A DNA stretch of 64,000 nucleotides from a virus (Duplodnaviria > Heunggongvirae > Uroviricota > Caudoviricetes): the IMG/VR virus record IMGVR_UViG_3300011008_000003; one strand, written 5' to 3'. The notes below the pieces were generated by a model, which made no database searches, was not told the origin of the DNA, and was given only the letters and a program-made list of their open reading frames with translations. Below, piece after piece: positions 1 through 64,000 of the stretch; the first letter of the stretch is position 1, and the number at the start of each line of letters is the position of its first letter. Position numbers and translations under genes: made by a program.

Positions 1-673
1 TAAGGCTATGCAGGGTATCGAAATGATGACTGAAATGATCAACGTGCTTCAGGCAGAAATGACCGCTGAAATGGACCGTGAAACTATCGGTCGTTGTAAG
101 TCTCTCTGCACACCGCGTATCTTCAACAAGTCTACCACGACTCTTAAGGACAACGACGGTTTCATTGGTACTAACTCTCAGGAACGTTTCGGTCTCATCA
201 TCACGCACATCATGAAGGGTGTTAACGACGTTCGTACTGCTACTCGTCGTGGCGCTGCTAACATTGCAGTTGTCTCCCCGGACGTTGCAACTGTTCTCCA
301 GTGCGCTAACCCGTGGTTCACCAAGGTTGCTCACGAAGTTAACGGTTCTGCTGTTACTCCGGAAATGGGTACTTTGAACGGCGTTGTTAAGGTCTTCTGT
401 GACCAGTACGCTGTTGATGAATTCGGTGCAAACGACAACGGTGAAGTTCTTCTTGCATTCAAGGGCTCTAGCCTCTATGATGCAGGTGTTATCTTCTGCC
501 CGTACGTTACCGGTGTTGTCAACCAGGCTATCGACCCGAACGACTTCAGTCCTCGCGTCGGTATCATGACTCGTTATGGCTTTGCTCATAACATGCTTGG
601 TGCTGAAAACTACTACCGCTTGCTCAAGTTCAACGGTCTGTTCGCTCAGGCTCCGGAAGAACTCGTTTGGTAA
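1..673 (+). CDS. putative major capsid protein, C-terminal part (5'-partial; reading frame open to window edge)
   Basis: ORF is open at position 1 in this frame. Followed by two strong rho-independent terminators, as expected for a highly expressed late gene. Shares a clear paralogous block (VRTATRRGAANIAV vs IRTSTRRSAANLIV, YYRLL vs YYIHL) with ORF 19579..20337. Family assignment is from recall of T4 gp23/gp24 paralogy, not a search. Confidence 0.45.
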   Translation, partial: KAMQGIEMMTEMINVLQAEMTAEMDRETIGRCKSLCTPRIFNKSTTTLKDNDGFIGTNSQERFGLIITHIMKGVNDVRTATRRGAANIAVVSPDVATVLQCANPWFTKVAHEVNGSAVTPEMGTLNGVVKVFCDQYAVDEFGANDNGEVLLAFKGSSLYDAGVIFCPYVTGVVNQAIDPNDFSPRVGIMTRYGFAHNMLGAENYYRLLKFNGLFAQAPEELVW

Positions 674-701
674 TCTGGTAATTGAAATAACGATTTTAAA
701 A

Positions 702-730
702 ATGCAGGATGAAAATCCTGCATTTTTAAT
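702..730 (+). terminator. intrinsic terminator hairpin (atgcaggat-gaaa-atcctgcat + T-run)
   Basis: Perfect 9-bp inverted repeat followed by TTTTT, immediately after the stop at 673. Confidence 0.7.
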
Positions 731-745
731 TTAAACATAAAAATA

Positions 746-776
746 AAACCGGAACTTAATTCCGGTTTATTTTAGT
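746..776. terminator. bidirectional terminator hairpin (ccggaa-cttaa-ttccgg flanked by A- and T-runs)
   Basis: Inverted repeat with T-runs on both strands. Sits between convergent genes 8..673(+) and 772..1248(-). Confidence 0.6.
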
Positions 777-1248
777 TATTCTTGATTAATCCTTTATTAT
801 ACAAGAAAATAAGAAATGAGTACAGATGTTTACATACCGTACTTTCTTTTTTCGGGTTATGAATCTTATTCGGAATGTGGCTAAAACTTTGAATAGGTTC
901 TGCCTGAGTAGAGTTTTTGAAATTTGGGTGGCTGACGTTATATCTGTAAGCGTTACAGGTACAATTTACTTTACCGATATTATGAATTGAGAACGGCTGT
1001 TCAATATCATCGCGATGAAACATAGCAGTTACTTGGTATCTTTTGCTTGGATCGCTTTCTGAAATAACAATACCAGTACATTTCATGGTATCTTTATCTT
1101 TACCATCGACATTGAAGTTTGAGATGTGTGCTTCTTTGTCGGAATAAGGAAAAACTTTTCTAAAATTGTCTAGCATATCTTGAAGAGTCATAGTAGCTTC
1201 ATCAACTCTACGGCCCTCAATCATATTCATATATTCTTTGAAATTCAT
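772..1248 (-). CDS. hypothetical protein with SWIM-like CxC...CxH zinc-finger signature
   Basis: CTCNAYRYN...CKH pattern in the translation; ORF has a start and stop. Confidence 0.4.
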   Translation of the reverse strand: MNFKEYMNMIEGRRVDEATMTLQDMLDNFRKVFPYSDKEAHISNFNVDGKDKDTMKCTGIVISESDPSKRYQVTAMFHRDDIEQPFSIHNIGKVNCTCNAYRYNVSHPNFKNSTQAEPIQSFSHIPNKIHNPKKESTVCKHLYSFLIFLYNKGLIKNN

Positions 1249-1266
1249 ATAATATTTATAGATAAT

Positions 1267-1274
1267 TATAAATA
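1267..1274 (+). promoter_or_regulatory. T4-type late promoter box TATAAATA
   Basis: Exact TATAAATA 25 nt upstream of the ATG at 1300, with AAGGAG RBS between. Confidence 0.5.
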
Positions 1275-1299
1275 ATATAAAGTATTAAGGAGTTTTATA

Positions 1300-2127
1300 A
1301 TGGACATTAAAAGGTCATTCAAACGTTTTAAAAAGAATTATATTCGTGAATCTGAAGTACTCGACAACGAAGATTTTGTCGATGTCGATCTCGAAGGTAC
1401 GAATAAGACTGGTATAGACTGGACAGAACAGTATTACGAATGTGGTGGTGACGACAACTCATGGTTGGATATTGCTATCGATTATTGCCTTAAGGCTGGG
1501 CTGGATGCAGATAGTTTCGATAACCAGGAACAGGTTGAGGAATTTCTAGCAGGAGTTTCTTACGATGAAATGGTTAGTGTGCTCGGTACACCGGAAGAAG
1601 TAGCAAATAGTGAACAACCGCATGAGCTTTCTGGCGACGACTATATTGACCCGGAAACTGCACTCGAAACTGACGACGGTTATGATACAGATTTCAATGA
1701 ATCTTGTTGTTGTGGCGGTAAGAAGAAGTCTAAGAAGGGTAAGAAAGATAAGAAGTCTAAGTTCGTTCCGTTCTGGGCAAAGAAAAAGGATAAGGACCTT
1801 AAGGAAGCTTTGAAGACTCTTAAGAATGCAGGTTATTCTGTCATTAACGAATGCGGAGTTGACTGTGAGCTCGAAGACGATGCAACTGGTTTCGGTATTG
1901 CTTTCGATGATTCTGATTACTACACTGAAGAAGGCGAATGTGAAGTTTGCGCAATCTGCGGTAAGGAATCTTGCGACGGTGAATATGACGAAGACGGAAA
2001 CTTTGTTTGCAGTGACTGTGCTGAAAATTCTCTTGAACAGCCTATGGAAGAAATTGACCCGATGGATATTTACTTCCGTGCAGGCCGTGCAGACAATATT
2101 CGCGACATGAACCGTTTTGTTCGCTAA
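1300..2127 (+). CDS. acidic protein with Lys-rich patch and C-terminal Cys zinc-ribbon (possible prohead core/scaffold-associated protein)
   Basis: Strong SD (AAGGAG). Very acidic composition, KKKSKKGKKDKKSK stretch, CEVCAICGK...CSDC motif. Sits just upstream of the protease-like gene. Confidence 0.4.
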   Translation: MDIKRSFKRFKKNYIRESEVLDNEDFVDVDLEGTNKTGIDWTEQYYECGGDDNSWLDIAIDYCLKAGLDADSFDNQEQVEEFLAGVSYDEMVSVLGTPEEVANSEQPHELSGDDYIDPETALETDDGYDTDFNESCCCGGKKKSKKGKKDKKSKFVPFWAKKKDKDLKEALKTLKNAGYSVINECGVDCELEDDATGFGIAFDDSDYYTEEGECEVCAICGKESCDGEYDEDGNFVCSDCAENSLEQPMEEIDPMDIYFRAGRADNIRDMNRFVR

Positions 2128-2148
2128 GCTTAAAAGAACTAAAAATAA

Positions 2149-2178
2149 GCCCGGATTAACCTCCGGGTTTTATTTTTT
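2149..2178 (+). terminator. intrinsic terminator (cccgga-ttaac-ctccggg + T-run)
   Basis: GC-rich inverted repeat followed by TTTTATTTTTT after the stop at 2127. Confidence 0.65.
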
Positions 2179-2232
2179 CTAAAAATCCAGATAAATGTTA
2201 TAAATATATAAAACATAAAAAGGATTTTTACA

Positions 2233-2901
2233 ATGGAAGCAAAGAAATTATTGTGTGAAGAAGCCTGCGCCGAAGCTAAAATGCTTATGGAAGATGCAGG
2301 AAATAATACAAAGACAATGTATATTTCAGGTCCGTTCATGATGGCAGAAGAAGTAAACCGTAACGGTCGTACTTATTCTCGTTCTATTATCGAACGTGAA
2401 GTTAACAAGTTCCAGAAGCTTATTGAATCTCGTGAAGCTCTCGGTGAACTTAACCACCCAGATACTATCGAAATTAACCCGAAGGAATCTGCAATCATGA
2501 TTACTGAACTTAAGATGGACGGTAATCTCGCTATGGGTAAGGCAAAGGTTTTACATACCCCTAATGGTAAGATTCTTGAATCCCTTTTGAATGACGGTGT
2601 TCGTATGGGTGTTTCTTCTCGTGGTACCGGAAACCTTACAGAAGGAAATATGGTTGCTGAAGACTATTCTCTCGTAACCATCGATTCTGTGTATATGCCG
2701 TCTGCCCAGGTCGCTTATACTGACCCGATGTATGAATCTGTACAGTATGTTTCTAAGTGGGTTCTGAACGAGGCTACGGGCCTTTATATCGAACAGCGTG
2801 AAAAGGTATTCGAAGCCCAGAAGAAGTTTAATAAGACTGTCGATAACGGTGGTTCTAAGGAAATTATCAAGGCTTTCAAGGAATTCTTGGCAAGCATCTA
2901 A
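2233..2901 (+). CDS. prohead core protease (T4 gp21-like)
   Basis: Motifs MMAEEVNRNGRTYSRSI and ALGELNHPDT match my recollection of T4 gp21. Size is 222 aa. Located in the head-morphogenesis neighbourhood. Confidence 0.6.
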   Translation: MEAKKLLCEEACAEAKMLMEDAGNNTKTMYISGPFMMAEEVNRNGRTYSRSIIEREVNKFQKLIESREALGELNHPDTIEINPKESAIMITELKMDGNLAMGKAKVLHTPNGKILESLLNDGVRMGVSSRGTGNLTEGNMVAEDYSLVTIDSVYMPSAQVAYTDPMYESVQYVSKWVLNEATGLYIEQREKVFEAQKKFNKTVDNGGSKEIIKAFKEFLASI

Positions 2902-2917
2902 TAATAAAAATATTTTG

Positions 2918-2950
2918 AAACCGGAGATAATTCTCCGGTTTTTTATTTTT
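2918..2950 (+). terminator. intrinsic terminator (ccggag-ataatt-ctccgg + T-run)
   Basis: Inverted repeat plus TTTTTTATTTTT directly after the stop at 2901. Confidence 0.7.
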
Positions 2951-3036
2951 ATACAAGAATCTCCGGAAAACTGTTATAAATAAATATAGGTGCAGAGGAA
3001 TAAGCCTTTGCATAGGATATTTTAGGAGAAATAAAA

Positions 3037-3402
3037 ATGAAACGTAGAGAAGATCAATACAATGCTGGTAATGATTACCTTCAGGTTACTTCCGCTTACT
3101 TCGTAACTGCTGACGACGCTGCTGAAAAGGCTTCTGGCGTTCCTGGTTACAAGGCATACTCCGACGGTCTGTATCACTACACGACTGCTCCGGTTTATGA
3201 ACTTTCTGGTGGTGTTTCCGCCCTCAACAAGCGTGTTTTCACCAAGCTCCCGCAGGACAAGTGGGAAGCTCCGTCCTTCGATGGTGCCGACTCTCTGTCT
3301 GCTATCACTGACGCAAGCGCAGTGTTCAGCCCGGACTACTCCAAGGTCGAATACGACTTCGAAACCGACAACACTTGGGAAAAGACACCTGGTGCAAAGT
3401 AA
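3037..3402 (+). CDS. hypothetical late protein
   Basis: TATAAATA box at 2975-2982 and GGAG RBS; 121 aa with no recognisable motif. Confidence 0.5.
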   Translation: MKRREDQYNAGNDYLQVTSAYFVTADDAAEKASGVPGYKAYSDGLYHYTTAPVYELSGGVSALNKRVFTKLPQDKWEAPSFDGADSLSAITDASAVFSPDYSKVEYDFETDNTWEKTPGAK

Positions 3403-3432
3403 TCTTTACTTGCAAAAGTAGATAAACTTAAA

Positions 3433-3464
3433 AGACCTCAGAGTAAAATCTGAGGTTCTTTTTA
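3433..3464 (+). terminator. intrinsic terminator (acctcaga-gtaaaa-tctgaggt + T-run)
   Basis: 8-bp perfect stem followed by TCTTTTT. Lies between convergent genes. Confidence 0.65.
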
Positions 3465-3767
3465 TAATATATCGAGAATTTTTTCTATATCTTTATTGCA
3501 TTTTCGTTGCCAAGCACTTTGAGCATTTCGTAGCTCCTTCATAAATTCTTCTTTATTATATGTAAATGCATTGGCATAGATTCTTGTACCGTCCGTATAA
3601 TGGAATCTGCATCGTATTTCATTGAGCGATATTGAGATACTGCCTATCTGGTATTTGTCAGACAGGCCAATCCAGTACATCTCGTCTGAAAGCTGTTTAT
3701 ATTCGATACAATACTGGTCGAGTATATTTTTTATATCGTCTATAGTGTTGATATACGGAATGCTCAT
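3462..3767 (-). CDS. hypothetical protein
   Basis: 101-aa ORF. A TATAAA-like box directly abuts its ATG on the minus strand. Confidence 0.4.
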   Translation of the reverse strand: MSIPYINTIDDIKNILDQYCIEYKQLSDEMYWIGLSDKYQIGSISISLNEIRCRFHYTDGTRIYANAFTYNKEEFMKELRNAQSAWQRKCNKDIEKILDIL

Positions 3768-3842
3768 ATTTTATATATTAACATGGGGCGATAACCAAAT
3801 AGTTACCGCCCCAAGAAACTCCTTGTACACTAGTACACGAGA

Positions 3843-5129
3843 TTACATTTTAGAATACTTCATTCCGCGTTTATCCAGAATTTCAGTAAACTGTTCGAGT
3901 GCCTTTGCGCTTAAACCACTGAGCGTGATACTTTCGTTATCGTTATTAACATCAGCAACAGCAGTAGTCTTATGTTCACTGTTATAAGCAGCGACCATTC
4001 GGTTAGCCATCTGAGTAATACGAGCGAACGAAGCGCTATCGCATGCGAATGTGACAGGACCGGTTGCACGAGGTGCGGCTTCACCGTTCTTCTTGGCAAC
4101 TTTCCTACCGCTATCAGACAAATCACCGGAAATCATACCCTTAAGAGTTTCCTTAAGAGCGGTAGTACCAATACCGACCTTCTTGACACCAGTACCCGCA
4201 GAGTTCATGAGGCTAACTTCTTTCCAATCGTCAGCACTACAGAATCCTTCCTGTTCCATTTTATAACGGATTGCTGTACCGTAAGTATCTGGAGAAACAC
4301 CGATATACAGCCTGCTAGTATTAGGGTCTTCAACCATAGTAACTTCAGAATAGCCTGTACGTGGACCATGAATTGTACGGAACCCATCCTTTGCTTCATC
4401 ATCCTTGACCTTGACTTCTACATAAGGAGCATTAGCAAACGGATACCTAATCTTGGTCATGAATTCACGCTTCTGAGAAAGCGGAAGAGTCGTGTAAAGA
4501 CCAGTATCATGACGGAAATCATTTTTCTTACCGCGTGCCTGACGGTCACGGAAGATTTCAGTCTTACCGGTAGCGAATTCGCTGTTCTTGATAATAGAAC
4601 CAAGGTTATGAAGACGAGACTGACCGATAATAAGTGCATCCTGTTCATCGTTCTTCCAGTAGAACTTGGCATAGAATACGTGTTCTTCAGCGATACGGTG
4701 AAGTTCTGCAGGAAGTTCCTTGTTGAAAGCCGGCGCAGGTTCATCGCCAGCGAAGCACTTGGCAATTACTGGATTTTCTCTGATTTCATCCTTAAGACCG
4801 TCGAGGTCGCCGACCGCATAAACAATTGTAAACTTACGGTTATCTTCGACTTCCTGCTTACCGACGAATGTCTTATAGTTACAGTCATAGAAAAGTGCGA
4901 GCGGTGCAAACTTACCAACTTCAGGTTCATAGTTAGCTACCCAGTTCTTGAAACGGATAGTGCTGAAGTAATAACCGATACGTGACGGCATTGGTGTTTG
5001 ATGGTCGCCTTCAACACTGGCGCCACTATTGAAATGGACGGAAATTGCCCATTTTGCGAGCTTCACATAGTTAGGCTCATGCGATACAGTTTCGCTGATA
5101 TAATCGTATGCATTTTCGAATAGGTTCAT
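3843..5129 (-). CDS. hypothetical late protein (428 aa)
   Basis: Long ORF with a minus-strand TATAAATA upstream (in 5150-5170), divergent from the terminase gene. No motif recognised. Confidence 0.5.
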   Translation of the reverse strand: MNLFENAYDYISETVSHEPNYVKLAKWAISVHFNSGASVEGDHQTPMPSRIGYYFSTIRFKNWVANYEPEVGKFAPLALFYDCNYKTFVGKQEVEDNRKFTIVYAVGDLDGLKDEIRENPVIAKCFAGDEPAPAFNKELPAELHRIAEEHVFYAKFYWKNDEQDALIIGQSRLHNLGSIIKNSEFATGKTEIFRDRQARGKKNDFRHDTGLYTTLPLSQKREFMTKIRYPFANAPYVEVKVKDDEAKDGFRTIHGPRTGYSEVTMVEDPNTSRLYIGVSPDTYGTAIRYKMEQEGFCSADDWKEVSLMNSAGTGVKKVGIGTTALKETLKGMISGDLSDSGRKVAKKNGEAAPRATGPVTFACDSASFARITQMANRMVAAYNSEHKTTAVADVNNDNESITLSGLSAKALEQFTEILDKRGMKYSKM

Positions 5130-5214
5130 TTTAAATCCTTTTTAACGTTTATATTATTTATAGTATAAAGATTTGCGGAATTATAAATATTAAAGCTAAT
5201 TAGGGAAATTAAAA

Positions 5215-6141
5215 ATGTTTAATAAGTCCGCAGAACTTCGCGGTCATGGTGAAAAAATTGAAATGACCAAGGAACAGATGGATGAATTCATCAAATGTTC
5301 CAAGGATATATTTTATTTCTGCAAGTATTTCTATATCATTCAGGATAAGAAAGGTGCAGCGCCGATTGAACTCCGCGAATATCAAGAAAGAATTATTCAG
5401 ATGTTCCTTGCCACATATAAAGACAAGGAAGGTCATATAAGAAATAACAGAATTATTACTCTTGGTCGTCAGGGTGGTAAGACGACTATTTGTACGCTCT
5501 ACATTCTTTGGTACGCTTTATTTAACAAGGATAAAGAAATTGCTGTTCTGGCTAACAAGGAACAGCAAGCAAAAGAAATCATGCAGAGAATTAGAGCGGC
5601 AGTTTTGAAATTGCCTTTATGGCTACAGCAGGGAATTAACCCTGACCGTGGCGGTTGGTCAAAAGAATCGATTGGTTTTGATAATGGTTGTAAAATTTTC
5701 TGTGCCGCTTCTGGTTCGTCTGCAATTCGTGGTAGAACTGTTGACTTGATGTTGGTGGACGAATTTGCGTTCTTGCCTCCGGAAGATGCTGACGATTTTA
5801 TTAAGTCTGTGTTCCCGACACAATCTTCTCGTTCTGACGCTATGTTGATTCTGATTTCTACGCCGCATGGAATGAATCAGTTCTATAACATCTGGCAGAA
5901 GGCTGTTGCCGGTATTAATTCATTTGTTCCGGCAAAGGTTCAATGGAATGAAATTCCGGGTCGTGATGAAACGTTTAAGCAGAAGATGATTCGTGACCTT
6001 GGTATTCAGACATTCATGCAGGAATATGCTTGTCTGTGCCCTGATGAGAAAATAACGGTCAAGGATGAAGTATCTGGAATAGAAATAACTGACTCTATAG
6101 CTAAGATCTGTGAACTGTGGGAAGACGGGTTTATAAAATAG
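5215..6141 (+). CDS. terminase large subunit, ATPase domain only (T4 gp17 N-terminal domain-like)
   Basis: Walker A GRQGGKT, adenine-binding LREYQ, Walker B MLVDEFAF and STPHGMNQFYNIW block. Colinear with T4 gp17 from about residue 110 to about 360, then a stop. No nuclease-domain motifs follow. Confidence 0.8.
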   Translation: MFNKSAELRGHGEKIEMTKEQMDEFIKCSKDIFYFCKYFYIIQDKKGAAPIELREYQERIIQMFLATYKDKEGHIRNNRIITLGRQGGKTTICTLYILWYALFNKDKEIAVLANKEQQAKEIMQRIRAAVLKLPLWLQQGINPDRGGWSKESIGFDNGCKIFCAASGSSAIRGRTVDLMLVDEFAFLPPEDADDFIKSVFPTQSSRSDAMLILISTPHGMNQFYNIWQKAVAGINSFVPAKVQWNEIPGRDETFKQKMIRDLGIQTFMQEYACLCPDEKITVKDEVSGIEITDSIAKICELWEDGFIK

Positions 6142-6142
6142 C

Positions 6143-6150
6143 TATAAATA
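6143..6150 (+). promoter_or_regulatory. TATAAATA late-promoter box abutting the start codon (TATAAATAACATATGAGT)
   Basis: Exact box 4 nt before the ATG at 6155. The identical 18-mer recurs at 13799-13816. Confidence 0.45.
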
Positions 6151-6154
6151 ACAT

Positions 6155-7942
6155 ATGAGTATAACCAACACAGATTTGGCGGCAGTTAATGAGAATTTAC
6201 GCGACATTCGCGATTATTCAGAGAAGCTTGAAGCACTGGATAGTTTAAAGAAATTTTTGGATTCTAAAGGTGCAATCAATAAAAGCATAAAAGAAACCGG
6301 CGTAAAGACTACAGCGGTAGGAGATAAGATAAAGAATGTCATTCAGACATTTAAGACTTCTCTTATCTCGACTATTAAAGATTCTGCTAATAAGTTGGAT
6401 AAGACTCTCAATAATATTCTCAAGGAAGCAAAGGTTGGCGGAAAGGGAGTAATTGCGCCGAAGGCTGAACAGAAGCCAGCTGATAAAACAATATCCGCGG
6501 CAATCACTTCGCCAATCGAGACTACAAAGTCTGCGGTTGTTTCCGAAAGCAATCAAACTCCGGAATTTGAGGCGCCGACAATCGTCAAGGCGTTGGATGC
6601 TGTTGCGAACTTACAGAAAGAAAACAATAAGCTTTTCGATAAGTTTATAAAGACAGAACAGAAATCTACTCAGGCAAAGAAGACTGAATCCTTGATAAAT
6701 AAGAAACCTGTTCCGACCGAGAATAAGGAAAAGAAGGAAAAGGTTGTAAAGCCGAAATTCCCATTTAACTTCAAACAGTTCATGGGAGGACTCGGAACGA
6801 TACTTAAGGGTATTTTGAATCCTGTAGCGTTGATTGTTGCTTTCATTACTAAGTCATTGCCGTATATCTTGATTGCTATCGCTTTCTTAAGAGGTTTCTG
6901 GAAAGGTATCGGTGAGGAATTACGAGAGAAATTCTCGAAAATAGGAAAGAAAATTGCGATAGGGGTAGGAATTGTATTCGCCCTGTTTAAAGGCGGACCT
7001 ATACTTATTAGAGTTTTGGCTCTTGCATATCATGCATTGCGTGTCAGCTTCTTGATTATCGAACATGCAGGAAAGATGTTATTACTCAAGATAAAAATGG
7101 GCCATGAAGCAGAAACATTCGCAGAAGAAAAAGGCGTTAGCATATTTAAACGCGGACTTGAACTGGCTAAGTTCGTCATGGAAAAGATTTTCATGGTGTT
7201 TAAGTACATGCTTGAAATTGCAAAATTTATACTTGCTGCTGGTATTGCAATCGTAATTGTCGGACTTGTTGTCTTGCTCATTGTCGGTATAATTATCGCG
7301 CTTGCTAAATTCGGTAGTTTGTTTGACGATGCGATTGGTAAAGTTGTAGATATATTTGTCGGAATCGGTAAATTTGTAATTGACATATTCACTGCCATTC
7401 CGAAGATGATTATTGATGGTGTTCTCTCATTATTCGGAGGATTGTTCGAATGGATTTTCGGCGGTAAATCTAGTGAGGGAGAAACAACGACTGCAGAACA
7501 GATGAATACAAAATCTGAAGTCTCCTTTAGTCAGGAACTTAAGGATGAATTCAGTACAATGCTGAAAGAAATTACAGCTCCGCTTGAATCTATTAACAAG
7601 GCTGTCAAGTTCATTGCGGTTCAATCCGCTATGCAGAATAGAATCGGTTTCGGAATGATTTCTCCGGTTAATATCAGAACTATCGCCGCAATTACTTCAG
7701 CAGTTTCTGAAGTCTGGAATAATAATGAAGCTACTGCCACGGCATCTGATCAGCTTGCTAAGGATCCTGAAGCAATCAATACTTCTATTAATGATAAGAA
7801 GGCGGTCGATATTGAAGATATGAAGAAGGATATATCCAATATGAAGAAATCGATGTCTGACCTATATTTGTTAATGCAGAGCTGGCATCGTGAAAGTTCA
7901 GGTGATAATCCGTATTTTATGGTTGGCGCGACAAGGAAATAA
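6155..7942 (+). CDS. coiled-coil plus multi-transmembrane protein (tape-measure-like or injected membrane protein)
   Basis: N-terminal Lys-rich coiled region and at least four long hydrophobic helices (e.g. ILAAGIAIVIVGLVVLLIVGIIIALA). 595 aa. Sits just upstream of the baseplate genes. Confidence 0.45.
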   Translation: MSITNTDLAAVNENLRDIRDYSEKLEALDSLKKFLDSKGAINKSIKETGVKTTAVGDKIKNVIQTFKTSLISTIKDSANKLDKTLNNILKEAKVGGKGVIAPKAEQKPADKTISAAITSPIETTKSAVVSESNQTPEFEAPTIVKALDAVANLQKENNKLFDKFIKTEQKSTQAKKTESLINKKPVPTENKEKKEKVVKPKFPFNFKQFMGGLGTILKGILNPVALIVAFITKSLPYILIAIAFLRGFWKGIGEELREKFSKIGKKIAIGVGIVFALFKGGPILIRVLALAYHALRVSFLIIEHAGKMLLLKIKMGHEAETFAEEKGVSIFKRGLELAKFVMEKIFMVFKYMLEIAKFILAAGIAIVIVGLVVLLIVGIIIALAKFGSLFDDAIGKVVDIFVGIGKFVIDIFTAIPKMIIDGVLSLFGGLFEWIFGGKSSEGETTTAEQMNTKSEVSFSQELKDEFSTMLKEITAPLESINKAVKFIAVQSAMQNRIGFGMISPVNIRTIAAITSAVSEVWNNNEATATASDQLAKDPEAINTSINDKKAVDIEDMKKDISNMKKSMSDLYLLMQSWHRESSGDNPYFMVGATRK

Positions 7943-7945
7943 AAC

Positions 7946-8842
7946 ATGTCTTTGATTAAATTTTACGACCAGCTTGATAACAGCACTACGCTTGGAAATA
8001 ATTCTCCAATTTATACTTCACACAAGTTTAAGCTTGCGGTGAATGAAAATATGCTTGTAAACGGAGAAAAACTTTCAGTAAAAGAAATACATGGAATTGT
8101 CGACCAATTGCCTGAAATAAGCTATTCGACTGAATGGGATTTATCTCCGGTTTCTACTTTGACAAAAAAGATTGAAGATTTTACGAACAACAATCTTATA
8201 CGTGCTATCGCATCCAATAATAAGAATTATAGACCGCCGATTTTTACCGATGGCTGGACTCAGAAAATGACAAAGGCAGGTTCGCCATTATCTTTGGATT
8301 TTACATTTAGAAGTTATCCGATTAATGAAATGTTTAATACTACGATGTATAAGGATATTATACATTTCTTAATCTATTTAACTACGCCACAGGAATATAA
8401 TTTCGAATCCAGTGTTAATGTTACGACTACGGCATTAAATTTGGCAGAACAGTCTTACGGTAAAAATATAGGTGAAGCTTCTAAGGAATTGATTGAGGCG
8501 ACACAAGGTAAAAGTATAACTGAATTGAAAGACGAATTTGCAAACGGCGGAGATATAAAAGACAAGTTTAATAATTTTTTAAAAGAAATTGAAAACCTTG
8601 GCAATATGGGTACTGATGTTGGTGGTGCTCCGTTATGTTCGTTAGAATTGGGTACGATGATAAAGAAAAGCCCGAAGATTAAATGGTTAATTAAAAGCTG
8701 GTCGTTTAAACCAGCGATTAATACTACATTGATAGATTCGACAGTAAATCCAATATATGTCGACTTTAAAGTTGCTATGGAAACACAACAAATTCTTACA
8801 GATGCAGATCTGAAAGAAATTTTTCCGAATATGGATAATTAA
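7946..8842 (+). CDS. hypothetical structural protein (possible tail-tube/baseplate junction protein)
   Basis: Position between the tape-measure-like gene and the baseplate module. No motif recognised. Confidence 0.35.
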   Translation: MSLIKFYDQLDNSTTLGNNSPIYTSHKFKLAVNENMLVNGEKLSVKEIHGIVDQLPEISYSTEWDLSPVSTLTKKIEDFTNNNLIRAIASNNKNYRPPIFTDGWTQKMTKAGSPLSLDFTFRSYPINEMFNTTMYKDIIHFLIYLTTPQEYNFESSVNVTTTALNLAEQSYGKNIGEASKELIEATQGKSITELKDEFANGGDIKDKFNNFLKEIENLGNMGTDVGGAPLCSLELGTMIKKSPKIKWLIKSWSFKPAINTTLIDSTVNPIYVDFKVAMETQQILTDADLKEIFPNMDN

Positions 8843-8843
8843 A

Positions 8844-10286
8844 TTATTTTTGGTCTGGTCTTAAATTAACGAGACCAGAAGAAAGTTCTTTTTGAAGACT
8901 TGTAGCAGCATCTGCCCAATTTGTTTTAGAATTTGAACCGGTAATACTTGACTCCAATACACGATACCATTGTGCTCTTGAATATGTTTGGTCAAGATTA
9001 CAAGTAATAGAGAATTCATAATAATAGTGTCCGCTATTATTTGTTTCTTCAGAACGTTTTACGGACCAGTTCGAAATATAAACGATGAGAGGAGTTTCTT
9101 TTTTGAAGATAGTTCCGCCGTAAATATTCAAATACCATAATTTTGCGCCAAAACTATTTTCTCTATTAAACTTATACAATACACGATATGGTCCATACTT
9201 TTTAACAGTAGTCCCTAAAAATTCATTTGCAGCCTTTATTAAAGGCCTTAAACCACCAATTTTTTCAATTTCAGAAGAAATAGTATCATCCGATTTTTTA
9301 TCTTTCATTTCATCTGCTGCATTTTTACAATGTTCATTAAATTTTGTTACTACTTTATTTTGGAACGCAGTATTTGAACTAAGATGATCCTTGATTAACT
9401 CTTCGACTATTCCTTTAAATTGGTCAATACTTTCACTATCTTTATAGCTTTTTTCAGATTGTGTAGGATTTCTGCTATATGATTTTTTCGCTGTTATTGT
9501 GACTTTTTTAGCATTTTGATCAATATCTAATTTATATGGTAAATATGAATCATTTTCACCATAGCTAGTTGGAATGTCACTACCGATATATCCGTTTGAA
9601 ACCATGAGATATAAGAACAGTTCTAAGTTTTCTTTATCTCTTTTTTTATCCGCTAAGTCTTTTTCATTTGCAGTTTGTTCTTCTGCTTTTTTCGGATTAT
9701 CTTTGTTATAATGTTCCATAAAGGTATTGCCCATATATTGTGCAGTACCTTCAACATTTTCAAGACCGGTAGAAACATTTTTTAATGCGCCAGCGAAATC
9801 AAATTGATTCTTCGCAGAAATTGCGGCATATTTACGTAAACCATTTATCCAATCATTCGGTAAAGTTTGACCAAGTGTATCGGAGGTAAAAATCTTAAAC
9901 TTTAAGTCTATAGAACCTGGACTGTAGCCATTATAGATTTTCTTAGTCCAGGAACCAGCTTTTACAAAGTTTATCCAGTTTGTACCAGTTGCGGCGCCGA
10001 TAGCGTTAACAGTATTGAATAGGTCATTGGTAGTAAACTGTTGAAGCATATCTTGCCATAAAGTACCAGGACCGTCAGCATAATCAACATTAAAAGAAAA
10101 TTCGGGCAATTCTTCGAGAACACCGATAAGATTAACAGGAACTTCACCATCATAAGTAGTGAGCTGAAATCTGGAAAGACCATAATTGGAATCATTTACC
10201 GGCGGATTACCGGCGAATTTCTTCTTTAATCTTTCCATTTCGGTAGGATCAGTTTCCTGTAATGTTTCGTAATCGTAAATTGCCAT
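8844..10286 (-). CDS. baseplate wedge protein (gp6/J-like) candidate
   Basis: 480-aa ORF immediately downstream of the gp25-like gene in the conserved V-W-J order. The start overlaps the stop of the upstream gene. Confidence 0.4.
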   Translation of the reverse strand: MAIYDYETLQETDPTEMERLKKKFAGNPPVNDSNYGLSRFQLTTYDGEVPVNLIGVLEELPEFSFNVDYADGPGTLWQDMLQQFTTNDLFNTVNAIGAATGTNWINFVKAGSWTKKIYNGYSPGSIDLKFKIFTSDTLGQTLPNDWINGLRKYAAISAKNQFDFAGALKNVSTGLENVEGTAQYMGNTFMEHYNKDNPKKAEEQTANEKDLADKKRDKENLELFLYLMVSNGYIGSDIPTSYGENDSYLPYKLDIDQNAKKVTITAKKSYSRNPTQSEKSYKDSESIDQFKGIVEELIKDHLSSNTAFQNKVVTKFNEHCKNAADEMKDKKSDDTISSEIEKIGGLRPLIKAANEFLGTTVKKYGPYRVLYKFNRENSFGAKLWYLNIYGGTIFKKETPLIVYISNWSVKRSEETNNSGHYYYEFSITCNLDQTYSRAQWYRVLESSITGSNSKTNWADAATSLQKELSSGLVNLRPDQK

Positions 10287-10690
10287 TATTTTCTAATCCT
10301 GCGTGCAAAAATGCCCTGAATCAAGCCGTCATTCGAAATATATGGAATTTTAAAAGTTATGACATGATTGAATTCGTCTTTTACAATATCAGCATTACCG
10401 CGGTCGATTTTAATCGGAACCCAGTATTCGATAGTATCAAAGACGCGAGGCATCAATTCGTCTGCTTGAGAAAAGTTTTCAAAAAGCAACAGATATAACG
10501 GGGAACCGTATGCAAGATTGAAGAGCCTTTCGAAAGGTTCTGTCAATAACACATTTTCAATCATTTGGTCTAATGCGTCTTTGCCCCAAACTTCTGTCTG
10601 TTCCCCGAGAGCGTCGAGGTCATAATACGGGTTGGTGACTTTCGTATTAGTTAATGTTGTAAAATCTGGATTTGCACTTAAACTCAGCAT
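10286..10690 (-). CDS. baseplate wedge protein gp25/W-like
   Basis: 134 aa with conserved ENVLLTEPFERL...FG block typical of the GPW/gp25 family. TATAAATA 4 nt upstream on the minus strand (10695-10702). Confidence 0.65.
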   Translation of the reverse strand: MLSLSANPDFTTLTNTKVTNPYYDLDALGEQTEVWGKDALDQMIENVLLTEPFERLFNLAYGSPLYLLLFENFSQADELMPRVFDTIEYWVPIKIDRGNADIVKDEFNHVITFKIPYISNDGLIQGIFARRIRK

Positions 10691-10703
10691 ACATTATTTA
10701 TAG

Positions 10704-11489
10704 CTAGCATTTTACGTTCGTATTTCCGACATTATGCGGAATGCCGGTAAATAGGCAGTTAGTGAAGTTATTACACAATTGTTTAGCAGGATTTCTTCCT
10801 AAGTTAACATTTCCTTGGACGGCATTGATATTGACATTGCCATTAGCCCTAAGTTTGGCATTTTTTCCAACGATAATGTCAGCGTCTCCACCAGCATTGA
10901 CCGTAAGCTTACCAGGACCGCTAAAGTCTTCACCGGTATTGATAGTCAATGAACCGTCAGCGCCGATAGTAATCGAAAGACCGGTACGGTGATGGAATTC
11001 GGTTTCGCCGGTTTTCTTATTTAACGTAAGATATTCACCTTGGTCGGTTTCGAGCAGGACCATCTTATTCGGATAGTCTTCCATTTTGAACATAAGCGGG
11101 TTTTTGGTCAAGTCTTGCGCAGTACGTTGCGTGTATGCGATCGCATCAAAAATCGGCTTCTGGATGTCCTTCTGGTCAAAATAACCGCGTAATATGGTAC
11201 CTATCTCAGGAATAATGAAGTTACCGTTCGTACCGCCGAAAAATCCCATATCAGGAACAGCCCATGGAAGAGCACTTTCAGCCAAATCGTCGTAATATCC
11301 GAAAATAAGGATTTTTACACGACCGAGTTTGAGCGGGTCGTCGTTATCAATAACCTTGCCGGTCCATCTGTCGCCAGCAGGGTCAACGGAATTATAGTCG
11401 TCGTTAGTAACAAGGGATTTTTCAAAACCTTGCTCAATGCTAGTCATTGCATCATTTAACAACGAATTCATATCAGGACTAGTATTCAT
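10704..11489 (-). CDS. baseplate central spike (gp5/gpV-like OB-fold plus beta-helix; no lysozyme domain)
   Basis: LGRVKILIFGYYDD N-terminal OB-fold signature. C-terminal repetitive NAGGDADIIVGKNAKLRANGNVNINAVQGNVNLG beta-helix-like repeats. Confidence 0.6.
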   Translation of the reverse strand: MNTSPDMNSLLNDAMTSIEQGFEKSLVTNDDYNSVDPAGDRWTGKVIDNDDPLKLGRVKILIFGYYDDLAESALPWAVPDMGFFGGTNGNFIIPEIGTILRGYFDQKDIQKPIFDAIAYTQRTAQDLTKNPLMFKMEDYPNKMVLLETDQGEYLTLNKKTGETEFHHRTGLSITIGADGSLTINTGEDFSGPGKLTVNAGGDADIIVGKNAKLRANGNVNINAVQGNVNLGRNPAKQLCNNFTNCLFTGIPHNVGNTNVKC

Positions 11490-11498
11490 AAAACCTCT

Positions 11499-12947
11499 TT
11501 ACTTAACCGTTTGAGTATACTTGGTTTGCTTTCTAAGTGGACCAACACCACCAACGCCATCAGAAGCACAAGTAGCCATTATCGTATATTTTGCGCCGAA
11601 AGCAAAACGGTGCGTGAGACCGGTAACGATATAGTTATTGGATTGAACAGAAGTCTTATGATTTACGGTAGTCATATCGACTGAAATTCTGTCACCAAGT
11701 TTAAGATATTGTTTCGGGTCAGCTGCATAACCTGGCTGGTCGGTAACACTGATGGTTAAGAATGTGAATTGCTGGAAAAATGCATGTTTGATACTGTCGT
11801 GATGAACAGGAGCATAGTCATAATATTCATGTGTCTGTAGAAAATGAGTTCCTACAGAATGGAATCTGACAGTTTCACCTTGTGTATCAGACTGGTTAGA
11901 AATCTTACCGACACGAAGTGTATTATTTTTGAAATCTTTTGACCTAAAGCATGTATCGTTAAATGTAAGTGCTCTCGGATTTGTTATGTCAAACGTTACA
12001 GGTGGAAATTTGATCATACTCATGGTAGAAACATTGTATGGATTAAATACATACTTCTTGATATTATATCCGCCTTGATTCTGTAAATAACCATGGTTAG
12101 CGATGTCAATATCATAATAGACGCTATATACTTCTGGTTTTTCAGTAGTATTCGCATCGTTACTATATTTTTTATCATAATATTTCTGATAACGAGACTG
12201 ATGAATATATTGCGCTGTAACAGTTTTTCCGCAAAGCGTATTCAACGAAGTATAATAAGCGTTACCGTTTCGGTCGACATACATTAACGGCATATCGTCG
12301 TCAGAAATCCATGCATGGCTTACAATCTTTTTTGCGAATTCAGAATAGGTCAAGGTTGAATTGAGCCATGACATATTGTCGTCAGGAGCAGAATCGAAAT
12401 CTATAATAGGTGTTAATCCAGCATTTGTAAGAACTACGGCAAGAGTTTCAGCACTGGTAAACGATTTATCGAGAGAAGGTGTCTTACCGGCCATGGTATC
12501 GGATTTCGGCCATACGCAAATATCGTTTAGATATTTTTCAGCACAGTACATGCAATGGAAAGTATAGATATAAGAATCACGGTCGAAATCCATCGAGTTA
12601 TCGATGGCCTGTATATTGAATGTACCTTCGAGTAATGGCTTGACGGCGACATGGTTATCGTCGTCGCTTATCATGTCTGGCATTACCTTGATATAAATCG
12701 TATTGCCGATTTGGAAATTGACATCATGGAATATGGTACCGACGTCAGACAGTTTCAAAGTCATAGTCGGAAGCAACAGGAAGAAATTTTCACGAATGAT
12801 AATATCGACGATTTTATCGCTCGGGATATTATAACCTTTGTCCGGGTCATCACTACCGTATATCAAAGTAATATTACAAGTTTGTTTTGCAATAGCGCTT
12901 GTGCCGATAGCGGCACCCGGATCCAATATTACATTTTCTGCTGCCAT
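11499..12947 (-). CDS. hypothetical baseplate hub-region protein (482 aa)
   Basis: Position directly upstream of the spike gene; no motif recognised. Confidence 0.35.
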   Translation of the reverse strand: MAAENVILDPGAAIGTSAIAKQTCNITLIYGSDDPDKGYNIPSDKIVDIIIRENFFLLLPTMTLKLSDVGTIFHDVNFQIGNTIYIKVMPDMISDDDNHVAVKPLLEGTFNIQAIDNSMDFDRDSYIYTFHCMYCAEKYLNDICVWPKSDTMAGKTPSLDKSFTSAETLAVVLTNAGLTPIIDFDSAPDDNMSWLNSTLTYSEFAKKIVSHAWISDDDMPLMYVDRNGNAYYTSLNTLCGKTVTAQYIHQSRYQKYYDKKYSNDANTTEKPEVYSVYYDIDIANHGYLQNQGGYNIKKYVFNPYNVSTMSMIKFPPVTFDITNPRALTFNDTCFRSKDFKNNTLRVGKISNQSDTQGETVRFHSVGTHFLQTHEYYDYAPVHHDSIKHAFFQQFTFLTISVTDQPGYAADPKQYLKLGDRISVDMTTVNHKTSVQSNNYIVTGLTHRFAFGAKYTIMATCASDGVGGVGPLRKQTKYTQTVK

Positions 12948-13840
12948 TAGATACCTATAGTCATGCCTCTATTTCCGGTTTCCCAGCTAGAAAGCTTTAC
13001 ATTTGTTACTATATTATATGCGTCGATAGGCTGTTCCGGTTTTTGGAAACAGCAGAATCCCTGGTCATTTGTCATTAATAAGTAAGACGACTTTTGTAAA
13101 TTCATATAGGTATACAGTTGCATTGCACCGACTGTGTTGAAGATGTTACCTTTCAGTCTATAAAGCTTGCCGAACATGTTAGCAATCTTCGTATTTTCAT
13201 TAGAAAGGTTTTGAAGCATTTTCAATACGGTTTCTATTTTATCTGGCGAATGCTTTAAAAGTTCGTCAAGGTCTTTTCCGCAATCACGGTTGAAATGGTC
13301 GAATTGCGTACTTGTATTGAACTGAGAGAAGACAGAATACATAAGCGAACGATTCATCTGTTTGTATTCCTTGCCGTCGCCAGATAATGTAGAACGAATG
13401 CCCTTGAATTCGATACGGGTATTATTTCTTAAGTCAACCAAGTCGCCTTTACCTGAACTGAAGCCGATATTTGCGAAACAGCTTGCGAACAGGAATTCGC
13501 CTTTACCGATTGCCGGTCTGGCAGTAGTTACGTTCAAAGCGTCGTTGATATATTCAGGTTTGAGATATTCAGCGAGGTTTGCCCTATGGAGGAAATCCGC
13601 CCAGGAAATCTTAGAGAAATTTTGAAAAGTAAATGTATTCTTTGCTAATTGCTCAAATAAATCTTCTGGTTTTACCAAAAGATTTTTCATAAGTAACATA
13701 CCGTGTTGGCTTGCAAGGCCTTCATGTTTACCGCACTTTTCAGCGGTCCAGAATTTCGGAAGTAAGGCATTTAAACTATTCAAATCCATATACATATTTA
13801 TAAATAACATATGAGTCTCTGTCGAATATACGAATGGCAA
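12947..13840 (-). CDS. hypothetical protein (297 aa)
   Basis: ORF with a TATAAATA-containing region at its 5' end, shared with the divergent gene. Confidence 0.45.
   Translation of the reverse strand: MPFVYSTETHMLFINMYMDLNSLNALLPKFWTAEKCGKHEGLASQHGMLLMKNLLVKPEDLFEQLAKNTFTFQNFSKISWADFLHRANLAEYLKPEYINDALNVTTARPAIGKGEFLFASCFANIGFSSGKGDLVDLRNNTRIEFKGIRSTLSGDGKEYKQMNRSLMYSVFSQFNTSTQFDHFNRDCGKDLDELLKHSPDKIETVLKMLQNLSNENTKIANMFGKLYRLKGNIFNTVGAMQLYTYMNLQKSSYLLMTNDQGFCCFQKPEQPIDAYNIVTNVKLSSWETGNRGMTIGI
13799..13806. promoter_or_regulatory. divergent/bidirectional TATAAATA late promoter region
   Basis: TTTATAAATAA reads as TATAAATA on both strands. Serves 13811(+) and 13840(-). Confidence 0.45.
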
Positions 13841-15778
13841 AATATTAAAACGGTAAAGCTTTCTGACGCATATACTGTTAGAATCAAGATGGATGATAGC
13901 AGTGAATATAAGGAATTACCAGAATGTTTGAGTGTTTCTTTGCCTTCGTATAAGTATAAGGAAGAAATTTATAAGTACGGAAATAATGAGAAGAAATTCT
14001 TAATTCCGGACTATACAGGGCTTGAGGATTTAAGCCTTGACTTCATGGAAAATTATCGTGAAGATATGAAAGACTATGCTTATTTGCGAATACAGGACCT
14101 TGTTAATATCTTTCTTAATAGATTATATGACCCGACTGCGGGAGTAGCTAGTTATAATTTGACAGATTATATTAAAGAAATCGTAGTATCTGTCTATAAG
14201 AATAATTTTAGCAATGTTGTAATCGAGTATGTTTTTAACGATTTGAAACTTACCGATTATACAAAGTATGACCTTGACTATGCTGCTGCGGATATTGCCA
14301 AGTGGACATTGAAATTTTCATATCAGAGTTATTATGTTCAATTAGTAGAACAAGGTCCGTCTGCTGCAGAAATTGCTTATGCTGCAGGTGAAGCTCAGTA
14401 TAAGGCTATGCAGGAAGCTATGGCTCAGGCATATCGCGGCGGTCGCGGTGTAAGAACTCCGCATGAAGACCAGAATATGGCAAGGCGTCACGAAGAATCT
14501 CTCCGTAACGGCGAAAGTGCATTGGATAATGAAATTTCCGAGAAGAAGGAAGAACGTCAGCAGAAGCTTGATGAAATGCGTCAGCTTGAAATGAACGAAA
14601 ACAAAGTTTCTACGACGAAAGAAAAAGAAGCACTTGAAGCAGCACAGCAAAAGACTGAAGCGGCGGAACAGGCCGTAAGAGAAGCTGAGGCTAAGCAAGT
14701 CGCCAGAGAAACAGATTATAAGAATGCAGTCGAAAAACACGGCGAGGCTGTAAAGAATTATGAAGAAGGAAAGACCGAAGGTACTACCAGAAGATTACGT
14801 GAAAAGAATAGTGAATTGTATGATGCAGAACAGCTTGCCGCTGAAAATCGTAAAGCGGCTAATACTAATTTAAAAGCGGCTAATGCTGAATTGGCTGCGG
14901 CTCAAGAAGCTTTGGCTAAGGCTAAGGAAGAAGAAGCTGCCGCACAAGAAGCTTATGATAAGAAAACATGGTTGAATTCTGAAGAAAGAAAGCAGCAACA
15001 AATTGATAAGCTTGCTAGCGAAATTGACCAGATAAATGCTGAAATCACTGATTTGAATAGGCAGAAGCAAGAACAAATTGAAGTCGCACAGGAACAACAG
15101 AGTAGATTCCAGGCAGAACGTAATTCTATGTCTTCTGAACAGAAACTCCGTAATGCTAGGTATCAGGATTCTGCCGAACATGCTATATCTCTTAACGAGA
15201 CTGAATCTGTACGTGACGACTGGTCTGCCGCGGCTAAGGATAATGCGGAATCTGAAACTCATTCTATGAACCGTCAGCAGATGGTTGGCGAAGAAGGATT
15301 TATTAAGGACAGGGTTGAAGGTCGTCAGAAACGATTTGACGACAAGAAAGAAAGCAGAGCGTTCGCCGCCGAAGAAGCTTCCAGGATTGCACAGCAGGAA
15401 GCTATCCGTCCTGAACTTGCCGAACTTGAAGATATGGAACTTGACGATGATTCTAATAGTAATCCGGTCTATAATGGAATGTCTGAAACCGGTAAGAAGG
15501 TTATGGACATCGGATATGAAAATGCCAAAGCCGAAGCACAGGCGGAGCAGAAGTTTGCAGAAAAGGCAGGAGTTACTAAGACAACTACAGCCAATGGTGA
15601 ATATATAGAAGTAAAGAACGCTTCTGAGATAACTAATCATCCGGATTATCAGGAACGAGTAACAGCCTTGTCTATGGAAATGTATAAACCTGGAAAGAGT
15701 GATCCTCAGATGGTATACGAAAAGGCGCAGGCCCAGGCCATGCAGGAATATCTTGAAGGTAAATTGAAATTAAAATAA
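13811..15778 (+). CDS. long coiled-coil protein (E/A/K/Q-rich), late
   Basis: 655 aa. After a roughly 190-aa N-terminal domain the rest is heptad-like AEQAVREAEAKQ... low-complexity coiled coil. Confidence 0.5.
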   Translation: MSLCRIYEWQNIKTVKLSDAYTVRIKMDDSSEYKELPECLSVSLPSYKYKEEIYKYGNNEKKFLIPDYTGLEDLSLDFMENYREDMKDYAYLRIQDLVNIFLNRLYDPTAGVASYNLTDYIKEIVVSVYKNNFSNVVIEYVFNDLKLTDYTKYDLDYAAADIAKWTLKFSYQSYYVQLVEQGPSAAEIAYAAGEAQYKAMQEAMAQAYRGGRGVRTPHEDQNMARRHEESLRNGESALDNEISEKKEERQQKLDEMRQLEMNENKVSTTKEKEALEAAQQKTEAAEQAVREAEAKQVARETDYKNAVEKHGEAVKNYEEGKTEGTTRRLREKNSELYDAEQLAAENRKAANTNLKAANAELAAAQEALAKAKEEEAAAQEAYDKKTWLNSEERKQQQIDKLASEIDQINAEITDLNRQKQEQIEVAQEQQSRFQAERNSMSSEQKLRNARYQDSAEHAISLNETESVRDDWSAAAKDNAESETHSMNRQQMVGEEGFIKDRVEGRQKRFDDKKESRAFAAEEASRIAQQEAIRPELAELEDMELDDDSNSNPVYNGMSETGKKVMDIGYENAKAEAQAEQKFAEKAGVTKTTTANGEYIEVKNASEITNHPDYQERVTALSMEMYKPGKSDPQMVYEKAQAQAMQEYLEGKLKLK

Positions 15779-15801
15779 ATAAATAAGAAAAAGGATTTAC
15801 A

Positions 15802-16230
15802 ATGGAACAAGAACAATCATTTACCGCTTACTATGCTGAGACTAAGGATAACGAATTTCAGAGTTTGTATTCTTTCGCAGTCGATGCATTGACATTCTCT
15901 AACAAGATTAATATCTATCACTGGCAGTGTGAAAAGGGATTCATCCACACTCATCTTCAGGAAGTGTATGAAATCATTCGCGATTTCGCTGATGAACTTG
16001 TTGAGATTACGCTTGGAACTGGAACTGAATTCAAGATTGACGAAAAGACTTATAAGTTCTCTGACGAAATCTATAATGAAGAAAACATGCAGCGTAAGCT
16101 TCGTGCCTTTATTGATGCAGTCGAGAATCTTTCTAAGCAGTTCCAGAATAAGATTGCACTGAATAACCTTATGACAGATACGGTCCAGAAGCTTGAAAAG
16201 GAATACGGGCTGTTGACTCACTTCTCGTAA
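15802..16230 (+). CDS. hypothetical protein
   Basis: 142 aa ORF with AAGGA RBS. Confidence 0.5.
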   Translation: MEQEQSFTAYYAETKDNEFQSLYSFAVDALTFSNKINIYHWQCEKGFIHTHLQEVYEIIRDFADELVEITLGTGTEFKIDEKTYKFSDEIYNEENMQRKLRAFIDAVENLSKQFQNKIALNNLMTDTVQKLEKEYGLLTHFS

Positions 16231-16245
16231 TAGGAGTTTATATAA

Positions 16246-16400
16246 TGCGTGAATTGAACAGTGAAAATTTAGCACGTGCAAAAGAGATGCTCAAGAAGGC
16301 GGGATATGACGTGATTCGTAATTGTAACAGCGAAGTAAAGTCATTTGACCACGAGTCATTCCAGCAATATCTGGACCAGCACACAAGTAAAGAAATTTAG
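16246..16400 (+). CDS. small hypothetical protein (about 51 aa)
   Basis: ATG with GGAG RBS; ends just before the terminator hairpin. Confidence 0.3.
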
Positions 16401-16415
16401 AGCTTGAACTAGCTA

Positions 16416-16450
16416 TCGAGGACCGTTTTACACGGTCCTTTCTTTTTATT
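16416..16450 (+). terminator. intrinsic terminator (aggaccg-ttttaca-cggtcct + T-run)
   Basis: 7-bp GC-rich stem plus TTCTTTTTATT. Confidence 0.65.
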
Positions 16451-16751
16451 GATATTTACGGATTTTTTATTTTCTTTCCAAACGTTCAAAAAAATTTACT
16501 ATTTTTTGTTTCAAAGTTAAAGAGGTAAAACTATGATTAACGATAATAATTGGGAAGTCTGGCTGTACAATGCCATCTCACATATTCCTTCAAATGTCTC
16601 CCTTGGTGACGCTATGAAAGTCGAAGAAAAATTACGTGAAATTGTCCGTCAGGTGAGGACCACAGGATTATAAATAAAACACGCTCGAGAACTAATGTTG
16701 ATGTGTTATTGTGAATAGAATGTTTGTAGAGTGTTTATAGAAAGGAAATAT

Positions 16752-19223
16752 ATGATTAAAAACGTAATCAAACGAGATAATCGTAGACGTAAGTTTAATA
16801 TAGCAAAAGTATATACCGCAATTGAAAATGCATTTAAGTCGATAGATGAAAAATATACAGAAGAAGGTATTGATCAGCTTGTCGATGAAGTAGTTGAAAT
16901 AATTTCCGCAAATGATGCCAAGTCAGCAAGAGTCGAAGATATTCAGAATGTCATTGAAAAGACATTGATGAGTAAGGGTTTCGGTTCAGTTGCCAAGGCA
17001 TTTATTTTGTATAGAGACGAACGTAATCGTGCTCGTGAAACTAAGTCGGATATTGTAAAGACCATTAAGGAAATTACAGAATCTGATATTAAGAGTTCTA
17101 ATATTCTTCGTGACAATGCGAACGAATCCGGCGCTACTCCTGCTGGTACATACGGTAAGATTGCATCTGAAACAAACAAGATGTATAACTTGCTGAATAA
17201 CATCAACAGAAAGTATGCACAGGAACACAAGGATGGTCATTTACATATTCATGACCTCAACCAGTATAATTTGACTTTCAACTGTCTTTTTGCACCTGTT
17301 GGTAAGTTGCTGAAGACTGGTTTCGATTCCGGTACTGGTTATCTTCGTTCGCCGAAGTCTATTCAGACAGCTGCTGCATTGACTGCCGTTATTCTTCAGC
17401 TTCAGTCTAACCAGCAATACGGTGGTATCGCAGACGATAACCTCGATTTCGATTTGGCTCCGTTTGTCGATATTTCTTTTAGGAAGAATCTAAAGGAAGA
17501 ATTAGAAAGATATATTGAATACAATCCAGACCATGAAGAAATGACCAACCTTGATGAAGTTGCAACAGCTTCTATGAACTGGCCTTCTGCATTACTTTAT
17601 ACTAAGTTCCCTAAGATTTGTGTTATCAAGGCAATTCAGAAAACAGACGATGATACTCATCAGGCAATGGAAGGTCTTATTGGTAACTTGAATTCTCTCC
17701 AGTCTCGTTCTGGAAACCAGGTTCCTTTCAGTTCTTTGAATTTCGGTCTTAATACTTCTAATTGTGGTCGTATGATTAGCAAGAACCTTATCAAGTCCCA
17801 GATGGAAGGTCTCGGTGACGGTTTGACTGCTATTTTCCCGATTTTGATTTTCAAGTTGATGAAGGGTTATACAAAGAATCCGGAAGATCCGAACTATGAC
17901 TTGTATCTTGATTCTATCAAGTGCCTTGCCCGTCGTTTTTATCCGAACTTTGTAAAGGTTGACAGTTCTTTCAATAAGCCATACGTTAAGTATGAAACTA
18001 AGGAAATTGAAATTACTGAAAAAGCAATTGGTGTCAAGGTTCGTGGTAAAGACGAAGCAACAATTATTCCAATGCAAGATCAGAAGTTCGATAAGTTTGT
18101 TTATCAGTATGATGTAGGTCAAGGTGACTATTGGGAAATTGAAGAAATTTCCGGAAACGTATTGAAGTTAAAGAAGCTTATCGAAAATACGACGATTTCG
18201 ACCATGGGTTGTCGTACACGTGTAATTGGTAATATCAACGGTGCAGAACAGACAACTGGTCGTGGAAACTTCGCATTCCATACGATTAACTTGCCGCGCC
18301 TTGCTATTGAAACCCATATCGAAGCTAAGGATGAAGAAGGACGTAAGCAGTTGTTCTTCAAGAAGCTTGACGATATGCTTGAAGACGCCAAGGGTAGTTT
18401 GCTTGACCGTTTCTCTTTGATTTGTAATAAGACTTATGAGAATTTCCCGTTCACTATGCAACAGGGACTTTATCTCACGTCTGACGATGAACCGCATGCG
18501 GTTACTGATAAGATTGGTGAAGTTCTTAAACAGGCTTCGCTTTCTATCGGTTATGTCGGCTTGGCTGAAACAATGCTCTTGCTCACAGGTAAGACATACG
18601 GTATCGACCATGAAATTGACGATTACGCATTCTCTATCGTAAAGCATATCCGTGAATTTGTCGATAAGACTCAGAAGGAAACTCATCTTAACTGGTCTTG
18701 CTTCGCTACTCCGGCTGAAGCTGTTGCTGGTCGTTTCGCAAATATTGACAAGAACCTTTTCCAGAATGAAAAGAAGCTTGCCGATGTCGATTTACAGCGT
18801 GTCTTTGGTAAGGGTTATTACACGAATAGCCACATGCTTGATTATTCCTTGGAAACATCTTTGGAAAACAAGATTAAGATGGAAGCTCCGTACCATAAGA
18901 TTACGAACGCAGGTCATATCTTCTATTATAAGCTGAACGGTGATTTGTCTAAGAATCTTGAAGCGGTCAAGGCTACGATTGATGCCATGTACGACGGTGA
19001 CTTGGGATATTTCACTTGTACGTTCGACAGCGATACTTGTACCAAGTGTCATTTCCACGGTATCATCAATAACGAATGCCCGTGCTGTGGTAACAAGAAC
19101 GAAGACGAGATTATTCGTGTTAGAAGAATTACCGGATATTTGACTGGTTCGCCTAAGAAGACAATTTTCAAATCCTGGAACGATGGAAAATTGGCAGAAT
19201 TGAGAGACCGTCACAATATTTAA
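16752..19223 (+). CDS. nrdD: anaerobic ribonucleoside-triphosphate reductase (class III RNR)
   Basis: N-terminal ATP-cone (VIKRDNRRRKFNIAKVYTAIENAF). C-terminal zinc ribbon CTKCHFHG...CPCCGN and glycyl-radical motif RRITGYLTGS. The ATG at 16752 has AAAGGAAAT RBS; the tracked ORF begins at an upstream TTG. Confidence 0.9.
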   Translation: MIKNVIKRDNRRRKFNIAKVYTAIENAFKSIDEKYTEEGIDQLVDEVVEIISANDAKSARVEDIQNVIEKTLMSKGFGSVAKAFILYRDERNRARETKSDIVKTIKEITESDIKSSNILRDNANESGATPAGTYGKIASETNKMYNLLNNINRKYAQEHKDGHLHIHDLNQYNLTFNCLFAPVGKLLKTGFDSGTGYLRSPKSIQTAAALTAVILQLQSNQQYGGIADDNLDFDLAPFVDISFRKNLKEELERYIEYNPDHEEMTNLDEVATASMNWPSALLYTKFPKICVIKAIQKTDDDTHQAMEGLIGNLNSLQSRSGNQVPFSSLNFGLNTSNCGRMISKNLIKSQMEGLGDGLTAIFPILIFKLMKGYTKNPEDPNYDLYLDSIKCLARRFYPNFVKVDSSFNKPYVKYETKEIEITEKAIGVKVRGKDEATIIPMQDQKFDKFVYQYDVGQGDYWEIEEISGNVLKLKKLIENTTISTMGCRTRVIGNINGAEQTTGRGNFAFHTINLPRLAIETHIEAKDEEGRKQLFFKKLDDMLEDAKGSLLDRFSLICNKTYENFPFTMQQGLYLTSDDEPHAVTDKIGEVLKQASLSIGYVGLAETMLLLTGKTYGIDHEIDDYAFSIVKHIREFVDKTQKETHLNWSCFATPAEAVAGRFANIDKNLFQNEKKLADVDLQRVFGKGYYTNSHMLDYSLETSLENKIKMEAPYHKITNAGHIFYYKLNGDLSKNLEAVKATIDAMYDGDLGYFTCTFDSDTCTKCHFHGIINNECPCCGNKNEDEIIRVRRITGYLTGSPKKTIFKSWNDGKLAELRDRHNI

Positions 19224-19239
19224 TTGAAATATCAGATTA

Positions 19240-19276
19240 AAATCATACAGACCCAAAATCTGTATGATTTTTCTAT
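19240..19276 (+). terminator. intrinsic terminator (atcatacaga-cccaaaa-tctgtatgat + T-run)
   Basis: 10-bp perfect stem plus TTTTTCT after the nrdD stop. Confidence 0.7.
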
Positions 19277-19291
19277 CTTTATAAGGAATTT

Positions 19292-19582
19292 ATGTTAGAC
19301 ACAATAATGTTATTAATCGGATATACTGGGGCTTTGGCGTTCGCTGTCTGTTCATTGCCGCAGGTAATAAAGGCATATAAGACGAAATCAACCGGTGATA
19401 TAAGTATATTTTTTATTATACTTTCGATTATCGGAAACCTTTGCAGTGCTGCATATATTTTCTATACGAATTATATAAGCGGGATGTGGCAATATCCTCA
19501 ATATGTTAATTATACGTTGGCAACGATTTTTATATTCATCTTGCTTGGACTAAAACTTAAATACGATAAGGACAAAAAATGA
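19292..19582 (+). CDS. PQ-loop / SemiSWEET-like small membrane protein
   Basis: 96 aa with three predicted TM helices and the LPQVIKAYKTKS motif after TM1, as in PQ-loop repeat proteins. Overlaps the next ORF as ATGA. Confidence 0.5.
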   Translation: MLDTIMLLIGYTGALAFAVCSLPQVIKAYKTKSTGDISIFFIILSIIGNLCSAAYIFYTNYISGMWQYPQYVNYTLATIFIFILLGLKLKYDKDKK

Positions 19583-20337
19583 AAGCTACTGAAATGGTAA
19601 AGACAATTAACGTTAATGACTTGGAAGAAGGCTGCGCAAGGGTTTTGCGATATGTCATTAGTCGTTATGCAAAGCCGGTTGAAAAGTATGTTCAGGTCGG
19701 CAGTTTAAATGATTTGAAAGAAACAGAATCATCTTGCTGGCAAATAAACAATAATGTTGAATATATCTATTCAGATACTCCACAGCCTGGTTATGTACCG
19801 GAACGTAAATTGGGTTATGAACACCAGTATATTTTGGAATCGGATTGGATTCCATATACTACAAAAGAAGCTAAAATTGAAGCTATCTTTAATGCATGCA
19901 AGGATGTAGCCAAGAAAGTCATTTTAAAGCCGAATTTTGACGGTGTAACAAGTGCTCAGGAACGTGCTGCTGTATATTGTACTGAATTGATTAAATATTC
20001 TAATAATATTCGAACTTCTACAAGACGTTCTGCAGCTAATTTGATTGTCTGCAATGACTTGTTTATGGAAAAGCTCGAAAAGGAAACTATGGGATTTGGT
20101 ATTCCGTTCTTTAATAAGGCAGTAGACGGTTCTGAAATTCTTATGAATAATTGTATTCATATTGTCAAGTCCGGATTAAAAGGAGACAAGCCTGAAGCAA
20201 TCGTAACTTATGCAGGTGTAGCGCCTACAGATGGCGGTAATGTTCTTGTTGAAGATACCGAGAATCTTCGTTTTGCTATCGCTAACCGATTCTATAATTC
20301 TGACAAGTATTATATTCATTTAACAATGGAAGACTAA
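19579..20337 (+). CDS. truncated capsid-protein paralog (shares a block with ORF 8..673)
   Basis: IRTSTRRSAANLIVCN vs VRTATRRGAANIAVVS, plus QER and YY-L blocks, relative to the putative major capsid protein. Translationally coupled to both flanking genes. Confidence 0.5.
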   Translation: MKATEMVKTINVNDLEEGCARVLRYVISRYAKPVEKYVQVGSLNDLKETESSCWQINNNVEYIYSDTPQPGYVPERKLGYEHQYILESDWIPYTTKEAKIEAIFNACKDVAKKVILKPNFDGVTSAQERAAVYCTELIKYSNNIRTSTRRSAANLIVCNDLFMEKLEKETMGFGIPFFNKAVDGSEILMNNCIHIVKSGLKGDKPEAIVTYAGVAPTDGGNVLVEDTENLRFAIANRFYNSDKYYIHLTMED

Positions 20338-20837
20338 TGAATTACAGTAAGATTGACCCGATGAGTATTGTCGACGGTGAAGGTTGTCGTGTTACTCTGT
20401 TCGTTTCCGGTTGTAGGAATCATTGTAAGGGATGTTTTAATCCCGAAACATGGAATTTCGATTACGGCCAAACTTTCGATATGATTGCAGTGAACGAAAT
20501 CATCGAAGCCTGTAAGAAACCGTACATTTCTGGCTTGACTATTTTGGGCGGAGAACCGTTCGAAGTAGAAAACCAGCCGGCGATTGCTGATCTTATTCGT
20601 AAATTCAAGGAAGTTTTGCCTGAAAAGAATATCTGGATGTTTACTGGATATATTTACGAGAAAAATCTCAGAATGGGACAAAGCCAGTATCTTGTAGGAA
20701 TTACGGATTATATTCTGGAAAATACAGATATTTTGGTTGACGGACCATTTATTCTTGAAGAAAGAGACCTAAATCTGAAATTCTGTGGTAGTAGAAACCA
20801 ACGATTACTAAGCAAAGACGATAGAGCTAAGCTATAA
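20337..20837 (+). CDS. nrdG: anaerobic RNR activating enzyme (radical SAM)
   Basis: CRNHCKGC CxxxCxxC cluster near the N-terminus and 166 aa size typical of NrdG. Downstream of nrdD. Confidence 0.85.
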   Translation: MNYSKIDPMSIVDGEGCRVTLFVSGCRNHCKGCFNPETWNFDYGQTFDMIAVNEIIEACKKPYISGLTILGGEPFEVENQPAIADLIRKFKEVLPEKNIWMFTGYIYEKNLRMGQSQYLVGITDYILENTDILVDGPFILEERDLNLKFCGSRNQRLLSKDDRAKL

Positions 20838-20841
20838 GAGA

Positions 20842-20872
20842 AAACCGGAAGTAATTCCGGTTTTTATTTTAA
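20842..20872 (+). terminator. intrinsic terminator (ccggaa-gtaa-ttccgg + TTTTTATTTT)
   Basis: Same hairpin family as at 746 and 2918. Confidence 0.7.
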
Positions 20873-20892
20873 ATTCCCTTTCTGTAAATTCT

Positions 20893-20900
20893 TATAAATA
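20893..20900 (+). promoter_or_regulatory. TATAAATA late promoter
   Basis: Exact box 25 nt upstream of the ATG at 20925, with AAGGAA RBS. Confidence 0.5.
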
Positions 20901-20924
20901 ATAAAGAAAAAGGAATTTAAAGGT

Positions 20925-22700
20925 ATGATAGCTAAAGCTGGTCAAATAATTGCAATAGATTCTGTAAAAGTAGACAATACCTTATCAGGTGACGGTGTAA
21001 GAACACCGCTTGGTGTTAAAGCGACTGCTCCAGCCGTATCTGGCCATGCTGGTTTGAGCGCTGAAAAGGTAGATAATACCGTATATATCGGAATGGAACC
21101 TGGTGCTGTTAAGGTTGTTTCGACTAATGAATCAGTTTCCATTGAAAAAACAGTAAAATCTGATGGTACGGTTGAATATAATCTTGGTGTTTCTGATACG
21201 AAAATCATCGGATCTAACGGTATTAGTGCTCGAGAAACTGCACCAGCTACATATACTATTGGTGTTTCTGGTGATTATGTAAAGTCAGAAACATTGAATG
21301 ACTATTATACCAAAGACGACGCTAATGCAACTTTCCAGCCTAAAGGTGATTATGTTGAAGAGTCTGAAATACAAGATATGGCAACAGAAACTTGGGTTGG
21401 TGAACATTATGTTCCGAAAAATGTTTTAGAGAGCTATTATACAAAAGATGAAGTTTACAATAAGAATGAAACTTATAGTAAAGATGAAGTTTATACAAAA
21501 CAAGAAGTTAATGATTTAATTCCTGATACTAGTAACTTTGCGCTTTCTGCTGATGTAGATACAGCAATAAATGAAGCTGCTGATGATATTAGTGATTGGG
21601 TAGAACATAATTTCCAGGAAATTGGTGATTATGCATCAACTAGTGATGTTGAAACAGCAAGTGCTAATGCTTATGATAAAGCAGTTGCAAAAATTCCAGA
21701 TGTCACTAATTTTATAACGAAAGATGTTAATAATTTAACATATTATTATGATAAAACAGAAACTAGTAGCACTTCTGAAATTACAAATGCTTTAAGTACA
21801 AAACTTGATTCAACCGTAGCTGAGCAAACATATCAACCAATAGGAAATTATGCTACTACATCAGATATAAATGACATGGCTACGCAGACTTGGGTAGGAC
21901 AACAAGGCTATCTGACTTCTATTCCTAATACTTATGCTTTAAAAAGTGATGTTGAAGCAGCAAGTGCTAATGCTTATGATAAAGCAGTTGCAAAAATACC
22001 AAACGTTGATAATTTTATAACAAAAGACGTTAATGATTTAACATATTACTATAAGAAGACTGAAACTAGTGGTTCTACTGAATTATCTACTGAATTTGCA
22101 AAAAAGGTAAATAATCCTGATACGTCATTAACTGATAAGTATTTGGTATTAAGAACTGATACTAATGGAGCAGTTAGTGGTTGGTGTAATTTTAATGATA
22201 AGATATATTCTAAGTCTGAATCTGATGGCAGATATATGCAGAAAAATACAGATTCTACTTTATCAGGTGATGGTACTACAAATAGTCCACTTGGAATAGA
22301 TTCTGATAATTTCTACGAATTAGATACTGCTGGAAATTATTTGGCATCACAGACTTCTAATCAGAAAACGATTATTAGTACAACTCCTGCATTGGATAAC
22401 GCTATTAGTAGGGTTTCTACTTCAGCCGATGTTTGGGACACGGTGTCTGCGAAGTCTACCGTTACAGTAAATACGACAAATAATGAGATTAAAGTAAATA
22501 ATAATGCTAATAGTGCTATAAGTGCTGTATCGTATGACTTATGCGAAGTAGGTGAACCAGATTTGATACCGCAGAAAATGATAGTCGGTACTTCTTCTGG
22601 TGCATTTGTAAGCTATGTAACTGGCGGAAAATGTAATGGAATGGGTACATTGTTCTTCTGGCTTGAATCGCAGCAACCATGGAATCCTGTTAATGAATAG
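20925..22700 (+). CDS. tail fibre protein with internal roughly 100-aa repeat modules
   Basis: Repeated SDVE(T/A)ASANAYDKAVAKIP...NFITKDVN.LTYYY.KTETS and MAT(E/Q)TWVG modules. Late promoter upstream. Confidence 0.55.
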   Translation: MIAKAGQIIAIDSVKVDNTLSGDGVRTPLGVKATAPAVSGHAGLSAEKVDNTVYIGMEPGAVKVVSTNESVSIEKTVKSDGTVEYNLGVSDTKIIGSNGISARETAPATYTIGVSGDYVKSETLNDYYTKDDANATFQPKGDYVEESEIQDMATETWVGEHYVPKNVLESYYTKDEVYNKNETYSKDEVYTKQEVNDLIPDTSNFALSADVDTAINEAADDISDWVEHNFQEIGDYASTSDVETASANAYDKAVAKIPDVTNFITKDVNNLTYYYDKTETSSTSEITNALSTKLDSTVAEQTYQPIGNYATTSDINDMATQTWVGQQGYLTSIPNTYALKSDVEAASANAYDKAVAKIPNVDNFITKDVNDLTYYYKKTETSGSTELSTEFAKKVNNPDTSLTDKYLVLRTDTNGAVSGWCNFNDKIYSKSESDGRYMQKNTDSTLSGDGTTNSPLGIDSDNFYELDTAGNYLASQTSNQKTIISTTPALDNAISRVSTSADVWDTVSAKSTVTVNTTNNEIKVNNNANSAISAVSYDLCEVGEPDLIPQKMIVGTSSGAFVSYVTGGKCNGMGTLFFWLESQQPWNPVNE

Positions 22701-22712
22701 TGAGGAAAGTTA

Positions 22713-24239
22713 ATGCCTTGGAATGTAAGAGGTAAAATTGCATGCCATTATCCTGCAAGAGGTAATCCAAATTTAGACGTTATGGCTATTGGATTTGTTC
22801 CTGCTGGAAGTAATCAATCTGCAAATGATATAAAAAATATAAAGGCTGTATATTTTATTCCAGCCGGTATTGATCCATCTACTGTTACGGTAAATAATTT
22901 ACATGATTACTTGGTTTGGGAAAGATATTGGGAAGAACCTTCACAGCGTTTATTAGCTGAAGATACTGGTCATTATGTATTGATGAAATATAGTCCAACT
23001 TCAGATATAACAGTATCATCTATTGGTATTTTAACAAAAGGTACTGGAACTAATAGCCGTTGTGTTTATATCTTAGATGAAAATGGTATTTTAATTGGTA
23101 AAAGTACCGGTAATGAAGCAAAAGTAGAAGATACTACTATACATGGATATACAGCAATAAAAAGAACTACAACATTTGATACTTCTATTACATTAAAAGA
23201 AGGTAAAGATTATTGGATTCAATATTATTTTGAAGGTTGTCAAAATTCACCAGATGCATATTATTTAAATGAACAAGGAACAGAATATAAAAACTTAGCA
23301 TTAAATAATTATTCACAAGCAACCCCAGTTGATATGTCTTCAATGAATTATATTGGTGAACTATTTCAGTCAAATACGCAAATGGCTGATATAGTTGCGA
23401 CGATCTTGCAATTAAATCAAGGAGAAGTGTTTAGACCAAGACGTAGTTCAGAATGGCCTATTCAAGGCATGACAATTAACTATTTTTATGAGAGAAATAG
23501 TAATTATATAAACAAAACAGTTTCACAAGTAGATCATTCACAACTTCAAACTTATAAAGATAAACCGAGAAATTCTGAATTAGCGAGCATGAGTACAGGT
23601 GACTTGCTTGTTATCGGATATGATAACAGTGGTAATGGTATGGTTTACGTTTGGGAAAGAACAGCAGTTACACTGCCATCTAACATTACAGATTATGCTA
23701 TATCAACAAGAGCAGAAATTGTGAATTGGATGGTTGCTGCAAATGTTGCTGATAATGGTAATACATTCTTCAGTGTTAGCTATTGGGATTGGCCTTACAA
23801 AGCTCCTGATACAGATGGTTCAATTTACGTTCGCACTGATAAAGGAAGCATTAAATTTTCTAGTTCAAGTGATGCACTTAATGCTCCACCAGCGTCACCA
23901 GTTATTGGTGCATTATATTTAAAAGCGAATGGTGCAGTGTTTCCTGGTGTTGGACAATATCGAGGCGATGTAATGGTATATTATGATGGAAATCAATGGA
24001 AAGAATTTGCTACTGAATCTAATACTATTGATACAGAATACACAATGGCTGATGGAACAACGAAAATCAAATACTTTAATAAACTAAGTTCTTCGTCATT
24101 TGCTACAGAAATAACATCATCAGTGTTTCCAGGAATTATTACACAGTTAAATCCACAACCTACATTGATTGACATTACACAAACACAATCAGATTATATT
24201 AAGCATTATCTTGAAATTAACGGAAATGAGGTCACATAA
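22713..24239 (+). CDS. hypothetical tail fibre / receptor-binding protein (508 aa)
   Basis: Follows the tail fibre gene in an AT-rich block; no motif recognised. Confidence 0.4.
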   Translation: MPWNVRGKIACHYPARGNPNLDVMAIGFVPAGSNQSANDIKNIKAVYFIPAGIDPSTVTVNNLHDYLVWERYWEEPSQRLLAEDTGHYVLMKYSPTSDITVSSIGILTKGTGTNSRCVYILDENGILIGKSTGNEAKVEDTTIHGYTAIKRTTTFDTSITLKEGKDYWIQYYFEGCQNSPDAYYLNEQGTEYKNLALNNYSQATPVDMSSMNYIGELFQSNTQMADIVATILQLNQGEVFRPRRSSEWPIQGMTINYFYERNSNYINKTVSQVDHSQLQTYKDKPRNSELASMSTGDLLVIGYDNSGNGMVYVWERTAVTLPSNITDYAISTRAEIVNWMVAANVADNGNTFFSVSYWDWPYKAPDTDGSIYVRTDKGSIKFSSSSDALNAPPASPVIGALYLKANGAVFPGVGQYRGDVMVYYDGNQWKEFATESNTIDTEYTMADGTTKIKYFNKLSSSSFATEITSSVFPGIITQLNPQPTLIDITQTQSDYIKHYLEINGNEVT

Positions 24240-24880
24240 TGATGTATTATGCTATTGACAAAGAAACAAATAAATTAAAAATAACAGCAGATAGTTTGTT
24301 ATTGTTAAAAAATGAAATTAAAAATTTAGGTAAATCAGAAGAAGACTATTTAATTTTAGAGGACGTAGATATGAAATATATTTCACGTATCGTTTATGTT
24401 GATGGCCAATGTGTTTATAATAATCGTGATTTTTGGCTAAATAAAGCACAAGATATTCTTGAAGATTATGATGAGCATGAAGTATTAGATTTTATGGGAC
24501 TTCCTGTAAATAAATTCAGATATGAAACAGAACGTAATTCAAATGCTTCAAGATTATCAGCTATTGATGGAACTGCTGGTGAAGTAGATTATAATATTAC
24601 TGTAGGAGCTGAATTCATTTCTTTATTCCGTGAAGAATGTATTAAGACTAAATTTGAAACAGTTACACCGATTGAAATTGGTATGAAACTGTCGCCAGTA
24701 ATTTCTTTTGTATTAACTGGTTCATTCCGTGAAGCAAAACTTACATTAAAAACTATTGAAAATGATGCTTTTTTGACAGAAGAACGTATGCAAAAATACG
24801 AAGATATGTTGGATGCGGCAGACGTAATTACTTATGCGACAGACGAAGAATATTATTATACAGCAGGTGAAGAGGTTTAA
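24239..24880 (+). CDS. hypothetical protein (possible fibre assembly factor)
   Basis: ATGA overlap with the upstream gene; 213 aa. Confidence 0.4.
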   Translation: MMYYAIDKETNKLKITADSLLLLKNEIKNLGKSEEDYLILEDVDMKYISRIVYVDGQCVYNNRDFWLNKAQDILEDYDEHEVLDFMGLPVNKFRYETERNSNASRLSAIDGTAGEVDYNITVGAEFISLFREECIKTKFETVTPIEIGMKLSPVISFVLTGSFREAKLTLKTIENDAFLTEERMQKYEDMLDAADVITYATDEEYYYTAGEEV

Positions 24881-25648
24881 ATGTTAACCGCAAAAAATGC
24901 ATCATCTCATATTTTATATTTTGGTGATAAAACCAAAATATTAAAAGAAAAACAAATGATAGACGTCAAGTGGTATACTTATGACGAAATTATTTCTATG
25001 CTTGAAACAGGAGATAAGGTTGCATTTCTAATTAGACACTCTCAGAAATCTGGAGATAATTTAACTAACGATGGTATTGCTTGGGTTAATGATACAAAAT
25101 CTCAAATAACAACAGCAGGTTTATCCGTAAATAGTTTTGATTATTATTCTTCTGGTGCTTCTTATTGTGATGCTACATTAAATCAATTTGGTGTTTCTTA
25201 TTCTACATTAAATTGTTTAAATAAGTATTTCTATTATGATTCAAGTTCCATAAACAATAATAGAAATATTATATCTGCTTATGCATATTGTCATCCTACA
25301 ACAGGTTCCGATGAGTTAACTACTGAACATGCTGCAGTAATTGGATGTAATAATACAGAAGTTTCTATTAATGAACATGTAAATTTGAAAACATCTTTAT
25401 TGATGGATGCTATTTTAAATAAGCTTCACAATACACAGAATAATATAATGATGGTGACACATGATGATATATTAGTTCCATTTACTGTGACAATTTCAGG
25501 TAAAGGTTTACACATGAGAGCTTATATGTCTGACACAGATGAAAAAGAATGGATAAGTTTTATGGGTGGAACTGCAGTTATATTAAGAGCTGATGGAACA
25601 TTTAGAGCATATCCGATAACAAGTGGACATGAAGATCCAACTAATTAA
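24881..25648 (+). CDS. hypothetical protein
   Basis: 255 aa ORF; terminator downstream. Confidence 0.4.
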   Translation: MLTAKNASSHILYFGDKTKILKEKQMIDVKWYTYDEIISMLETGDKVAFLIRHSQKSGDNLTNDGIAWVNDTKSQITTAGLSVNSFDYYSSGASYCDATLNQFGVSYSTLNCLNKYFYYDSSSINNNRNIISAYAYCHPTTGSDELTTEHAAVIGCNNTEVSINEHVNLKTSLLMDAILNKLHNTQNNIMMVTHDDILVPFTVTISGKGLHMRAYMSDTDEKEWISFMGGTAVILRADGTFRAYPITSGHEDPTN

Positions 25649-25678
25649 AAAAGCAAGATTTAATCTTGCTTTTTAATT
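25648..25678. terminator. bidirectional terminator (agcaagat-tta-atcttgct)
   Basis: 8-bp stem with A-run upstream and T-run downstream, between convergent genes. Confidence 0.6.
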
Positions 25679-26007
25679 TCTCTATTGTCTTTAACTTTTG
25701 AAAGTCTGTATTTTAAGAAATCACGAACTCGCTGAATAGTAGGATATTTAATAATCTGGTTTTCAGTAATGTCATTCCATGCGTCTGTATATCCGTTAAA
25801 CAGCATGATAAACCACCAATAGTTCTGTGTACCGTAGATTCGATAAGAAATGATGTCAGGTCTACATTCTTCGATTTTCTTGACTCTGTAATAGGAAACC
25901 GGGCCGAAGTCATAGGAATCGAAATATAATGAACCCATATCGTACTGTGCGATATTGTCAACCAGTTCTTTGTTCAGGTAATTGGTTCTTTCGGTTATAT
26001 TATCCAT
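25660..26007 (-). CDS. hypothetical small protein
   Basis: ORF with a minus-strand TATAAATA 7 nt before the ATG (26015-26022). Confidence 0.4.
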   Translation of the reverse strand: MDNITERTNYLNKELVDNIAQYDMGSLYFDSYDFGPVSYYRVKKIEECRPDIISYRIYGTQNYWWFIMLFNGYTDAWNDITENQIIKYPTIQRVRDFLKYRLSKVKDNREIKKQD

Positions 26008-26026
26008 ACTGTATTATTTATAGCAT

Positions 26027-26482
26027 TTAGAAAGTAGCCGACAGGATCTTCTTATATTCGATGTAATTCTTGATAGTAAACGCGAGGTTTTTAATATTCT
26101 CAAGTGTACTTTCAATGAATTCCAGAATATATTTCTGCTGGTTAACTTCCTTCATCTTGGCGATGTATGCAGGAGTACAGTTAATCTGAGTTTCGATACC
26201 TTTTGTATTATCCCAGATTTGGTTTACGGTAATTCCGTATTTAGCCTGGAGGTCGGTCGTCTGTCTGGAAAATTTATAACATTTATAGATGTCGCCATAA
26301 ATTTCCATAAGTTCGATATTGAGGTGAGAATAAACAAACTTCTGGTTATTATACAGCTTAGTCCAGTCCTGTACGAGGGCGGGCAAAAGGTTATTCTTGG
26401 TCATGATGGCTTCAAAGGTGTCAGGCATCTTGACATCCTTATCGGCTTTCTGTTTCAATAATTTAAATTCATCAATCGTCAT
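26027..26482 (-). CDS. hypothetical protein
   Basis: 151 aa ORF; a minus-strand TATAAATA precedes the ATG by 7 nt. Confidence 0.4.
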   Translation of the reverse strand: MTIDEFKLLKQKADKDVKMPDTFEAIMTKNNLLPALVQDWTKLYNNQKFVYSHLNIELMEIYGDIYKCYKFSRQTTDLQAKYGITVNQIWDNTKGIETQINCTPAYIAKMKEVNQQKYILEFIESTLENIKNLAFTIKNYIEYKKILSATF

Positions 26483-26859
26483 AGTACAGTATTTATAGTC
26501 CCGTCTAAAGAGTTAAGCGCTTCTTCAATTTCATTGTTGTGTCTATAGGCCATGTAGCCTTCGTAAGTAAGACTCAGGTTATATTCTTTTCGTTCGACAT
26601 TTGCCCAGTAAATATACTCATAGAATCTGCCTTCGATTTCTTCTTTCATAACCTGTTCAGTCGCATTGTTAGCGGGCATGAACAAATATTTTTCGAACAT
26701 ATCATGACATTCTTTTTTAAACATTTCTAAACCGAATAATACGGCATATTCTGGATATTTTGTAGTATCAAGTTTGAATACAGTATCTTGGAGTGCACAT
26801 CCTGTTAAGTTAATTCTGAATTCAACCGCATCTTTTAGCTTTGTAACATTTATACCCAT
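26479..26859 (-). CDS. hypothetical protein
   Basis: 126 aa ORF with overlapping stop/start arrangement. Confidence 0.35.
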   Translation of the reverse strand: MGINVTKLKDAVEFRINLTGCALQDTVFKLDTTKYPEYAVLFGLEMFKKECHDMFEKYLFMPANNATEQVMKEEIEGRFYEYIYWANVERKEYNLSLTYEGYMAYRHNNEIEEALNSLDGTINTVL

Positions 26860-27622
26860 ATTCTTTCATCTCGTCTTTTATAAAGTCTTTATATTCAGTC
26901 AGACCGATTTCATCATATACCCAATCTTCATCAACCGGTTTTGTAAAGTCATATACAGGAACGCAGTCATATTTCGTATGCTGGTTAAACTTATAGAGAT
27001 AGTTTAAGAACATCGCAATATCTGTATTACAGTAATCTATGAAATTTTTACACTCTTCCGTAGTGGCAAATCCTATATACTGATTTTTGAACCGTAACGT
27101 AGGTTCTGGGACGTTTTGTAATGGGGTATATCTTTCCTTGCTTAAAAGCGTTGGCCAGTCCCAGCAGCGTCTATGGCCCCTTATTTCGCTTAATTGGATG
27201 TACCATTCATTCTTCTTGCCCTGTTCGGTCCCGATTGTCTTTTTTCCAATCAAATATTGGTCTACAATTCCGGTAATTTCCTTATATTTAGCTGGATCTG
27301 AAAACTTATTCCAACGTAATTCAAGCAGGTCAGCTTTCTTTTCGCCGAATACGAAAATACCTACATCAGAGAAAAATGCAGCGTCGTCAAACTTGGCGTC
27401 GCCGACCACGGTTTCGATTCTTTCGAATTTTTCAAAATTCTTGTTGAGAATCTCAATATGCTTATAGTTGACATTTTCTTTGATTCTTGGATTGTCAACG
27501 AAATCAGTAGGTATAATCCAAACAGCCCTATCAGAGATCTTCGAGCATTCCGACATTATCTTTAGATAGAGCTTTTCGCCTTTGCCGTTATATGGTGGAT
27601 TTCCTATAATATTGAATTTCAT
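26822..27622 (-). CDS. NPPY-motif protein (N6-adenine methyltransferase-like; no recognisable SAM-binding motif I)
   Basis: IIGNPPYNG at residues 5-13 is a classic motif IV of amino-MTases, but no FxGxG motif was found in the remaining 250 aa. Confidence 0.35.
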   Translation of the reverse strand: MKFNIIGNPPYNGKGEKLYLKIMSECSKISDRAVWIIPTDFVDNPRIKENVNYKHIEILNKNFEKFERIETVVGDAKFDDAAFFSDVGIFVFGEKKADLLELRWNKFSDPAKYKEITGIVDQYLIGKKTIGTEQGKKNEWYIQLSEIRGHRRCWDWPTLLSKERYTPLQNVPEPTLRFKNQYIGFATTEECKNFIDYCNTDIAMFLNYLYKFNQHTKYDCVPVYDFTKPVDEDWVYDEIGLTEYKDFIKDEMKEYGYKCYKAKRCG

Positions 27623-27978
27623 TCTTGACAGTAATATTCAGTTTTAAGATTTTCGATAGCCTGGAATAAATCAGCTTGATTATTAAGTTTCAGTTTCCAG
27701 CCGTTACATTCGATAGTATCACCAACTTTAATGACAATTTCCGGATTTCTATTACGAAGCATCTGTGCTGGAAAAAACTTAGAAAAACCCATGTAATTTA
27801 CTTGTGCATAAGTTGGAACTTCCTTATGTTCGGACAGCCCGATACTTGTAATTTTGTTACGGTCAAGCGAAAGAGGAAAAGCTTCCATGTTCGGTTTAAA
27901 CTTGTAATACCATACACAGCTTTGGTCGTTATAACGTTTGAATTCAATTTCCTTCATTATTTTCCTCTTGTAGGTCAT
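27619..27978 (-). CDS. small hypothetical protein, paralog of the adjacent gene
   Basis: C-terminus GDTIECNGWKLKL...ADLFQAIENLKTEY vs GDVISCNSWSKEI...GDVIAVLENLRLEY in ORF 27944..28357. Confidence 0.4.
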   Translation of the reverse strand: MTYKRKIMKEIEFKRYNDQSCVWYYKFKPNMEAFPLSLDRNKITSIGLSEHKEVPTYAQVNYMGFSKFFPAQMLRNRNPEIVIKVGDTIECNGWKLKLNNQADLFQAIENLKTEYYCQE

Positions 27979-28357
27979 ATTCTAATCTTAGGTTTTCCAG
28001 TACGGCTATAACATCGCCAGTAGTTTTAATTTCTTTGGACCAAGAATTACATGATATTACGTCGCCTCGCATAATCAACTGAGTACAATCAACTGGCAGA
28101 AGATCTAGCGGCGGAAATGTACGACGATGTATTTCTGTACTACTGTCAGGGTCTAATTCATCTGGAAGTTCTTTTATACCAATACCATACTGTTCAACTT
28201 TATCCATAGATAGAAAAAATTCACTAAAATTATTCCATTTCGGCGTCAAGTCTTCAGTATATCTTCTTGAATCAAACAGTGTATAATGATACCAGCGAGC
28301 AAACTTGCCGATGACATTAAGCCCATGTCTTGAAATGTGAAATTTAATAGGTTTCAT
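27944..28357 (-). CDS. small hypothetical protein, paralog of 27619..27978
   Basis: See paralogous C-terminal block. Confidence 0.4.
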   Translation of the reverse strand: MKPIKFHISRHGLNVIGKFARWYHYTLFDSRRYTEDLTPKWNNFSEFFLSMDKVEQYGIGIKELPDELDPDSSTEIHRRTFPPLDLLPVDCTQLIMRGDVISCNSWSKEIKTTGDVIAVLENLRLEYDLQEENNEGN

Positions 28358-28358
28358 G

Positions 28359-28670
28359 TTATTTCAAATCTTTAAGGATGCTGTCCGTCAGTTTATTTTC
28401 GAAATACGCTTTTAGTTCTATCGCTGGAGGAAATTTAAAATTAAATTTTTCTTGTGCATAAGCTAAACCTCTAGCAGCAAGCATATATTCGATATTAACC
28501 GGCATTTTAGTATTAGGTTTTTTGAACTTATAAAGTTCTATACCATAATCGATAAATATAGTAAGGAAATCTAAGACATATTCCTTATAGTTCTTGAACA
28601 TATGATGTCGTTTTAGACCATATTTATCTTCCAGCTTCATTCTTTCCGAACTCCTTGTAACGTTCGACAC
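28359..28670 (-). CDS. hypothetical protein
   Basis: 103 aa ORF. Confidence 0.35.
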   Translation of the reverse strand: MSNVTRSSERMKLEDKYGLKRHHMFKNYKEYVLDFLTIFIDYGIELYKFKKPNTKMPVNIEYMLAARGLAYAQEKFNFKFPPAIELKAYFENKLTDSILKDLK

Positions 28671-29076
28671 AGGTTTTTACGAGAGGACCAAGACTCTTGA
28701 AATACATGTCATATGCATTCGGGTCGATAAGTTTGTAACCATCGACTTCGAGAGGTCTTCTGCCTTCGAATGAGAAATAGGTAGAACAGCTTAATAGAGA
28801 CAATTCTACAGGAACTTCCGCGACATAGAGATGTAAATCCTTATACTTGGTATAAAGGAACATTCCGCAGTCGTACAGGTCTTCTTTAGCCAACGTGATA
28901 TTGGCTTCTTCTTTTAGTTCACGAAGTGCTGCGTCGATATGGGATTCGTTACCTTCGACATGGCCTTTCGGAATATCGTAATTACCAGGTCTCCAAGGAT
29001 GGCATGACGGATGACATGCCAAGAGTTGACCGGTAATCTTATCAATGATTATAACACCACAACTTATAGCTTTCAT
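28624..29076 (-). CDS. Nudix hydrolase
   Basis: Nudix box GHVEGNESHIDAALRELKEEANI (Gx5Ex7REUxEExGU) at residues 37-59. Confidence 0.75.
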   Translation of the reverse strand: MKAISCGVIIIDKITGQLLACHPSCHPWRPGNYDIPKGHVEGNESHIDAALRELKEEANITLAKEDLYDCGMFLYTKYKDLHLYVAEVPVELSLLSCSTYFSFEGRRPLEVDGYKLIDPNAYDMYFKSLGPLVKTCVERYKEFGKNEAGR

Positions 29077-29135
29077 AACAGTAAATATAGCAATTTATTT
29101 GCTAGCTAGAAATAAAATGAAAAATATCCAAGTTT

Positions 29136-29333
29136 TTAGAAACGTATGACAAAATTCAACACATACGTATTGTCGATGAGCCTAAGCCAGTTAGGTTCAA
29201 TTTCGAAATAGCTGTACTTGATAGTACGAGTATTCCACCAGTCGATTTCCTTACAAAAATCGTCCGTAAAAAACTTAGAACATGCGAAAGACATGCTACA
29301 GACAAATGGGATTAGAAAGATTATTTTTTGCAT
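29136..29333 (-). CDS. small hypothetical protein with N-terminal hydrophobic segment
   Basis: 65 aa; MQKIIFLIPFVCSMSFA signal-like start. Confidence 0.25.
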   Translation of the reverse strand: MQKIIFLIPFVCSMSFACSKFFTDDFCKEIDWWNTRTIKYSYFEIEPNWLRLIDNTYVLNFVIRF

Positions 29334-29803
29334 TTTTTCCTTGTCGTTTTCTTTGCTTTCTTATTTATAGGTTGCTTAGTTTTTTCCGGTTTTTTCTTAG
29401 GAACACCAGCTCCCGGCGTAGGCAATGCTGGAACAAGCTCGTCAATGTCTTTGATGTTTAGAATATTCAGAAGCTGTTGAATCTTGTTCAATGTTTCTTT
29501 CTTATGAGTCGTATAAGAGAGGTCTCGGACCATGTTCTGAAGACTGTGCATCCATCTTGAATAGTTGTGTTTCTTCAGGCTTTTGATATTGAATCCTCCC
29601 TGTAGCTTTTCCTCGTTAGGATAGGCTTTGGCAAGGAGATGGTGAGCCACGACGTGTTCTTTGGGCGTCAGATATATTATGTTCGCTGGAATATCCGGAC
29701 CGCCTAAACCGCGAGGAACGATATGGTGTTTCTCGTAAATGACGGATTCTTTGCGTCCTGCCGCTTTGGCGATAATCTGGTAATAGATTTTAAGGTAGTT
29801 CAT
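29321..29803 (-). CDS. free-standing HNH endonuclease
   Basis: EKHHIVPRGLGGPDIPANIIYLTPKEHVVAHH HNH core and a Lys-rich basic tail. Start placed at the internal Met MNYLKIY (ATG at 29803) because the tracked N-terminal extension overlaps the divergent late promoter. Confidence 0.65.
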   Translation of the reverse strand: MNYLKIYYQIIAKAAGRKESVIYEKHHIVPRGLGGPDIPANIIYLTPKEHVVAHHLLAKAYPNEEKLQGGFNIKSLKKHNYSRWMHSLQNMVRDLSYTTHKKETLNKIQQLLNILNIKDIDELVPALPTPGAGVPKKKPEKTKQPINKKAKKTTRKKCKK

Positions 29804-29853
29804 ACATAATATATAATATTTGTTTTTAAAATATAGAAAATAAATGGAAATCT

Positions 29854-29861
29854 TATAAATA
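29854..29861 (+). promoter_or_regulatory. TATAAATA late promoter
   Basis: Exact box 26 nt upstream of the ATG at 29888, with GAGGA RBS. Confidence 0.5.
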
Positions 29862-29887
29862 ATATAAAATAATTTGAGGATTTCTAA

Positions 29888-31147
29888 ATGAATATATTTG
29901 AACAAGCCGCAGCCTTCCTCGACGACGAAATCTTGCTGGAAGGTAAATTAAAATCTAAGTATTCTTCAGTTAGTAACCGTACCGATAAGTTTTTTGATAT
30001 TCTTGAACGTCCGGCGACTAAGATTTTGGACCTTAAGAGCGACCGTCATAGGGAAGCAACGAATATCGACGTGATTCGTCGCCAGATGTACGAGCTCAAG
30101 CGTGAATATGACCGTACTCCGGCATGCCAGAGCAACAGGTTTATTAACGGTTTCATGCAGGTCATGGATATTATTATGGATAACCTTGAAGATGGTGATA
30201 CTGACTATATCTATGCCGCAAAGTGGCCTCAGTTAATGAACTGGATTAAGGACAATGCACAGCGTATCGAAGGTAACTATACCAACGAAGCCGTTATTGC
30301 TAAGCTCGCTGGCGAATATATAACCAAGGTTGCTCGTCCTGCATTGCAGAAGTTCAAGACTGTCGAAGGAAAGAAACAGCGTAAGTCCGCTCGTGTTAAC
30401 GTTAAGACTATGCTTGATAATCCGGAATTCCAGCAGGTTCTTATTAACCGTTCTGAAGGCCGTTTCGATCTTCGTAAGAACGAAGGTTCTCGTCCGCCGG
30501 TCATTATTGATAACGTCAAGCATCTTACTTTGAATTTCCGTAACTACGAAGAACTTAACGAAATTCTTGCTGCCAAGGATGAAAACGAACTTTATAACGT
30601 CGTTAAGAACCAATTTGACTCTCCGTCTGGTATCTATCACGGTATTACTGATACGACTATTCCTGAAGGTATCGAATTCCAGTATCAGAATGATGCACTT
30701 GCAGCTTGTGACTGGGGCTTAAAGGATAAGGTTGTTGAACGTATTCTCCGCCGTGGTACCTATTATAACTCTGACAAGTCTAAGGTTATTCTTTTTGTCA
30801 ATAACGGTGAATCTCTTCGTAGTGAATTCGACGTTGGTGAAGAAGAATCCAGATATGTCAACGAATTCGCAAGCCATAACAACGAACTGTATATCGCTTT
30901 GAACCGTAATGACCGTTTCAATAAGCTCTATACGAATCAGGATGTGAAGTTTGACGTATTCGAAATTGTTCAGGGAGAAAACAGTCAGGTTTATATTTCT
31001 CGCGGTACATACGTTCTTGATACAATCGATGACGAACGAATCAAGTATGTACGTGAAAAGGAAACAATTGAACGTGACGGCACAGGTGCAAGTGAAACTG
31101 TCGCTGAATCCGTCATGAACCTGGCGGCAAACTTGCTGATTGACTAA
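29888..31147 (+). CDS. hypothetical late protein (419 aa)
   Basis: Late promoter plus RBS; no motif recognised. Confidence 0.5.
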   Translation: MNIFEQAAAFLDDEILLEGKLKSKYSSVSNRTDKFFDILERPATKILDLKSDRHREATNIDVIRRQMYELKREYDRTPACQSNRFINGFMQVMDIIMDNLEDGDTDYIYAAKWPQLMNWIKDNAQRIEGNYTNEAVIAKLAGEYITKVARPALQKFKTVEGKKQRKSARVNVKTMLDNPEFQQVLINRSEGRFDLRKNEGSRPPVIIDNVKHLTLNFRNYEELNEILAAKDENELYNVVKNQFDSPSGIYHGITDTTIPEGIEFQYQNDALAACDWGLKDKVVERILRRGTYYNSDKSKVILFVNNGESLRSEFDVGEEESRYVNEFASHNNELYIALNRNDRFNKLYTNQDVKFDVFEIVQGENSQVYISRGTYVLDTIDDERIKYVREKETIERDGTGASETVAESVMNLAANLLID

Positions 31148-31515
31148 ATACTGTATAAATCCGTATCGGAATCAATTTGAGGAGTATTCTTATTAGGGTA
31201 CTCCTTATATTGTTCAAATGACGGAAGCTGACTATTCAGCATATCTGCGATTCTTTCCATTTGTTCAACTGACCTCAGTTGGACAATTTCTTTTCCGCAT
31301 TTAATTAAGTCGCCGAGACCAAGATAGATACAACATTTACGGTCTACTTCCTGGTCTTCTGCCAAAGGATCACTGGAAGGAACATAAGTTTCTTTCTTGA
31401 GACAGCGGAATCTAAGCATACCCATATCAATATCGGCCTTACATACGCCGATAGCGACCGGTTCACAATATTCGCCTGGACAACCAGGGATATGTTTTCT
31501 ATATTCGATAATCAT
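31144..31515 (-). CDS. hypothetical Cys-rich protein
   Basis: 123 aa with CPGEYC, RFRC, CC and C...C pattern suggesting metal binding. Confidence 0.35.
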   Translation of the reverse strand: MIIEYRKHIPGCPGEYCEPVAIGVCKADIDMGMLRFRCLKKETYVPSSDPLAEDQEVDRKCCIYLGLGDLIKCGKEIVQLRSVEQMERIADMLNSQLPSFEQYKEYPNKNTPQIDSDTDLYSI

Positions 31516-32114
31516 GTGTTCTTATGGTTAATAGGTTCTTTGTAGTGATGAACTTCAACGGTCTTTTTAATCGTATCGACAATCATGAGGTCGAGGTTAG
31601 AAAAAGTAAAACCGTTAGAATTGATAATGTCGTATGCAGAAATACCCGGATTTCCAGTCATGTAATGATAAAGGTAACGTATAACCATGCCATGAGAAAT
31701 ACAGATAACAGCATCTGTTTTATTTTCATGGTGAATCATATTACCCATATCATGGAAGATTTCCAGTGCACGCTTTTCCATAGTGCTTGCCGGTAAATAG
31801 ACAAGACTGTCAAATTCATCCTTGGTAATTTCCCAGAACTTACGATTTCCAAGGTTCTTACATTCGAATTCCCCAAGACATTTACATACTTCCATCGGCA
31901 ATTTATCGAACAGTAACTTTGCCGTACTAATACAGCGGCGTGTTGGAGAACTTACGATAAATTTTCTAACGGCTTCCGGAATAAACTTGCCAACCCTTTC
32001 TTCCCAGTCTTCTGGTTTATCATAAAGGTTAATATCGCAGTTTTCATAACCAGGAACCATAGAACCCGAGCTGTTAGCCGAAGTCGGTGCATGTCGAATG
32101 AAGTAGAATTTCAA
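31512..32114 (-). CDS. histidine phosphatase (phosphoglycerate-mutase-like superfamily)
   Basis: N-terminal FIRHAPT (RHG-type catalytic motif) and internal ISHG motif. Confidence 0.6.
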   Translation of the reverse strand: MKFYFIRHAPTSANSSGSMVPGYENCDINLYDKPEDWEERVGKFIPEAVRKFIVSSPTRRCISTAKLLFDKLPMEVCKCLGEFECKNLGNRKFWEITKDEFDSLVYLPASTMEKRALEIFHDMGNMIHHENKTDAVICISHGMVIRYLYHYMTGNPGISAYDIINSNGFTFSNLDLMIVDTIKKTVEVHHYKEPINHKNT

Positions 32115-32183
32115 TTTTTTACCTTAAAATAAAATTTGCTATATGTAAATATAGCAAATTATTTAAAAATTGTAAGCCTTAAA

Positions 32184-33362
32184 TTAAGTGTCGAAAATTA
32201 CTGGCTGACTATCGTATTCAATCGGTTGGTCTTCGAAAGAAATCTGATTATCAATAATTGTCGCACCATTTCCGATACCTTCGGCAATAACCTTAGCAGA
32301 GCTATCATCTGCAATATAGCCGCCATAATTAATACGTAATCCAGTAACCTTTCCCATTACAGGAATGACATTATTGCTGACACCGGCCTCTACATTACCT
32401 TCAAATGTTTTTACGACAGTTGTATCGTTTAAAACTTCGAAATAAGGATTTCCATGGGCAATATTAGTTGTTTTTACGGTTAAAGTACCGAATGCAAAAT
32501 TCAAAGTATTACCGAAGTCAAAAGTATATTGACCAAGCTGTGTATCAAGCGTACCGTCGAATGTTCTGTTGATTGTATCAGTCGGGTCTTCGACATAGAA
32601 CCAGTCAGTTCTGTAATTATTACCGGAAATATTCCAGTAGCCGTGTTCATCCTTGGAATCATAACGGAATCCAAATTTATTTTCATCGACTTTAGATAAA
32701 GTCAAATAATTATTTGCGGATTTACAGATAACAGCTTGTTCATAAGAAACTGCTTCCTGCATCTTAGAATAAATAAGCGGGTCATTATAGTCGATAACGA
32801 TACAAGCATCAACGTTTTTACATTCAGTAGTTTCAACACTGTTATCGTTCTTTACGAAATATTCTGTAAATTCTGCATTAGTATCAATTAAAGAATAGAA
32901 ACGAACGCCGTTATCTTTAATATCTTTAACATAAGCTAAACCAGTAGGAACTGCGCTTGTTCCGCTAGAGCCGCTAGAGCCACTAGAACCGCTGGAGTAG
33001 GCTCCATAGGCTCTAGATCCACTGGTACCACTAGAACCGGATGCTGTTTCATAAACATAAACCGGCAAGAGCTTATTGTTTAATGCGTTTATTGTATCAT
33101 TGTATGCATGGCCGTTATCATAAATCCATGCGATACCGTTTCCGGTAGGAATATTGTTAATTGCATTGTACATTTCCGTTTTGGTAGGAAATACGTTATA
33201 AACTTCATTCTTTGTCGGAAACGTAGTAAAGAAACTATTGGCAGGAACTTTATAATTATCAATTCCAGCTTGTATAGCAGGAAAATAAGAACCAGGTATG
33301 TTCCTCAATTCTTCAATAGTTTTTACGTCATAATATGATAATTTTCTTTTTGTTACTGCCAT
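32184..33362 (-). CDS. structural protein with Ser/Gly-rich linker (tail fibre/baseplate candidate)
   Basis: SGSSGTSGSRAYGAYSSGSSGSSGSSGTS linker between two domains. Late promoter (TATAAATA) upstream on the minus strand. Confidence 0.4.
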   Translation of the reverse strand: MAVTKRKLSYYDVKTIEELRNIPGSYFPAIQAGIDNYKVPANSFFTTFPTKNEVYNVFPTKTEMYNAINNIPTGNGIAWIYDNGHAYNDTINALNNKLLPVYVYETASGSSGTSGSRAYGAYSSGSSGSSGSSGTSAVPTGLAYVKDIKDNGVRFYSLIDTNAEFTEYFVKNDNSVETTECKNVDACIVIDYNDPLIYSKMQEAVSYEQAVICKSANNYLTLSKVDENKFGFRYDSKDEHGYWNISGNNYRTDWFYVEDPTDTINRTFDGTLDTQLGQYTFDFGNTLNFAFGTLTVKTTNIAHGNPYFEVLNDTTVVKTFEGNVEAGVSNNVIPVMGKVTGLRINYGGYIADDSSAKVIAEGIGNGATIIDNQISFEDQPIEYDSQPVIFDT

Positions 33363-33380
33363 AATTAAACCTTAATATAT

Positions 33381-34616
33381 TTATAATTGCTCGTACTTAA
33401 GTGGGTTGTTTTCATAAAATACAGGAATAGAATCGTATTGTATATATGATTTTGGTTCAGGCGGTTTTTTAAAATTCAATGAAATACTGTCATTTTGATA
33501 GATATATTTTGAACCGAGAACTGTAGAGAACGCAGCAGTTAGCGATAAAAGAATAGATTTGTCGTTAAGATTATCGTTATTTTCATCAGATGTATCTATT
33601 GCACATTCTGGAATGAACGTAGAAGCGTCTCGTTCTGCTTGCAAGTAACATAAGTCAGAAGTTTCAGATGTAATAAAGATGTCATTCAATTTGCCGAACA
33701 AATCAATAAAGATAGTAGTAGCTGTACCTTTAAACAATACCAGAATACCATTAGTCTCTACCTTAAAGTCGACATCCTTTCCAATTTCAAGAGTAAAAAT
33801 TTTCGAATATGTATTCGGGTCATATTTCTTATTGGCGAAACTACCTTCAAGTTTGAATCTGAAAGTTTTTTGTCCAGAAATTTTAAACTTACGTCCGAGT
33901 TCAGATAAGTTAAAATACGTGTTCTTTAAAGTATTCGATTCAGAATCGTTTTCTAAATCAAGCTTTGCCGCTCTTACAGAGAGCCAAGGCAGGAACAGGC
34001 TATAAATGGTATTGTTTTTCTTGTCGACTTCAGACTTGTATGCCAATGGGTTAAATACGACATCCCATTGATAACGAAAATCTGAAATCTCACGTTTTGT
34101 AAATCCGTCACAGTCTTCACGTTCATCAGTACCGGATTTATCGACACGGGTCATATATTCGAAATGAATATCGGTATTGATTGTAATGATATAGTAAAGA
34201 TAACGAAGACAACGAGTAACAGGTTTCATCTGAAGTATGGTAGAGATAATCGTACTTGCCATACTGTTGAAAGACTTGAACGATATATTATTTTCTTGTT
34301 TAAGGTCGACGTCAAAACGAGAAGTCAAGAAATAATCTTTAACTGTTGCATTTCCCCAATCAGCAATACGCTGTCTAACTGCGTCCAGTTCGTCTGCACG
34401 GAACATTTCATCGCCGAGGAAGTTCTGTAAGGCATTTTGTGTACGAGGAGACCAGAGCTCAGTTATGGACGTACAGAGACCCATCAGGTTAAGAACCATC
34501 TGAATACCAGTATAAGTACCTTTTAGCTGGTTATATTCCGGCATATTCTTATAAAGATATTTTATAGTGTTGTTGGCAACAGTTTTCAGATGTTTATTAT
34601 ATGTCGGTGTTTTCAC
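33381..34616 (-). CDS. hypothetical structural protein (411 aa)
   Basis: Part of a co-directional late-gene block. Confidence 0.4.
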   Translation of the reverse strand: MKTPTYNKHLKTVANNTIKYLYKNMPEYNQLKGTYTGIQMVLNLMGLCTSITELWSPRTQNALQNFLGDEMFRADELDAVRQRIADWGNATVKDYFLTSRFDVDLKQENNISFKSFNSMASTIISTILQMKPVTRCLRYLYYIITINTDIHFEYMTRVDKSGTDEREDCDGFTKREISDFRYQWDVVFNPLAYKSEVDKKNNTIYSLFLPWLSVRAAKLDLENDSESNTLKNTYFNLSELGRKFKISGQKTFRFKLEGSFANKKYDPNTYSKIFTLEIGKDVDFKVETNGILVLFKGTATTIFIDLFGKLNDIFITSETSDLCYLQAERDASTFIPECAIDTSDENNDNLNDKSILLSLTAAFSTVLGSKYIYQNDSISLNFKKPPEPKSYIQYDSIPVFYENNPLKYEQL

Positions 34617-35917
34617 TTTTCATCCTCAGGCTTATAATACATGTAATAAAGAAATTCGTCAAAATTCGGAGTAACTTCGTAATTATACTCTTCATGAAGA
34701 TAGTCGATTAACGGAGATTCAATCTTGTCTAAATCATTGAAATTACCGATTCGTGCAATCTTTTCAAGAACGCCAATTCTGTTTCCAGTTTCCAAGCTTG
34801 TATGGCAAGTATTCAAAACATCCTGAGTAAACTTGACAAAATTTGCATAGTGTTCATCACTCAAAAATTTCGGACTGTAAGTAGCGAACTTATAAAGACG
34901 ACCATCATCGGCATAGATAAACGGACCGAGAATACCTTCAGCATATGTTTCATCACGAATAACATCGTGAATTTCTGTATTGTCAATATCAATCCAGGCA
35001 TCTACTACTACGTTTCCAGTTGTGTTGATATTCGTAACATAGAACAACATGACGCCGGTAGTTGGATCATAAGTAAATGTAGAAGTATCGAGATAACCAA
35101 TACTGCCTTCACCTAATTGAATTGTCGGAGTAATTTCTCTTAAATCAATATTTGGATTCGTTACCTTTACTAGGGTCTTACCTTCGACATTATCGCGAAT
35201 AATCATATCTTGCGGTTCTATCTCAATAAATTCGATAATGAGTGGAGTAAGATATGGATTATCACCATTACGCTTTAAATAATACCAACGGCGGTCTGTG
35301 GTAAACTTTACATAGTTAGCAGACGTGTCCCATACGATAACGGTAATCTGCTTTTCATTTAATTTCTTTACGTCAAAAGACTTGTCGATACTGAATTTAA
35401 GTTTATAGATATTTCCATTTTTTGCAAGGGAAATATTCTTAATATATTCTGAAGAAATACGACCATTCTTTTGGTTTGACGTATCTTTACGTGTCGCCTT
35501 ATAAAGAATATCTTCTTCAGTAGTACCATTTGCAATAATCAGCTGGGCAACATCCAATGGAGAATCAGATTTAAACGTAATTTCACATTTATAGTCTGAT
35601 TCGAAAACCATGTATTGAATATCAGAGCCAGCAACTTCAGGCGGAACATTGTCAACGACAATATTCTTGATTGTAGTTGAAAGATAAACAGAAAGCGGTG
35701 TAGCGTCGAAGAATATTGTTCCTACAGGATAATTATCCTTATTCTCATCGACGTCGCCACCATAAACAGTTTGATCTTTTCCTTCGGTATTCTGGGTAAT
35801 ATACTTAAAATACCAGTTTTCAGAACGTAAGCGTTCTTCGTCGATACTGTCGAACTTACGTCCGTTACCGTAACCTTCTGCGTAATTTTTTACTTCAAGC
35901 GACATTTTTAATCCCAA
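34613..35917 (-). CDS. hypothetical structural protein (434 aa)
   Basis: Overlapping stop/start with neighbours; no motif recognised. Confidence 0.4.
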   Translation of the reverse strand: MGLKMSLEVKNYAEGYGNGRKFDSIDEERLRSENWYFKYITQNTEGKDQTVYGGDVDENKDNYPVGTIFFDATPLSVYLSTTIKNIVVDNVPPEVAGSDIQYMVFESDYKCEITFKSDSPLDVAQLIIANGTTEEDILYKATRKDTSNQKNGRISSEYIKNISLAKNGNIYKLKFSIDKSFDVKKLNEKQITVIVWDTSANYVKFTTDRRWYYLKRNGDNPYLTPLIIEFIEIEPQDMIIRDNVEGKTLVKVTNPNIDLREITPTIQLGEGSIGYLDTSTFTYDPTTGVMLFYVTNINTTGNVVVDAWIDIDNTEIHDVIRDETYAEGILGPFIYADDGRLYKFATYSPKFLSDEHYANFVKFTQDVLNTCHTSLETGNRIGVLEKIARIGNFNDLDKIESPLIDYLHEEYNYEVTPNFDEFLYYMYYKPEDEK

Positions 35918-36747
35918 AGTCCGATTGTATCAAATGATTTCTTATCAAGCACGGTAAACTTGATTTTCGGCCAGTCTTTGCGGCACATACCAGCAGCACC
36001 AGACTGTAAGAAGATTTTCGTGATGATAGGTTTTTTCAGAATAATAGACTCTTGCTGCTTATTGTCTTCAGCGATATGATTATTCAATTCGACCTTATAT
36101 TTCGTTAAAAGTTTTCCACCATTCTTGACAATAAATCCGATTGCGTTCTTCAAGTCATCTGGAAGACAACAGTCGATGAATGAAACATAGTCATCAGATT
36201 CAAGAACACGAGACCTGAATAAATCGAAATCTGAAAGCAAAAGATTCTTGTCGTCGGTTACAAGGCCGATATTCTTTTCAGAAAACCATGCGTCGATATT
36301 ATGATAATTCCAAAGAAACTTCTTATAAGCGACAACCTTAAGACGCTTAATCTCATCTTTGAATAATTCAGAATATGTCAAGAAATTAGACCAAGATTCA
36401 TTTTCGTCACCCTGAACCATGGAATCGATGAATTCTTTATATGTTGGAATTCCTTCAACACGAATAAGGACATTTACTCTTTCAAGCGGGCTGTTAGAAT
36501 TCATAAAGATAGTATTCGGGTTCAACGTGACGGCATATTCTGTAGCGTTGGATATGCTTTTTAAAGTATCGATTAACATATCGTATGTAGTAGCTACATA
36601 ACCGTTTATGACTGTTCTCGAAATGACATTATCGAGCTCAGATTTCTTAAAAGGTATCGTTACCTTATTGATATTAAACGTGTCTTTATTCTGTATCATC
36701 ATTTTTATATATTTATAATAAACGCTGCCAGTGTTGACCGGCAGCAT
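35908..36747 (-). CDS. hypothetical structural protein
   Basis: Start placed at the internal Met (MLPVNTG) to remove a 62-nt overlap. Minus-strand TATAAATA just upstream. Confidence 0.4.
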   Translation of the reverse strand: MLPVNTGSVYYKYIKMMIQNKDTFNINKVTIPFKKSELDNVISRTVINGYVATTYDMLIDTLKSISNATEYAVTLNPNTIFMNSNSPLERVNVLIRVEGIPTYKEFIDSMVQGDENESWSNFLTYSELFKDEIKRLKVVAYKKFLWNYHNIDAWFSEKNIGLVTDDKNLLLSDFDLFRSRVLESDDYVSFIDCCLPDDLKNAIGFIVKNGGKLLTKYKVELNNHIAEDNKQQESIILKKPIITKIFLQSGAAGMCRKDWPKIKFTVLDKKSFDTIGLWD

Positions 36748-36769
36748 TTGATATTCTATCGCTTGACTA

Positions 36770-37258
36770 TTAGTAACCGAGTGTACCGACAATAAACGGC
36801 TTGGTATTATTCGGGAATTCAGAAAGTTCAAGCATAGTCAGCGGAATAGTCACAGTTTGAGCATAAATCTCACGGTTGACTTCTTCCTTCTTTCCGACTT
36901 TTTCGAAAAATTCTTTATGTTTTTCGTGGAGCTTGGCAAATTCTTCATCATATTCCTTTGCACACTTAGTATAGACCGGAAGGCCGTTACGCATAATGAG
37001 TTCACCCTTTTCGTTGCGGTCAGCATACTTTTCCTGAAGTTCACGTTGTGCAGACCAGACTTCCTGATATTCCGGTTCACGACGTTCATCATAAAGTTCG
37101 CCCATAAGCTTTGCGTATTCCGGCGCCATAGTTTCACAGTTCTTATAGATGAACCAAGAATACTTTGGATTGGTACCTTCAGCAAGAATCTTCGGATTGA
37201 ATTCTTCAAAAAGCTGTCTGAGGTAGAATTTACTGATTGTCACATTTTCAACTTTCAT
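36770..37258 (-). CDS. hypothetical E/K-rich protein
   Basis: 162 aa. Minus-strand TATAAATA 28 nt upstream with AAAGGA RBS. Confidence 0.4.
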   Translation of the reverse strand: MKVENVTISKFYLRQLFEEFNPKILAEGTNPKYSWFIYKNCETMAPEYAKLMGELYDERREPEYQEVWSAQRELQEKYADRNEKGELIMRNGLPVYTKCAKEYDEEFAKLHEKHKEFFEKVGKKEEVNREIYAQTVTIPLTMLELSEFPNNTKPFIVGTLGY

Positions 37259-38067
37259 TTTTTATCCTTTTTACATGGTTTTGTATTTATAATTCTTGAA
37301 TCGAGATATTCGATAAGTTTCTGACTGTAATCCTTACATAAGAAAATTTCTGACTTAGCCGTTTCTTTACATGGAATCTGAACGAGCATCATTTCACCGA
37401 TTTTCATGCTAGGACAATGCTTTTCGAGAATAGCCTTATAAAGAGAAAGCTGCATGCTATAATGGTTACAGTTACAGTCGTCTTCCGTATTGAACGGTTC
37501 TTTCATTTTCTGATAACGATTGGTATGGTCGAATTTCTTAGACGTTTTCCAGTCAAGAATAGCATAGCAATCTTTAATCTTGTTATAACAAAGGAAGTCA
37601 ATAGTTCCGACAAGACCCCAGTCGCGGTCATAAACGATAAATTCGTTTTTAATCGGAATATAACGTTCCTTCAATGTGGCAATCAATGACTTTGCCTTTT
37701 TCTTACGCCATTCGAAATCTTCGCGCATTCCTTCAAACTTATCGAGCTCGTTATAATCCGGATAAAATTCCTTATTTTGCCATTCGAATTCTGCAACACT
37801 ATGAACGGCCGTACCCAAAGTACATGCGTAATCGCCCGCCTGTTTCCATTCGGCGCGAATATCTGCCACCTGTTTTCCATAGTATTTTCCGCCGAGTTTC
37901 TGACTTGCCTTTTCGGCAATCATATCCCAGTCCTTATCCGGTTCAAGCTGACCGATAAAGGTAGTTACGGAAGTATATTTCGTACCTACTGAATCGGTAT
38001 ACTTATGCCCGACTTCTTCGAAATGAATATCGTTAAATGCATTCCATAATTCTTTATATAACTGCAT
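37255..38067 (-). CDS. PD-(D/E)XK family nuclease (RecB/Cas4-like) with C-terminal Cys cluster
   Basis: GTAVH...E...VGTIDFL...AILDWKTSKK D/ExK core. Four C-terminal cysteines (CNCNH...C...C) reminiscent of Cas4/AddB Fe-S nucleases. Confidence 0.5.
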   Translation of the reverse strand: MQLYKELWNAFNDIHFEEVGHKYTDSVGTKYTSVTTFIGQLEPDKDWDMIAEKASQKLGGKYYGKQVADIRAEWKQAGDYACTLGTAVHSVAEFEWQNKEFYPDYNELDKFEGMREDFEWRKKKAKSLIATLKERYIPIKNEFIVYDRDWGLVGTIDFLCYNKIKDCYAILDWKTSKKFDHTNRYQKMKEPFNTEDDCNCNHYSMQLSLYKAILEKHCPSMKIGEMMLVQIPCKETAKSEIFLCKDYSQKLIEYLDSRIINTKPCKKDKK

Positions 38068-38087
38068 ATATCATCCTTTCTTTAAAC

Positions 38088-38951
38088 TTATCCTAGCCTG
38101 TCCCATTCGCTCGCAAGCCTACGTATCTGTTTGTAATAGGCTCTGTCTGCCCAGGAAGGCTCAACCTCGGTAAATTCGTCATACGTACCGCCAATACGCT
38201 TAAACCATGCGGCACAGCTGAATATTACATTATGACGTTCACCGCTCGGAGCGTTTTCGATTTTTTCACCGAGGTATTTTTTCGCATTGTCAAGGTTCAT
38301 ATCGCCCTTGAGCTTTCTAAACATTTCATTCTGTTTTTTCTTTGCAAGCAGATATTCAGTCTGCTTTTCCTGGCACAGTTCATAAGCCAGCTTGAATTCA
38401 TAACCGAGTTCCTTAAATGGATTAAACAAGTCACCGTTATTTATCTTATAATAGTACGGTGCACCTTTTTCCTTGATAGCAGGCATTTTGAAAAACTGTG
38501 CTCTTGTAAAACTTGCTTTATCAGCCATAGGGAAATATTTCAGCATGAAATGATAAGGACTGAAAGCTTCGTTATGGCCTTTGAAGAACAATAATTGAAT
38601 ATCGTATTCCTTATCCAGGAATAGAAAAACACGGAATTTCTGGTTCGTTCCGTCATAAGAATGTGACGTATGAAGAATGAACATAAAATTCCTAAATGTA
38701 CTTTCAAATTCGTCGATTGTATATGTAGGACTATCGAAATCAAGAATCAGCACATCGGTAGAATCAATATTTTCGGTCTGTCTCTTAGTTCCTTTGACCG
38801 TGCAGAATTTCCACTGCGGAATCATATCTTTCTTTTCGACAACCAATGGATGCTGAATAACATGCATAAACTGGCGCATGGCCTTATCTGACCATTCCAT
38901 CGGATGCATTTCATTATCATATTGATTTTTTATGTACTGAAGTACTCTCAT
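38088..38951 (-). CDS. hypothetical protein, possible primase-polymerase (AEP) like
   Basis: VLILDFD acidic motif and ILHTSHSYDG motif, which is a weak resemblance. Start moved to Met MRVLQY because the tracked N-terminus contains the TATAAATA box and terminator. Confidence 0.3.
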   Translation of the reverse strand: MRVLQYIKNQYDNEMHPMEWSDKAMRQFMHVIQHPLVVEKKDMIPQWKFCTVKGTKRQTENIDSTDVLILDFDSPTYTIDEFESTFRNFMFILHTSHSYDGTNQKFRVFLFLDKEYDIQLLFFKGHNEAFSPYHFMLKYFPMADKASFTRAQFFKMPAIKEKGAPYYYKINNGDLFNPFKELGYEFKLAYELCQEKQTEYLLAKKKQNEMFRKLKGDMNLDNAKKYLGEKIENAPSGERHNVIFSCAAWFKRIGGTYDEFTEVEPSWADRAYYKQIRRLASEWDRLG

Positions 38952-39018
38952 AGCAATCTTAAATATAGTAAAAAATAACAAGTATTTTTGGACTAAATAA
39001 TTTTTTCGAAAATATTTA

Positions 39019-39046
39019 TAAAGGGAACGGTTTCCCATTCCCTTTA
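39019..39046 (-). terminator. intrinsic terminator ending the membrane operon (gggaa-accg-ttccc + T-rich)
   Basis: GC-rich hairpin on the minus strand followed by TTTATAAATATTTT, directly after the flotillin stop. Confidence 0.45.
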
Positions 39047-39070
39047 ATAAATCAGCTCATTGTATTAGGA

Positions 39071-40702
39071 TTAGCGACGACGACGGCGTTGCTGATCACC
39101 AAGAATCTGAGCAGCGATGTTTTCGGCCTGAGCATTTGTAATGCCCGGGAAAACCTGTTCAGATTCCTGTGCCGGAGCCTTCGGCGCTTCAGCCTTCGGA
39201 GCTTCCTCAGCGACAACTTCAGCTTCAGCCTTTTCAACGGTCTTCGGAGTGCCAGCGACACCAGCGAGGCGAGCGCCGAACATAGATCCGAGAACGGTCT
39301 TAAGGTCGAGACCGAGGGAATCAGTCAAACCGTTGGAAACCTGAGTAAGGGTCTTGGTGATGTCACCAGTAAGCTGAGCAGTATTGCCCTGGCCGTACAT
39401 AGTGATGTTGCCAATCTTTTCCATCGGCTTTGCGATTGCACCAGCGATAGCCGGGAGCTGTTCGAAATACTTCTCAATAGTCTTGAGCTGCATTTCCTGG
39501 CGAGCTGCGTCACCGTACTTCTTCATAGCTTCTGCCTTCTGGTCGAGTGCAGCAGCTTCTGCAAGGCCCTTAGCCTTTACAGCGTCAGCTTCTGCTTCGC
39601 CCTTAGCCTTAGTAGCGGCAGCTTCAGCGAAAGCCTTCTGCTTGTCAGCTTCAGCCTTAGCCTTAATAGCTTCAGCCTGTTGCTTCTGAGTGAAGAGTGC
39701 AGCTTCAGCTTCCTTCTGCTGCTTATAGAGGTCAGCGTCAGACTTCTGAATCTGTGCCTGCTTTTCAGCTTCAGCCTTCTTCTGAATTTCTGCTTCGAGT
39801 TCCTTCTGACGGACAGCTACCATGCGTTCGCGGATTTCAATCTGCTTTTCCTGCTTTGCAACTTCAGCAGCTGCAGCAGTGATGTTAATGGTCTTCTGCT
39901 GTTCCTGCTTCTGAATTTCGTAAGCAGCGTCAGCTTCAGCCTTCTTGGTATCAGAGATACGCTTAAGGTCAGCCTTCTTAACTTCAAGGTCATTCTGCTT
40001 CTGTGCGATTTCGAGGTTAGCAGCAACCTGGGCGTCATTTGCAGACTTAGCAGCTTCAGCCTGTGCAATCTTCACGTCGCGTTCAGCATTTGCACGAGAA
40101 ATAGAAGCAGCCTTCTGGATTGCTACGGCCTTATCGACACCGAGGTTTTCGATAACCTTGCCGTCATCGGAGAAGTTCTGAATGTTGAAGGTTTCGACGA
40201 TAACGCCGAGCTTCTTAAGGTCAGGAATAGCGTTTTCAAGAACCTTTTCAGAAACCTGCTTACGGTCAGTAACCATGTCGACCAGGTTCATCTGGCCGAC
40301 AATCTCACGCATGTTACCCTCCAAAACGTCGACAATCATTCCCTTGATAGTACCGATGTCTTTGTTCAAGAAGTTCTGTGCAGCTTTCTTAATATCGTCC
40401 GGTTGGTCAGAAATCTTCGCATTAACAACAGCGTCGACCGTAACGTTAATGTAATCCTTGGTCGGAACCGCGTTCTGGGTCTTGACGTCAATCGGAATCA
40501 ACTTCAAGCTAAGAACGTCAGCACGTTCAAGGAACGGAATCTTGAAACCGGCATGACCGATAATTGTTCGGAGCTGTCGGAAACCAGAGATGATGATTAC
40601 TTCGTCCGGCGCAGCCTTGATGTAAGACGTAACGAAGAGGATGATAATGAACAGTACGAACAGGCCGATGCCCGCACCGATGAGGAAGTTGGAACTAATC
40701 AT
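39071..40702 (-). CDS. SPFH/band-7 flotillin-like membrane protein
   Basis: N-terminal TM helix, an SPFH domain (PDEVIIISGFRQLRTIIGHAGFKIPFLER...) and a roughly 300-aa A/E/K/Q coiled-coil flotillin-type tail. GC content visibly higher than the surroundings. Confidence 0.8.
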   Translation of the reverse strand: MISSNFLIGAGIGLFVLFIIILFVTSYIKAAPDEVIIISGFRQLRTIIGHAGFKIPFLERADVLSLKLIPIDVKTQNAVPTKDYINVTVDAVVNAKISDQPDDIKKAAQNFLNKDIGTIKGMIVDVLEGNMREIVGQMNLVDMVTDRKQVSEKVLENAIPDLKKLGVIVETFNIQNFSDDGKVIENLGVDKAVAIQKAASISRANAERDVKIAQAEAAKSANDAQVAANLEIAQKQNDLEVKKADLKRISDTKKAEADAAYEIQKQEQQKTINITAAAAEVAKQEKQIEIRERMVAVRQKELEAEIQKKAEAEKQAQIQKSDADLYKQQKEAEAALFTQKQQAEAIKAKAEADKQKAFAEAAATKAKGEAEADAVKAKGLAEAAALDQKAEAMKKYGDAARQEMQLKTIEKYFEQLPAIAGAIAKPMEKIGNITMYGQGNTAQLTGDITKTLTQVSNGLTDSLGLDLKTVLGSMFGARLAGVAGTPKTVEKAEAEVVAEEAPKAEAPKAPAQESEQVFPGITNAQAENIAAQILGDQQRRRRR

Positions 40703-40739
40703 TGATTGATCCTTTGTTGATGTTTGTTTCAGTTAGTAT

Positions 40740-41480
40740 CTAATCGTTCAGCCATGCGTTATCCATTGCGACAAAGACACAACAAACAATTAAAATCACG
40801 GCTGAGAAAATTAACCAGAAATAAAGCACTGCGTGTTTCCAGCTAAATGCATCTATCGCCTGGTCAATCGTAACATTATTCCGGAATTCTCCATCATTAA
40901 TTCGATGATTTTCGACATTAGCGTAAAGCGTTCCAGTATAAGTCAAATTCCTGCCATAATAGACATGTCGTCTATTCTGGGCAAAATTCACAGTTTTTAT
41001 ATAATTGCCTTCAGGCAGTTTTGGGAATGCAGAATAGTAAAACTCTTTCTTAAGGAATTTAATCTTTTCTACAGCCCAGTCATCGGCACCTTTATAATCC
41101 CATGTCCAGTAAACCTGGGTATGGCACGAGCGAGTCTTACCAGAACCAGTACAGACGAGCCTGGTGTGCATCGTATAGACTTCTAATACACGATGTATTG
41201 ACATATACTGTCCAGGGATATTATTGTCCGTAACGCTGCCTATGGCTTCGGCGGTACCGTATGACAATGTATGTCCAGCATCAGTCTTAAAGGCATAGGC
41301 GAACTGTGTAGAATCGTTATCGATTTTAACAGCCTGGTTATACTTGGCATTATGTTCGTCTTGCCAAATACCCATCCTATTGCCGACATAAAACCCTATG
41401 CCGATTGAGATAAGAGCGAAAATGATTGCGATAATCAGCTCTTTCTGTGTAACTTCAATATTGGTATCGCCGATATACAT
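40740..41480 (-). CDS. membrane protein with N- and C-terminal TM helices (246 aa)
   Basis: Hydrophobic segments at both ends with a roughly 180-aa extracytoplasmic middle. Co-operonic with the LemA and flotillin genes. Confidence 0.45.
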   Translation of the reverse strand: MYIGDTNIEVTQKELIIAIIFALISIGIGFYVGNRMGIWQDEHNAKYNQAVKIDNDSTQFAYAFKTDAGHTLSYGTAEAIGSVTDNNIPGQYMSIHRVLEVYTMHTRLVCTGSGKTRSCHTQVYWTWDYKGADDWAVEKIKFLKKEFYYSAFPKLPEGNYIKTVNFAQNRRHVYYGRNLTYTGTLYANVENHRINDGEFRNNVTIDQAIDAFSWKHAVLYFWLIFSAVILIVCCVFVAMDNAWLND

Positions 41481-41483
41481 TTA

Positions 41484-42023
41484 TTAGTCCTTCAAAAGGC
41501 CAGTGGGTGCGTCTACGGGCGCATTTTGGAATTCGAGATATTCATAGTTCTTTTCCTGATAGCCCAAAATACTCAAGAAGATACGGGTCGGGAACATCTG
41601 GATATGACGCTTGTAATCACGAACGTTTGCATTGTAATATTTTCTGTGTGAACTGATACGATTTTCGGTCATGGCTAACTCGCTCATGTACCTGTCGTAA
41701 TTTTCGATAGAGCGCAACTGCGGATAACGTTCCACGACGCCCTTGATGTAAGCAGAAGCTGTGACGTTGCCCTTGCCTTCGTCTGGTGTACGTGCTTCTG
41801 AAAGCTTAATGAGAACTTCCGCCTCATGCTTATTGTAAGACTTGACTGCTTCCGCCAAGTTGACGAGCAAGCCGGCTCGTCGATTATATTCTGCGTTTAA
41901 GTCGCTAAGAGAGCTTTCTACAAGCTGTTCCTTGGCGATTGCTGTATTCTGTGAGCTTTGTACTCCGAATACACACATTAAGATTACGGCTACAACGATA
42001 CCGATAATTGCGAGTGCTTTCAT
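41484..42023 (-). CDS. LemA family protein
   Basis: N-terminal TM helix then ERYPQLRS...TENRIS..RKYYNANVRDYKRHIQMFPTRIF, the characteristic LemA signature. Confidence 0.7.
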   Translation of the reverse strand: MKALAIIGIVVAVILMCVFGVQSSQNTAIAKEQLVESSLSDLNAEYNRRAGLLVNLAEAVKSYNKHEAEVLIKLSEARTPDEGKGNVTASAYIKGVVERYPQLRSIENYDRYMSELAMTENRISSHRKYYNANVRDYKRHIQMFPTRIFLSILGYQEKNYEYLEFQNAPVDAPTGLLKD

Positions 42024-42028
42024 TTGGT

Positions 42029-42511
42029 TTACTCCTTTTCTGAAATAAGTTTACTAATGTCTTCTGCAAGCTGTTTTGAAGATGTCTTTACTGTGCCCAG
42101 TAATTCATCATCAGTTGCGATAAACTTGTAATCCCAGCTGATTTGTTCTTTACGTTTGTCATTAATCAACGGGACAAAAATATTAAAATTGCCGTTATAG
42201 TCTTTATAGCATGAATTATCTAAAGTCTTTTGAATTTTATCGACGCCAGTTTTGATAATTGTATTACGAACTTTAAGTTCATTTGTTTTGTTAAGCTCGT
42301 TAACAGAATCCGAATATACCCAGAATACAAGATTACCATATCTGAACCAGGTAGTAATATTACCACCATATTGTTCAACCATTTTGGATCTAATTGTTGG
42401 TTTTTCCGGTTCTTTCGGCATGGAAGATTTCTTATTACTGCACTTCTGAATAATATCACACAGGATATAAAGCGCCATTATTCCCATTAAAATATAAAGA
42501 AATGGAGACAT
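42029..42511 (-). CDS. membrane-anchored hypothetical protein (first gene of the membrane operon)
   Basis: N-terminal TM helix MSPFLYILMGIMALYILCDII and AAAGGAACA RBS. Located 23 nt downstream of the predicted -10. Confidence 0.45.
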   Translation of the reverse strand: MSPFLYILMGIMALYILCDIIQKCSNKKSSMPKEPEKPTIRSKMVEQYGGNITTWFRYGNLVFWVYSDSVNELNKTNELKVRNTIIKTGVDKIQKTLDNSCYKDYNGNFNIFVPLINDKRKEQISWDYKFIATDDELLGTVKTSSKQLAEDISKLISEKE

Positions 42512-42541
42512 TTAGTGTTCCTTTATTGATTCGTTGCGTTA

Positions 42542-42570
42542 AATATAAAAAAGGATTGACATGTTGTCAA
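42542..42570 (-). promoter_or_regulatory. sigma70-like promoter TTGACA-N17-TATATT embedded in an inverted repeat
   Basis: On the minus strand TTGACA (42570-42565), a 17-nt spacer and TATATT (42547-42542) are read directly from the sequence. The palindrome ttgacatgttgtcaa also forms the stem of a terminator for the upstream minus-strand gene. Confidence 0.5.
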
Positions 42571-42598
42571 CCCCTTTTTTAAAGCAATTTATTAAAAA

Positions 42599-43375
42599 TT
42601 ACTTTTCGTAGCGTCCGCCAGCCTTCTGACGTTTAAAATTCTCACGGTTCTTTTCGTAATAGAATTTCCAGATGTCCTGCGGAGTCATGCCGAGCGCGAC
42701 ATAGAGCTTGATGAACTTGACCATAAGGGTATCGACCATATCGTAAAGGACAGTGTACGGAACCTTTGGTTCATAAGTTTCATAAGTCTTCCATGCCTTA
42801 TACGGCAATTGCTGCATAATCTGACCGAAAGCGATAATATAGTCACCAATCAGGAAACGAATAGAAGTTTCACCAATAGTACCAGCATGGAAATCTTCCT
42901 TGGCCTTATCATAGTACCATTCGAGAGTTTCACGTGGCTTCATATTGATGTAAAGCAACGTATTCATAAGGAAGTGAACTGCGTCAGTCAATTCGAAACG
43001 GCTATCGTCAGTAATTTCGTAATTATCCTTCTGCATCTGTTCATCGAGTTCAAAAAGCTCGGTTACGACACTACCAAGATGGTAGATAGACATTCCGGAC
43101 TTGACAAACAAATTTTCCTTAGAATCAGGAGTAAGAGTTCCACGCTTCTTACCGAGCATATTCTGCAGAGATTCCTGCATATCGAACATAACCTGAAGTG
43201 CATTAGCCGGATAATTTTCGTCAACATCCGGAATAACAATGTCATCATCAGTTTTTGCCGAACTAGTAATCTTATCAGCAACAATAGTAGCTTTTTCACG
43301 AAGTTTCTTCTGCAAAGTTGCAAAAGTATCAGCTTCTTCTACGACATTGCCGTACATGCTGTTAGTATCAATCAT
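42599..43375 (-). CDS. dCTPase-like all-alpha NTP pyrophosphohydrolase (T4 gp56/MazG-like)
   Basis: Blocks ALQVMFDMQESLQ, FELTDAVHFLMN and C-terminal IWKFYYEKNRENFKRQ match my recollection of T4 gp56 (PLQVMLDMQ, FELVDIFHFVLN, IFKLYYLKNKENFARQ). Not verified by a search. Confidence 0.45.
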   Translation of the reverse strand: MIDTNSMYGNVVEEADTFATLQKKLREKATIVADKITSSAKTDDDIVIPDVDENYPANALQVMFDMQESLQNMLGKKRGTLTPDSKENLFVKSGMSIYHLGSVVTELFELDEQMQKDNYEITDDSRFELTDAVHFLMNTLLYINMKPRETLEWYYDKAKEDFHAGTIGETSIRFLIGDYIIAFGQIMQQLPYKAWKTYETYEPKVPYTVLYDMVDTLMVKFIKLYVALGMTPQDIWKFYYEKNRENFKRQKAGGRYEK

Positions 43376-43376
43376 A

Positions 43377-43700
43377 TTAGTTTACCTTTTCCTTAGACTT
43401 CTTGGATTTCTTTACCGGAACTGCAGTATTAGCTACAGCGTCTTCCTGCGGAACAAGAGACTTGAGAACTTCAAGAATATTGCCGCATTCCTTCTTGAGC
43501 AAATCTTCATTTCGATCGTATTCTTCCTGAGTAAGACCAATCAAATCCTTGAGTAAAAATTCACGAGAGAAGAGAGGGGAAATACCAGAACTACCGTCGA
43601 CACGAGGAATAAACTGACTAAGAACGCCAAGGACGTCTGCAATTTCACGAGCACGGGTTAAATCTGCTTTTGTAGTTTTCTTTGTTGTAGTCTTTTTCAT
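43377..43700 (-). CDS. hypothetical protein
   Basis: 107 aa with a basic N-terminus. Confidence 0.35.
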   Translation of the reverse strand: MKKTTTKKTTKADLTRAREIADVLGVLSQFIPRVDGSSGISPLFSREFLLKDLIGLTQEEYDRNEDLLKKECGNILEVLKSLVPQEDAVANTAVPVKKSKKSKEKVN

Positions 43701-43725
43701 AATTTACCTTTAAATGGGCAAAATA

Positions 43726-43756
43726 AAACATAAGAGAATTGAATCTCTTATGTTTT
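43726..43756 (-). terminator. intrinsic terminator after the SSB gene (aacataagaga-attgaa-tctcttatgtt)
   Basis: 11-bp perfect stem followed by a T-rich tract on the minus strand. Confidence 0.65.
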
Positions 43757-43775
43757 ATTCTATTTTTGTGTAAAA

Positions 43776-44900
43776 TTAGCTATTAGCAAGCTTTGCGAAG
43801 AAATCGTCTTCGTCTTCAGCGACAGCAGGCTGAGCGCTGGTCGACGGGCTTTCATCTTCATCGAACGGCATGCTAGGTGCGGTTTCGACTTCATTGAAGC
43901 TTACAGTAGGAGTAGACATCTTCTGCGGCTTACTTGCAGTACCGAAGATTTCGTCGTCATTGACAACGGTAGTCTGAATATTCATTGGAGCTGCAGACTT
44001 TGTAGTTGCTGCATAATCTTCAGAACCGTCAGCAAATTCTTCAAAAAGGTTCTTGCCAGACTTCTTGTTGTAAGATTCAACAATAGCATTGTAAGAACGA
44101 TACTTTTCCTTCGGAATTTCGATGTCCTTGAGGGTATAGAGCTGTGCGTCAACTGCATCGATTTCATCATCGGTCATATCATAGAGCTTGTCATCAGCGG
44201 CATGCTTGCAGATACGACGCGGGCTATTGAAGTGAGAAGTCTTGTAGCTCGGACCATTAGAATCCTGAATACCTTCCCAAACGAAGTTTGCACCAGCCTT
44301 TTCTTCACCACTGAGAACGCACTTGTCGTTCGGACCGTAGTAGGAGAACGGGTTGATACCCGGAATAATCTGACCGGTTTCATCATCCTTCTTATCAGCG
44401 ATAGCGTCAGTAATGAAACCCATAATTGCACGGCTATATTCGAGACGGAAAACCTTACCTTCAGTGTCCGGCTGGTTTTCGTTCTTCACAATATAGACGT
44501 TTGAGTAATACTTCGGCTTCCACTTACCGAGAACACGGTCACGAGCTTCCTTGGTCTTGCCGTACTTGTTCCAGACCTTGGAGTTATATTCGCAAATCGG
44601 ACACTTCAAGTCCTTGTCCTTGAACTTGCCGACGCAATCACAACCAAACCACTGGCCGTTTTCGAGCTGGAAGAGGTGAATACGGTTTTCAACCCAAGGA
44701 ATTTCGTCACCGTCACCGACCTTAGCCGGGAGGAAGCGAAGAATGACCTTGAACTTACCGTTCTTCATGAGAGGCTTAAAGAGGCCTTCGATTTCATAAC
44801 TCGGCTTTTCATCCTTATCCTTACGCTTATTGGCAGAACCAATTTCGTTAAGAGCCGAGTACATGCTGTTGAGACTATTTCTATTTCTTTGAATTGGCAT
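43776..44900 (-). CDS. single-stranded DNA-binding protein (T4 gp32-like)
   Basis: VILRFLPAK, EGKVFRLEY, Zn-site Cys cluster (CDC...CPIC), ANFVWEG and an acidic C-terminal tail. ATG at 44900 with AAGGAAAG RBS gives 51 aa before (I/V)LRFLP, the same spacing as in T4. The tracked ORF begins at an upstream TTG. Confidence 0.85.
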   Translation of the reverse strand: MPIQRNRNSLNSMYSALNEIGSANKRKDKDEKPSYEIEGLFKPLMKNGKFKVILRFLPAKVGDGDEIPWVENRIHLFQLENGQWFGCDCVGKFKDKDLKCPICEYNSKVWNKYGKTKEARDRVLGKWKPKYYSNVYIVKNENQPDTEGKVFRLEYSRAIMGFITDAIADKKDDETGQIIPGINPFSYYGPNDKCVLSGEEKAGANFVWEGIQDSNGPSYKTSHFNSPRRICKHAADDKLYDMTDDEIDAVDAQLYTLKDIEIPKEKYRSYNAIVESYNKKSGKNLFEEFADGSEDYAATTKSAAPMNIQTTVVNDDEIFGTASKPQKMSTPTVSFNEVETAPSMPFDEDESPSTSAQPAVAEDEDDFFAKLANS

Positions 44901-44959
44901 TTTATCTTTCCTTTGTAAATTCAATCGTACATTCGATTGTTGGTTTAAATATAGAAACT

Positions 44960-45607
44960 TTACGTATCCTTTTTCTTGCTTTTATTTTTTTCTGATATTT
45001 CTTTGTGAAGCTTTATTATCATCTCGCAAAAGGTAATAAAGCGCTTATATTCGATATTCTTTATCGAATCTTTATTTAATTTGAATTTTTCATGATACAA
45101 CCCCTGTATGTAGAATTCCGGATCCAATGTACCGGCACAGTACATTTTATAAGCCCGGTTTTCCTGGTTCTCATCCAGTTCGTACAGGGAAAATCGATTA
45201 TTCGTAAAATAATCAAATCCGTTATTCCTTTCTTCTATAATTTTGTTTATCTGGTCAATCTGCCTGGTAATAACGGCGCGCTTGGTAAAAACCTTGGCGC
45301 CTAACAATTTATTTATAGTGTTAACATCCTTCAATTCGGGACATTTTTTGTCACAAAGGCATTTCATCATCACATACATGGTCCAATGCTCTAAATCCGT
45401 AAAAGAGCAGTTCATTTCATTAGCGAGCGGAATACAATAATTGGACATGTATTCCACGCCCTGACTATCCTGTACGAACTGGTTAATTATATAATTCTCC
45501 ATCGTATCAGCAAAGAATTCGCGGAATACGTTGGTATTGAACCTTTTCGCATTCCACATCTTCTTTATATTCTTATATACCATATATAGCTGGTATTTGT
45601 CTATCAT
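44960..45607 (-). CDS. possible helicase-loading protein (gp59-like)
   Basis: 215 aa basic protein adjacent to the gp32-like gene as in T4. N-terminal YQLYMVYKNIKKMW weakly resembles gp59. Confidence 0.35.
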   Translation of the reverse strand: MIDKYQLYMVYKNIKKMWNAKRFNTNVFREFFADTMENYIINQFVQDSQGVEYMSNYCIPLANEMNCSFTDLEHWTMYVMMKCLCDKKCPELKDVNTINKLLGAKVFTKRAVITRQIDQINKIIEERNNGFDYFTNNRFSLYELDENQENRAYKMYCAGTLDPEFYIQGLYHEKFKLNKDSIKNIEYKRFITFCEMIIKLHKEISEKNKSKKKDT

Positions 45608-45981
45608 ATCAGAAATTCATCCATTCCGGTTTTTTTATCAAGTAAAAAACGCTTTTTCATACTCGTTGTAAGAGTATAGCTGTTAATCTCGTCGAGACAT
45701 TTCAGAAGTACCTGTGGTTCGAGCCAGTCGTCAACCAGATATATCATGGCGTCTGCAAGGCTAATCTTGTTTTCCTTGTTCAGAGTATAAAGAACATTAT
45801 TGAACTTGTTATATTCAGCAGGTTCGTTCTTTATTACACGTACCAGATAATCCGGCAATTGAGAATCCGGGTCGATTATATCGAAATCGATACCGGCCTT
45901 CTTCATATACTTGTAAAATGAATCTTTGGTCTGTTCAATTTCGTGGTCGTCGTTGAACAGCAGGTTTTCATTGTCTATCAT
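45604..45981 (-). CDS. hypothetical protein
   Basis: 125 aa ORF between the loader-like and helicase genes. Confidence 0.35.
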   Translation of the reverse strand: MIDNENLLFNDDHEIEQTKDSFYKYMKKAGIDFDIIDPDSQLPDYLVRVIKNEPAEYNKFNNVLYTLNKENKISLADAMIYLVDDWLEPQVLLKCLDEINSYTLTTSMKKRFLLDKKTGMDEFLI

Positions 45982-45991
45982 ATTATTTCCT

Positions 45992-47338
45992 CTATAAATC
46001 GAATACGTTCACGTCTGGAGCCGGCTGTGGCGGTTCAGGCAGACTGTTAGAACCGAAATCTTCATCATTGTTGTTAAAAGACTTCAGGTCATAAATCTTC
46101 TGTTTTTCAATATCGACACCGATAGTTACAATCGGAGCCTTAGGCATACCATAACGAGTCTTAAGAAGCTTGACAGTATACATATCTGCAGCTTTCATTT
46201 CAGGTGTCTGTGTAACGCCGAAAATAGCGTCAGCCTTCATGGTCTGGCCGAATGAGTCAGCTGCGTCGTCAAGTCCCATTTCAGCCTTGCCATAACCACC
46301 GCGGTTAGCCTGCATAGCAGAAATAATCGGAATCTGTTCCACAAGACCGATAGAACGAACCTGAGCGGCGATTGCACGAAGCTTAGAGTTATCGTTCATA
46401 TTCGGGTCGACACGTCCATCCGGGACCATACATCCGATATAGTCAAGCATAATGACATCTGGATTAAAGTCATGCTTTTCTTTATATTCCTTGAGCAATG
46501 CCTTTAACTGGAGCGAGCTTACACAGTATTCTGGATATTCCTTAATCTTCAGCTTGTTATGACCAATCTGGCCTAACATCTTAGTAAACAAACGCATATA
46601 TGCTTCTTTATTCAAGGCCTTTAGTTCATTCTGTGTCTTGTCCATAAGATTCTGCATGATACGTTGACCGATTTTAACTTCCGGGTCTTCGAATGTAACA
46701 TACAAGACTCTCTTGCCAGCCAGAAGCATAGCAGAAGCCATGGAACAAAGGAACAAGGTTTTACCGATATTGGTCGGAGCCATGATAAGAGTCAATGACT
46801 GTTCGTGAACACCTCCGTGAATCATCTCGTCAAGTGTCTTACAGCCAGTAGGAATAACCTTTTCGTTGGTAACAAAATTATTATAGATTCGTTCTGGCTC
46901 TTCGAAGAACGAGAAACCAATCTGAGTATCGAAGGTAAAAGATTCAGCATACGCGACTTCTTCTGCGAAACTGCCAGTATGCTTGTTATTTACACAGTAG
47001 GTAGATATATTTTCTTGGATCTTGCGTAATAGACGTTTTCTGACGAAATCCTGTATTTCGTCAAGCATGAATTTCGTATTGACATCGCTATCTGGGATTG
47101 CCATACATTTGTTGAATGCGGCTACTGTTCTTTCGTCGGACAACAGCCTACGCATTTCAATGACATTGGGCATCGCAGAAAATCTTGCATTATAATCGCT
47201 TATAGCATTTACTATGTACTTATGATCTAGGTTTATAAACCAGTCGGAATTCAATTCCGGCACAACTTTTGAAGAAACGTCACTATTTGCGTAAAGTGCT
47301 TTGATTATTACTTGTTCGAATTCTATATCTGTAGTCAT
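45992..47338 (-). CDS. replicative DNA helicase (DnaB/T4 gp41-like)
   Basis: Walker A APTNIGKT, Walker B IMLDYIG and RecA-like C-terminal domain motifs. 448 aa. Confidence 0.85.
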   Translation of the reverse strand: MTTDIEFEQVIIKALYANSDVSSKVVPELNSDWFINLDHKYIVNAISDYNARFSAMPNVIEMRRLLSDERTVAAFNKCMAIPDSDVNTKFMLDEIQDFVRKRLLRKIQENISTYCVNNKHTGSFAEEVAYAESFTFDTQIGFSFFEEPERIYNNFVTNEKVIPTGCKTLDEMIHGGVHEQSLTLIMAPTNIGKTLFLCSMASAMLLAGKRVLYVTFEDPEVKIGQRIMQNLMDKTQNELKALNKEAYMRLFTKMLGQIGHNKLKIKEYPEYCVSSLQLKALLKEYKEKHDFNPDVIMLDYIGCMVPDGRVDPNMNDNSKLRAIAAQVRSIGLVEQIPIISAMQANRGGYGKAEMGLDDAADSFGQTMKADAIFGVTQTPEMKAADMYTVKLLKTRYGMPKAPIVTIGVDIEKQKIYDLKSFNNNDEDFGSNSLPEPPQPAPDVNVFDL

Positions 47339-47500
47339 TTTATTTCTCCGGGTTATTTATTAAAGTGTAACCCGTTGTTTGCAAATATAGAAAAAAGCCC
47401 GTGTATGATACAGGCTTTTAGATTTTATCTGATTTTTTAATAAATATGGATATTTTCACCTATATAAATATATAAAAAATTTTTTACTATATTTGTAGAT

Positions 47501-48310
47501 ATGACCAGTGAAGTTGTTTTATTAGTGAAAACGTCATATTATCATGATACCGTAGAATGGATTGAATGGTATAAGAAGTTGGGATTCGACCATATAACCA
47601 TATATGACAATGAATCTACGATTGACTTCAATACAATAATAGCAAATTATTCAGATTATGTGACATATAATAAAATTGTTGGATTTCCTGACCAACTAAA
47701 TTTGGAATTACAACATTATAGACAGTGCAAGTATGATTATGTCTTTTTTGCAGATGCCGACGAGTTTTTATGGATAGATCCAAAATATAAAAATATAAAT
47801 GAATATCTCGATACAAAATGTCAGAATAATGACATTCATCAGCTGGCTATCTACTGGGTAAAAATTTCAGCAAATCCATGTCCAGAAGCACGTAAAGATA
47901 AACCAGAATCTACTCAAGTTAAAACTTTTAAATATGTTCAAGAAATCGAAAGCGAAAGCTGGATAAAATGTTTTTACAGAACCGGTTTAGATTTTATGTC
48001 TATGCATTGCCATTTCGCATTACCGTATGATAAAATGTATGATACTAATGGAAACTCGATAGTTTTACAAGATATTCGAAAGTGTAATTATAATTATAAT
48101 ATGGATGACGCCATTTTGTATCATTATTTCCATAAATCATGGGAAGAATTCAAAACCAAAATGCAATCCACTTATGCACCAATGAATACGACCTATAAAG
48201 AACTGTACCCGAAATATCAGTTTAAGACATATTATAATTATGCAAGACTGTTATATAGAATAGGATATAATACGTATGATAATAAAATCGAAAAATATCT
48301 CTATGCATAA
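47501..48310 (+). CDS. GT-A glycosyltransferase, GT92/DUF23-like (paralog 1)
   Basis: VEWIEWY...GFDHITIYDNES and DxD FFADADEFLW blocks; very AT-rich gene. Confidence 0.55.
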   Translation: MTSEVVLLVKTSYYHDTVEWIEWYKKLGFDHITIYDNESTIDFNTIIANYSDYVTYNKIVGFPDQLNLELQHYRQCKYDYVFFADADEFLWIDPKYKNINEYLDTKCQNNDIHQLAIYWVKISANPCPEARKDKPESTQVKTFKYVQEIESESWIKCFYRTGLDFMSMHCHFALPYDKMYDTNGNSIVLQDIRKCNYNYNMDDAILYHYFHKSWEEFKTKMQSTYAPMNTTYKELYPKYQFKTYYNYARLLYRIGYNTYDNKIEKYLYA

Positions 48311-49790
48311 TATCGATTATAATGCAATCAATATTCGCTATGAACACGAAGAACCGATTGACGATTACGTTAGTGCAGAAATTACTGAAAATGGAGAATT
48401 ACGATATTGGAATCATATTTTAAGTAAGGTATTTAAATCAGTAAAGAAAGCGCCAAAGATTGAGTTAAAATATTGTTATTATGAATGGTCAAATTGGATT
48501 GATGTATTATGCGGTATTATTCAAGATATTAACAAGATGAATTTTATTCCAAGGATAACAATTCACGTTTATGGGAATATTGAACCGCCGGATATTTTTT
48601 TAAAATATTTTACTGTAACAAAAATAAATAATGTAAAAATAGGTTATCGTGATATGATTATTAAAAGTAGTAATTTTACTAATGACTGGTATATTATACA
48701 AGAAACTCTGACTAGTGTTGATGAATTACTTTCAAAGTATAATAACACAGAAATACGAGATATTCCGTTTAAGTATGATTCTGAAATTTTGTTAATTACG
48801 AATTCAAGAAGATATAATTTTTCGGATTTGGTATATTGGATTTTTTATCATAAAAATGTATTGAAATTTGATAATATTGTGATTGTTCATAATAACAATG
48901 ACGATAAAGATGATCAGCTTGCATTGATGCAAATCTGTAAGTATTTCAATGTTGATTATTTTTATGAACCAGTTGGTTCACAGAAGTTAATTTTTAATAA
49001 GTATCAGAAACTTTCTGAAGCAAAGTGGATGATTTGTATTGATGAAGACGAATTCATTTATTTACCGGATAATATGACAATAAATGAATTGCTAAGCAAA
49101 TATAAAAATGAATATAAGTTAACTTTTGATATGATTAATTTTTATAGCGATGTAATGCTTAGAAATAAGAATAGCAAAACATTTCTTGAAAATTTCAGAT
49201 ATATTTGTCTTGATGATTCAAATAAAAATTTGATTTTCCAGAATGAAACAGATTCATATGCATTAACCCTGTATAAGACTTTTGTTAATAATAAGTTATT
49301 TCATTATTTGATAAACGCCACGAACTCTTTGGTTGATAGAACATTATTTAGTGTTAAGAATGAAAACAATAATAATATTGTTACATTAATTCCAGAGGAT
49401 AAAAAGGTTCTTCGTGCTTTTCATAAGCCTGAAATTGGACTTATTCATAATCCATTTACAATGTATAATAAAGAGATGATTAAGTCTTATAATTTAACGT
49501 CTAAGCTATATGTTAAATATTCATATGAATATGATAAACCGAATGTTTCTCTATTAAATAATCCATTTATAGCGCATTATAAATATAGAACTTTGGAAGA
49601 ATACGCCAATAAAGTTAAGTATAATAAGTTTATGGATGTAACAAGTTGCTATTATGATACAAACTATAAGCTTGATAAATTCTGTAACTTATATGAACAT
49701 AAGACATTCTTTAAGGTTGATAAGTTATATGAAAAATATTTGACCCATGTCAATGAATGGAATATTATAAGACATGAAATCAACTGGTAA
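48276..49790 (+). CDS. GT-A glycosyltransferase, GT92/DUF23-like with N-terminal extension (paralog 2)
   Basis: LVYWIFYHKNV...IVHNNND and DxD ICIDEDEFIY in the C-terminal half. Confidence 0.5.
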   Translation: MIIKSKNISMHNIDYNAINIRYEHEEPIDDYVSAEITENGELRYWNHILSKVFKSVKKAPKIELKYCYYEWSNWIDVLCGIIQDINKMNFIPRITIHVYGNIEPPDIFLKYFTVTKINNVKIGYRDMIIKSSNFTNDWYIIQETLTSVDELLSKYNNTEIRDIPFKYDSEILLITNSRRYNFSDLVYWIFYHKNVLKFDNIVIVHNNNDDKDDQLALMQICKYFNVDYFYEPVGSQKLIFNKYQKLSEAKWMICIDEDEFIYLPDNMTINELLSKYKNEYKLTFDMINFYSDVMLRNKNSKTFLENFRYICLDDSNKNLIFQNETDSYALTLYKTFVNNKLFHYLINATNSLVDRTLFSVKNENNNNIVTLIPEDKKVLRAFHKPEIGLIHNPFTMYNKEMIKSYNLTSKLYVKYSYEYDKPNVSLLNNPFIAHYKYRTLEEYANKVKYNKFMDVTSCYYDTNYKLDKFCNLYEHKTFFKVDKLYEKYLTHVNEWNIIRHEINW

Positions 49791-49801
49791 GGCTCTATAT
49801 T

Positions 49802-50851
49802 ATGATATTGAAAAACAAAAATTACAATATTAAAATTTTTGATAGTGATAGTTATAATAATTATGATTTTAACCAACCGATAGATAAAGAAAAACTATAC
49901 AATACAGAACTAATTTTAATAACGAATTCTAATAATCTGAACGAATTGTTATATTGGCTGTATTGGCATATAAATGTTATTGGTTTTGAACATGTTGTAT
50001 TAATTGATAATTCCAAAGAAAATTTAATCCGACCGTTTATTTCTAAATTTGGAAATTCAATAACATATGTCAAGAAACCTGGCGTAATATCACAATGTGA
50101 AATTTATAATTATTATGTAAAAAATTCAAAATCTAAATGGGTATTGCCATTAGATGATGATGAATATTTGTATATATCTGATAAATTTGACCATAGTATA
50201 AATACATTTATCAAAAAGAATGATTTACCTGTTTACAAATATGCTTTTAACTGGCATATGATGTTTAGTGATACTATAATTGAAAAGAATAATGATTTTT
50301 ATGTAAATCTGTATCAAAGGGAATGCCCGATCGATTATGTAACATTCGACTGTTTTTGGTGTATCAAAACAATGGTCAATACCGAAATCAATCACCTATA
50401 TGTTTCTGATAATGGGGAAATACCGTTTGAATTAAAGCTAAATAATCTCAATATGGATAAAAACTATAGACATACAGATTCTGGATTTTCATTATTCAAA
50501 GTAAATCATATGGGGTCTGTACATAATCCTATAAGTAAGCTGAATAATACTTTCATGCATGCCTATAATTATAATACAGACGATATGACTGTAGGTTTAT
50601 TCTGTAATAACAAGGATAGGAATAGAGATATTTATATTGCACATTATAAGTATAGAGATTTAGATAGTATAAAGTTTAAGATAAAGAATTTTCATTTTAC
50701 TGATATAATGAAACAATATATCAATGACGCCTATAATTTGGATAATTATTATAATGCATTCAATATTATAAGACCATCATTGGTAAAAAATGATGATTTA
50801 TACAATTTATCAAATGAATTTGATTTGGGAAATAAAGTAAAAGCTATATAA
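49802..50851 (+). CDS. GT-A glycosyltransferase, GT92/DUF23-like (paralog 3)
   Basis: LLYWLYWHINVIGFEHVVLIDNS and DxD LPLDDDEYLY. Confidence 0.5.
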   Translation: MILKNKNYNIKIFDSDSYNNYDFNQPIDKEKLYNTELILITNSNNLNELLYWLYWHINVIGFEHVVLIDNSKENLIRPFISKFGNSITYVKKPGVISQCEIYNYYVKNSKSKWVLPLDDDEYLYISDKFDHSINTFIKKNDLPVYKYAFNWHMMFSDTIIEKNNDFYVNLYQRECPIDYVTFDCFWCIKTMVNTEINHLYVSDNGEIPFELKLNNLNMDKNYRHTDSGFSLFKVNHMGSVHNPISKLNNTFMHAYNYNTDDMTVGLFCNNKDRNRDIYIAHYKYRDLDSIKFKIKNFHFTDIMKQYINDAYNLDNYYNAFNIIRPSLVKNDDLYNLSNEFDLGNKVKAI

Positions 50852-50864
50852 TTTTATATAGCTT

Positions 50865-51725
50865 TTATTTTAAATATTTGAGTGTAGAATCTACAGTTAA
50901 ATCTAACATATATGGAAACTGTTTAGATTTCGTTAAATAATCTTCAATATTAGAATCCATATAATAACGTTTATTGTTTATCAAATTTTGTTTAATCAAT
51001 GATGTTTTTATTTTATCATTATATTCATCAATCGTAGTTATTCTATAATGGTACAATCTTAAATAATAGTCATATATTGTTCTTGCAAACATTTTATGCC
51101 TATTGTCTATCTCAAAAACATCAGTAGTTGTTATTGTTTCAAAATTTTTAAGACCATGATGAACACTATCGAAATCATTATTGTCATATAATATAACCGG
51201 CTTCATTTCTATAAATGCAACATTTATACGAAATTTACAGAGATCATTATAATTCATATTTTCTGGTCTAGTAGCCAATAAATTTTTTGACATCATATTT
51301 GTCCACGGTACACCGAGTGAATGTGTTTTAAACTTAATGAAATCGTGCATCACGCATTCTTTAAACGAATTAAATTTAAAACTATCATACCACCAAAATT
51401 CATCAAAATCCGGAATAATAATTATATCATTTATATTAGGTTTTATAATATCAGATATTACAATATTATAATTGTCAATCTGATTAGTTTTTGAATACAA
51501 TTCATTTATTAATACAATATTATTATAATTTTTGATATAATCAGAAATATTAAGTTCACTATTGTCATTAAGAATTATAATCTTATCGCACTTGATAAAT
51601 TTTTCATACCAAGTTAACCACATGTTAAAATCAGCAGCATTAGTACCTTTTATGATAAGAATGGCATATAATTTTTGAATTTCTTTAGAAATTTTTATAT
51701 TTGTATTTTTATAGAATAAAGCCAT
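50865..51725 (-). CDS. GT-A glycosyltransferase, GT92/DUF23-like (paralog 4)
   Basis: NMWLTWYEKF...IIILNDNS and DxD IIPDFDEFWW. Confidence 0.5.
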   Translation of the reverse strand: MALFYKNTNIKISKEIQKLYAILIIKGTNAADFNMWLTWYEKFIKCDKIIILNDNSELNISDYIKNYNNIVLINELYSKTNQIDNYNIVISDIIKPNINDIIIIPDFDEFWWYDSFKFNSFKECVMHDFIKFKTHSLGVPWTNMMSKNLLATRPENMNYNDLCKFRINVAFIEMKPVILYDNNDFDSVHHGLKNFETITTTDVFEIDNRHKMFARTIYDYYLRLYHYRITTIDEYNDKIKTSLIKQNLINNKRYYMDSNIEDYLTKSKQFPYMLDLTVDSTLKYLK

Positions 51726-51726
51726 A

Positions 51727-52860
51727 TTAACAAGTAGTGAAAAATTTTTCTAAATTATTTATATAGTCTTGATAATTCTCTTTTTGATGAATAAAATTAT
51801 AATTTCGTTCCTGACTTTTTATATCAAGCACGTTATCAAAAATATTAGGATTCAAATCATCAATATTGAATATATCCGTATGTTTAGAATAATATTGATA
51901 GTTTATTCCGTCTAAAAATATTTTCTTACCGGTATAAAGCATATGGTTTATATTTCCAATTGCTTCTTGACGTAATTGTCCAAATATGGCGCAAGAACAA
52001 TTATCAATTAGCTTAAAGTATTCATATTTTCCGATATAGTTTTCGATAAATATCGGATTAACATACATTAAAGCTTTACAGAATTCTTTTATTTTATTTT
52101 TATATTTTTCTGAATCAAACTGTTCAAATTTTCCATTTGGATATGCCAATGGAATATATGCATTACATTTGATTTTTCTTTCTTCCAAAATATTTAAAAT
52201 ATCGATGTGATTGTTTGTCGGTAATAGACAGTGACCGACAAGAATATTATTATTCAAAGATTCATTAGGTACAAATTGAATATTTGCCTTTGGATCCATA
52301 TAATCAAATGGAAAAGGTTTTACATTTTGAAATTTTTTAGAAACTAATTCAAACTCATTCGGTAATACAGTCGAAATATACGAAATTTTATTTAAGAAAC
52401 TATCGTATTGCCATTGCTTTCTAAGAATTTTATTGTACAACCATTTAAACGGATATTTAACCTTATATAACAAATTGTTATTCATTACATTGGCATATTG
52501 GCGAGTCAAGGGCTTAAATAAATCTATATCGACCGCCATTTTTAAAATATCATTTTTGTCGGAGTATATGTCATAACCCCATGTTATTCCGATAATTTTA
52601 GGTTTTAGCTTTAACAGTTTATATTTGTGCTCTAAGAAATAAAGAGAATGGAAAATTACAAAATCAAATTCATTATCGTTAATATAATTGATTAAATCCG
52701 TTAAATTACGGTAGTTTTTTACTTTTGTATTTTTTATACAATTATATTTGTCATATTTTAGATTTGTAAAAAATTCAGATTTTATGTTTAAATGCGAAAA
52801 AATATCGATAGCCAAATCGATAAATTTTTCGTCTGGACATAAATGACAAATCTTTAACAT
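51727..52860 (-). CDS. WecF-like glycosyltransferase (GT56, 4-amino-deoxyhexose transferase family) candidate
   Basis: Blocks FVIFHSLYF, GITWGYDIY, ILVGHCLLPTNNHIDIL and CAIFGQLRQEAIGN resemble my recollection of E. coli WecF (FFFHGQF, WHIWGADLY, ILVGNSGDRSNEHIAAL, FIFARQQGIGT). Confidence 0.45.
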   Translation of the reverse strand: MLKICHLCPDEKFIDLAIDIFSHLNIKSEFFTNLKYDKYNCIKNTKVKNYRNLTDLINYINDNEFDFVIFHSLYFLEHKYKLLKLKPKIIGITWGYDIYSDKNDILKMAVDIDLFKPLTRQYANVMNNNLLYKVKYPFKWLYNKILRKQWQYDSFLNKISYISTVLPNEFELVSKKFQNVKPFPFDYMDPKANIQFVPNESLNNNILVGHCLLPTNNHIDILNILEERKIKCNAYIPLAYPNGKFEQFDSEKYKNKIKEFCKALMYVNPIFIENYIGKYEYFKLIDNCSCAIFGQLRQEAIGNINHMLYTGKKIFLDGINYQYYSKHTDIFNIDDLNPNIFDNVLDIKSQERNYNFIHQKENYQDYINNLEKFFTTC

Positions 52861-52863
52861 GGA

Positions 52864-53895
52864 TTAGTAAATATTGATTTTAGAAGTCTTTTTTAGAATT
52901 TCAATTATTGTCAGGATTTCTTCTTTAGTTTCATGATCCAATTCAATACCGTTCATAAATTCGTTCAATCTGAATTCAGTATCGGCAAAATTGAATATAA
53001 TTGCACTGAAATTATACGGTTCAATAAATGCAGGGAAGTTTATAATATCCTTGTAATTATATTTAGAAATAGTGTAGGTTGTTTCCAATTCTATACCATC
53101 TGTATCATGTAAGTTTTTCAGAAATTCAAGGCTTTCTAATAACATTTCCCATTTTGCACCTTTTCTAATTGTTTCAAACAATTCTTTACTAGATGCATCA
53201 ATAGAAATCTTTATAGACTTTATAAGCTTTCTGGTATTCGGGTGAATCTTATTCCATTGTTTCGGTAATAAAATAGCGTTCGTCATAAGCATAATTTCTT
53301 TTAATTCATGTCCGCTTAAATCACTCGACAGAATACTCATATAATTCTTACTAAACAATGCTTCACCATCGCCAGCGATATTTAATGAATGACAATGCTT
53401 GGCATATTCAATTACCTTATCATTAAATTCTTTTGGAATATCGACCTTAGTAATAACATCATCACGACATGTAATACAAGATAAATTGCAAGAAATATCA
53501 TATGCGACTTCAAACCTATAAGGATATGGTTCTGAAAAATCGCCGGTTTCAAATGCATCGACAATTTTCTGTCCATATTCGCCGAAATGGTCAACACAGT
53601 TTTTGGCAGTAAAGAATCTTTCATCTCTCTGAATAAAATTCGGACAATTCAGGCAATGAGAAAAATCATGATTTAAAATTTTCTTTCGAAATTCTCTAGC
53701 TTTTTTTGACTGAAAATATGTATCAAACTTATTAACATCGGGTTCACGATATTCTTCAACTCTGCTTTTATTTTCAATCCAATGTAAACAGCACGGGAAT
53801 AGTCCATCATGCTTCTTAATATTTAATCTTATAAATGGCAAATAGCAAATATGTCTATCTTTTAAGTTATATTTATCTGTCATAATTACATCCAA
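52864..53895 (-). CDS. radical SAM enzyme
   Basis: CNLSCITC (CxxxCxxC) plus additional N-terminal Cys-rich region CYLPF...CCLHW. Confidence 0.6.
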   Translation of the reverse strand: MDVIMTDKYNLKDRHICYLPFIRLNIKKHDGLFPCCLHWIENKSRVEEYREPDVNKFDTYFQSKKAREFRKKILNHDFSHCLNCPNFIQRDERFFTAKNCVDHFGEYGQKIVDAFETGDFSEPYPYRFEVAYDISCNLSCITCRDDVITKVDIPKEFNDKVIEYAKHCHSLNIAGDGEALFSKNYMSILSSDLSGHELKEIMLMTNAILLPKQWNKIHPNTRKLIKSIKISIDASSKELFETIRKGAKWEMLLESLEFLKNLHDTDGIELETTYTISKYNYKDIINFPAFIEPYNFSAIIFNFADTEFRLNEFMNGIELDHETKEEILTIIEILKKTSKINIY

Positions 53896-54650
53896 ACATC
53901 ATCACTCATCGGACTATATTTATAGCCTTTCTTAATGGCTTCTTCCAAAGATAAATCTTTAAATTCCTGAGCATAGAACCAACGCCCGCTTGTCTTATCA
54001 TCTATCAAAGCACCTACAAGTGCTCCTGGAATAACGCTTTCTACAGGATTCAAACCAGTATTATTATTAAATCCGGTTTTCAAAGAACCAGGGTCAAGAA
54101 CATTCATTATAACGTCAGTTCCGGTCAATTTATTGGCGTAATCTTTAACATATTTTTTCAATGCAGCCTTTGCACATGAATATGCGGCATATTCTGGCTG
54201 GTTAACTATTCCGCTAACAGTAAATTGAATCCTACCAAAACCTCTATTTATCATTCTGCCAAGAAAATGATATGCAATCTTTACAGGGGCGAAAAAGTTT
54301 ACCGCCATTGCATTATGAAAATCTTCCATAGTATTAGTCGTATAATCTTCAAAATACTGGCTTAGCATTCCAGCATTATTGAAAACAATGTCAACATTTA
54401 CGCCCAATGAATCTATTTTCTTAAGCATGTCGTCAATTTCAAATTCATTTTCTAAATGACAACCGTAAGAAATAGCTGTAATATTCGGATTTATTGTATA
54501 AAGTTCTTTCAATACAGTGTCAGCATTTTCCTGTGTTCTCGCCTGGATAATTATATTTGCGCTAAGCTTTGCCATTTCATGAGCAATAAGTCTTCCAACA
54601 CCACGAGAACCACCAGTAATCAATACATATTTGTTTTTTACATCAATCAT
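53886..54650 (-). CDS. short-chain dehydrogenase/reductase (SDR)
   Basis: TGGSRGVG cofactor-binding motif and YSCAK (YxxxK) catalytic motif. Confidence 0.85.
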   Translation of the reverse strand: MIDVKNKYVLITGGSRGVGRLIAHEMAKLSANIIIQARTQENADTVLKELYTINPNITAISYGCHLENEFEIDDMLKKIDSLGVNVDIVFNNAGMLSQYFEDYTTNTMEDFHNAMAVNFFAPVKIAYHFLGRMINRGFGRIQFTVSGIVNQPEYAAYSCAKAALKKYVKDYANKLTGTDVIMNVLDPGSLKTGFNNNTGLNPVESVIPGALVGALIDDKTSGRWFYAQEFKDLSLEEAIKKGYKYSPMSDDVWM

Positions 54651-55567
54651 AGAGTATATCTTTTGATTAAAATTTGTTCAGTTACACTAATTTGATTATC
54701 TATCGGCAAGTTATTAAAACAGTTCATGTGATTACTTATCATATCATATCCTGTAGTAAGCGAAAATGCAACGCCTGCAGAGAAACGAGAATTAATATCG
54801 ATAAGATAATAGTTATCACCGTTGTGAATGAATTCCATACATAAAGAACCGTTTATATTCAATTTATTTCCGATATAAGAAACAATAGAAGCCAGTTTCT
54901 TATCATCGAACATTTTGACAGTTAATCCCGCTCCATTGCTTGTTCTGATAAGTTCTTCACGCATGACCATAGAATCTTTATTATCTTTGGCGGAACGGCA
55001 ATAATCAACCGTACAAACATTACCCTTGACATATTGCTGAACAATATACTTATATGGATTATTAAGAACCATTAATTGTTCAAATTCGGGCTTTATCAAT
55101 AAACCTTGGCTACTACGGCCATTTATCAATTTCGCTACGACCGTATTATATCTGATTTTATAATCCAATAATTTCCATGTAGTCGGAACAGTAACCATGT
55201 CGTCATGTTCAAAATACTTATAGAGCTCATACTTATTTCTGATAATCTTAAGTATATCATCTTCAGGCATACATAATGTAATTCCAGCGAATTGATTTCT
55301 ATTTCTGTTTATGACGTCGATTTCTAAATCGGTCAAAGGTACGATATATTTAATATCATGCTTCTTGCATGTATCAATAAGGAAATTACAGTATTTTTCC
55401 TCTTCGTCCGCATAAGGCGATTGATAAAAATAATCGCAGAGCGTACTTTCATAATGCCAATCTTTTGGATATATGTCACAACCGACAACAAGATTGTCAG
55501 AATTATTTAATTGCGTAATTACGCATTCGGCAGACATTGAACCTATTGCTGTTACTAAGATATTCAT
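54647..55567 (-). CDS. ATP-grasp ligase
   Basis: MNILVTAIGS N-terminal Rossmann-like start, central ATP-grasp fold and LIDINSRFSAG motif. Start taken at the internal Met. Confidence 0.65.
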   Translation of the reverse strand: MNILVTAIGSMSAECVITQLNNSDNLVVGCDIYPKDWHYESTLCDYFYQSPYADEEEKYCNFLIDTCKKHDIKYIVPLTDLEIDVINRNRNQFAGITLCMPEDDILKIIRNKYELYKYFEHDDMVTVPTTWKLLDYKIRYNTVVAKLINGRSSQGLLIKPEFEQLMVLNNPYKYIVQQYVKGNVCTVDYCRSAKDNKDSMVMREELIRTSNGAGLTVKMFDDKKLASIVSYIGNKLNINGSLCMEFIHNGDNYYLIDINSRFSAGVAFSLTTGYDMISNHMNCFNNLPIDNQISVTEQILIKRYTL

Positions 55568-55671
55568 GTACGTAAATATAGAAAATTTTATGATTTTTGT
55601 AAAAAACTTAATATTTTTCAAATTTTTTACTATTATTGTATTTGAATATAAATATTTATGCTTGAGGTTAT

Positions 55672-56583
55672 ATGCTGGTTGTAAAGAAAGAAAAAGACCT
55701 TGTTAAGTCAAAACATATATTAGACGTACTTGATAGATATAAAAAAGTTTTTAATTGCGATTGTAATATTAAATATCCGCAAAAATTTACCGAGAAAATG
55801 CAATGGCTTAAGGTATATGATAATAACCCGTTAAAGACATACTGTTCTGATAAAATAAATCTCAGAAATTATTGTAAGGACATATTGGGTCAAGATATAT
55901 GTCCAAAAATATATTCAGTATATGGTAACGTTTCAAGAATTGATATTGCATCGGTTCCAAAAATTTGTGTTATAAAATGTAATCATGGCAGTGGATATAA
56001 TATTGTACTGAACAATAGGAGTTTAACTCCACAAGATATGGAAACATTGGAAAGATGGTATCAGACAGATTTTTCAACCGTCGCACAGGAAAGCCATTAT
56101 AAAGCAATAAATCATAAGATTTTTACAGAAGAACTATTGAATATTGAATGCGAATATAAAGTCTGGTGTTTTCATGGAATGCCGAAATTTACCCAATGTA
56201 TTTTTTATGATAATCTTGGAAATACATTGTATAAACCTGACCCGGCATATAGAAGAATTTGGTCTCGCCATGATGCATTAATCAATACTGAATTTGAATT
56301 GATAAAGGGATGGCAGTTTAATATCGGTCGTCCGAGCTATAACGAAAATAAATACTTAAAACATTATTATAAAAGATATTGCAGGACCGAATATTATAAT
56401 ATGCTATTAAGATATTCAAAAATGCTTTCTGAAAAATTTAATTTTGTAAGGGTTGATTTTTATAAAACATTTGATAATAAGATTTATCTGTCAGAATTAA
56501 CTTTTATTCCTTCTGCCGGATTTATGCATTTCAATAGTGAACATACAGATTATCAAATTGGAAAATTGTTAAATATAGGTTAA
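55672..56583 (+). CDS. TupA-like ATP-grasp protein (PF14305-like)
   Basis: N-terminal FTEKMQWLKVYDNNPLKTYCSDKINLRNY resembles the TupA-like family consensus as I recall it. Confidence 0.4.
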   Translation: MLVVKKEKDLVKSKHILDVLDRYKKVFNCDCNIKYPQKFTEKMQWLKVYDNNPLKTYCSDKINLRNYCKDILGQDICPKIYSVYGNVSRIDIASVPKICVIKCNHGSGYNIVLNNRSLTPQDMETLERWYQTDFSTVAQESHYKAINHKIFTEELLNIECEYKVWCFHGMPKFTQCIFYDNLGNTLYKPDPAYRRIWSRHDALINTEFELIKGWQFNIGRPSYNENKYLKHYYKRYCRTEYYNMLLRYSKMLSEKFNFVRVDFYKTFDNKIYLSELTFIPSAGFMHFNSEHTDYQIGKLLNIG

Positions 56584-56587
56584 GATT

Positions 56588-57520
56588 ATGTTAATAAAAC
56601 ACGCGAAAAAGATAATAATGGATTGTGCATTGCCGACAGATACCTTGATTGTTCGTCTATTGGATCCTACTCATATCGCAGTTGCACATTGCGGGCAAAG
56701 AGAGAAAGAACTTGTTAACCCATTGAGTTTCGATGAAGTCTATGCTATGTCTTCAGATGATTTCTGGGAATATTTGCAAGATTCATATAAGAAAATTCCA
56801 GAAAATCATAAATGGGAACCAGATTATTATTGCTATACCAAAAATAAGATATGTATGTATAATGATAAATATGTCAAGAAAGTTATAATCTCGACATCTA
56901 AGCATTGTAATAATCTTTGTAAGATGTGTATGGTTTCATCAAATACATATCTAAATACGGAAACCGATAAAAAACTATATTTTAGTATTTTGGAGAAACT
57001 GAAAGGACATGGAATTTTCGAAATAGGCCTTACTCATAATGGCGAGCCGTTTTTGTATAAGAAAGAAGCTTTCGATTACATGGAATCATTAAAAGCAAAA
57101 ATTGACTGTACACAAATTTGTATAACTTCCAATACTTCGCTTCTTAACAGTGACGATATACAACGATTAAAACGTATAAAAGATATTCAGGGAATCGACA
57201 TGTTCTTTATGGCTTCATGTAGTGCTATTACGGCAGAAACCTATAAACAAGTACATGGCACACCATATTTTGAAACCGTAAAAAATAATATTCTCGAACT
57301 TAATAAAAATAATATATTATCCTGTATAAGTTTTGTGATTCAAAGAGAAAATATTCATGAACTTGAATTTCTAAAAGATTATTGGTATTCTCAAGGCGTA
57401 ACTGTTCCGTTATATGCCAGAATCCTCGTTGGGTTTGACGGTGCCGAAATTGCAAAAATGCCGGAATATCAGAGATTTTTACAAGTTCGTGAAAAACTGG
57501 GTCCAGAAATATTTAAATGA
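56588..57520 (+). CDS. radical SAM enzyme
   Basis: CNNLCKMC CxxxCxxC cluster in the first third of the protein. Confidence 0.6.
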   Translation: MLIKHAKKIIMDCALPTDTLIVRLLDPTHIAVAHCGQREKELVNPLSFDEVYAMSSDDFWEYLQDSYKKIPENHKWEPDYYCYTKNKICMYNDKYVKKVIISTSKHCNNLCKMCMVSSNTYLNTETDKKLYFSILEKLKGHGIFEIGLTHNGEPFLYKKEAFDYMESLKAKIDCTQICITSNTSLLNSDDIQRLKRIKDIQGIDMFFMASCSAITAETYKQVHGTPYFETVKNNILELNKNNILSCISFVIQRENIHELEFLKDYWYSQGVTVPLYARILVGFDGAEIAKMPEYQRFLQVREKLGPEIFK

Positions 57521-58554
57521 TAACTGTAACTAAACCTAAATTACCGAATCTATCAGAATTAATGCCGATGTTGGAAAACATCTGGCATTCTGGTATTATA
57601 ACGAACAACGGTTCATATTGCAAAGAATTTGAACAAAGATTATCAGAATATCTCGATACTCCGTATGTTTCCGTTGTATCTAATGCCACAAACGGCTTAT
57701 TATTAGCCCTGAAGGCCTTAAATATATCAGGGGATGTAGTTACTAGCCCATACAGTTTTGCGGCCACAGAGAACGTTTTACGCTGGTTAAATCTCAATCC
57801 GATAATGGTCGACACCGATGAGCTCGGTAATATAGATCCGGATAAGATTGAACAGGCAATAACGAAGAATACTACGGCAATTCTGCCTATTCACGTATAT
57901 GGAAGACCGTGTGATACAGAAAAAATTCAGAATATAGCAAATAAGTATAATCTGAAAGTTATTTACGATGCAGCACATGTTTTTGGTGTCAAGGTTGATT
58001 TCGGTGATGTCAGTGTCATAAGCATGCATGCGACGAAGGTATTCAATACATGTGAAGGCGGAATTGTAATATCTAAAACAGCGGAAATAAAAAAGAAAAT
58101 TGACTTACTCCGTAATTTTGGGATAGAGGATGAAGAAACTGTAAGCGAATACGGAATCAATGCGAAACTGGATGAAATACGAGCCGCGATTGGTATATTG
58201 AATCTAAAAACAATAGATTCAGATATTATGGAACGTAAAGCAATTTTCGAAAAATATAGAACTGGTTTAAAAGATGTTCCAGGAATAAGAACCTTGGACA
58301 ATAGTTATAACGGTTCTTATTTTCCGATATTCATTGACGAAAAATTATACGGACATAATAGAGATTATCTTTATGAAATGTTTAAATCGGAAGGAATACT
58401 GGCAAGAAAATATTTTTACCCGATTCGATATAAACTTGAAATATCGTCCAGGCTTTCAAATACGGTTTTGTGTTTACCGATATATCCAGGTCTTGAAGAT
58501 ATAACGATTGAAAAGATTGTGAATCTAATTCATAACATTAGAAAAACGGATTGA
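57517..58554 (+). CDS. DegT/DnrJ/EryC1/StrS-family PLP-dependent sugar aminotransferase (WecE-like)
   Basis: SPYSFAATENV, IHVYGRPCD, DAAHVFG and the PLP-lysine context SMHATKVFNTCEGG. Confidence 0.85.
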   Translation: MITVTKPKLPNLSELMPMLENIWHSGIITNNGSYCKEFEQRLSEYLDTPYVSVVSNATNGLLLALKALNISGDVVTSPYSFAATENVLRWLNLNPIMVDTDELGNIDPDKIEQAITKNTTAILPIHVYGRPCDTEKIQNIANKYNLKVIYDAAHVFGVKVDFGDVSVISMHATKVFNTCEGGIVISKTAEIKKKIDLLRNFGIEDEETVSEYGINAKLDEIRAAIGILNLKTIDSDIMERKAIFEKYRTGLKDVPGIRTLDNSYNGSYFPIFIDEKLYGHNRDYLYEMFKSEGILARKYFYPIRYKLEISSRLSNTVLCLPIYPGLEDITIEKIVNLIHNIRKTD

Positions 58555-58591
58555 GCTTGTCAATCCGTTATTAGATAATAATATTTGATTT

Positions 58592-59320
58592 TTAATAATC
58601 TTTAGCTAATTCTTGTTTAATTTGTTCAGTTGTATAGCCTTTAAAATCTTCATAATATGACTGTGCATTATATTTACCAAAGGCCCTTACTAATAGATTA
58701 AATCGATTTTTTAAGTCCTCTAAACGAGTTATTATTTCTTTACGTGATAATTCAGAGGAAAGATCTGCAATGACATCATAAGCTTTTTCTATTGTAGTTT
58801 CAAGACTATCGGATAAATCAATATCATCTAAATGTAATTCAAAAACATTAATTATATACGAGTCATAACTGTCCCCAGTATACCAAAATGTTGGTACTGA
58901 ATTTCTCGTTTTATACTCTGGGAAAATATCAGAAACATCTGTACCTATAAAAGTATCAAATGTATCATTACGTCTTCCATAAGCAAATGCAGGTCCTATT
59001 ATTATACGATCATCATTATAAATTACTTCAAAAGTATTTATTATAGTACCTTTTTCAGCAGATAATCTTTCAAAAACATGTTCCAATATGGCACGTTTTC
59101 GGCCAGTTTTATCTTTTACATCGCCAGCATTATAGAAAAGTGTCCGTTTGTCTTCTAGATCTTGTCTTGCAGATTGTACTTCATCGTCATTAGTCCATCC
59201 TGAATGTGGTCTTATATATTTAAAATCCCTTTCATATCGAGTTGTCCTATAAGGACGAGGACGTGCTTCGACGAGATAGTTATTTTCTTTAAGAATTCGT
59301 TTTGCTGTTTCTAAATCCAT
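58592..59320 (-). CDS. hypothetical protein
   Basis: 242 aa ORF convergent with the aminotransferase gene. Confidence 0.4.
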   Translation of the reverse strand: MDLETAKRILKENNYLVEARPRPYRTTRYERDFKYIRPHSGWTNDDEVQSARQDLEDKRTLFYNAGDVKDKTGRKRAILEHVFERLSAEKGTIINTFEVIYNDDRIIIGPAFAYGRRNDTFDTFIGTDVSDIFPEYKTRNSVPTFWYTGDSYDSYIINVFELHLDDIDLSDSLETTIEKAYDVIADLSSELSRKEIITRLEDLKNRFNLLVRAFGKYNAQSYYEDFKGYTTEQIKQELAKDY

Positions 59321-59423
59321 AATTTTCTCTATTTATTTTATATTATTTATAGTTAATCTAATAAAAATCAGATATTTTAACCTTATTGAATATGTTTACG
59401 AAAATTTACTATATTTTACATAT

Positions 59424-60296
59424 ATGAATTACAATAATCCCGATTTACGCATATTAAATATCACGCATTCGGACATGGACGGTATCGCATGTTCGATTGT
59501 TCTCAAAAACTTCTACAAGACAGTCCATGTCCTTCCGACCAACTACAATACCGAATGGAAGCTTGCAGACGACGCCAAGGCTTACGAGGGAAAGTACGAT
59601 ATTATTATCTGTACCGATTTTTGCCCGACCAAGGCTTATGCTGACATCTGTAAACTTGGACATGTCCTTGTAATCGACCATCATGAATCAGTCATGGACC
59701 GAAACAATAACGAAACCATCGTTATCAATACACAATGGTCTGCTACTGCCCTGGTCCATAAGTTCATCAGCAAGTTCAAGAATATCTCATATCTTGATAA
59801 CTTCGTGAAGCTTGTAGATGACTGGGATATGTTCCGTTTGAAGGATCCGCGTTCACCGTTCTTCAATAACATGTTCTGGGAAATGGGTAACAAGTGGTTC
59901 CTTCGTCGATTCATTAAAGGAAATTTGGAATTTTATCCGGAAGAAAAGCAATACTTTGTCGATTCCCGTAATGAATTCAAGGAAATGTATGAAACCCTTG
60001 AAATTATTGACCTTGCTCAGCATGGCGTATTTTTCGAAACAGATAGATTTATGCATGACTGTATTGAATCTCTGAAGAAAGACGGTTACAAGTGGTTCAT
60101 TATCAAGAATAAGAGCAATCTTTCTATCAGGTGTGACGATATTGACTTGACCGATGTTTTCAAGAAACTCGGTAAGGGCGGAGGTCACGTTCATGCTGGC
60201 GGATTGCCGCTTTACAAGAATGACAATATTCAGGAAATTATCGAGCAGATTGAACGAATAATTGACGCTGAATATCGAAACTTAGAGAATATGTAA
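59424..60296 (+). CDS. DHH/DHHA1 phosphoesterase (NrnA-like nanoRNase/pAp phosphatase family)
   Basis: DHH motifs HSDMDG and VIDHHES; C-terminal DHHA1 GGGH (KGGGHVHAGG). Confidence 0.75.
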   Translation: MNYNNPDLRILNITHSDMDGIACSIVLKNFYKTVHVLPTNYNTEWKLADDAKAYEGKYDIIICTDFCPTKAYADICKLGHVLVIDHHESVMDRNNNETIVINTQWSATALVHKFISKFKNISYLDNFVKLVDDWDMFRLKDPRSPFFNNMFWEMGNKWFLRRFIKGNLEFYPEEKQYFVDSRNEFKEMYETLEIIDLAQHGVFFETDRFMHDCIESLKKDGYKWFIIKNKSNLSIRCDDIDLTDVFKKLGKGGGHVHAGGLPLYKNDNIQEIIEQIERIIDAEYRNLENM

Positions 60297-60298
60297 AA

Positions 60299-60332
60299 GA
60301 AAACCGGGATTAAGTCCCGGTTTTTATTTTTA
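60299..60332. terminator. bidirectional terminator (ccggga-ttaag-tcccgg)
   Basis: Hairpin with flanking A-run and T-run between convergent genes. Confidence 0.7.
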
Positions 60333-62360
60333 TTGAACAATCGCTTCAAGTGTTCCAGATATTGGTAATCCAACATTGAATTCATATATTGTATCACCGT
60401 CAGCTGAAATATTCGTAGGCCAAACAGTAACATCGTATATACCTGCACTAGTAGAAGATGCTGCAGTAATATAACTGCCATCAGTCCAGTCAATTGTGTC
60501 GTTATAACCAGAATGAATAACTTCATCTGGAGTTTCATAGTAATACTTATAGCTATTAGACTTAGGCGTAGCGAATTCTGGAGAAGTAGCACTCACACCG
60601 AAGTAAAATTTATTATCTTCGACATAACCAAAAGGTTGAATATCTTCAATAGAATATACCTTGAATGCTAATGAAACTTCATGCGATTTAACAGTCTTAG
60701 TTTCATCATAAACCTTAGTCCAGTAAACCATCAGATAATGTTCACCAGGTTCAAGGTCCTTAATACTAATATCGAATCCACTAGTGCCGTTCACATCAAT
60801 AATTGTGCCGTTATCTATGCGATAATGCATAGTGCAATCGCCGAAGCTATATCCGAAGCTCAAATGAATATTATTTTCAGAAAAATCAATAGAAGATGGA
60901 AGTGCTTCAGCAAACTTAGGAGCTGCCTTGACTTCGGTAACGAATGTCAAACCTTCAGTATTGTTATTACCGACAGGCGTAGCAGATAACATACATGGAA
61001 TAATATCTGTTCTAACATCTTCATAATTATATGGATCATAAGTCAAATGATTGCAATATAAAAGCCCGGCTTCGACACTTGCAGGAGAACATTCGTCAGT
61101 AAATGTATAACCGCTTGTTCCAGAAGCTTCGATTTCATACTTAGTTGCCAAAGCCAATGCTTCAGTTGGACCGTATGCAGAAATGATAACGGGTTCTGTT
61201 GCACATTCATCGATTTGAATTTCGACATCTTTTCGCATGTTACAGTCTTGAATTTCAGTATCACCGTTCATAAAATGAATAGAATTATCAACTGTCTGTT
61301 GGTCATGTTCATAATAGTCAGTAGGTTCGAAATTCATTTCGATTTCATCAAGATACGGAAGACGTTCAACAGTAATAGATGTCTTTTGCGACAGGTTATC
61401 AAGCTTATCAAATGCAGCAACCTTACAATTATGTGTACCGTAAGAAATATCCATATCGCTTAAGTTAATGGCACTTGTATAAGATGTCAATTTTACTTCA
61501 TCATTCTCAAGAACATAATAACCAGAAATATATTCTGCCATTTTCTTTGGTTTAGTCGTAGCTGTTGCAGTATCACGCTGATTATATGTACTTGCATCAA
61601 GGTCAAATAAGTCCATATTGCTATTAAATGTACCGCCGATTTCAACAGGTGCGGTATATGCCAATTCATAATCATTCTTAGCATAAGCCCTAACAGTATA
61701 TGTACCGACGTCTTTATCTAAAATAAATGATGGAACATCATTTGCGGAAACAAATTTTTGGATAGTTCCGTCAGGATTAGTAACTTCATAACCGAATTCA
61801 AATGTATGTGTAATATCATTGAGTTCATCAAAATCGCCTGAAACTTTCTGCGTAGAAAAACCATAATCTGCATCAGCATAGGTATGATTTCTTGTTATAG
61901 TAACATTAAATCCGTTAATCTTATCTTCCATCGGCAAGACAGTCACAGTTATAATGGACGGAGAACCGGCAGCGATGTCACCTTCAGGATATACGGAGAT
62001 TTTATATGTGCCTGGACGTAAGAACGGAGAAATAATAGTTTCTCGAACTTCTGAATGTCCTTCTTCAGTTTCATAGACAGTCGTAACAGAAGTAGAAGTA
62101 TTCTTACATTTAATCTTATAATAATTGACATCGGGAATATGTTCACCTTCGACATCCCATGTCAACTTATCACAGTTAACATCAATACCCTCTGCATATT
62201 CAAGATTTGTAGCAGATACGTTACGAACTGGGTCAATTTCGGCTTCACGCATAAAACGAGACAGCTGAAGGTTTTCCCAGAGTTGGCGGAGTTCTTCTTC
62301 AGTGAAGTTTTGGTCTGTACTAGCAACAAGATTTATTAACGGTTTTTTCATGAATACCAC
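60330..62360 (-). CDS. large structural protein with Ig-like/beta-sandwich repeats (decoration or fibre protein candidate)
   Basis: 676 aa, Thr/Ser/Tyr-rich beta-strand-like composition, minus-strand TATAAATA upstream. Confidence 0.45.
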   Translation of the reverse strand: MVFMKKPLINLVASTDQNFTEEELRQLWENLQLSRFMREAEIDPVRNVSATNLEYAEGIDVNCDKLTWDVEGEHIPDVNYYKIKCKNTSTSVTTVYETEEGHSEVRETIISPFLRPGTYKISVYPEGDIAAGSPSIITVTVLPMEDKINGFNVTITRNHTYADADYGFSTQKVSGDFDELNDITHTFEFGYEVTNPDGTIQKFVSANDVPSFILDKDVGTYTVRAYAKNDYELAYTAPVEIGGTFNSNMDLFDLDASTYNQRDTATATTKPKKMAEYISGYYVLENDEVKLTSYTSAINLSDMDISYGTHNCKVAAFDKLDNLSQKTSITVERLPYLDEIEMNFEPTDYYEHDQQTVDNSIHFMNGDTEIQDCNMRKDVEIQIDECATEPVIISAYGPTEALALATKYEIEASGTSGYTFTDECSPASVEAGLLYCNHLTYDPYNYEDVRTDIIPCMLSATPVGNNNTEGLTFVTEVKAAPKFAEALPSSIDFSENNIHLSFGYSFGDCTMHYRIDNGTIIDVNGTSGFDISIKDLEPGEHYLMVYWTKVYDETKTVKSHEVSLAFKVYSIEDIQPFGYVEDNKFYFGVSATSPEFATPKSNSYKYYYETPDEVIHSGYNDTIDWTDGSYITAASSTSAGIYDVTVWPTNISADGDTIYEFNVGLPISGTLEAIVQ

Positions 62361-62489
62361 ACTTATTTTTATTATTTATAATTTTCTGGACCATATAAAT
62401 AAGATGTACCTGTAGAGTTATACAGGAAAATTTCAGAAGAATTGTAAAAAAATTTTTATAATAGAATTAAATTTCTATATTTTACCTAT

Positions 62490-63974
62490 ATGGAATACGA
62501 TATAACTATACAAAAGCAGAATAATTCCTATGTTCAGCTTCATTGCGATGAAAGCTTGAACCACAAAATTTACTGCTTATTTTCAGCATTTCAGCCAGGC
62601 TATAGATTCAACCCGAGATATAAACTAAAACTCTGGGATGGAAAGATTCATTGCTATAGTCCGATTACACAGCTCTTGCCGATTGGCTTAGTTGATAATC
62701 TGTTAAACTGGTGTAAAAAGAACAATTATACCTACAAGCTATTCGGTCTTGACGATTTTAAAGATACGATAAGTTATGCAGATATGAAAAATGAGGTAAA
62801 TTCTCAGATTACAAAATTCGATGCAAGAGATTATCAGCTTAGCGCGATTTATCAGGCTTTGACTAATAAACGCGGAGTATTGCTTTCTTGTACGGGTTCT
62901 GGTAAATCTCTTATGATTTACGGGATTTTGAAATATCTGATTAACCGTAAAAATAAGCGTCATCTTTTGCTTATTGTTCCGAGTGTTTCTCTAGTCGAAC
63001 AGATGTATTCTGACTTTATCGATTATGGTTGGAAAAACATTGAAAACGATGTCGAAAAGCTTTATTCCGGAATGGATCCGACATACAGAACTCCAGTTCT
63101 AATTTCTACTTGGCAGAGTCTTGAAAATCAGGATAAAGATTTCTTTGCCGATTTCCAAGGAGTGATTGTCGACGAATGTCACGGTACGAAAGCTAACGTT
63201 GTTTCTCGACTTTTAAAGCAGTGTCTGAGTGCCGATTATAAGATTGGTACTACTGGTACTTTGCCGACTGAAACAGCAGACCAGCTTATGATTAACGGCG
63301 TTCTCGGAAACGTCATTTATGAGCTTAAATCCAAGCAGCTTATTGAACTTGGCTATCTGACAAAAATTGTTGTGGCGAGTATTTTTATCAAATATCCTGA
63401 GGAATTCATAAAGGCAAATAAGGATAGAACATATCAAGAAGAAGTAAAGGTTGTTGAAGAAACTCCTGAGCGAAATAGGTCATTGAATTTCGTTATTGAC
63501 CATTCTAAACCGACCGATAATATTTTGATTCTTGTCAACCATAAGGATCATTTGAAATCTGTTAAGGAATATCTGAATCTTGTATATCCTGACCGTAAGG
63601 TAAGTATTATCATGGGCGAAGTGAAAGCCAAGGAACGTGAAAGTATACGTACAGGAATTGAAGACGAAGACGGTACATTATTGCTTGCTACATACGGTAC
63701 AGTTTCGACCGGTATTAACATTCCGAAATTGCATGCCGTTATGCTTTATGCTAACAGTAAATCTCGTATCAAGGTCTTGCAGTCTATCGGTCGTGGACTT
63801 CGAAAACACGTTTCGAAAAACAAGGTCATTATCTACGATATTATTGACGATTTGTCTTATAAAACTCGTACTGGAAAAGCTCACAAAAACTACTGTATGC
63901 AACATTATGATGAACGTTTGTCGTACTATACTGAGCAAGAATTTCCAGTTGTAGAAACTACGATAAATCTCTAA
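62490..63974 (+). CDS. SF2 DNA helicase, UvsW-like
   Basis: ARDYQ (Q-motif), GSGKS Walker A, DECH Walker B and LATYGTVSTGINIP motif VI-like region. 494 aa. Confidence 0.7.
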   Translation: MEYDITIQKQNNSYVQLHCDESLNHKIYCLFSAFQPGYRFNPRYKLKLWDGKIHCYSPITQLLPIGLVDNLLNWCKKNNYTYKLFGLDDFKDTISYADMKNEVNSQITKFDARDYQLSAIYQALTNKRGVLLSCTGSGKSLMIYGILKYLINRKNKRHLLLIVPSVSLVEQMYSDFIDYGWKNIENDVEKLYSGMDPTYRTPVLISTWQSLENQDKDFFADFQGVIVDECHGTKANVVSRLLKQCLSADYKIGTTGTLPTETADQLMINGVLGNVIYELKSKQLIELGYLTKIVVASIFIKYPEEFIKANKDRTYQEEVKVVEETPERNRSLNFVIDHSKPTDNILILVNHKDHLKSVKEYLNLVYPDRKVSIIMGEVKAKERESIRTGIEDEDGTLLLATYGTVSTGINIPKLHAVMLYANSKSRIKVLQSIGRGLRKHVSKNKVIIYDIIDDLSYKTRTGKAHKNYCMQHYDERLSYYTEQEFPVVETTINL

Positions 63975-64000
63975 CTCAATTTATAAATATAAAACACAAG

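What the first reader, a model, noticed from the sequence alone, without database searches (positions are those of the whole stretch)
42599..43375. gp56-like dCTPase in the replication module implies a non-canonical cytosine in the genome
The protein has the all-alpha NTP-PPase metal-binding helices and a C-terminal KFYYEKNRENFKRQ block that matches my recollection of T4 dCTPase. Phages carry this enzyme when dCTP must be excluded from DNA (hydroxymethyl-dC or other modified dC). Taken together with the adjacent glycosyltransferase-rich locus, this favours the DNA-hypermodification reading of that locus.
Basis: partly seen in the sequence, partly recalled or inferred. Interest (0 to 1): 0.55.

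Follow-up and report, generated by a model that had tools for sequence, protein, structure and literature searches.

The report
Phage gp56-type dimeric dUTPase/dCTPase gene
This gene encodes an intact deoxypyrimidine-triphosphate-cleaving enzyme related to phage T4 gp56, sitting in a T4-like replication operon, but such enzymes also occur in T4 relatives that lack the hydroxymethylcytosine genes, so it does not show that this phage has unusual cytosine.

Summary

The inference does not hold. The same triad occurs in gp56 alleles of Krischvirus (RB49-like), Pseudotevenvirus and Slopekvirus, which lack gene 42. Published surveys place gene 56 in nearly all T4 relatives but gene 42 in only a subset. 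No gp42, beta-gt or Dam homologue was found in the window or in relatives' loci (145 kb in total).

The 11-kb sugar island is a low-GC insertion missing from two related phages that keep the gp32-small ORF-dUTPase_2 module. Its content looks like sugar-nucleotide and glycan biosynthesis.

The most likely role is a replication-linked dUTP/dUDP (possibly also dCTP) pyrophosphatase. Modified cytosine is not excluded, because most of the genome (probably more than 200 kb) was not visible. This is an ordinary finding: a divergent new member of a known family.

The parts
42599..43375 (-). Gene for a 258-aa dimeric all-alpha dUTPase/dCTPase-family protein (gp56-type)
43310..43375 (-). Nearly invariant N-terminal peptide MIDTNSMYGNVxEExDxFxxxQ (residues 1-22). 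The adjoining variable K/A/E-rich linker (residues 23-55) lies at 43211-43309.
   Evidence: Alignment of 20 long-form homologues. AlphaFold2 pLDDT below 50 for residues 1-15 and 32-43. Absent from the 211-aa clade. A role as a docking motif is inferred, not shown.
43151..43201 (-). Motif I, the base-reading helix ALQVMFDMQESLQNMLG (residues 59-75), with triad Q67 / Q71 / G75
   Evidence: Aligns to gp56 residues 30-51 and to C. jejuni Gln14/Asn18/Asn22, the uracil site (PMC2954211; sequence verified). Q67 and Q71 are invariant.
43019..43063 (-). Motif II metal ligands E106xxE109, followed by a reduced motif III (K116-D117-N118)
   Evidence: Invariant columns in A1. The E109-to-K116 spacing equals the C. 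jejuni E49-to-W56/K57 spacing (sequence). The motif III assignment is inferred.
42962..42997 (-). Motif IV, FELTDAVHFLMN: metal ligands E128 and D131, and the H134-F135 deoxyribose sandwich
   Evidence: Aligned by HMMER to C. jejuni NVRIEIVDIWHF. Role of the His-Phe pair from PMC5608427. Invariant in A1.
42680..42949 (-). Insert of about 90 residues (143-232) between motifs IV and V. It contains a degenerate repeat of the motif IV/V helices and an invariant Y192-K193-x-W195-K196. T4 gp56 has no such insert.
   Evidence: Two segments of the query (110-162 and 196-253) align to the same C-terminal part of gp56. The single gp56 stretch maps to two separated regions of C. jejuni dUTPase. Helices H151-164, H172-187 and H207-227 in the model.
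42626..42667 (-). Motif V, KFYYEKNRENFKRQ: K242, N246, R249 (phosphate and 3'-OH binding)
   Evidence: Aligns to C. jejuni K175/N179/R182 and phiDI K154/N158/R161. Invariant in A1.
43377..43700 (-). Conserved 107-aa ORF of unknown function, coupled to the dUTPase_2 gene (its stop TAA, one base, then ATG)
   Evidence: Sequence. Same position and similar size in L004 (105 aa) and L016 (115 aa). No Pfam or PHROG hit.
43776..44900 (-). T4 gp32-type single-stranded DNA-binding protein, upstream in the same transcription unit
   Evidence: PF08804 gp32 on the called gene in L001. ORF. The start codon is uncertain (TTG at 44924 or ATG at 44900).
45992..47338 (-). DnaB-type replicative helicase, first recognisable gene of the unit
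   Evidence: PF03796 DnaB_C.
42547..42579 (-). 15-bp hairpin with flanking A and U tracts just after the stop codon (terminator-like), overlapping a TTGACA-17-TATATT promoter-like site (42542-42570) for the next genes
   Evidence: RNA fold -16.8 kcal/mol, z = -4.8, 0 of 200 shuffles as stable. Promoter scan 11 of 12 matches. Function is inferred.
47501..58554 (.). Context, not part of the feature: an 11-kb low-GC sugar/glycan island. It holds four GT2/GT92-like genes, a WecF-like transferase, two radical SAM genes, an SDR, two ATP-grasp genes and a DegT aminotransferase.
   Evidence: Pfam and NCBIfam hits. GC 24-33% against 36-44% elsewhere. Absent from the corresponding place in L004 and L016.

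Best explanation
The gene encodes a catalytically intact homodimeric all-alpha deoxypyrimidine nucleotide pyrophosphatase of the dUTPase_2 family (PF08761). Mg2+ ions held by E106, E109, E128 and D131 activate water to cleave dUTP and dUDP to dUMP. H134/F135 and N246 select deoxyribose. K242 and R249 hold the phosphates. Q67 and Q71 read the pyrimidine.

The base-reading helix is of the T4 gp56 type, so some dCTP/dCDP hydrolysis is plausible. The overall architecture, however, is that of the long cellular dimeric dUTPases.

The gene is the last one of a conserved T4-like replication operon (DnaB, gp32, small ORF, this gene). It most likely provides the phage's dUTPase function during DNA synthesis: it keeps uracil out of DNA and feeds dUMP (and possibly dCMP) into thymidylate synthesis. 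On its own it says nothing about cytosine modification.

Shown here: family, fold, motif conservation and synteny. Inferred: substrate, dimer state and physiological role.
For: - All five motifs are invariant in 30 homologues spanning 45-88% identity. Their roles come from PMC5608427 and PMC2954211.
- gp56 is the nearest characterised relative: 30 bits, against 6 bits or less for the C. jejuni fragments. The two proteins share PHROG 173.
- The Q-Q-small triad is shared with gp56 alleles from phages both with and without gene 42.
- Gene 56 is a quasi-core gene that supplies the 'essential dUTPase function' in T4 relatives, and it is much more widespread than gene 42 (PMC2993671). The RB49 locus confirms this.
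- The operon gp32-small ORF-dUTPase_2 is conserved in phages whose proteins are 80% and 50% identical. A terminator-like hairpin follows the gene.
- No gp42, beta-gt or Dam homologue in 145 kb of window plus relatives' loci.
Against: - No biochemical data exist for this subfamily.
- The uracil-specific Asn residues of validated dUTPases (C. jejuni Asn18 and Asn22) are replaced by Gln and Gly, as in the bifunctional T4 enzyme. Specificity therefore cannot be read from sequence, and substantial dCTPase activity is possible.
- The 64-kb window is probably less than a third of the genome, so a dCMP hydroxymethylase, or a second (trimeric) dUTPase, could lie elsewhere.
- The nearly invariant N-terminal peptide and the coupled small ORF hint at interactions that this explanation does not account for.
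Confidence: 0.65

Rival explanations
1. It is a true gp56-like dCTPase/dUTPase working in a cytosine-replacement pathway. It destroys dCTP and supplies dCMP to a hydroxymethylase (or another C5-modifying enzyme) encoded outside the window, so that the genome contains a non-canonical cytosine. The sugar island might then decorate that base.
For: - T4 gp56 is the closest characterised relative.
- The base-reading triad is Q-Q-small as in gp56, not Q-N-N/D as in strict dUTPases.
- The phage is T4-like (gp32, UvsW, UvsX, UvsY, Gp23, NrdD/G).
- Most of the genome was not visible.
- The island contains four GT2-like transferases with unknown acceptors.
Against: - The same triad occurs in gp56 alleles of RB49-like, RB43-like and KP15-like phages, which lack gene 42.
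- No gp42, beta-gt or Dam homologue in 145 kb examined.
- The island is absent from two relatives that retain the gene.
- The island includes a WecF-like lipid-linked-sugar transferase, a TupA-like ATP-grasp and a DegT aminotransferase, which is typical of glycan synthesis.
- The protein's architecture differs from gp56 (258 aa with an insert, against 171 aa).
Confidence: 0.15
2. It is a pyrophosphatase with a different target, for example dTTP (to support thymidine replacement or hypermodification) or an aberrant or modified dNTP ('house-cleaning'), rather than dUTP or dCTP.
For: Structural relatives in the viral library include proteins from phages that, as far as I recall, have thymine hypermodification (PhiW-14; the ViI-like phiMAM1) or uracil DNA (AR9). 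The all-alpha NTP-PPase superfamily has varied specificities (PMC2954211). Radical SAM, PLP-dependent and ATP-grasp enzymes in the nearby island are enzyme types that, from my own recollection (not checked here), also occur in thymidine-hypermodification clusters.
Against: Those BFVD matches are weak (E 0.01-0.2, 11-16% identity), whereas the match to gp56 motifs I and V is strong. No dUMP hydroxymethylase or 5-hmdU kinase homologue was seen in the window. The island is not conserved alongside the gene.
Confidence: 0.07
3. Its main selected role is not catalytic but regulatory or structural, for example tethered to the replisome or acting as a signalling protein (as proposed for S. aureus phage dimeric Duts), with the N-terminal peptide and the coupled small ORF as interaction partners.
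For: The N-terminal 22 residues are more conserved than the catalytic core, and a variable linker follows them. A small ORF is translationally coupled in three lineages. There is a precedent for moonlighting dimeric Duts (PMC5608427).
Against: Every catalytic residue is invariant across the family, which argues that catalysis is under selection. The 211-aa clade lacks the N-terminal peptide altogether. This reading adds to the enzymatic role rather than replacing it.
Confidence: 0.05

Closest known systems
Phage T4 gp56 dCTPase-dUTPase (and its alleles in Straboviridae)
   Same: Closest characterised relative by sequence (BLASTP 2e-9; phmmer 30 bits; HHalign 96%). Same PHROG 173. Motif I is nearly identical (LQVMxDMQxxLQxxL), with the Q-Q-small base-reading triad. 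Motif V is KxYYxKNxxNFxRQ. The His-Phe sugar sandwich is present. Both genes lie among T4-type replication genes.
   Different: gp56 is a compact 171-aa 'basic module' in which motif IV runs straight into motif V. The window protein is 258 aa, with an insert of about 90 residues between these motifs, a reduced motif III (KDN instead of WKKWK) and a 55-residue N-terminal extension. gp56 only just passes PF08761 (25.4 bits, C-terminal 33 residues), whereas this protein matches end to end. tblastn against 50,697 GenBank phage records found no match.
Campylobacter jejuni dimeric dUTPase (PDB 1W2Y/2CIC), and trypanosomatid dimeric dUTPases
   Different: The uracil-reading residues Asn18 and Asn22 (Asn/Asp in trypanosomatids) are Gln71 and Gly75 here. 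The WKxWK motif III is not conserved in place. Sequence similarity is marginal (profile E = 7e-4).
Staphylococcus aureus phage dimeric Duts (phiDI, phiNM1; PDB 5MYD, 5MIL)
   Different: They lack the His of the His-Phe pair (Ala73 instead) and have Q/D in motif I. Their variable 'motif VI' region is unrelated to the insert here. The window protein keeps His134.

Membership tests
Dimeric all-alpha dUTPase/dCTPase family (Pfam PF08761 dUTPase_2) | Scores above the curated Pfam gathering threshold | tested here: met
   44.4 bits against a cutoff of 22.9; residues 60-253 match profile positions 2-161 of 162.
Dimeric all-alpha dUTPase/dCTPase family (Pfam PF08761 dUTPase_2) | All-alpha fold superposable on solved dimeric dUTPases | tested here: met
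Dimeric all-alpha dUTPase/dCTPase family (Pfam PF08761 dUTPase_2) | Four acidic Mg2+ ligands in motifs II (ExxE) and IV (ExxD) | tested here: met
   E106, E109, E128 and D131 are invariant in 30 homologues. Motif IV is aligned by HMMER to C. jejuni E74/D77.
Dimeric all-alpha dUTPase/dCTPase family (Pfam PF08761 dUTPase_2) | Deoxyribose selection: the His-Phe pair after motif IV and the Asn of motif V | tested here: met
   H134, F135 and N246 are invariant. Roles from PMC5608427 and PMC2954211 (Asn179).
Dimeric all-alpha dUTPase/dCTPase family (Pfam PF08761 dUTPase_2) | Uracil-recognition residues of strict dUTPases (C. jejuni Gln14, Asn18, Asn22) | tested here: not met
   The window protein has Q67, Q71 and G75. 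Only the first residue is conserved. The protein is therefore filed under the family, but not as a proven strict dUTPase.
Dimeric all-alpha dUTPase/dCTPase family (Pfam PF08761 dUTPase_2) | Homodimer with hydrolysis of dUTP and dUDP | not testable with these tools
   No multimer prediction or enzyme assay is available.
T4 gp56-type dCTPase-dUTPase | Significant sequence similarity to T4 gp56 | tested here: met
   BLASTP 2e-9; HHalign 96.4%; phmmer 30 bits with motif I and motif V both aligned; shared phrog_173. The similarity is local (motifs I and V).
T4 gp56-type dCTPase-dUTPase | Motif I triad Gln-Gln-small (Q39/Q43/A47 in T4) | tested here: met
   Q67/Q71/G75. The two Gln are invariant in T4, Tulanevirus, Krischvirus, Pseudotevenvirus, Slopekvirus, Geobacillus phage GR1 and three members of this family.
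T4 gp56-type dCTPase-dUTPase | Compact architecture of about 170 aa with motif IV directly followed by motif V | tested here: not met
   258 aa with an insert of about 90 residues and an N-terminal extension. gp56 and RB49 gp56 match only part of PF08761. The protein is therefore not an orthologue-grade member of this group, but a related subfamily.
T4 gp56-type dCTPase-dUTPase | dCTP/dCDP hydrolysis | not testable with these tools
   Needs an enzyme assay. The sequence triad does not discriminate, because it also occurs in phages without gene 42.
T4-type cytosine replacement system (hydroxymethylcytosine, with or without glycosylation) | dCMP hydroxymethylase (gp42, a thymidylate-synthase homologue) | tested here: not met
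   No tblastn or phmmer hit in the window, nor in 145 kb of window plus relatives' loci.
T4-type cytosine replacement system (hydroxymethylcytosine, with or without glycosylation) | DNA glucosyltransferase of the T4 beta-gt type | tested here: not met
   No tblastn hit for T4 beta-gt at E <= 0.1. The island's transferases are GT2/GT92-like and WecF-like. T4 alpha-gt was not tested.
T4-type cytosine replacement system (hydroxymethylcytosine, with or without glycosylation) | dNMP kinase (gp1), Alc and DenB | not tested
   Reference sequences were not fetched. PHROG and Pfam scans of most window genes returned nothing with such annotations.
MazG (PF03819) / trimeric dUTPase (PF00692) | Pfam match | tested here: not met
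   Only PF08761 was reported at E <= 1, apart from one sub-threshold chance hit.

The most novel reading that the evidence does not exclude
This uncultured T4-like phage, probably a jumbo phage, replaces cytosine with a modified base. In this reading the long-form gp56-like enzyme clears dCTP, an unseen hydroxymethylase elsewhere in the genome makes the modified precursor, and the lineage-specific sugar island supplies an unusual amino- or acyl-sugar that its GT2-like transferases attach to DNA. That would be a new DNA hypermodification.
Probability: 0.1. Interest if true: 0.65.

Novelty: new member of a known kind. Interest (0 to 1): 0.2.

Why it matters
The result corrects an attractive shortcut: a gp56 homologue is not a marker for modified cytosine. 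Gene 56 is quasi-core in T4 relatives and serves as their dUTPase, and the gp56-type base-reading residues also occur in phages that lack gene 42. Scans that flag DNA hypermodification should instead require the base-modifying enzyme itself (a thymidylate-synthase-family hydroxymethylase or similar).

The protein also documents a divergent long-form subfamily. It combines gp56-type motifs I and V with a classical dimeric-dUTPase architecture and a nearly invariant N-terminal peptide. It is found only in metagenomic contigs (up to 427 kb) and in none of 50,697 GenBank phage records. That makes it a reasonable target for biochemical study of how dUTP versus dCTP specificity is set in this family.

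Tried and rejected
1. Restriction-site avoidance as evidence against modified cytosine. The window is strongly depleted in GATC (56 observed, 195 expected, z = -12) and has no GATATC (0 against 31). An 18-kb stretch of T4 itself, an hmC-glucosylated phage, shows the same pattern (GATC 20 against 56.8; GATATC 0 against 6.6). The argument does not discriminate and was dropped.

2. The Q-Q-small base-reading triad as a dCTPase marker. It separates gp56-type proteins from validated dUTPases, but it is equally present in gp56 alleles of lineages without gene 42. It is a clade signature, not a marker of cytosine replacement.

3. PHROG, NCBIfam and Pfam labels. PHROG 173 holds both T4 gp56 and this protein. 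NCBIfam has no model for it. PF08761 covers both dUTPases and gp56. None of them resolves substrate.

5. Extending the view of the genome. Exact-protein look-ups for two window genes found nothing. Look-ups for the end genes reached only short contigs, showing Gp23 and scaffold protein on the left and UvsX on the right. The rest of the genome could not be read.

6. Megablast and tblastn against GenBank phages found no relatives.

7. The L. major structural paper (PMC3091252) is not held. The base-contact residues were taken from PMC2954211 instead.

I did not run it: the output would be dominated by T-even and bacterial thymidylate synthases, and a negative result would say nothing.

Full report
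**The observation**

The ORF reported at 42599-43375 exists on the minus strand, from ATG to stop, and encodes 258 aa. It ends with ...DIWKFYYEKNRENFKRQKAGGRYEK. T4 gene 56, read from NC_000866, ends with ...EIFKLYYLKNKHNFERQDNGY.

BLASTP of the two proteins gives E = 2e-9 over the C-terminal 58 residues. A second internal segment of the window protein (110-162) aligns to the same part of gp56. Seventy-five homologues, all from metagenomes and nearly all carrying PF08761, were found in the large protein collection, some on contigs of 185-427 kb. This is a real, conserved gene and not a chance ORF. The overlapping plus-strand ORFs are shadows.

**What it is**

- Pfam gives one significant family, PF08761 dUTPase_2: 44.4 bits against a cutoff of 22.9, covering residues 60-253 and profile positions 2-161 of 162.
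- PHROGs gives phrog_173, 'nucleoside triphosphate pyrophosphohydrolase'.
- An AlphaFold2 model built on 30 homologues is confident for residues 50-255 (pLDDT above 90) and all-helical. The first 55 residues are low confidence.
- Foldseek was too insensitive for this helical fold.

In an alignment of 30 homologues (45-88% identical to the window protein), the following residues are invariant:

- Q67 and Q71 (motif I)
- E106 and E109 (motif II)
- K116 and D117
- E128, D131, H134 and F135 (motif IV)
- Y192, K193 and W195
- Y239, K242, N243, N246, R249 and Q250 (motif V)

The literature assigns these positions as follows. The four acidic residues bind Mg2+. The His-Phe pair sandwiches the deoxyribose. 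The motif V Lys, Asn and Arg bind phosphates and the 3'-OH (PMC5608427; PMC2954211). The enzyme is therefore very likely active on deoxynucleotides.

**How gp56-like is it?**

By sequence, T4 gp56 is the nearest characterised relative: phmmer gives 30 bits, against 5.6 and 3.3 bits for the two verified C. jejuni fragments. HHalign gives 96.4% probability. T4 gp56 falls in the same PHROG.

Motif I is strikingly similar: window ALQVMFDMQESLQNMLG against T4 PLQVMLDMQRFLQIRLA.

The architecture differs. In gp56 (171 aa) the ExxDxxHF helix runs directly into the KNxxNxxRQ helix. In the window protein, as in C. jejuni dUTPase, roughly 90 residues lie between them. These contain a degenerate copy of the same helix pair. 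The window protein also has a 55-residue N-terminal extension. T4 and RB49 gp56 only just pass PF08761 with partial matches (25.4 and 24.8 bits), whereas the window protein matches end to end.

It is best described as a long-form subfamily that combines gp56-type motifs I and V with the classical dimeric-dUTPase layout. tblastn against 50,697 GenBank phage records found no match.

**Can the substrate be read from the sequence?**

PMC2954211 states that C. jejuni dUTPase reads uracil with Gln14, Asn18 and Asn22. I verified the sequences of the validated dUTPases against the PDB and compared the three positions:

| Protein(s) | Base-reading positions |
|---|---|
| C. jejuni dUTPase | Q / N / N |
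| L. major, T. cruzi, T. brucei dUTPases | Q / N / D |
| phiDI Dut | Q / D |
| T4 gp56 | Q39 / Q43 / A47 |
| Window protein | Q67 / Q71 / G75 |

The window protein therefore shares the gp56 pattern.

I tested it by aligning gp56 alleles from lineages with and without the hydroxymethylcytosine pathway. The lineages were Tulanevirus (gene 42 present), Krischvirus (RB49-like), Pseudotevenvirus (RB43-like), Slopekvirus (KP15-like) and Geobacillus phage GR1. All have Gln-Gln-small. The triad is a signature of the phage gp56-type clade as a whole and does not mark cytosine replacement. It leaves dCTPase activity possible but unproven.

**Does a gp56 homologue imply modified cytosine?**

It does not.

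- Petrov et al. 2010 (PMC2993671, Table 4) list gene 42, denB and alc only in T-even, JS98, RB69, CC31, Acinetobacter phages and some Aeromonas phages.
- The same table lists gene 56 in all sequenced T4 relatives except Aeh1, 65, KVP40 and nt-1. [quoted passage not shown] One sentence of the running text groups gene 56 with the genes that many relatives lack, which is inconsistent with Table 4. My own searches agree with the table.
- My tblastn searches fit this picture. gp56 homologues occur in 1,448 records and gp42-like sequences in 1,504 (the latter including thymidylate-synthase cross-hits). Klebsiella phages number 276 against 147, and Escherichia phages 614 against 514.
- In RB49, gene 56 is annotated at 9490-10008. 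uvsX is followed by a 62-aa ORF and then gene 43, with no beta-gt, gene 42 or imm. gp42 finds nothing in the first 50 kb, while gp56 hits at 5e-51. Only this first 50 kb of RB49 was searched directly.
- For KP15-like phages, no hydroxymethyltransferase or glycosyltransferase was found, and KP15 DNA is digestible (PMC5219037). A Slopekvirus nevertheless carries a gp56 homologue.
- Within the window, neither tblastn nor phmmer finds a gp42 homologue. gp42, beta-gt, Dam and Imm find nothing in 145 kb comprising the window, its short flanks and relatives' loci.

**Genomic context**

The gene is the last in a minus-strand unit: DnaB-type helicase (45992-47338), two small ORFs, gp32 (43776-44900), a 107-aa ORF (43377-43700) whose TAA is separated from the ATG by one base, and then the dUTPase_2 gene. 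A 15-bp hairpin with A and U tracts follows (-16.8 kcal/mol, z = -4.8).

The order UvsW-UvsX-DnaB-x-x-gp32-small ORF-dUTPase_2 is conserved in a phage whose protein is 80% identical (L016, 169-kb contig). It is also conserved in one whose protein is 50% identical (L004, 297-kb contig). A more distant 211-aa clade sits near a dCMP deaminase and an RNase H (L006).

The rest of the window is T4-like:

- Gp23-type capsid protein, prohead protease and terminase
- baseplate proteins
- UvsY and a Nudix hydrolase
- NrdD/NrdG
- a primase-like protein and an exonuclease

**The glycosyltransferase locus**

The region 47501-58554 encodes:

- four GT2/GT92-like proteins
- a WecF-like transferase (NF002756, 1e-18)
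- two radical SAM proteins
- a short-chain dehydrogenase
- two ATP-grasp enzymes (PylC-like and TupA-like)
- a DegT-family aminotransferase

Its GC content is 24-33%, against 36-44% elsewhere. In both related phages the same replication module is contiguous and has no such island. In the window the island sits beside an inverted DHH-UvsW-UvsX segment. It is therefore a lineage-specific insertion at a rearrangement point.

Its content is typical of sugar-nucleotide and glycan synthesis. That does not exclude a DNA target. It does remove the argument that proximity to the gp56-like gene favours DNA hypermodification.

**A rejected argument**

The window is strongly depleted in GATC and lacks GATATC. 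I first read this as a sign of unprotected DNA. T4 itself shows the same depletion, so this says nothing about cytosine modification.

**Verdict**

The most likely function is the replication-linked dUTP/dUDP pyrophosphatase of a T4-like phage, possibly with dCTPase activity (confidence 0.65). A true cytosine-replacement role remains possible (about 0.15), because most of the genome was not visible.

This is a divergent new member of a known family and of low general interest. Two details may deserve follow-up: the nearly invariant N-terminal peptide and the coupled small ORF.

Noticed in passing
window 43211-43375 (minus strand; residues 1-55 of the gp56-like protein): The first 22 residues (MIDTNSMYGNVxEExDxFxxxQ) are nearly invariant in all 20 long-form homologues, even where the catalytic core is only about 50% identical. 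A variable-length, low-confidence K/A/E-rich linker follows them. The 211-aa clade lacks the whole extension. It looks like a tethered docking peptide with an unknown partner.
   Followed up: partly
window 43377-43700 (minus strand): A 107-aa ORF with no Pfam or PHROG match lies between gp32 and the gp56-like gene. Its stop codon is one base from the next ATG. An ORF of 105-115 aa occupies the same place in two related phages (L004, L016). It may be a partner or regulator.
   Followed up: partly
window 47501-58554: An 11-kb low-GC (24-33%) sugar/glycan island lies between the DnaB-type helicase gene and an inverted DHH-UvsW segment. It holds GT2/GT92-like, WecF-like, radical SAM, SDR, ATP-grasp and DegT genes. 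It is absent from related phages. It shares the GATC and GATATC depletion of the rest of the genome despite its different GC content.
   Followed up: partly
whole window; also L004, L005 and T4 (L002): There is strong depletion of GATC (observed/expected 0.29, z = -12), complete absence of GATATC (0 against 31 expected), and depletion of AGTACT and CGTACG. The same GATC and GATATC pattern is seen in an 18-kb T4 segment. The short-clade locus L006 is instead depleted in TCGA and GGCC.
   Followed up: partly
window 19292-19582 (plus strand): A 96-aa PQ-loop (SemiSWEET-like) membrane protein gene sits between the anaerobic ribonucleotide reductase gene nrdD (16752-19223) and an unannotated 252-aa ORF that precedes the activase gene nrdG (20337-20837).
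   Followed up: no
window 26822-27622 (minus strand): A 266-aa ORF begins MKFNIIGNPPYNGKG (an NPPY motif, as in N6-adenine/N4-cytosine DNA methyltransferases). It hits only PHROG 11371 (unknown function) and no Pfam or NCBIfam model. It may be a divergent DNA methyltransferase.
   Followed up: no
window 39071-42511 (minus strand): Directly downstream of the replication unit, behind its own near-consensus promoter, lie genes for membrane-associated proteins: a 160-aa ORF, a LemA-family protein, a 246-aa ORF matching phrog_3886 (function unknown) and a 543-aa Band_7/flotillin protein. That is an unusual set for a phage. The Band_7 gene is also present in L004.
   Followed up: no
window 42547-42579 (minus strand): A 15-bp perfect hairpin flanked by A and U tracts (possibly a bidirectional terminator) overlaps the -35 element of a TTGACA-17-TATATT promoter-like site. 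Termination of the replication operon and initiation of the next unit may therefore be coupled.
   Followed up: partly

Follow-up and report, generated by a model that had tools for sequence, protein, structure and literature searches.

Positions 47501-58554 of the 64,000-nucleotide stretch of phage DNA analysed here (the window) were described in a first-pass annotation as a sugar-modification locus placed next to replication genes. What does this locus build, and on which acceptor? Our analyses indicate that the block is probably a strain-variable glycan-building cassette that follows a 4-amino-4,6-dideoxyhexose donor-sugar logic. Virion proteins are the most likely acceptor of the glycan, an assignment that we make tentatively. 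The three acceptors proposed earlier (hydroxymethylated DNA, virion proteins and host surface glycan) are the right three, and the evidence re-orders them.

Gene content and boundaries of the island

The eleven-gene block is real. Eleven consecutive ORFs fill 47501-58554 (Table 1), and an identical island was assembled independently from three samples. Three independent assemblies gave corrected starts for ORF6 (53883; 339 aa) and ORF8 (55567; 306 aa). ORF12 (58592-59320), which had no Pfam, PHROG or NCBIfam match and is missing from the related loci L002 and L022, is also part of the variable block, so that the block has 11-12 genes. The reported AT-richness was borne out: the GC fraction is 0.288 in the island compared to 0.378 in the remaining window, and this is the lowest-GC 11-kb stretch within the window. 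The flanking genes named at first pass were found on one side, namely the gp41-like helicase (45992-47338), gp32 (43776-44924) and a gp56/dUTPase_2-like, i.e. dCTPase-like, protein (42599-43375). The hairpin between gp41 and ORF1 lies at the left boundary of the cassette. No membrane helices were observed in the island proteins (no 19-residue window with a Kyte-Doolittle mean reaching 1.6). The island has no flippase (Wzx), polymerase (Wzy) or priming transferase, whereas bacterial polysaccharide loci carry them.

Table 1. Features of the island and its borders
Feature	Position	Strand	Description	Evidence or location
ORF1	47501..48310	+	GT92-like GT-A glycosyltransferase, 269 aa, DADE motif	Pfam PF01697
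ORF2	48276..49790	+	N-domain + GT-A domain (DEDE motif), 504 aa	Glyco_tranf_2_4 E 2e-8
ORF3	49802..50851	+	GT-A transferase, 349 aa, DDDE motif	Glyco_tranf_2_4 E 7e-6, below Pfam cut-off
ORF4	50865..51725	-	Divergent GT-A-like protein, 286 aa, DFDE motif	Glyco_tranf_2_4 E 1.3e-3, below cut-off
ORF5	51727..52860	-	GT56 (WecF-like) transferase, 377 aa	NCBIfam WecF; PF07429 homologues
ORF6	52864..53883	-	Radical SAM, 339 aa, N-terminal Cys-rich (twitch-like) domain	Pfam Radical_SAM
ORF7	53886..54650	-	Classical SDR, 254 aa, TGGSRGVG + YSCAK	adh_short E 1e-33
ORF8	54647..55567	-	PylC-like/CPSase-like ATP-grasp ligase, 306 aa	ATP-grasp_3 + PylC-like_N
ORF9	55672..56583	+	TupA-like ATP-grasp amidoligase, 303 aa	Pfam PF14305 E 3e-24
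ORF10	56588..57520	+	Radical SAM of clade-specific family, 310 aa	Pfam Radical_SAM
ORF11	57517..58554	+	DesI-like DegT sugar 4-aminotransferase, 345 aa, SMHATK	DegT E 3e-78
ORF12	58592..59320	-	Acidic protein, 242 aa, inside variable block	ORF call
Hairpin	47393..47419	-	Terminator-like, with T-run; 10-bp stem, 4 GC pairs	gp41/ORF1 intergenic
Hairpin	58545-58569	-	Terminator-like	Listed with ORF12
Late motif	47463..47470	+	T4-type late-promoter motif TATAAATA	30 nt upstream of ORF1 ATG
Late motif	51756-51763	-	TATAAATA	30 nt upstream of ORF4
Late motif	53917-53924	-	TATAAATA	33 nt upstream of ORF6
Late motif	55647..55654	+	T4-type late-promoter motif; GAGG follows	17 nt upstream of ORF9
Late motif	59344-59351	-		Upstream of ORF12
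Microhomology	47801..47814, repeated at 57646-57659	+	14 nt, deletion junction	Within EYLDT codons

The family assignments made at first pass proved correct in HMM searches (Pfam/NCBIfam), GT56 being reached through the homologues of ORF5. The paralogy of the four GT-A transferases was likewise real but uneven; ORF1-ORF4 all have the D-x-D-E-[FY] motif. ORF2 and ORF3 are 28.5% identical across 333 aa (BLASTP E 4e-22), ORF1 matched ORF3 at E 8e-8, and ORF1-ORF4 gave only E 5e-4. ORF1 matched GT92 at E 7e-12 (46 bits; cut-off 23) and also Glyco_tranf_2_4, which is the sole Pfam match of ORF2, ORF3 and ORF4; the predicted GT-A-like nature of ORF4 is the weakest assignment of the island. The Foldseek best matches of the ORF1 AlphaFold model (pLDDT 88.5) were all GT-A proteins: SpsA, SunS, TarP and heparosan synthase. 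ORF3 is a paralogue of the C-terminal domain of ORF2. Residues 1-116 of ORF2 form a small clade-specific domain, and three assemblies gave the same fused gene of 504 aa. In relatives this domain is a separate gene for a 106-120 aa protein, always after the ORF1-type gene. Its family has only 4 representatives among 1.84e9 proteins, and a fold search with its predicted model (pLDDT about 85 for residues 40-117) gave no significant match.

ORF5 has no Pfam match of its own. It matched NCBIfam WecF at E 1e-18 (67 bits, far under the equivalog cut-off of 457), and its homologues (42-66% identity) carry PF07429. Both radical SAM proteins have the CxxxCxxC motif. ORF6 matched N_Twi_rSAM at E 6e-24 (85 bits, under the cut-off of 170); ORF10 has CNNLCKMC plus four invariant N-terminal cysteines, and its 3' end overlaps the start of ORF11 by 4 nt. 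ORF11 is DesI-like rather than WecE-like as first described, and is still a predicted 4-aminotransferase (PDB 2po3, E 1e-55; NCBIfam DesI 233 bits versus WecE 88-107 bits). Among 5.8e9 proteins, ORF1 had only 14 homologues and ORF3 had 21; both of the former that were looked up (P0075, P0085) are in phage contexts, and all five of the latter are on T4-like phage contigs. The searches, which used a 5-residue word filter and could miss distant GT-A relatives in cells, detected no cellular members of either the GT-A or the radical SAM families; these families thus appear to be confined to this phage clade.

Variable content of the cassette among related phages

Within a clade of T4-like phages known from metagenomes of ruminant and other animal guts, the block is a hypervariable cassette that is replaced from phage to phage. 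We observed at least five alternative contents, an in-frame deletion included, between flanks that are 92-97% identical. In L001/L026 (flanks 97% identical), the ends are conserved (ORF1 96%, DegT 98%) and the interior is exchanged; the left-end value is that of L001, and the identity of the right end was measured over the C-terminal 154 aa of ORF11 in L026. L024 is 95% identical through ORF1 (65% for ORF1 itself) and from there on has another island, with four or more radical SAM genes. The island of L002 (flanks 92% identical) measures 4.7 kb and codes for a methyltransferase and GTs of other kinds. In L022/L023, window position 47814 is joined in frame to 57646, a precise deletion at the 14-nt microhomology that yields a GT92(1-105)::DegT fusion (P0085, 407 aa). 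L017 differs once more in what lies between DHH and gp41, the neighbours that it shares with the window, and was grouped by these neighbours and not by nucleotide identity. ORF7 is present only in the window-type variant. The additional genes of sister islands (Methyltransf_24, a GH8/BcsZ-like enzyme, a PgaB-like deacetylase, GT2- and TOD1-like proteins) are polysaccharide-type.

Bacterial serotype loci have conserved ends and a swapped interior; near-identical phages likewise carry differing versions of this block, or none. The horizontal acquisition suggested at first pass is half right: it stands as exchange among related phages between conserved ends, and not as recent uptake from cells. 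Every variant is AT-rich. Cellular relatives were found only for the donor-sugar module, and since these have a GC fraction of 0.42-0.49 and 40-56% identity, any transfer from cells is old.

Donor-sugar module, proposed pathway and late-promoter motifs

DegT, the PylC-like ATP-grasp, GT56 and the TupA-like ATP-grasp are jointly present or jointly absent across the island variants, and are inherited as a single module. The first three keep their order in surface-polysaccharide loci of five Fibrobacter species (40-56% identity; ORF5 40-42%; ORF8 54-56% to the ATP-grasp between DegT and GT56 in two MAGs); these loci also contain a Wzx-like protein with 10 TM helices and further polysaccharide genes. 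This shared order suggests that Fibrobacter is the likely host of these gut-anaerobe phages. Co-inheritance and synteny also support the earlier proposal that an aminotransferase, an ATP-grasp acylation and a WecF-like GT56 act in succession. No nucleotidyltransferase or dehydratase was found in the window by Pfam and other profile searches, and the need for a host dTDP-4-keto-6-deoxyhexose pool is a fair deduction.

ORF1, ORF4, ORF6, ORF9 and ORF12 each have the motif TATAAATA at a distance of 17-33 nt on their upstream side. The genes for prohead protease, terminase and gp25 have it in front of them as well, but gp41, gp32 and DHH do not. In all, 32 such motifs were counted in the window, for the most part shortly before structural genes, versus 11 +/- 3.7 in shuffles; AT-rich DNA gives more chance matches to the motif. 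As all the enzymes are soluble and the window-type operons have late-promoter motifs, the glycan would be assembled in the cytoplasm late in infection.

We infer the following steps, their order and above all the acceptor from these data. The host would supply dTDP-4-keto-6-deoxyglucose, from which ORF11, judged by homology, would make dTDP-4-amino-4,6-dideoxyglucose. ORF8, a predicted N-acylating amidoligase, would amidate the amine with an amino acid or another carboxylate, as its family chemistry, co-inheritance and synteny suggest. ORF5, the predicted donor-specific transferase for N-acyl-4-amino-4,6-dideoxyhexose, would transfer the product. ORF1, the conserved edge GT-A enzyme, probably starts the chain on the acceptor, ORF2-ORF4 would extend it, and ORF9 may add a second amide decoration. 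ORF6 and ORF10 (radical SAM) and ORF7 (SDR) may tailor the sugars. The outcome would be an oligosaccharide that differs between strains and includes an N-acylated 4-amino-4,6-dideoxyhexose.

The acceptor of the glycan

The polysaccharide-type relatives raise the possibility that soluble phage transferases act at the inner membrane face on lipid-linked capsule, O-antigen or wall-polymer intermediates of the host, whose own flippase and polymerase would carry the altered glycan out. We consider this rather unlikely. The infected-cell surface would be changed, leading to superinfection exclusion or sparing progeny from adsorption to debris, and the cassette would vary because it has to match the host serotype, in line with its serotype-locus architecture. 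The nearest cellular relatives of the GT56/ATP-grasp/DegT set lie in Fibrobacter polysaccharide loci in the same gene order, and a GT56 homologue further removed is part of a classical Wzx/EpsG locus; sister islands have GH8 and the PgaB-like deacetylase. The ORF1 model resembles TarS, RmlT and the prophage-encoded TarP, which are soluble and add sugars to wall teichoic acid inside the cytoplasm. ORF9 belongs with the TupA-like ligases, which amidate capsule uronic acids (PMC11800379). However, the late-type motifs leave little time to export a new surface glycan, and no integrase or lysogeny gene was seen within the window. T4 exclusion functions are early genes. The GT-A and radical SAM families gave no detectable cellular relatives, and the AT-richness shared by all variants is of long standing, in contrast to the Fibrobacter loci.

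The radical SAM, ATP-grasp and transferase genes could together make a glycosylated small molecule or peptide, or the target could be a non-virion phage or host protein; either seems quite unlikely. Peptide-modifying SkfB is among the best solved relatives of the radical SAM profile, the others being the nucleotide- or sugar-acting viperin, MoaA, cytosylglucuronate decarboxylase and BtrN. SunS and ThuS, two peptide S-glycosyltransferases, are similar to ORF1 in fold, peptide maturation is also known from ATP-grasp enzymes, and the small clade-specific protein always follows the ORF1-type gene. On the other hand, the cassette has no precursor-peptide-like gene, transporter or protease, its DegT/GT56 module is typical of polysaccharide synthesis, and its many GT families point to an oligosaccharide and not a small metabolite.

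Construction of the glycan on a hydroxylated or hydroxymethylated pyrimidine of phage DNA before packaging is improbable. DNA glycosylation is classically a trait of T4-like phages, the island lies 4 kb from the gene for a gp56-like NTP pyrophosphatase, and pressure from modification-dependent nucleases would make the cassette vary. Position had been taken as an argument for DNA, as beta-gt and gene 42 of T4 adjoin uvsX and gene 41. This argument finds no support: the cassettes of relatives lie beside terminase or tail genes, or between the DHH gene and gp15/terminase, and proximity to the helicase therefore means little. Avoidance of restriction sites does not discriminate here, as T4 has the same GATC avoidance. 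Phage DNA transferases can have GT-A, TarP/JGT-like folds (bioRxiv 10.1101/2023.12.21.572611), and TarP is among the ORF1 matches. PMC13326640 describes differing DNA sugars in close relatives of T4, poly-arabinosyl and tri-hexosyl DNA, and group transfer to DNA late in development. This paper and bioRxiv 10.1101/2023.12.21.572611 indicate that known DNA-glycosylation pathways are usually clustered with ThyA/gp42, TET-type or kinase genes. However, we detected no ThyA/gp42-like, TET-type (5mYOX), C5-methyltransferase or nucleotide-kinase gene in the 64-kb window, beside the island variants or in 432 kb of related loci, and no alpha-gt, beta-gt or Dam homologue in the window or these 432 kb. 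The base hydroxymethylase and kinase sought on the suggestion of the first-pass annotation were absent from the readable 64 kb of a genome that, when complete, may exceed 280 kb, so that a base-hydroxylating enzyme could lie elsewhere in it. Moreover, a set of 4-6 transferases together with amidoligases, a deacetylase, GH8 and methyltransferases points to a much larger glycan than those known from DNA, and the GT56 relatives work in lipid-linked polysaccharide synthesis.

In favour of virion proteins are the soluble enzymes, the late motifs and the phage-specific acceptor side, all seven ORF1 and ORF3 family members that were looked up being in phage contexts. Against them, the resemblance of the donor module to host capsule genes is just as compatible with host-glycan modification, the island genes of the relatives L010, L015 and L017 lack the late motif, and we know of no glycosylated T4-like virion. 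The gp56-like pyrophosphatase and the ability of GT-A enzymes to glycosylate DNA (bioRxiv 10.1101/2023.12.21.572611) also count against this assignment. If the glycan is indeed placed on virion proteins, each phage strain would have its own sugar coat.

A replaceable gene cassette in T4-like phages

Eleven ORFs fill the segment 47501-58554 and form three transcription units (ORF1-3 on the plus strand, ORF8-4 on the minus strand and ORF9-11 again on the plus strand), and the adjoining ORF12 is part of the same variable block (table). Our main new result is that this segment is a replaceable cassette: between near-identical phages the flanks are 92-97% identical, and the islands differ. The related phage contigs L001 and L026 retain ORF1 (96% identical) and the DegT aminotransferase end (98%). 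Their interior contains a 637-aa GT fusion, other GT-like genes and four radical SAM paralogues, together with diverged versions of the GT56 (56%), ATP-grasp (65%) and TupA (56%) genes. The island of L002 is just 4.7 kb long, with a methyltransferase gene besides other GT-like genes. L024 matches the window at 95% identity through ORF1, beyond which it has at least 10 different genes, four of which are radical SAM. In L022 and L023, recombination at a 14-nt sequence common to ORF1 and ORF11 has removed 9.8 kb and left an in-frame GT92::DegT fusion protein (P0085); ORF12 is missing too. Three contigs carry this natural deletion; they come from two sources, one an ENA and the other a Logan assembly. 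The cassette is thus dispensable.

In more distant relatives, homologous islands either directly adjoin the terminase or have the DHH gene on one side and gp15/terminase on the other, and the ORF3 homologues are 35-44% identical. In the lineages nearest to the window, the DHH side is constant and the other neighbour varies. All the island variants are AT-rich (GC 0.22-0.31, against 0.31-0.41 for the flanks). The first-pass annotation had described the block as more AT-rich than the phage core, and the values for the window agree with this (0.288 for the island and 0.378 for the rest).

The island is flanked by the gp41-like helicase and the DHH/RecJ-like gene, with gp32 and a gp56-like pyrophosphatase nearby. 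T4-type genes of the window include those for the major capsid protein, prohead protease, terminase N-domain, gp25 and gp5-like baseplate proteins, as well as UvsW, UvsY, gp32 and gp41. The terminase large-subunit match is limited to the N-terminal ATPase-type gene; the gene that follows has no family match, and a nuclease domain was not identified. Neither the island nor its flanks had a megablast match among GenBank phages; the nearest isolates are cyanomyophages, whose gp41 is about 30% identical. The identical or related contigs derive from gut metagenomes of ruminants and other animals. Some syntenic contigs measure 288-399 kb (some contigs of the clade approach 300-400 kb), and the window is about a quarter of the genome, or less. 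A walk beyond its ends in search of a ThyA homologue reached no further than UvsX, gp15, a neck protein and RtcB. No tRNA was found in a scan of the window.

A few other features of these loci were recorded. The flotillin block is the GC-richest part of the window (0.41-0.50) and is kept in L002, L022 and L024; in L010 and L018 a Band_7 gene adjoins the glycan island. The window has a homing endonuclease gene and an intact UvsW, which is interrupted by an intein in L022, and L016 has an IS605 OrfB/TnpB-like gene. The anaerobic ribonucleotide reductase and its activase fit with a strictly anaerobic host and with the abundance of radical SAM genes.

Features of the cassette, its surroundings and related loci (positions refer to the window unless a locus is named)
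Feature	Position	Assignment	Evidence or remarks
ORF1 (+)		GT92-like	PF01697 E 7e-12, 46 bits (gathering 23); PF13704 42 bits (gathering 27.5); DADE
ORF2 (+)	48276 (start)	Glyco_tranf_2_4 only	PF13704 34.9 bits (gathering 27.5); DEDE; starts MIIKSK
ORF3 (+)	49802 (start)	Glyco_tranf_2_4 only	26.9 bits, under the 27.5 cut-off; DDDE; starts MILKNK
ORF4 (-)		Glyco_tranf_2_4 only	19.7 bits, under the 27.5 cut-off; DFDE
ORF5 (-)		WecF-like	NCBIfam WecF E 1e-18, 67.5 bits (cut-off 457)
ORF6 (-)	53883 (corrected start)	radical SAM	NF033640 (N-terminal twitch subfamily) 84.8 bits (cut-off 170)
ORF7 (-)		classical SDR	
ORF8 (-)	55567 (corrected start)	PylC-like/CPSase-like ATP-grasp	PF02655 50.9 bits, PF21360 35.7 bits, both above gathering
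ORF9 (+)		TupA-like ATP-grasp	PF14305 86.5 bits, above gathering
ORF10 (+)	56588 (start)	radical SAM	NF033640 21.8 bits (cut-off 170); starts MLIKHA
ORF11 (+)		DegT aminotransferase	PF01041 264 bits; SMHATK motif with PLP-binding lysine
ORF12	58592-59320		part of the variable block
14-nt sequence at deletion joint	47801-47814 and 57646-57659		common to ORF1 and ORF11
Segment lost in L022/L023	47815-57645		9.8 kb
Deletion locus	L022 10001-11224	GT92::DegT fusion	P0085
Radical SAM/GT-like alternation	L024 10001-20807; L015 4122-7915; L018 13153-16088		
Terminase ATPase-type gene	5215-6141	terminase large subunit, N-terminal	308 aa (304-306 aa in relatives)
Gene after terminase ATPase-type gene	6155-7942		595 aa
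NrdD and NrdG	16731-20837	anaerobic ribonucleotide reductase and activase	NrdD 830 aa
Homing endonuclease gene	29321-29905		
Flotillin block	39071-42023	flotillin, phrog_3886 protein, LemA protein	FloT-like, 543 aa, Band_7 and Flot
gp56-like pyrophosphatase	42599-43375	dUTPase_2/gp56-like	258 aa; PF08761 E 3e-11
Ig/PKD-like repeat protein	60330-62360		676 aa; between DHH gene and UvsW
Intein in UvsW	L022 14500-17361		
TnpB-like gene	L016 17323-18492	IS605 OrfB/TnpB-like	between gp15 and terminase

Protein families, the donor-sugar module and its Fibrobacter relatives

Nearly all the families that had been proposed from the sequence at first reading (GT92-like transferases, a WecE/WecF-like pair, two ATP-grasp and two radical SAM enzymes and an SDR) were borne out by profile searches. 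All four GT-A proteins have the motif D-x-D-E-[FY], and D85, D87 and E88 do not vary within the ORF1 family. The best Foldseek matches of the ORF1 AlphaFold model (pLDDT 88.5, pTM 0.87) were GT-A enzymes (E about 3e-6) with TM-scores of only 0.3-0.5, and we predict a GT-A fold for this protein. For the small N-domain fused to ORF2, four representatives are present among 1.84 billion proteins, and the fold search gave no significant match (best E 0.018); the domain's weak resemblance to the first half of GT-A folds was not counted as evidence. A Pfam search with ORF5 itself gave no match, and its homologues (42-66% identity) bear PF07429, so ORF5 is probably a GT56 homologue rather than an equivalog. 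Among solved structures, sequence searches gave no match for ORF1, ORF5 (also with a profile) or ORF9, and only a weak CPSase-like match for ORF8. ORF11 matched DesI (2po3, E 1e-55) far ahead of other sugar aminotransferases, and its NCBIfam scores were 233 bits for DesI and 88-107 bits for WecE. As the DesI score is under the equivalog cut-off of 650, the exact product of ORF11 is a prediction.

The radical SAM proteins have CxxxCxxC and four more invariant N-terminal cysteines across 20 paralogues from 8 loci. The nearest solved relatives of their profile are SkfB, viperin, MoaA, BlsE (cytosylglucuronate decarboxylase), anSME and BtrN. Nucleotides or sugars are substrates for several of them, but they point to no specific reaction for the phage family. 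In homologue searches that use a word filter, the ORF1 and ORF3 families comprised 14 and 21 proteins, respectively, among 5.8 billion, and the members looked up were in phage contexts. The GT92-like and N-terminal four-Cys radical SAM families, which account for most of the island genes outside the conserved module, are expanded solely in this phage clade. Several island variants show an alternation of radical SAM and GT-like genes, the latter about 250-330 aa long, and one island can hold as many as four of the former; this suggests that each pair adds and tailors one sugar. This recurrent adjacency also suggests an undescribed sugar chemistry suited to anaerobes. In sister islands there are also Methyltransf_24, a GH8/BcsZ-like enzyme, a PgaB-like deacetylase, and weak GT2-like and TOD1-like proteins. 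Together these make up the repertoire of a complex heteropolysaccharide.

Island proteins of unrelated families often begin with M-[IL]-I-x, in most cases MIIK and then K/N-rich residues. Such starts were present in 36 of the 88 island proteins and 2 of 139 non-island proteins of the same loci (Fisher p 2.5e-15); composition alone predicts about 2-3%. The count also took in the islands of L001, L002, L008, L010 and L015-L018. Since the Ile codons vary, part of the signal lies in the peptide; it may be a feature of translation starts, a tag for sorting or assembly, or a joint left by recombination.

DegT, the PylC-like ATP-grasp, GT56 and TupA are jointly present in the window, L001/L026, L008 and L018, and jointly absent from L002, L010, L017 and the readable part of L024; L015, whose contig is cut on the DegT side, has three of the four. 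GT56 and the DegT aminotransferase are linked, being co-inherited across the phage variants and syntenic in bacteria. Catalytic roles were assigned from homology throughout, and the following donor-side scheme is based on the families, the co-inheritance and the synteny. Host dTDP-4-keto-6-deoxyglucose would be aminated by ORF11, the resulting amine would be acylated by ORF8, and the acylated sugar would be transferred by ORF5. ORF9 probably makes a second amide decoration, since TupA-like enzymes form amides on capsule sugar carboxylates (PMC11800379). ORF1 is conserved at the cassette edge, always followed by a small protein of 106-120 aa, and would be the best candidate for the first transfer to the acceptor, the molecule that receives the glycan. 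ORF10 lies directly upstream of ORF11 and is translationally coupled.

We scanned the GT56 alignment against one genome per prokaryotic species. The closest cellular homologues were from five Fibrobacter species (40-42% identity), followed by those of a Bacteroidales MAG, a Serratia MAG and Flammeovirga (29-32%). The Fibrobacter genes are on chromosomal contigs (57-346 kb, GC 0.42-0.49) in the order DegT, ATP-grasp, GT56. The ATP-grasp of two of these loci is 54-57% identical to the phage enzymes, a level of identity like that among the phage enzymes themselves. In the other three loci (among the MAG contigs L033-L037), a different ATP-grasp, 20-23% identical to the phage type, lies between DegT and GT56, and L036 has an additional 412-aa gene there that appears PLP-dependent decarboxylase-like. 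As the ATP-grasp type and this gene differ among the loci, the acyl or amine partner is probably strain-dependent. One Fibrobacter locus also encodes a protein of 480 aa with roughly ten TM segments, besides further genes of polysaccharide type. No names are on record for the proteins of these loci, and the labels Wzx-like and Glf-like come from TM counts and reading of the sequences. A more distant GT56 homologue is in a textbook Wzx/EpsG locus with an N-acylation set. From the gene order and identities, the phages have the donor-sugar module in common with Fibrobacter-type surface polysaccharide synthesis. Fibrobacter is a reasonable guess for the host on the basis of these three genes, and offers a testable host, a key rumen fibre degrader, for this uncultured phage clade.

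Comparison with known glycan loci

The cassette resembles bacterial surface-polysaccharide loci in having many glycosyltransferases and tailoring enzymes, in being AT-rich relative to its genome, and in having conserved ends with an interior swapped between close strains. The Wzx/Wzy-type loci of Fibrobacter (L033-L037) share with it the DegT/ATP-grasp/GT56 order at 40-56% identity. Unlike these loci, it has no flippase, polymerase, chain-length regulator, priming transferase or membrane protein, its GT-A and radical SAM families occur in the phage clade alone, and it is located in a lytic-type T4-like genome under late-type promoter motifs. By analogy, the cassette would work like the cytoplasmic half of a bacterial serotype locus; since it lacks functions for export and priming, it does not belong to that class.

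The pairing of a DegT-family 4-aminotransferase with GT56 is that of enterobacterial common antigen synthesis (WecE, WecD, WecF), where the expected donor is likewise a dTDP-4-acylamido-4,6-dideoxyhexose. However, ORF11 is DesI-like and shares only 25-26% identity with the Salmonella gene whose annotation is TDP-4-keto-6-deoxy-D-glucose transaminase, and ATP-grasp ligases take the place of a WecD-type acetyltransferase. ORF9 shares PF14305 with the C-terminal domain of Cj1438 from the Campylobacter jejuni HS:2 capsule locus, which carries out ATP-driven amide formation on a sugar carboxylate (PMC11800379). Unlike Cj1438, it is a stand-alone protein, and the cassette is without a uronic-acid-forming dehydrogenase. 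In desosamine biosynthesis DesI, the best solved relative of ORF11, works with DesII, and the radical SAM gene ORF10 is next to ORF11. ORF10 had no match to the DesII family in NCBIfam and belongs to the clade-specific four-Cys family, and we treat this analogy as a lead only.

Giant-virus clusters encode bacterial-type amino-deoxy sugars and differ between lineages. In these clusters (PMC4691112), and in mycobacteriophages according to PMC12619734 (citing Freeman et al. 2023), virion proteins are glycosylated in the cytoplasm by soluble transferases that the virus encodes. We consider these two systems to be the likely nearest functional analogues of the cassette. With two putative transferases in Maravista (PMC12619734), the mycobacteriophage systems are small, and the cassette is larger. 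In the searchable literature, no T4-like phage cassette of comparable size and exchangeability was described.

Possible acceptors of the predicted glycan

No TM helix was found in the 28 island proteins examined from the window, L001 and L002, ORF5 among them, and the cassette has no enzymes for a lipid carrier. We counted 32 copies of the T4-type late-promoter motif TATAAATA in the window, compared with 11 +/- 3.7 in shuffled sequence, although in AT-rich DNA such motifs may arise by chance. It is located just upstream of structural genes, ORF1, ORF4, ORF6, ORF9, ORF12 and the gene of the 676-aa Ig-like protein, and not upstream of gp41, gp32, the pyrophosphatase or DHH. The signal is present in L001 and L018, and was not found in L010, L015 and L017. 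Predicted sigma-70 promoters in the island were not above expectation (105 against 95 +/- 9 in shuffles). The predicted late cytoplasmic synthesis, the phage-restricted GT-A families and the dispensability of the cassette favour an acceptor made by the phage. We ranked virion proteins first, as a tentative choice. In relatives the cassette adjoins the terminase or gp15, and late-type motifs precede five island genes of the window. The 676-aa Ig-like protein, which has a weak PKD match and no PHROG, is a candidate for virion decoration and may be an acceptor of the glycan; it is present in L005, L017 and L022, and absent from L008 and L016.

Remodelling of the host envelope was ranked second and is rather unlikely. 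It is backed by the synteny with Fibrobacter and by the TarP/TarS/RmlT-like fold neighbours of the ORF1 model. The likeness of ORF1 to TarP is at the predicted fold level only. Known seroconversion modules (Gtr, Oac, TarP) belong to temperate phages with membrane GtrA/GtrB/Gtr-specific proteins or consist of a single wall-polymer transferase; we found no membrane protein in the cassette and no integrase within the window.

Glycosylation of the phage DNA was ranked third and is improbable. The cassette shares with the DNA-glycosylation clusters of T-even phages, RB69/DLP3 and RL38J1 and with 5mYOX-associated transferases a T4-like background, several transferases, sugar-nucleotide tailoring, variation between close relatives and a gp56-like pyrophosphatase. 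A gp56-family dCTPase/dUTPase is predicted at the pyrophosphatase gene from PF08761 and the alignment with T4 gp56. Its two tandem repeats each align with the C-terminal 55 residues of T4 gp56 (33-36% identity), and it had no tblastn match among GenBank phages. In addition, only part of the genome is in view, and GT-A DNA transferases exist (Pyle et al., bioRxiv 10.1101/2023.12.21.572611), for which reason we rejected the argument that all phage DNA transferases are GT-B. However, acceptor-base genes normally cluster with DNA transferases, the known clusters holding a ThyA homologue or 5mYOX and a nucleotide kinase beside them. Here the window, the neighbourhoods of all variants and 432 kb of related loci yielded no ThyA/gp42, TET-type or kinase gene. 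No ThyA-family hydroxymethylase/hydroxylase or 5mYOX was present among window ORFs of at least 150 aa, and T4 gp42 had no tblastn match in the window and 29 related loci. Moreover, the implied glycan is far bigger than known DNA glycans, which have three sugars at most, and the terms radical SAM, ATP-grasp and aminotransferase have 0 occurrences each in the text of the Pyle et al. preprint. Judged by the acceptor-base enzyme, the cassette does not appear to be a T-even-type DNA glycosylation cluster.

Two other indicators were of no use for this question. Restriction-site avoidance was dropped as a proxy for unmodified DNA, as the T4 control, whose DNA is fully glucosylated hmC, behaved alike (GATC 59 against 170 expected). 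In the window, GATC was observed 56 times against 195 expected and GATATC 0 against 31, and relatives also avoid GTAC. The isoelectric points of the transferases were uninformative as a hint of DNA binding, T4 alpha-gt being acidic too.

It is doubtful that the DNA is hypermodified with a strain-specific oligosaccharide of an N-acylated 4-amino-4,6-dideoxyhexose and radical-SAM-tailored sugars, built by the GT-A and GT56 enzymes late in infection. If true, this would be by far the most complex DNA glycan known, with serotype-like variation under the pressure of modification-dependent nucleases. If the glycan is instead borne by the virion, as we prefer, T4-like phages would have a serotype-like and rapidly exchangeable sugar coat, a new axis of phage diversity that would bear on adsorption, immune or grazing recognition, and the behaviour of phages on plant fibre and gut mucus. 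Whichever the acceptor, large lytic phages keep and shuffle long glycan pathways of their own.
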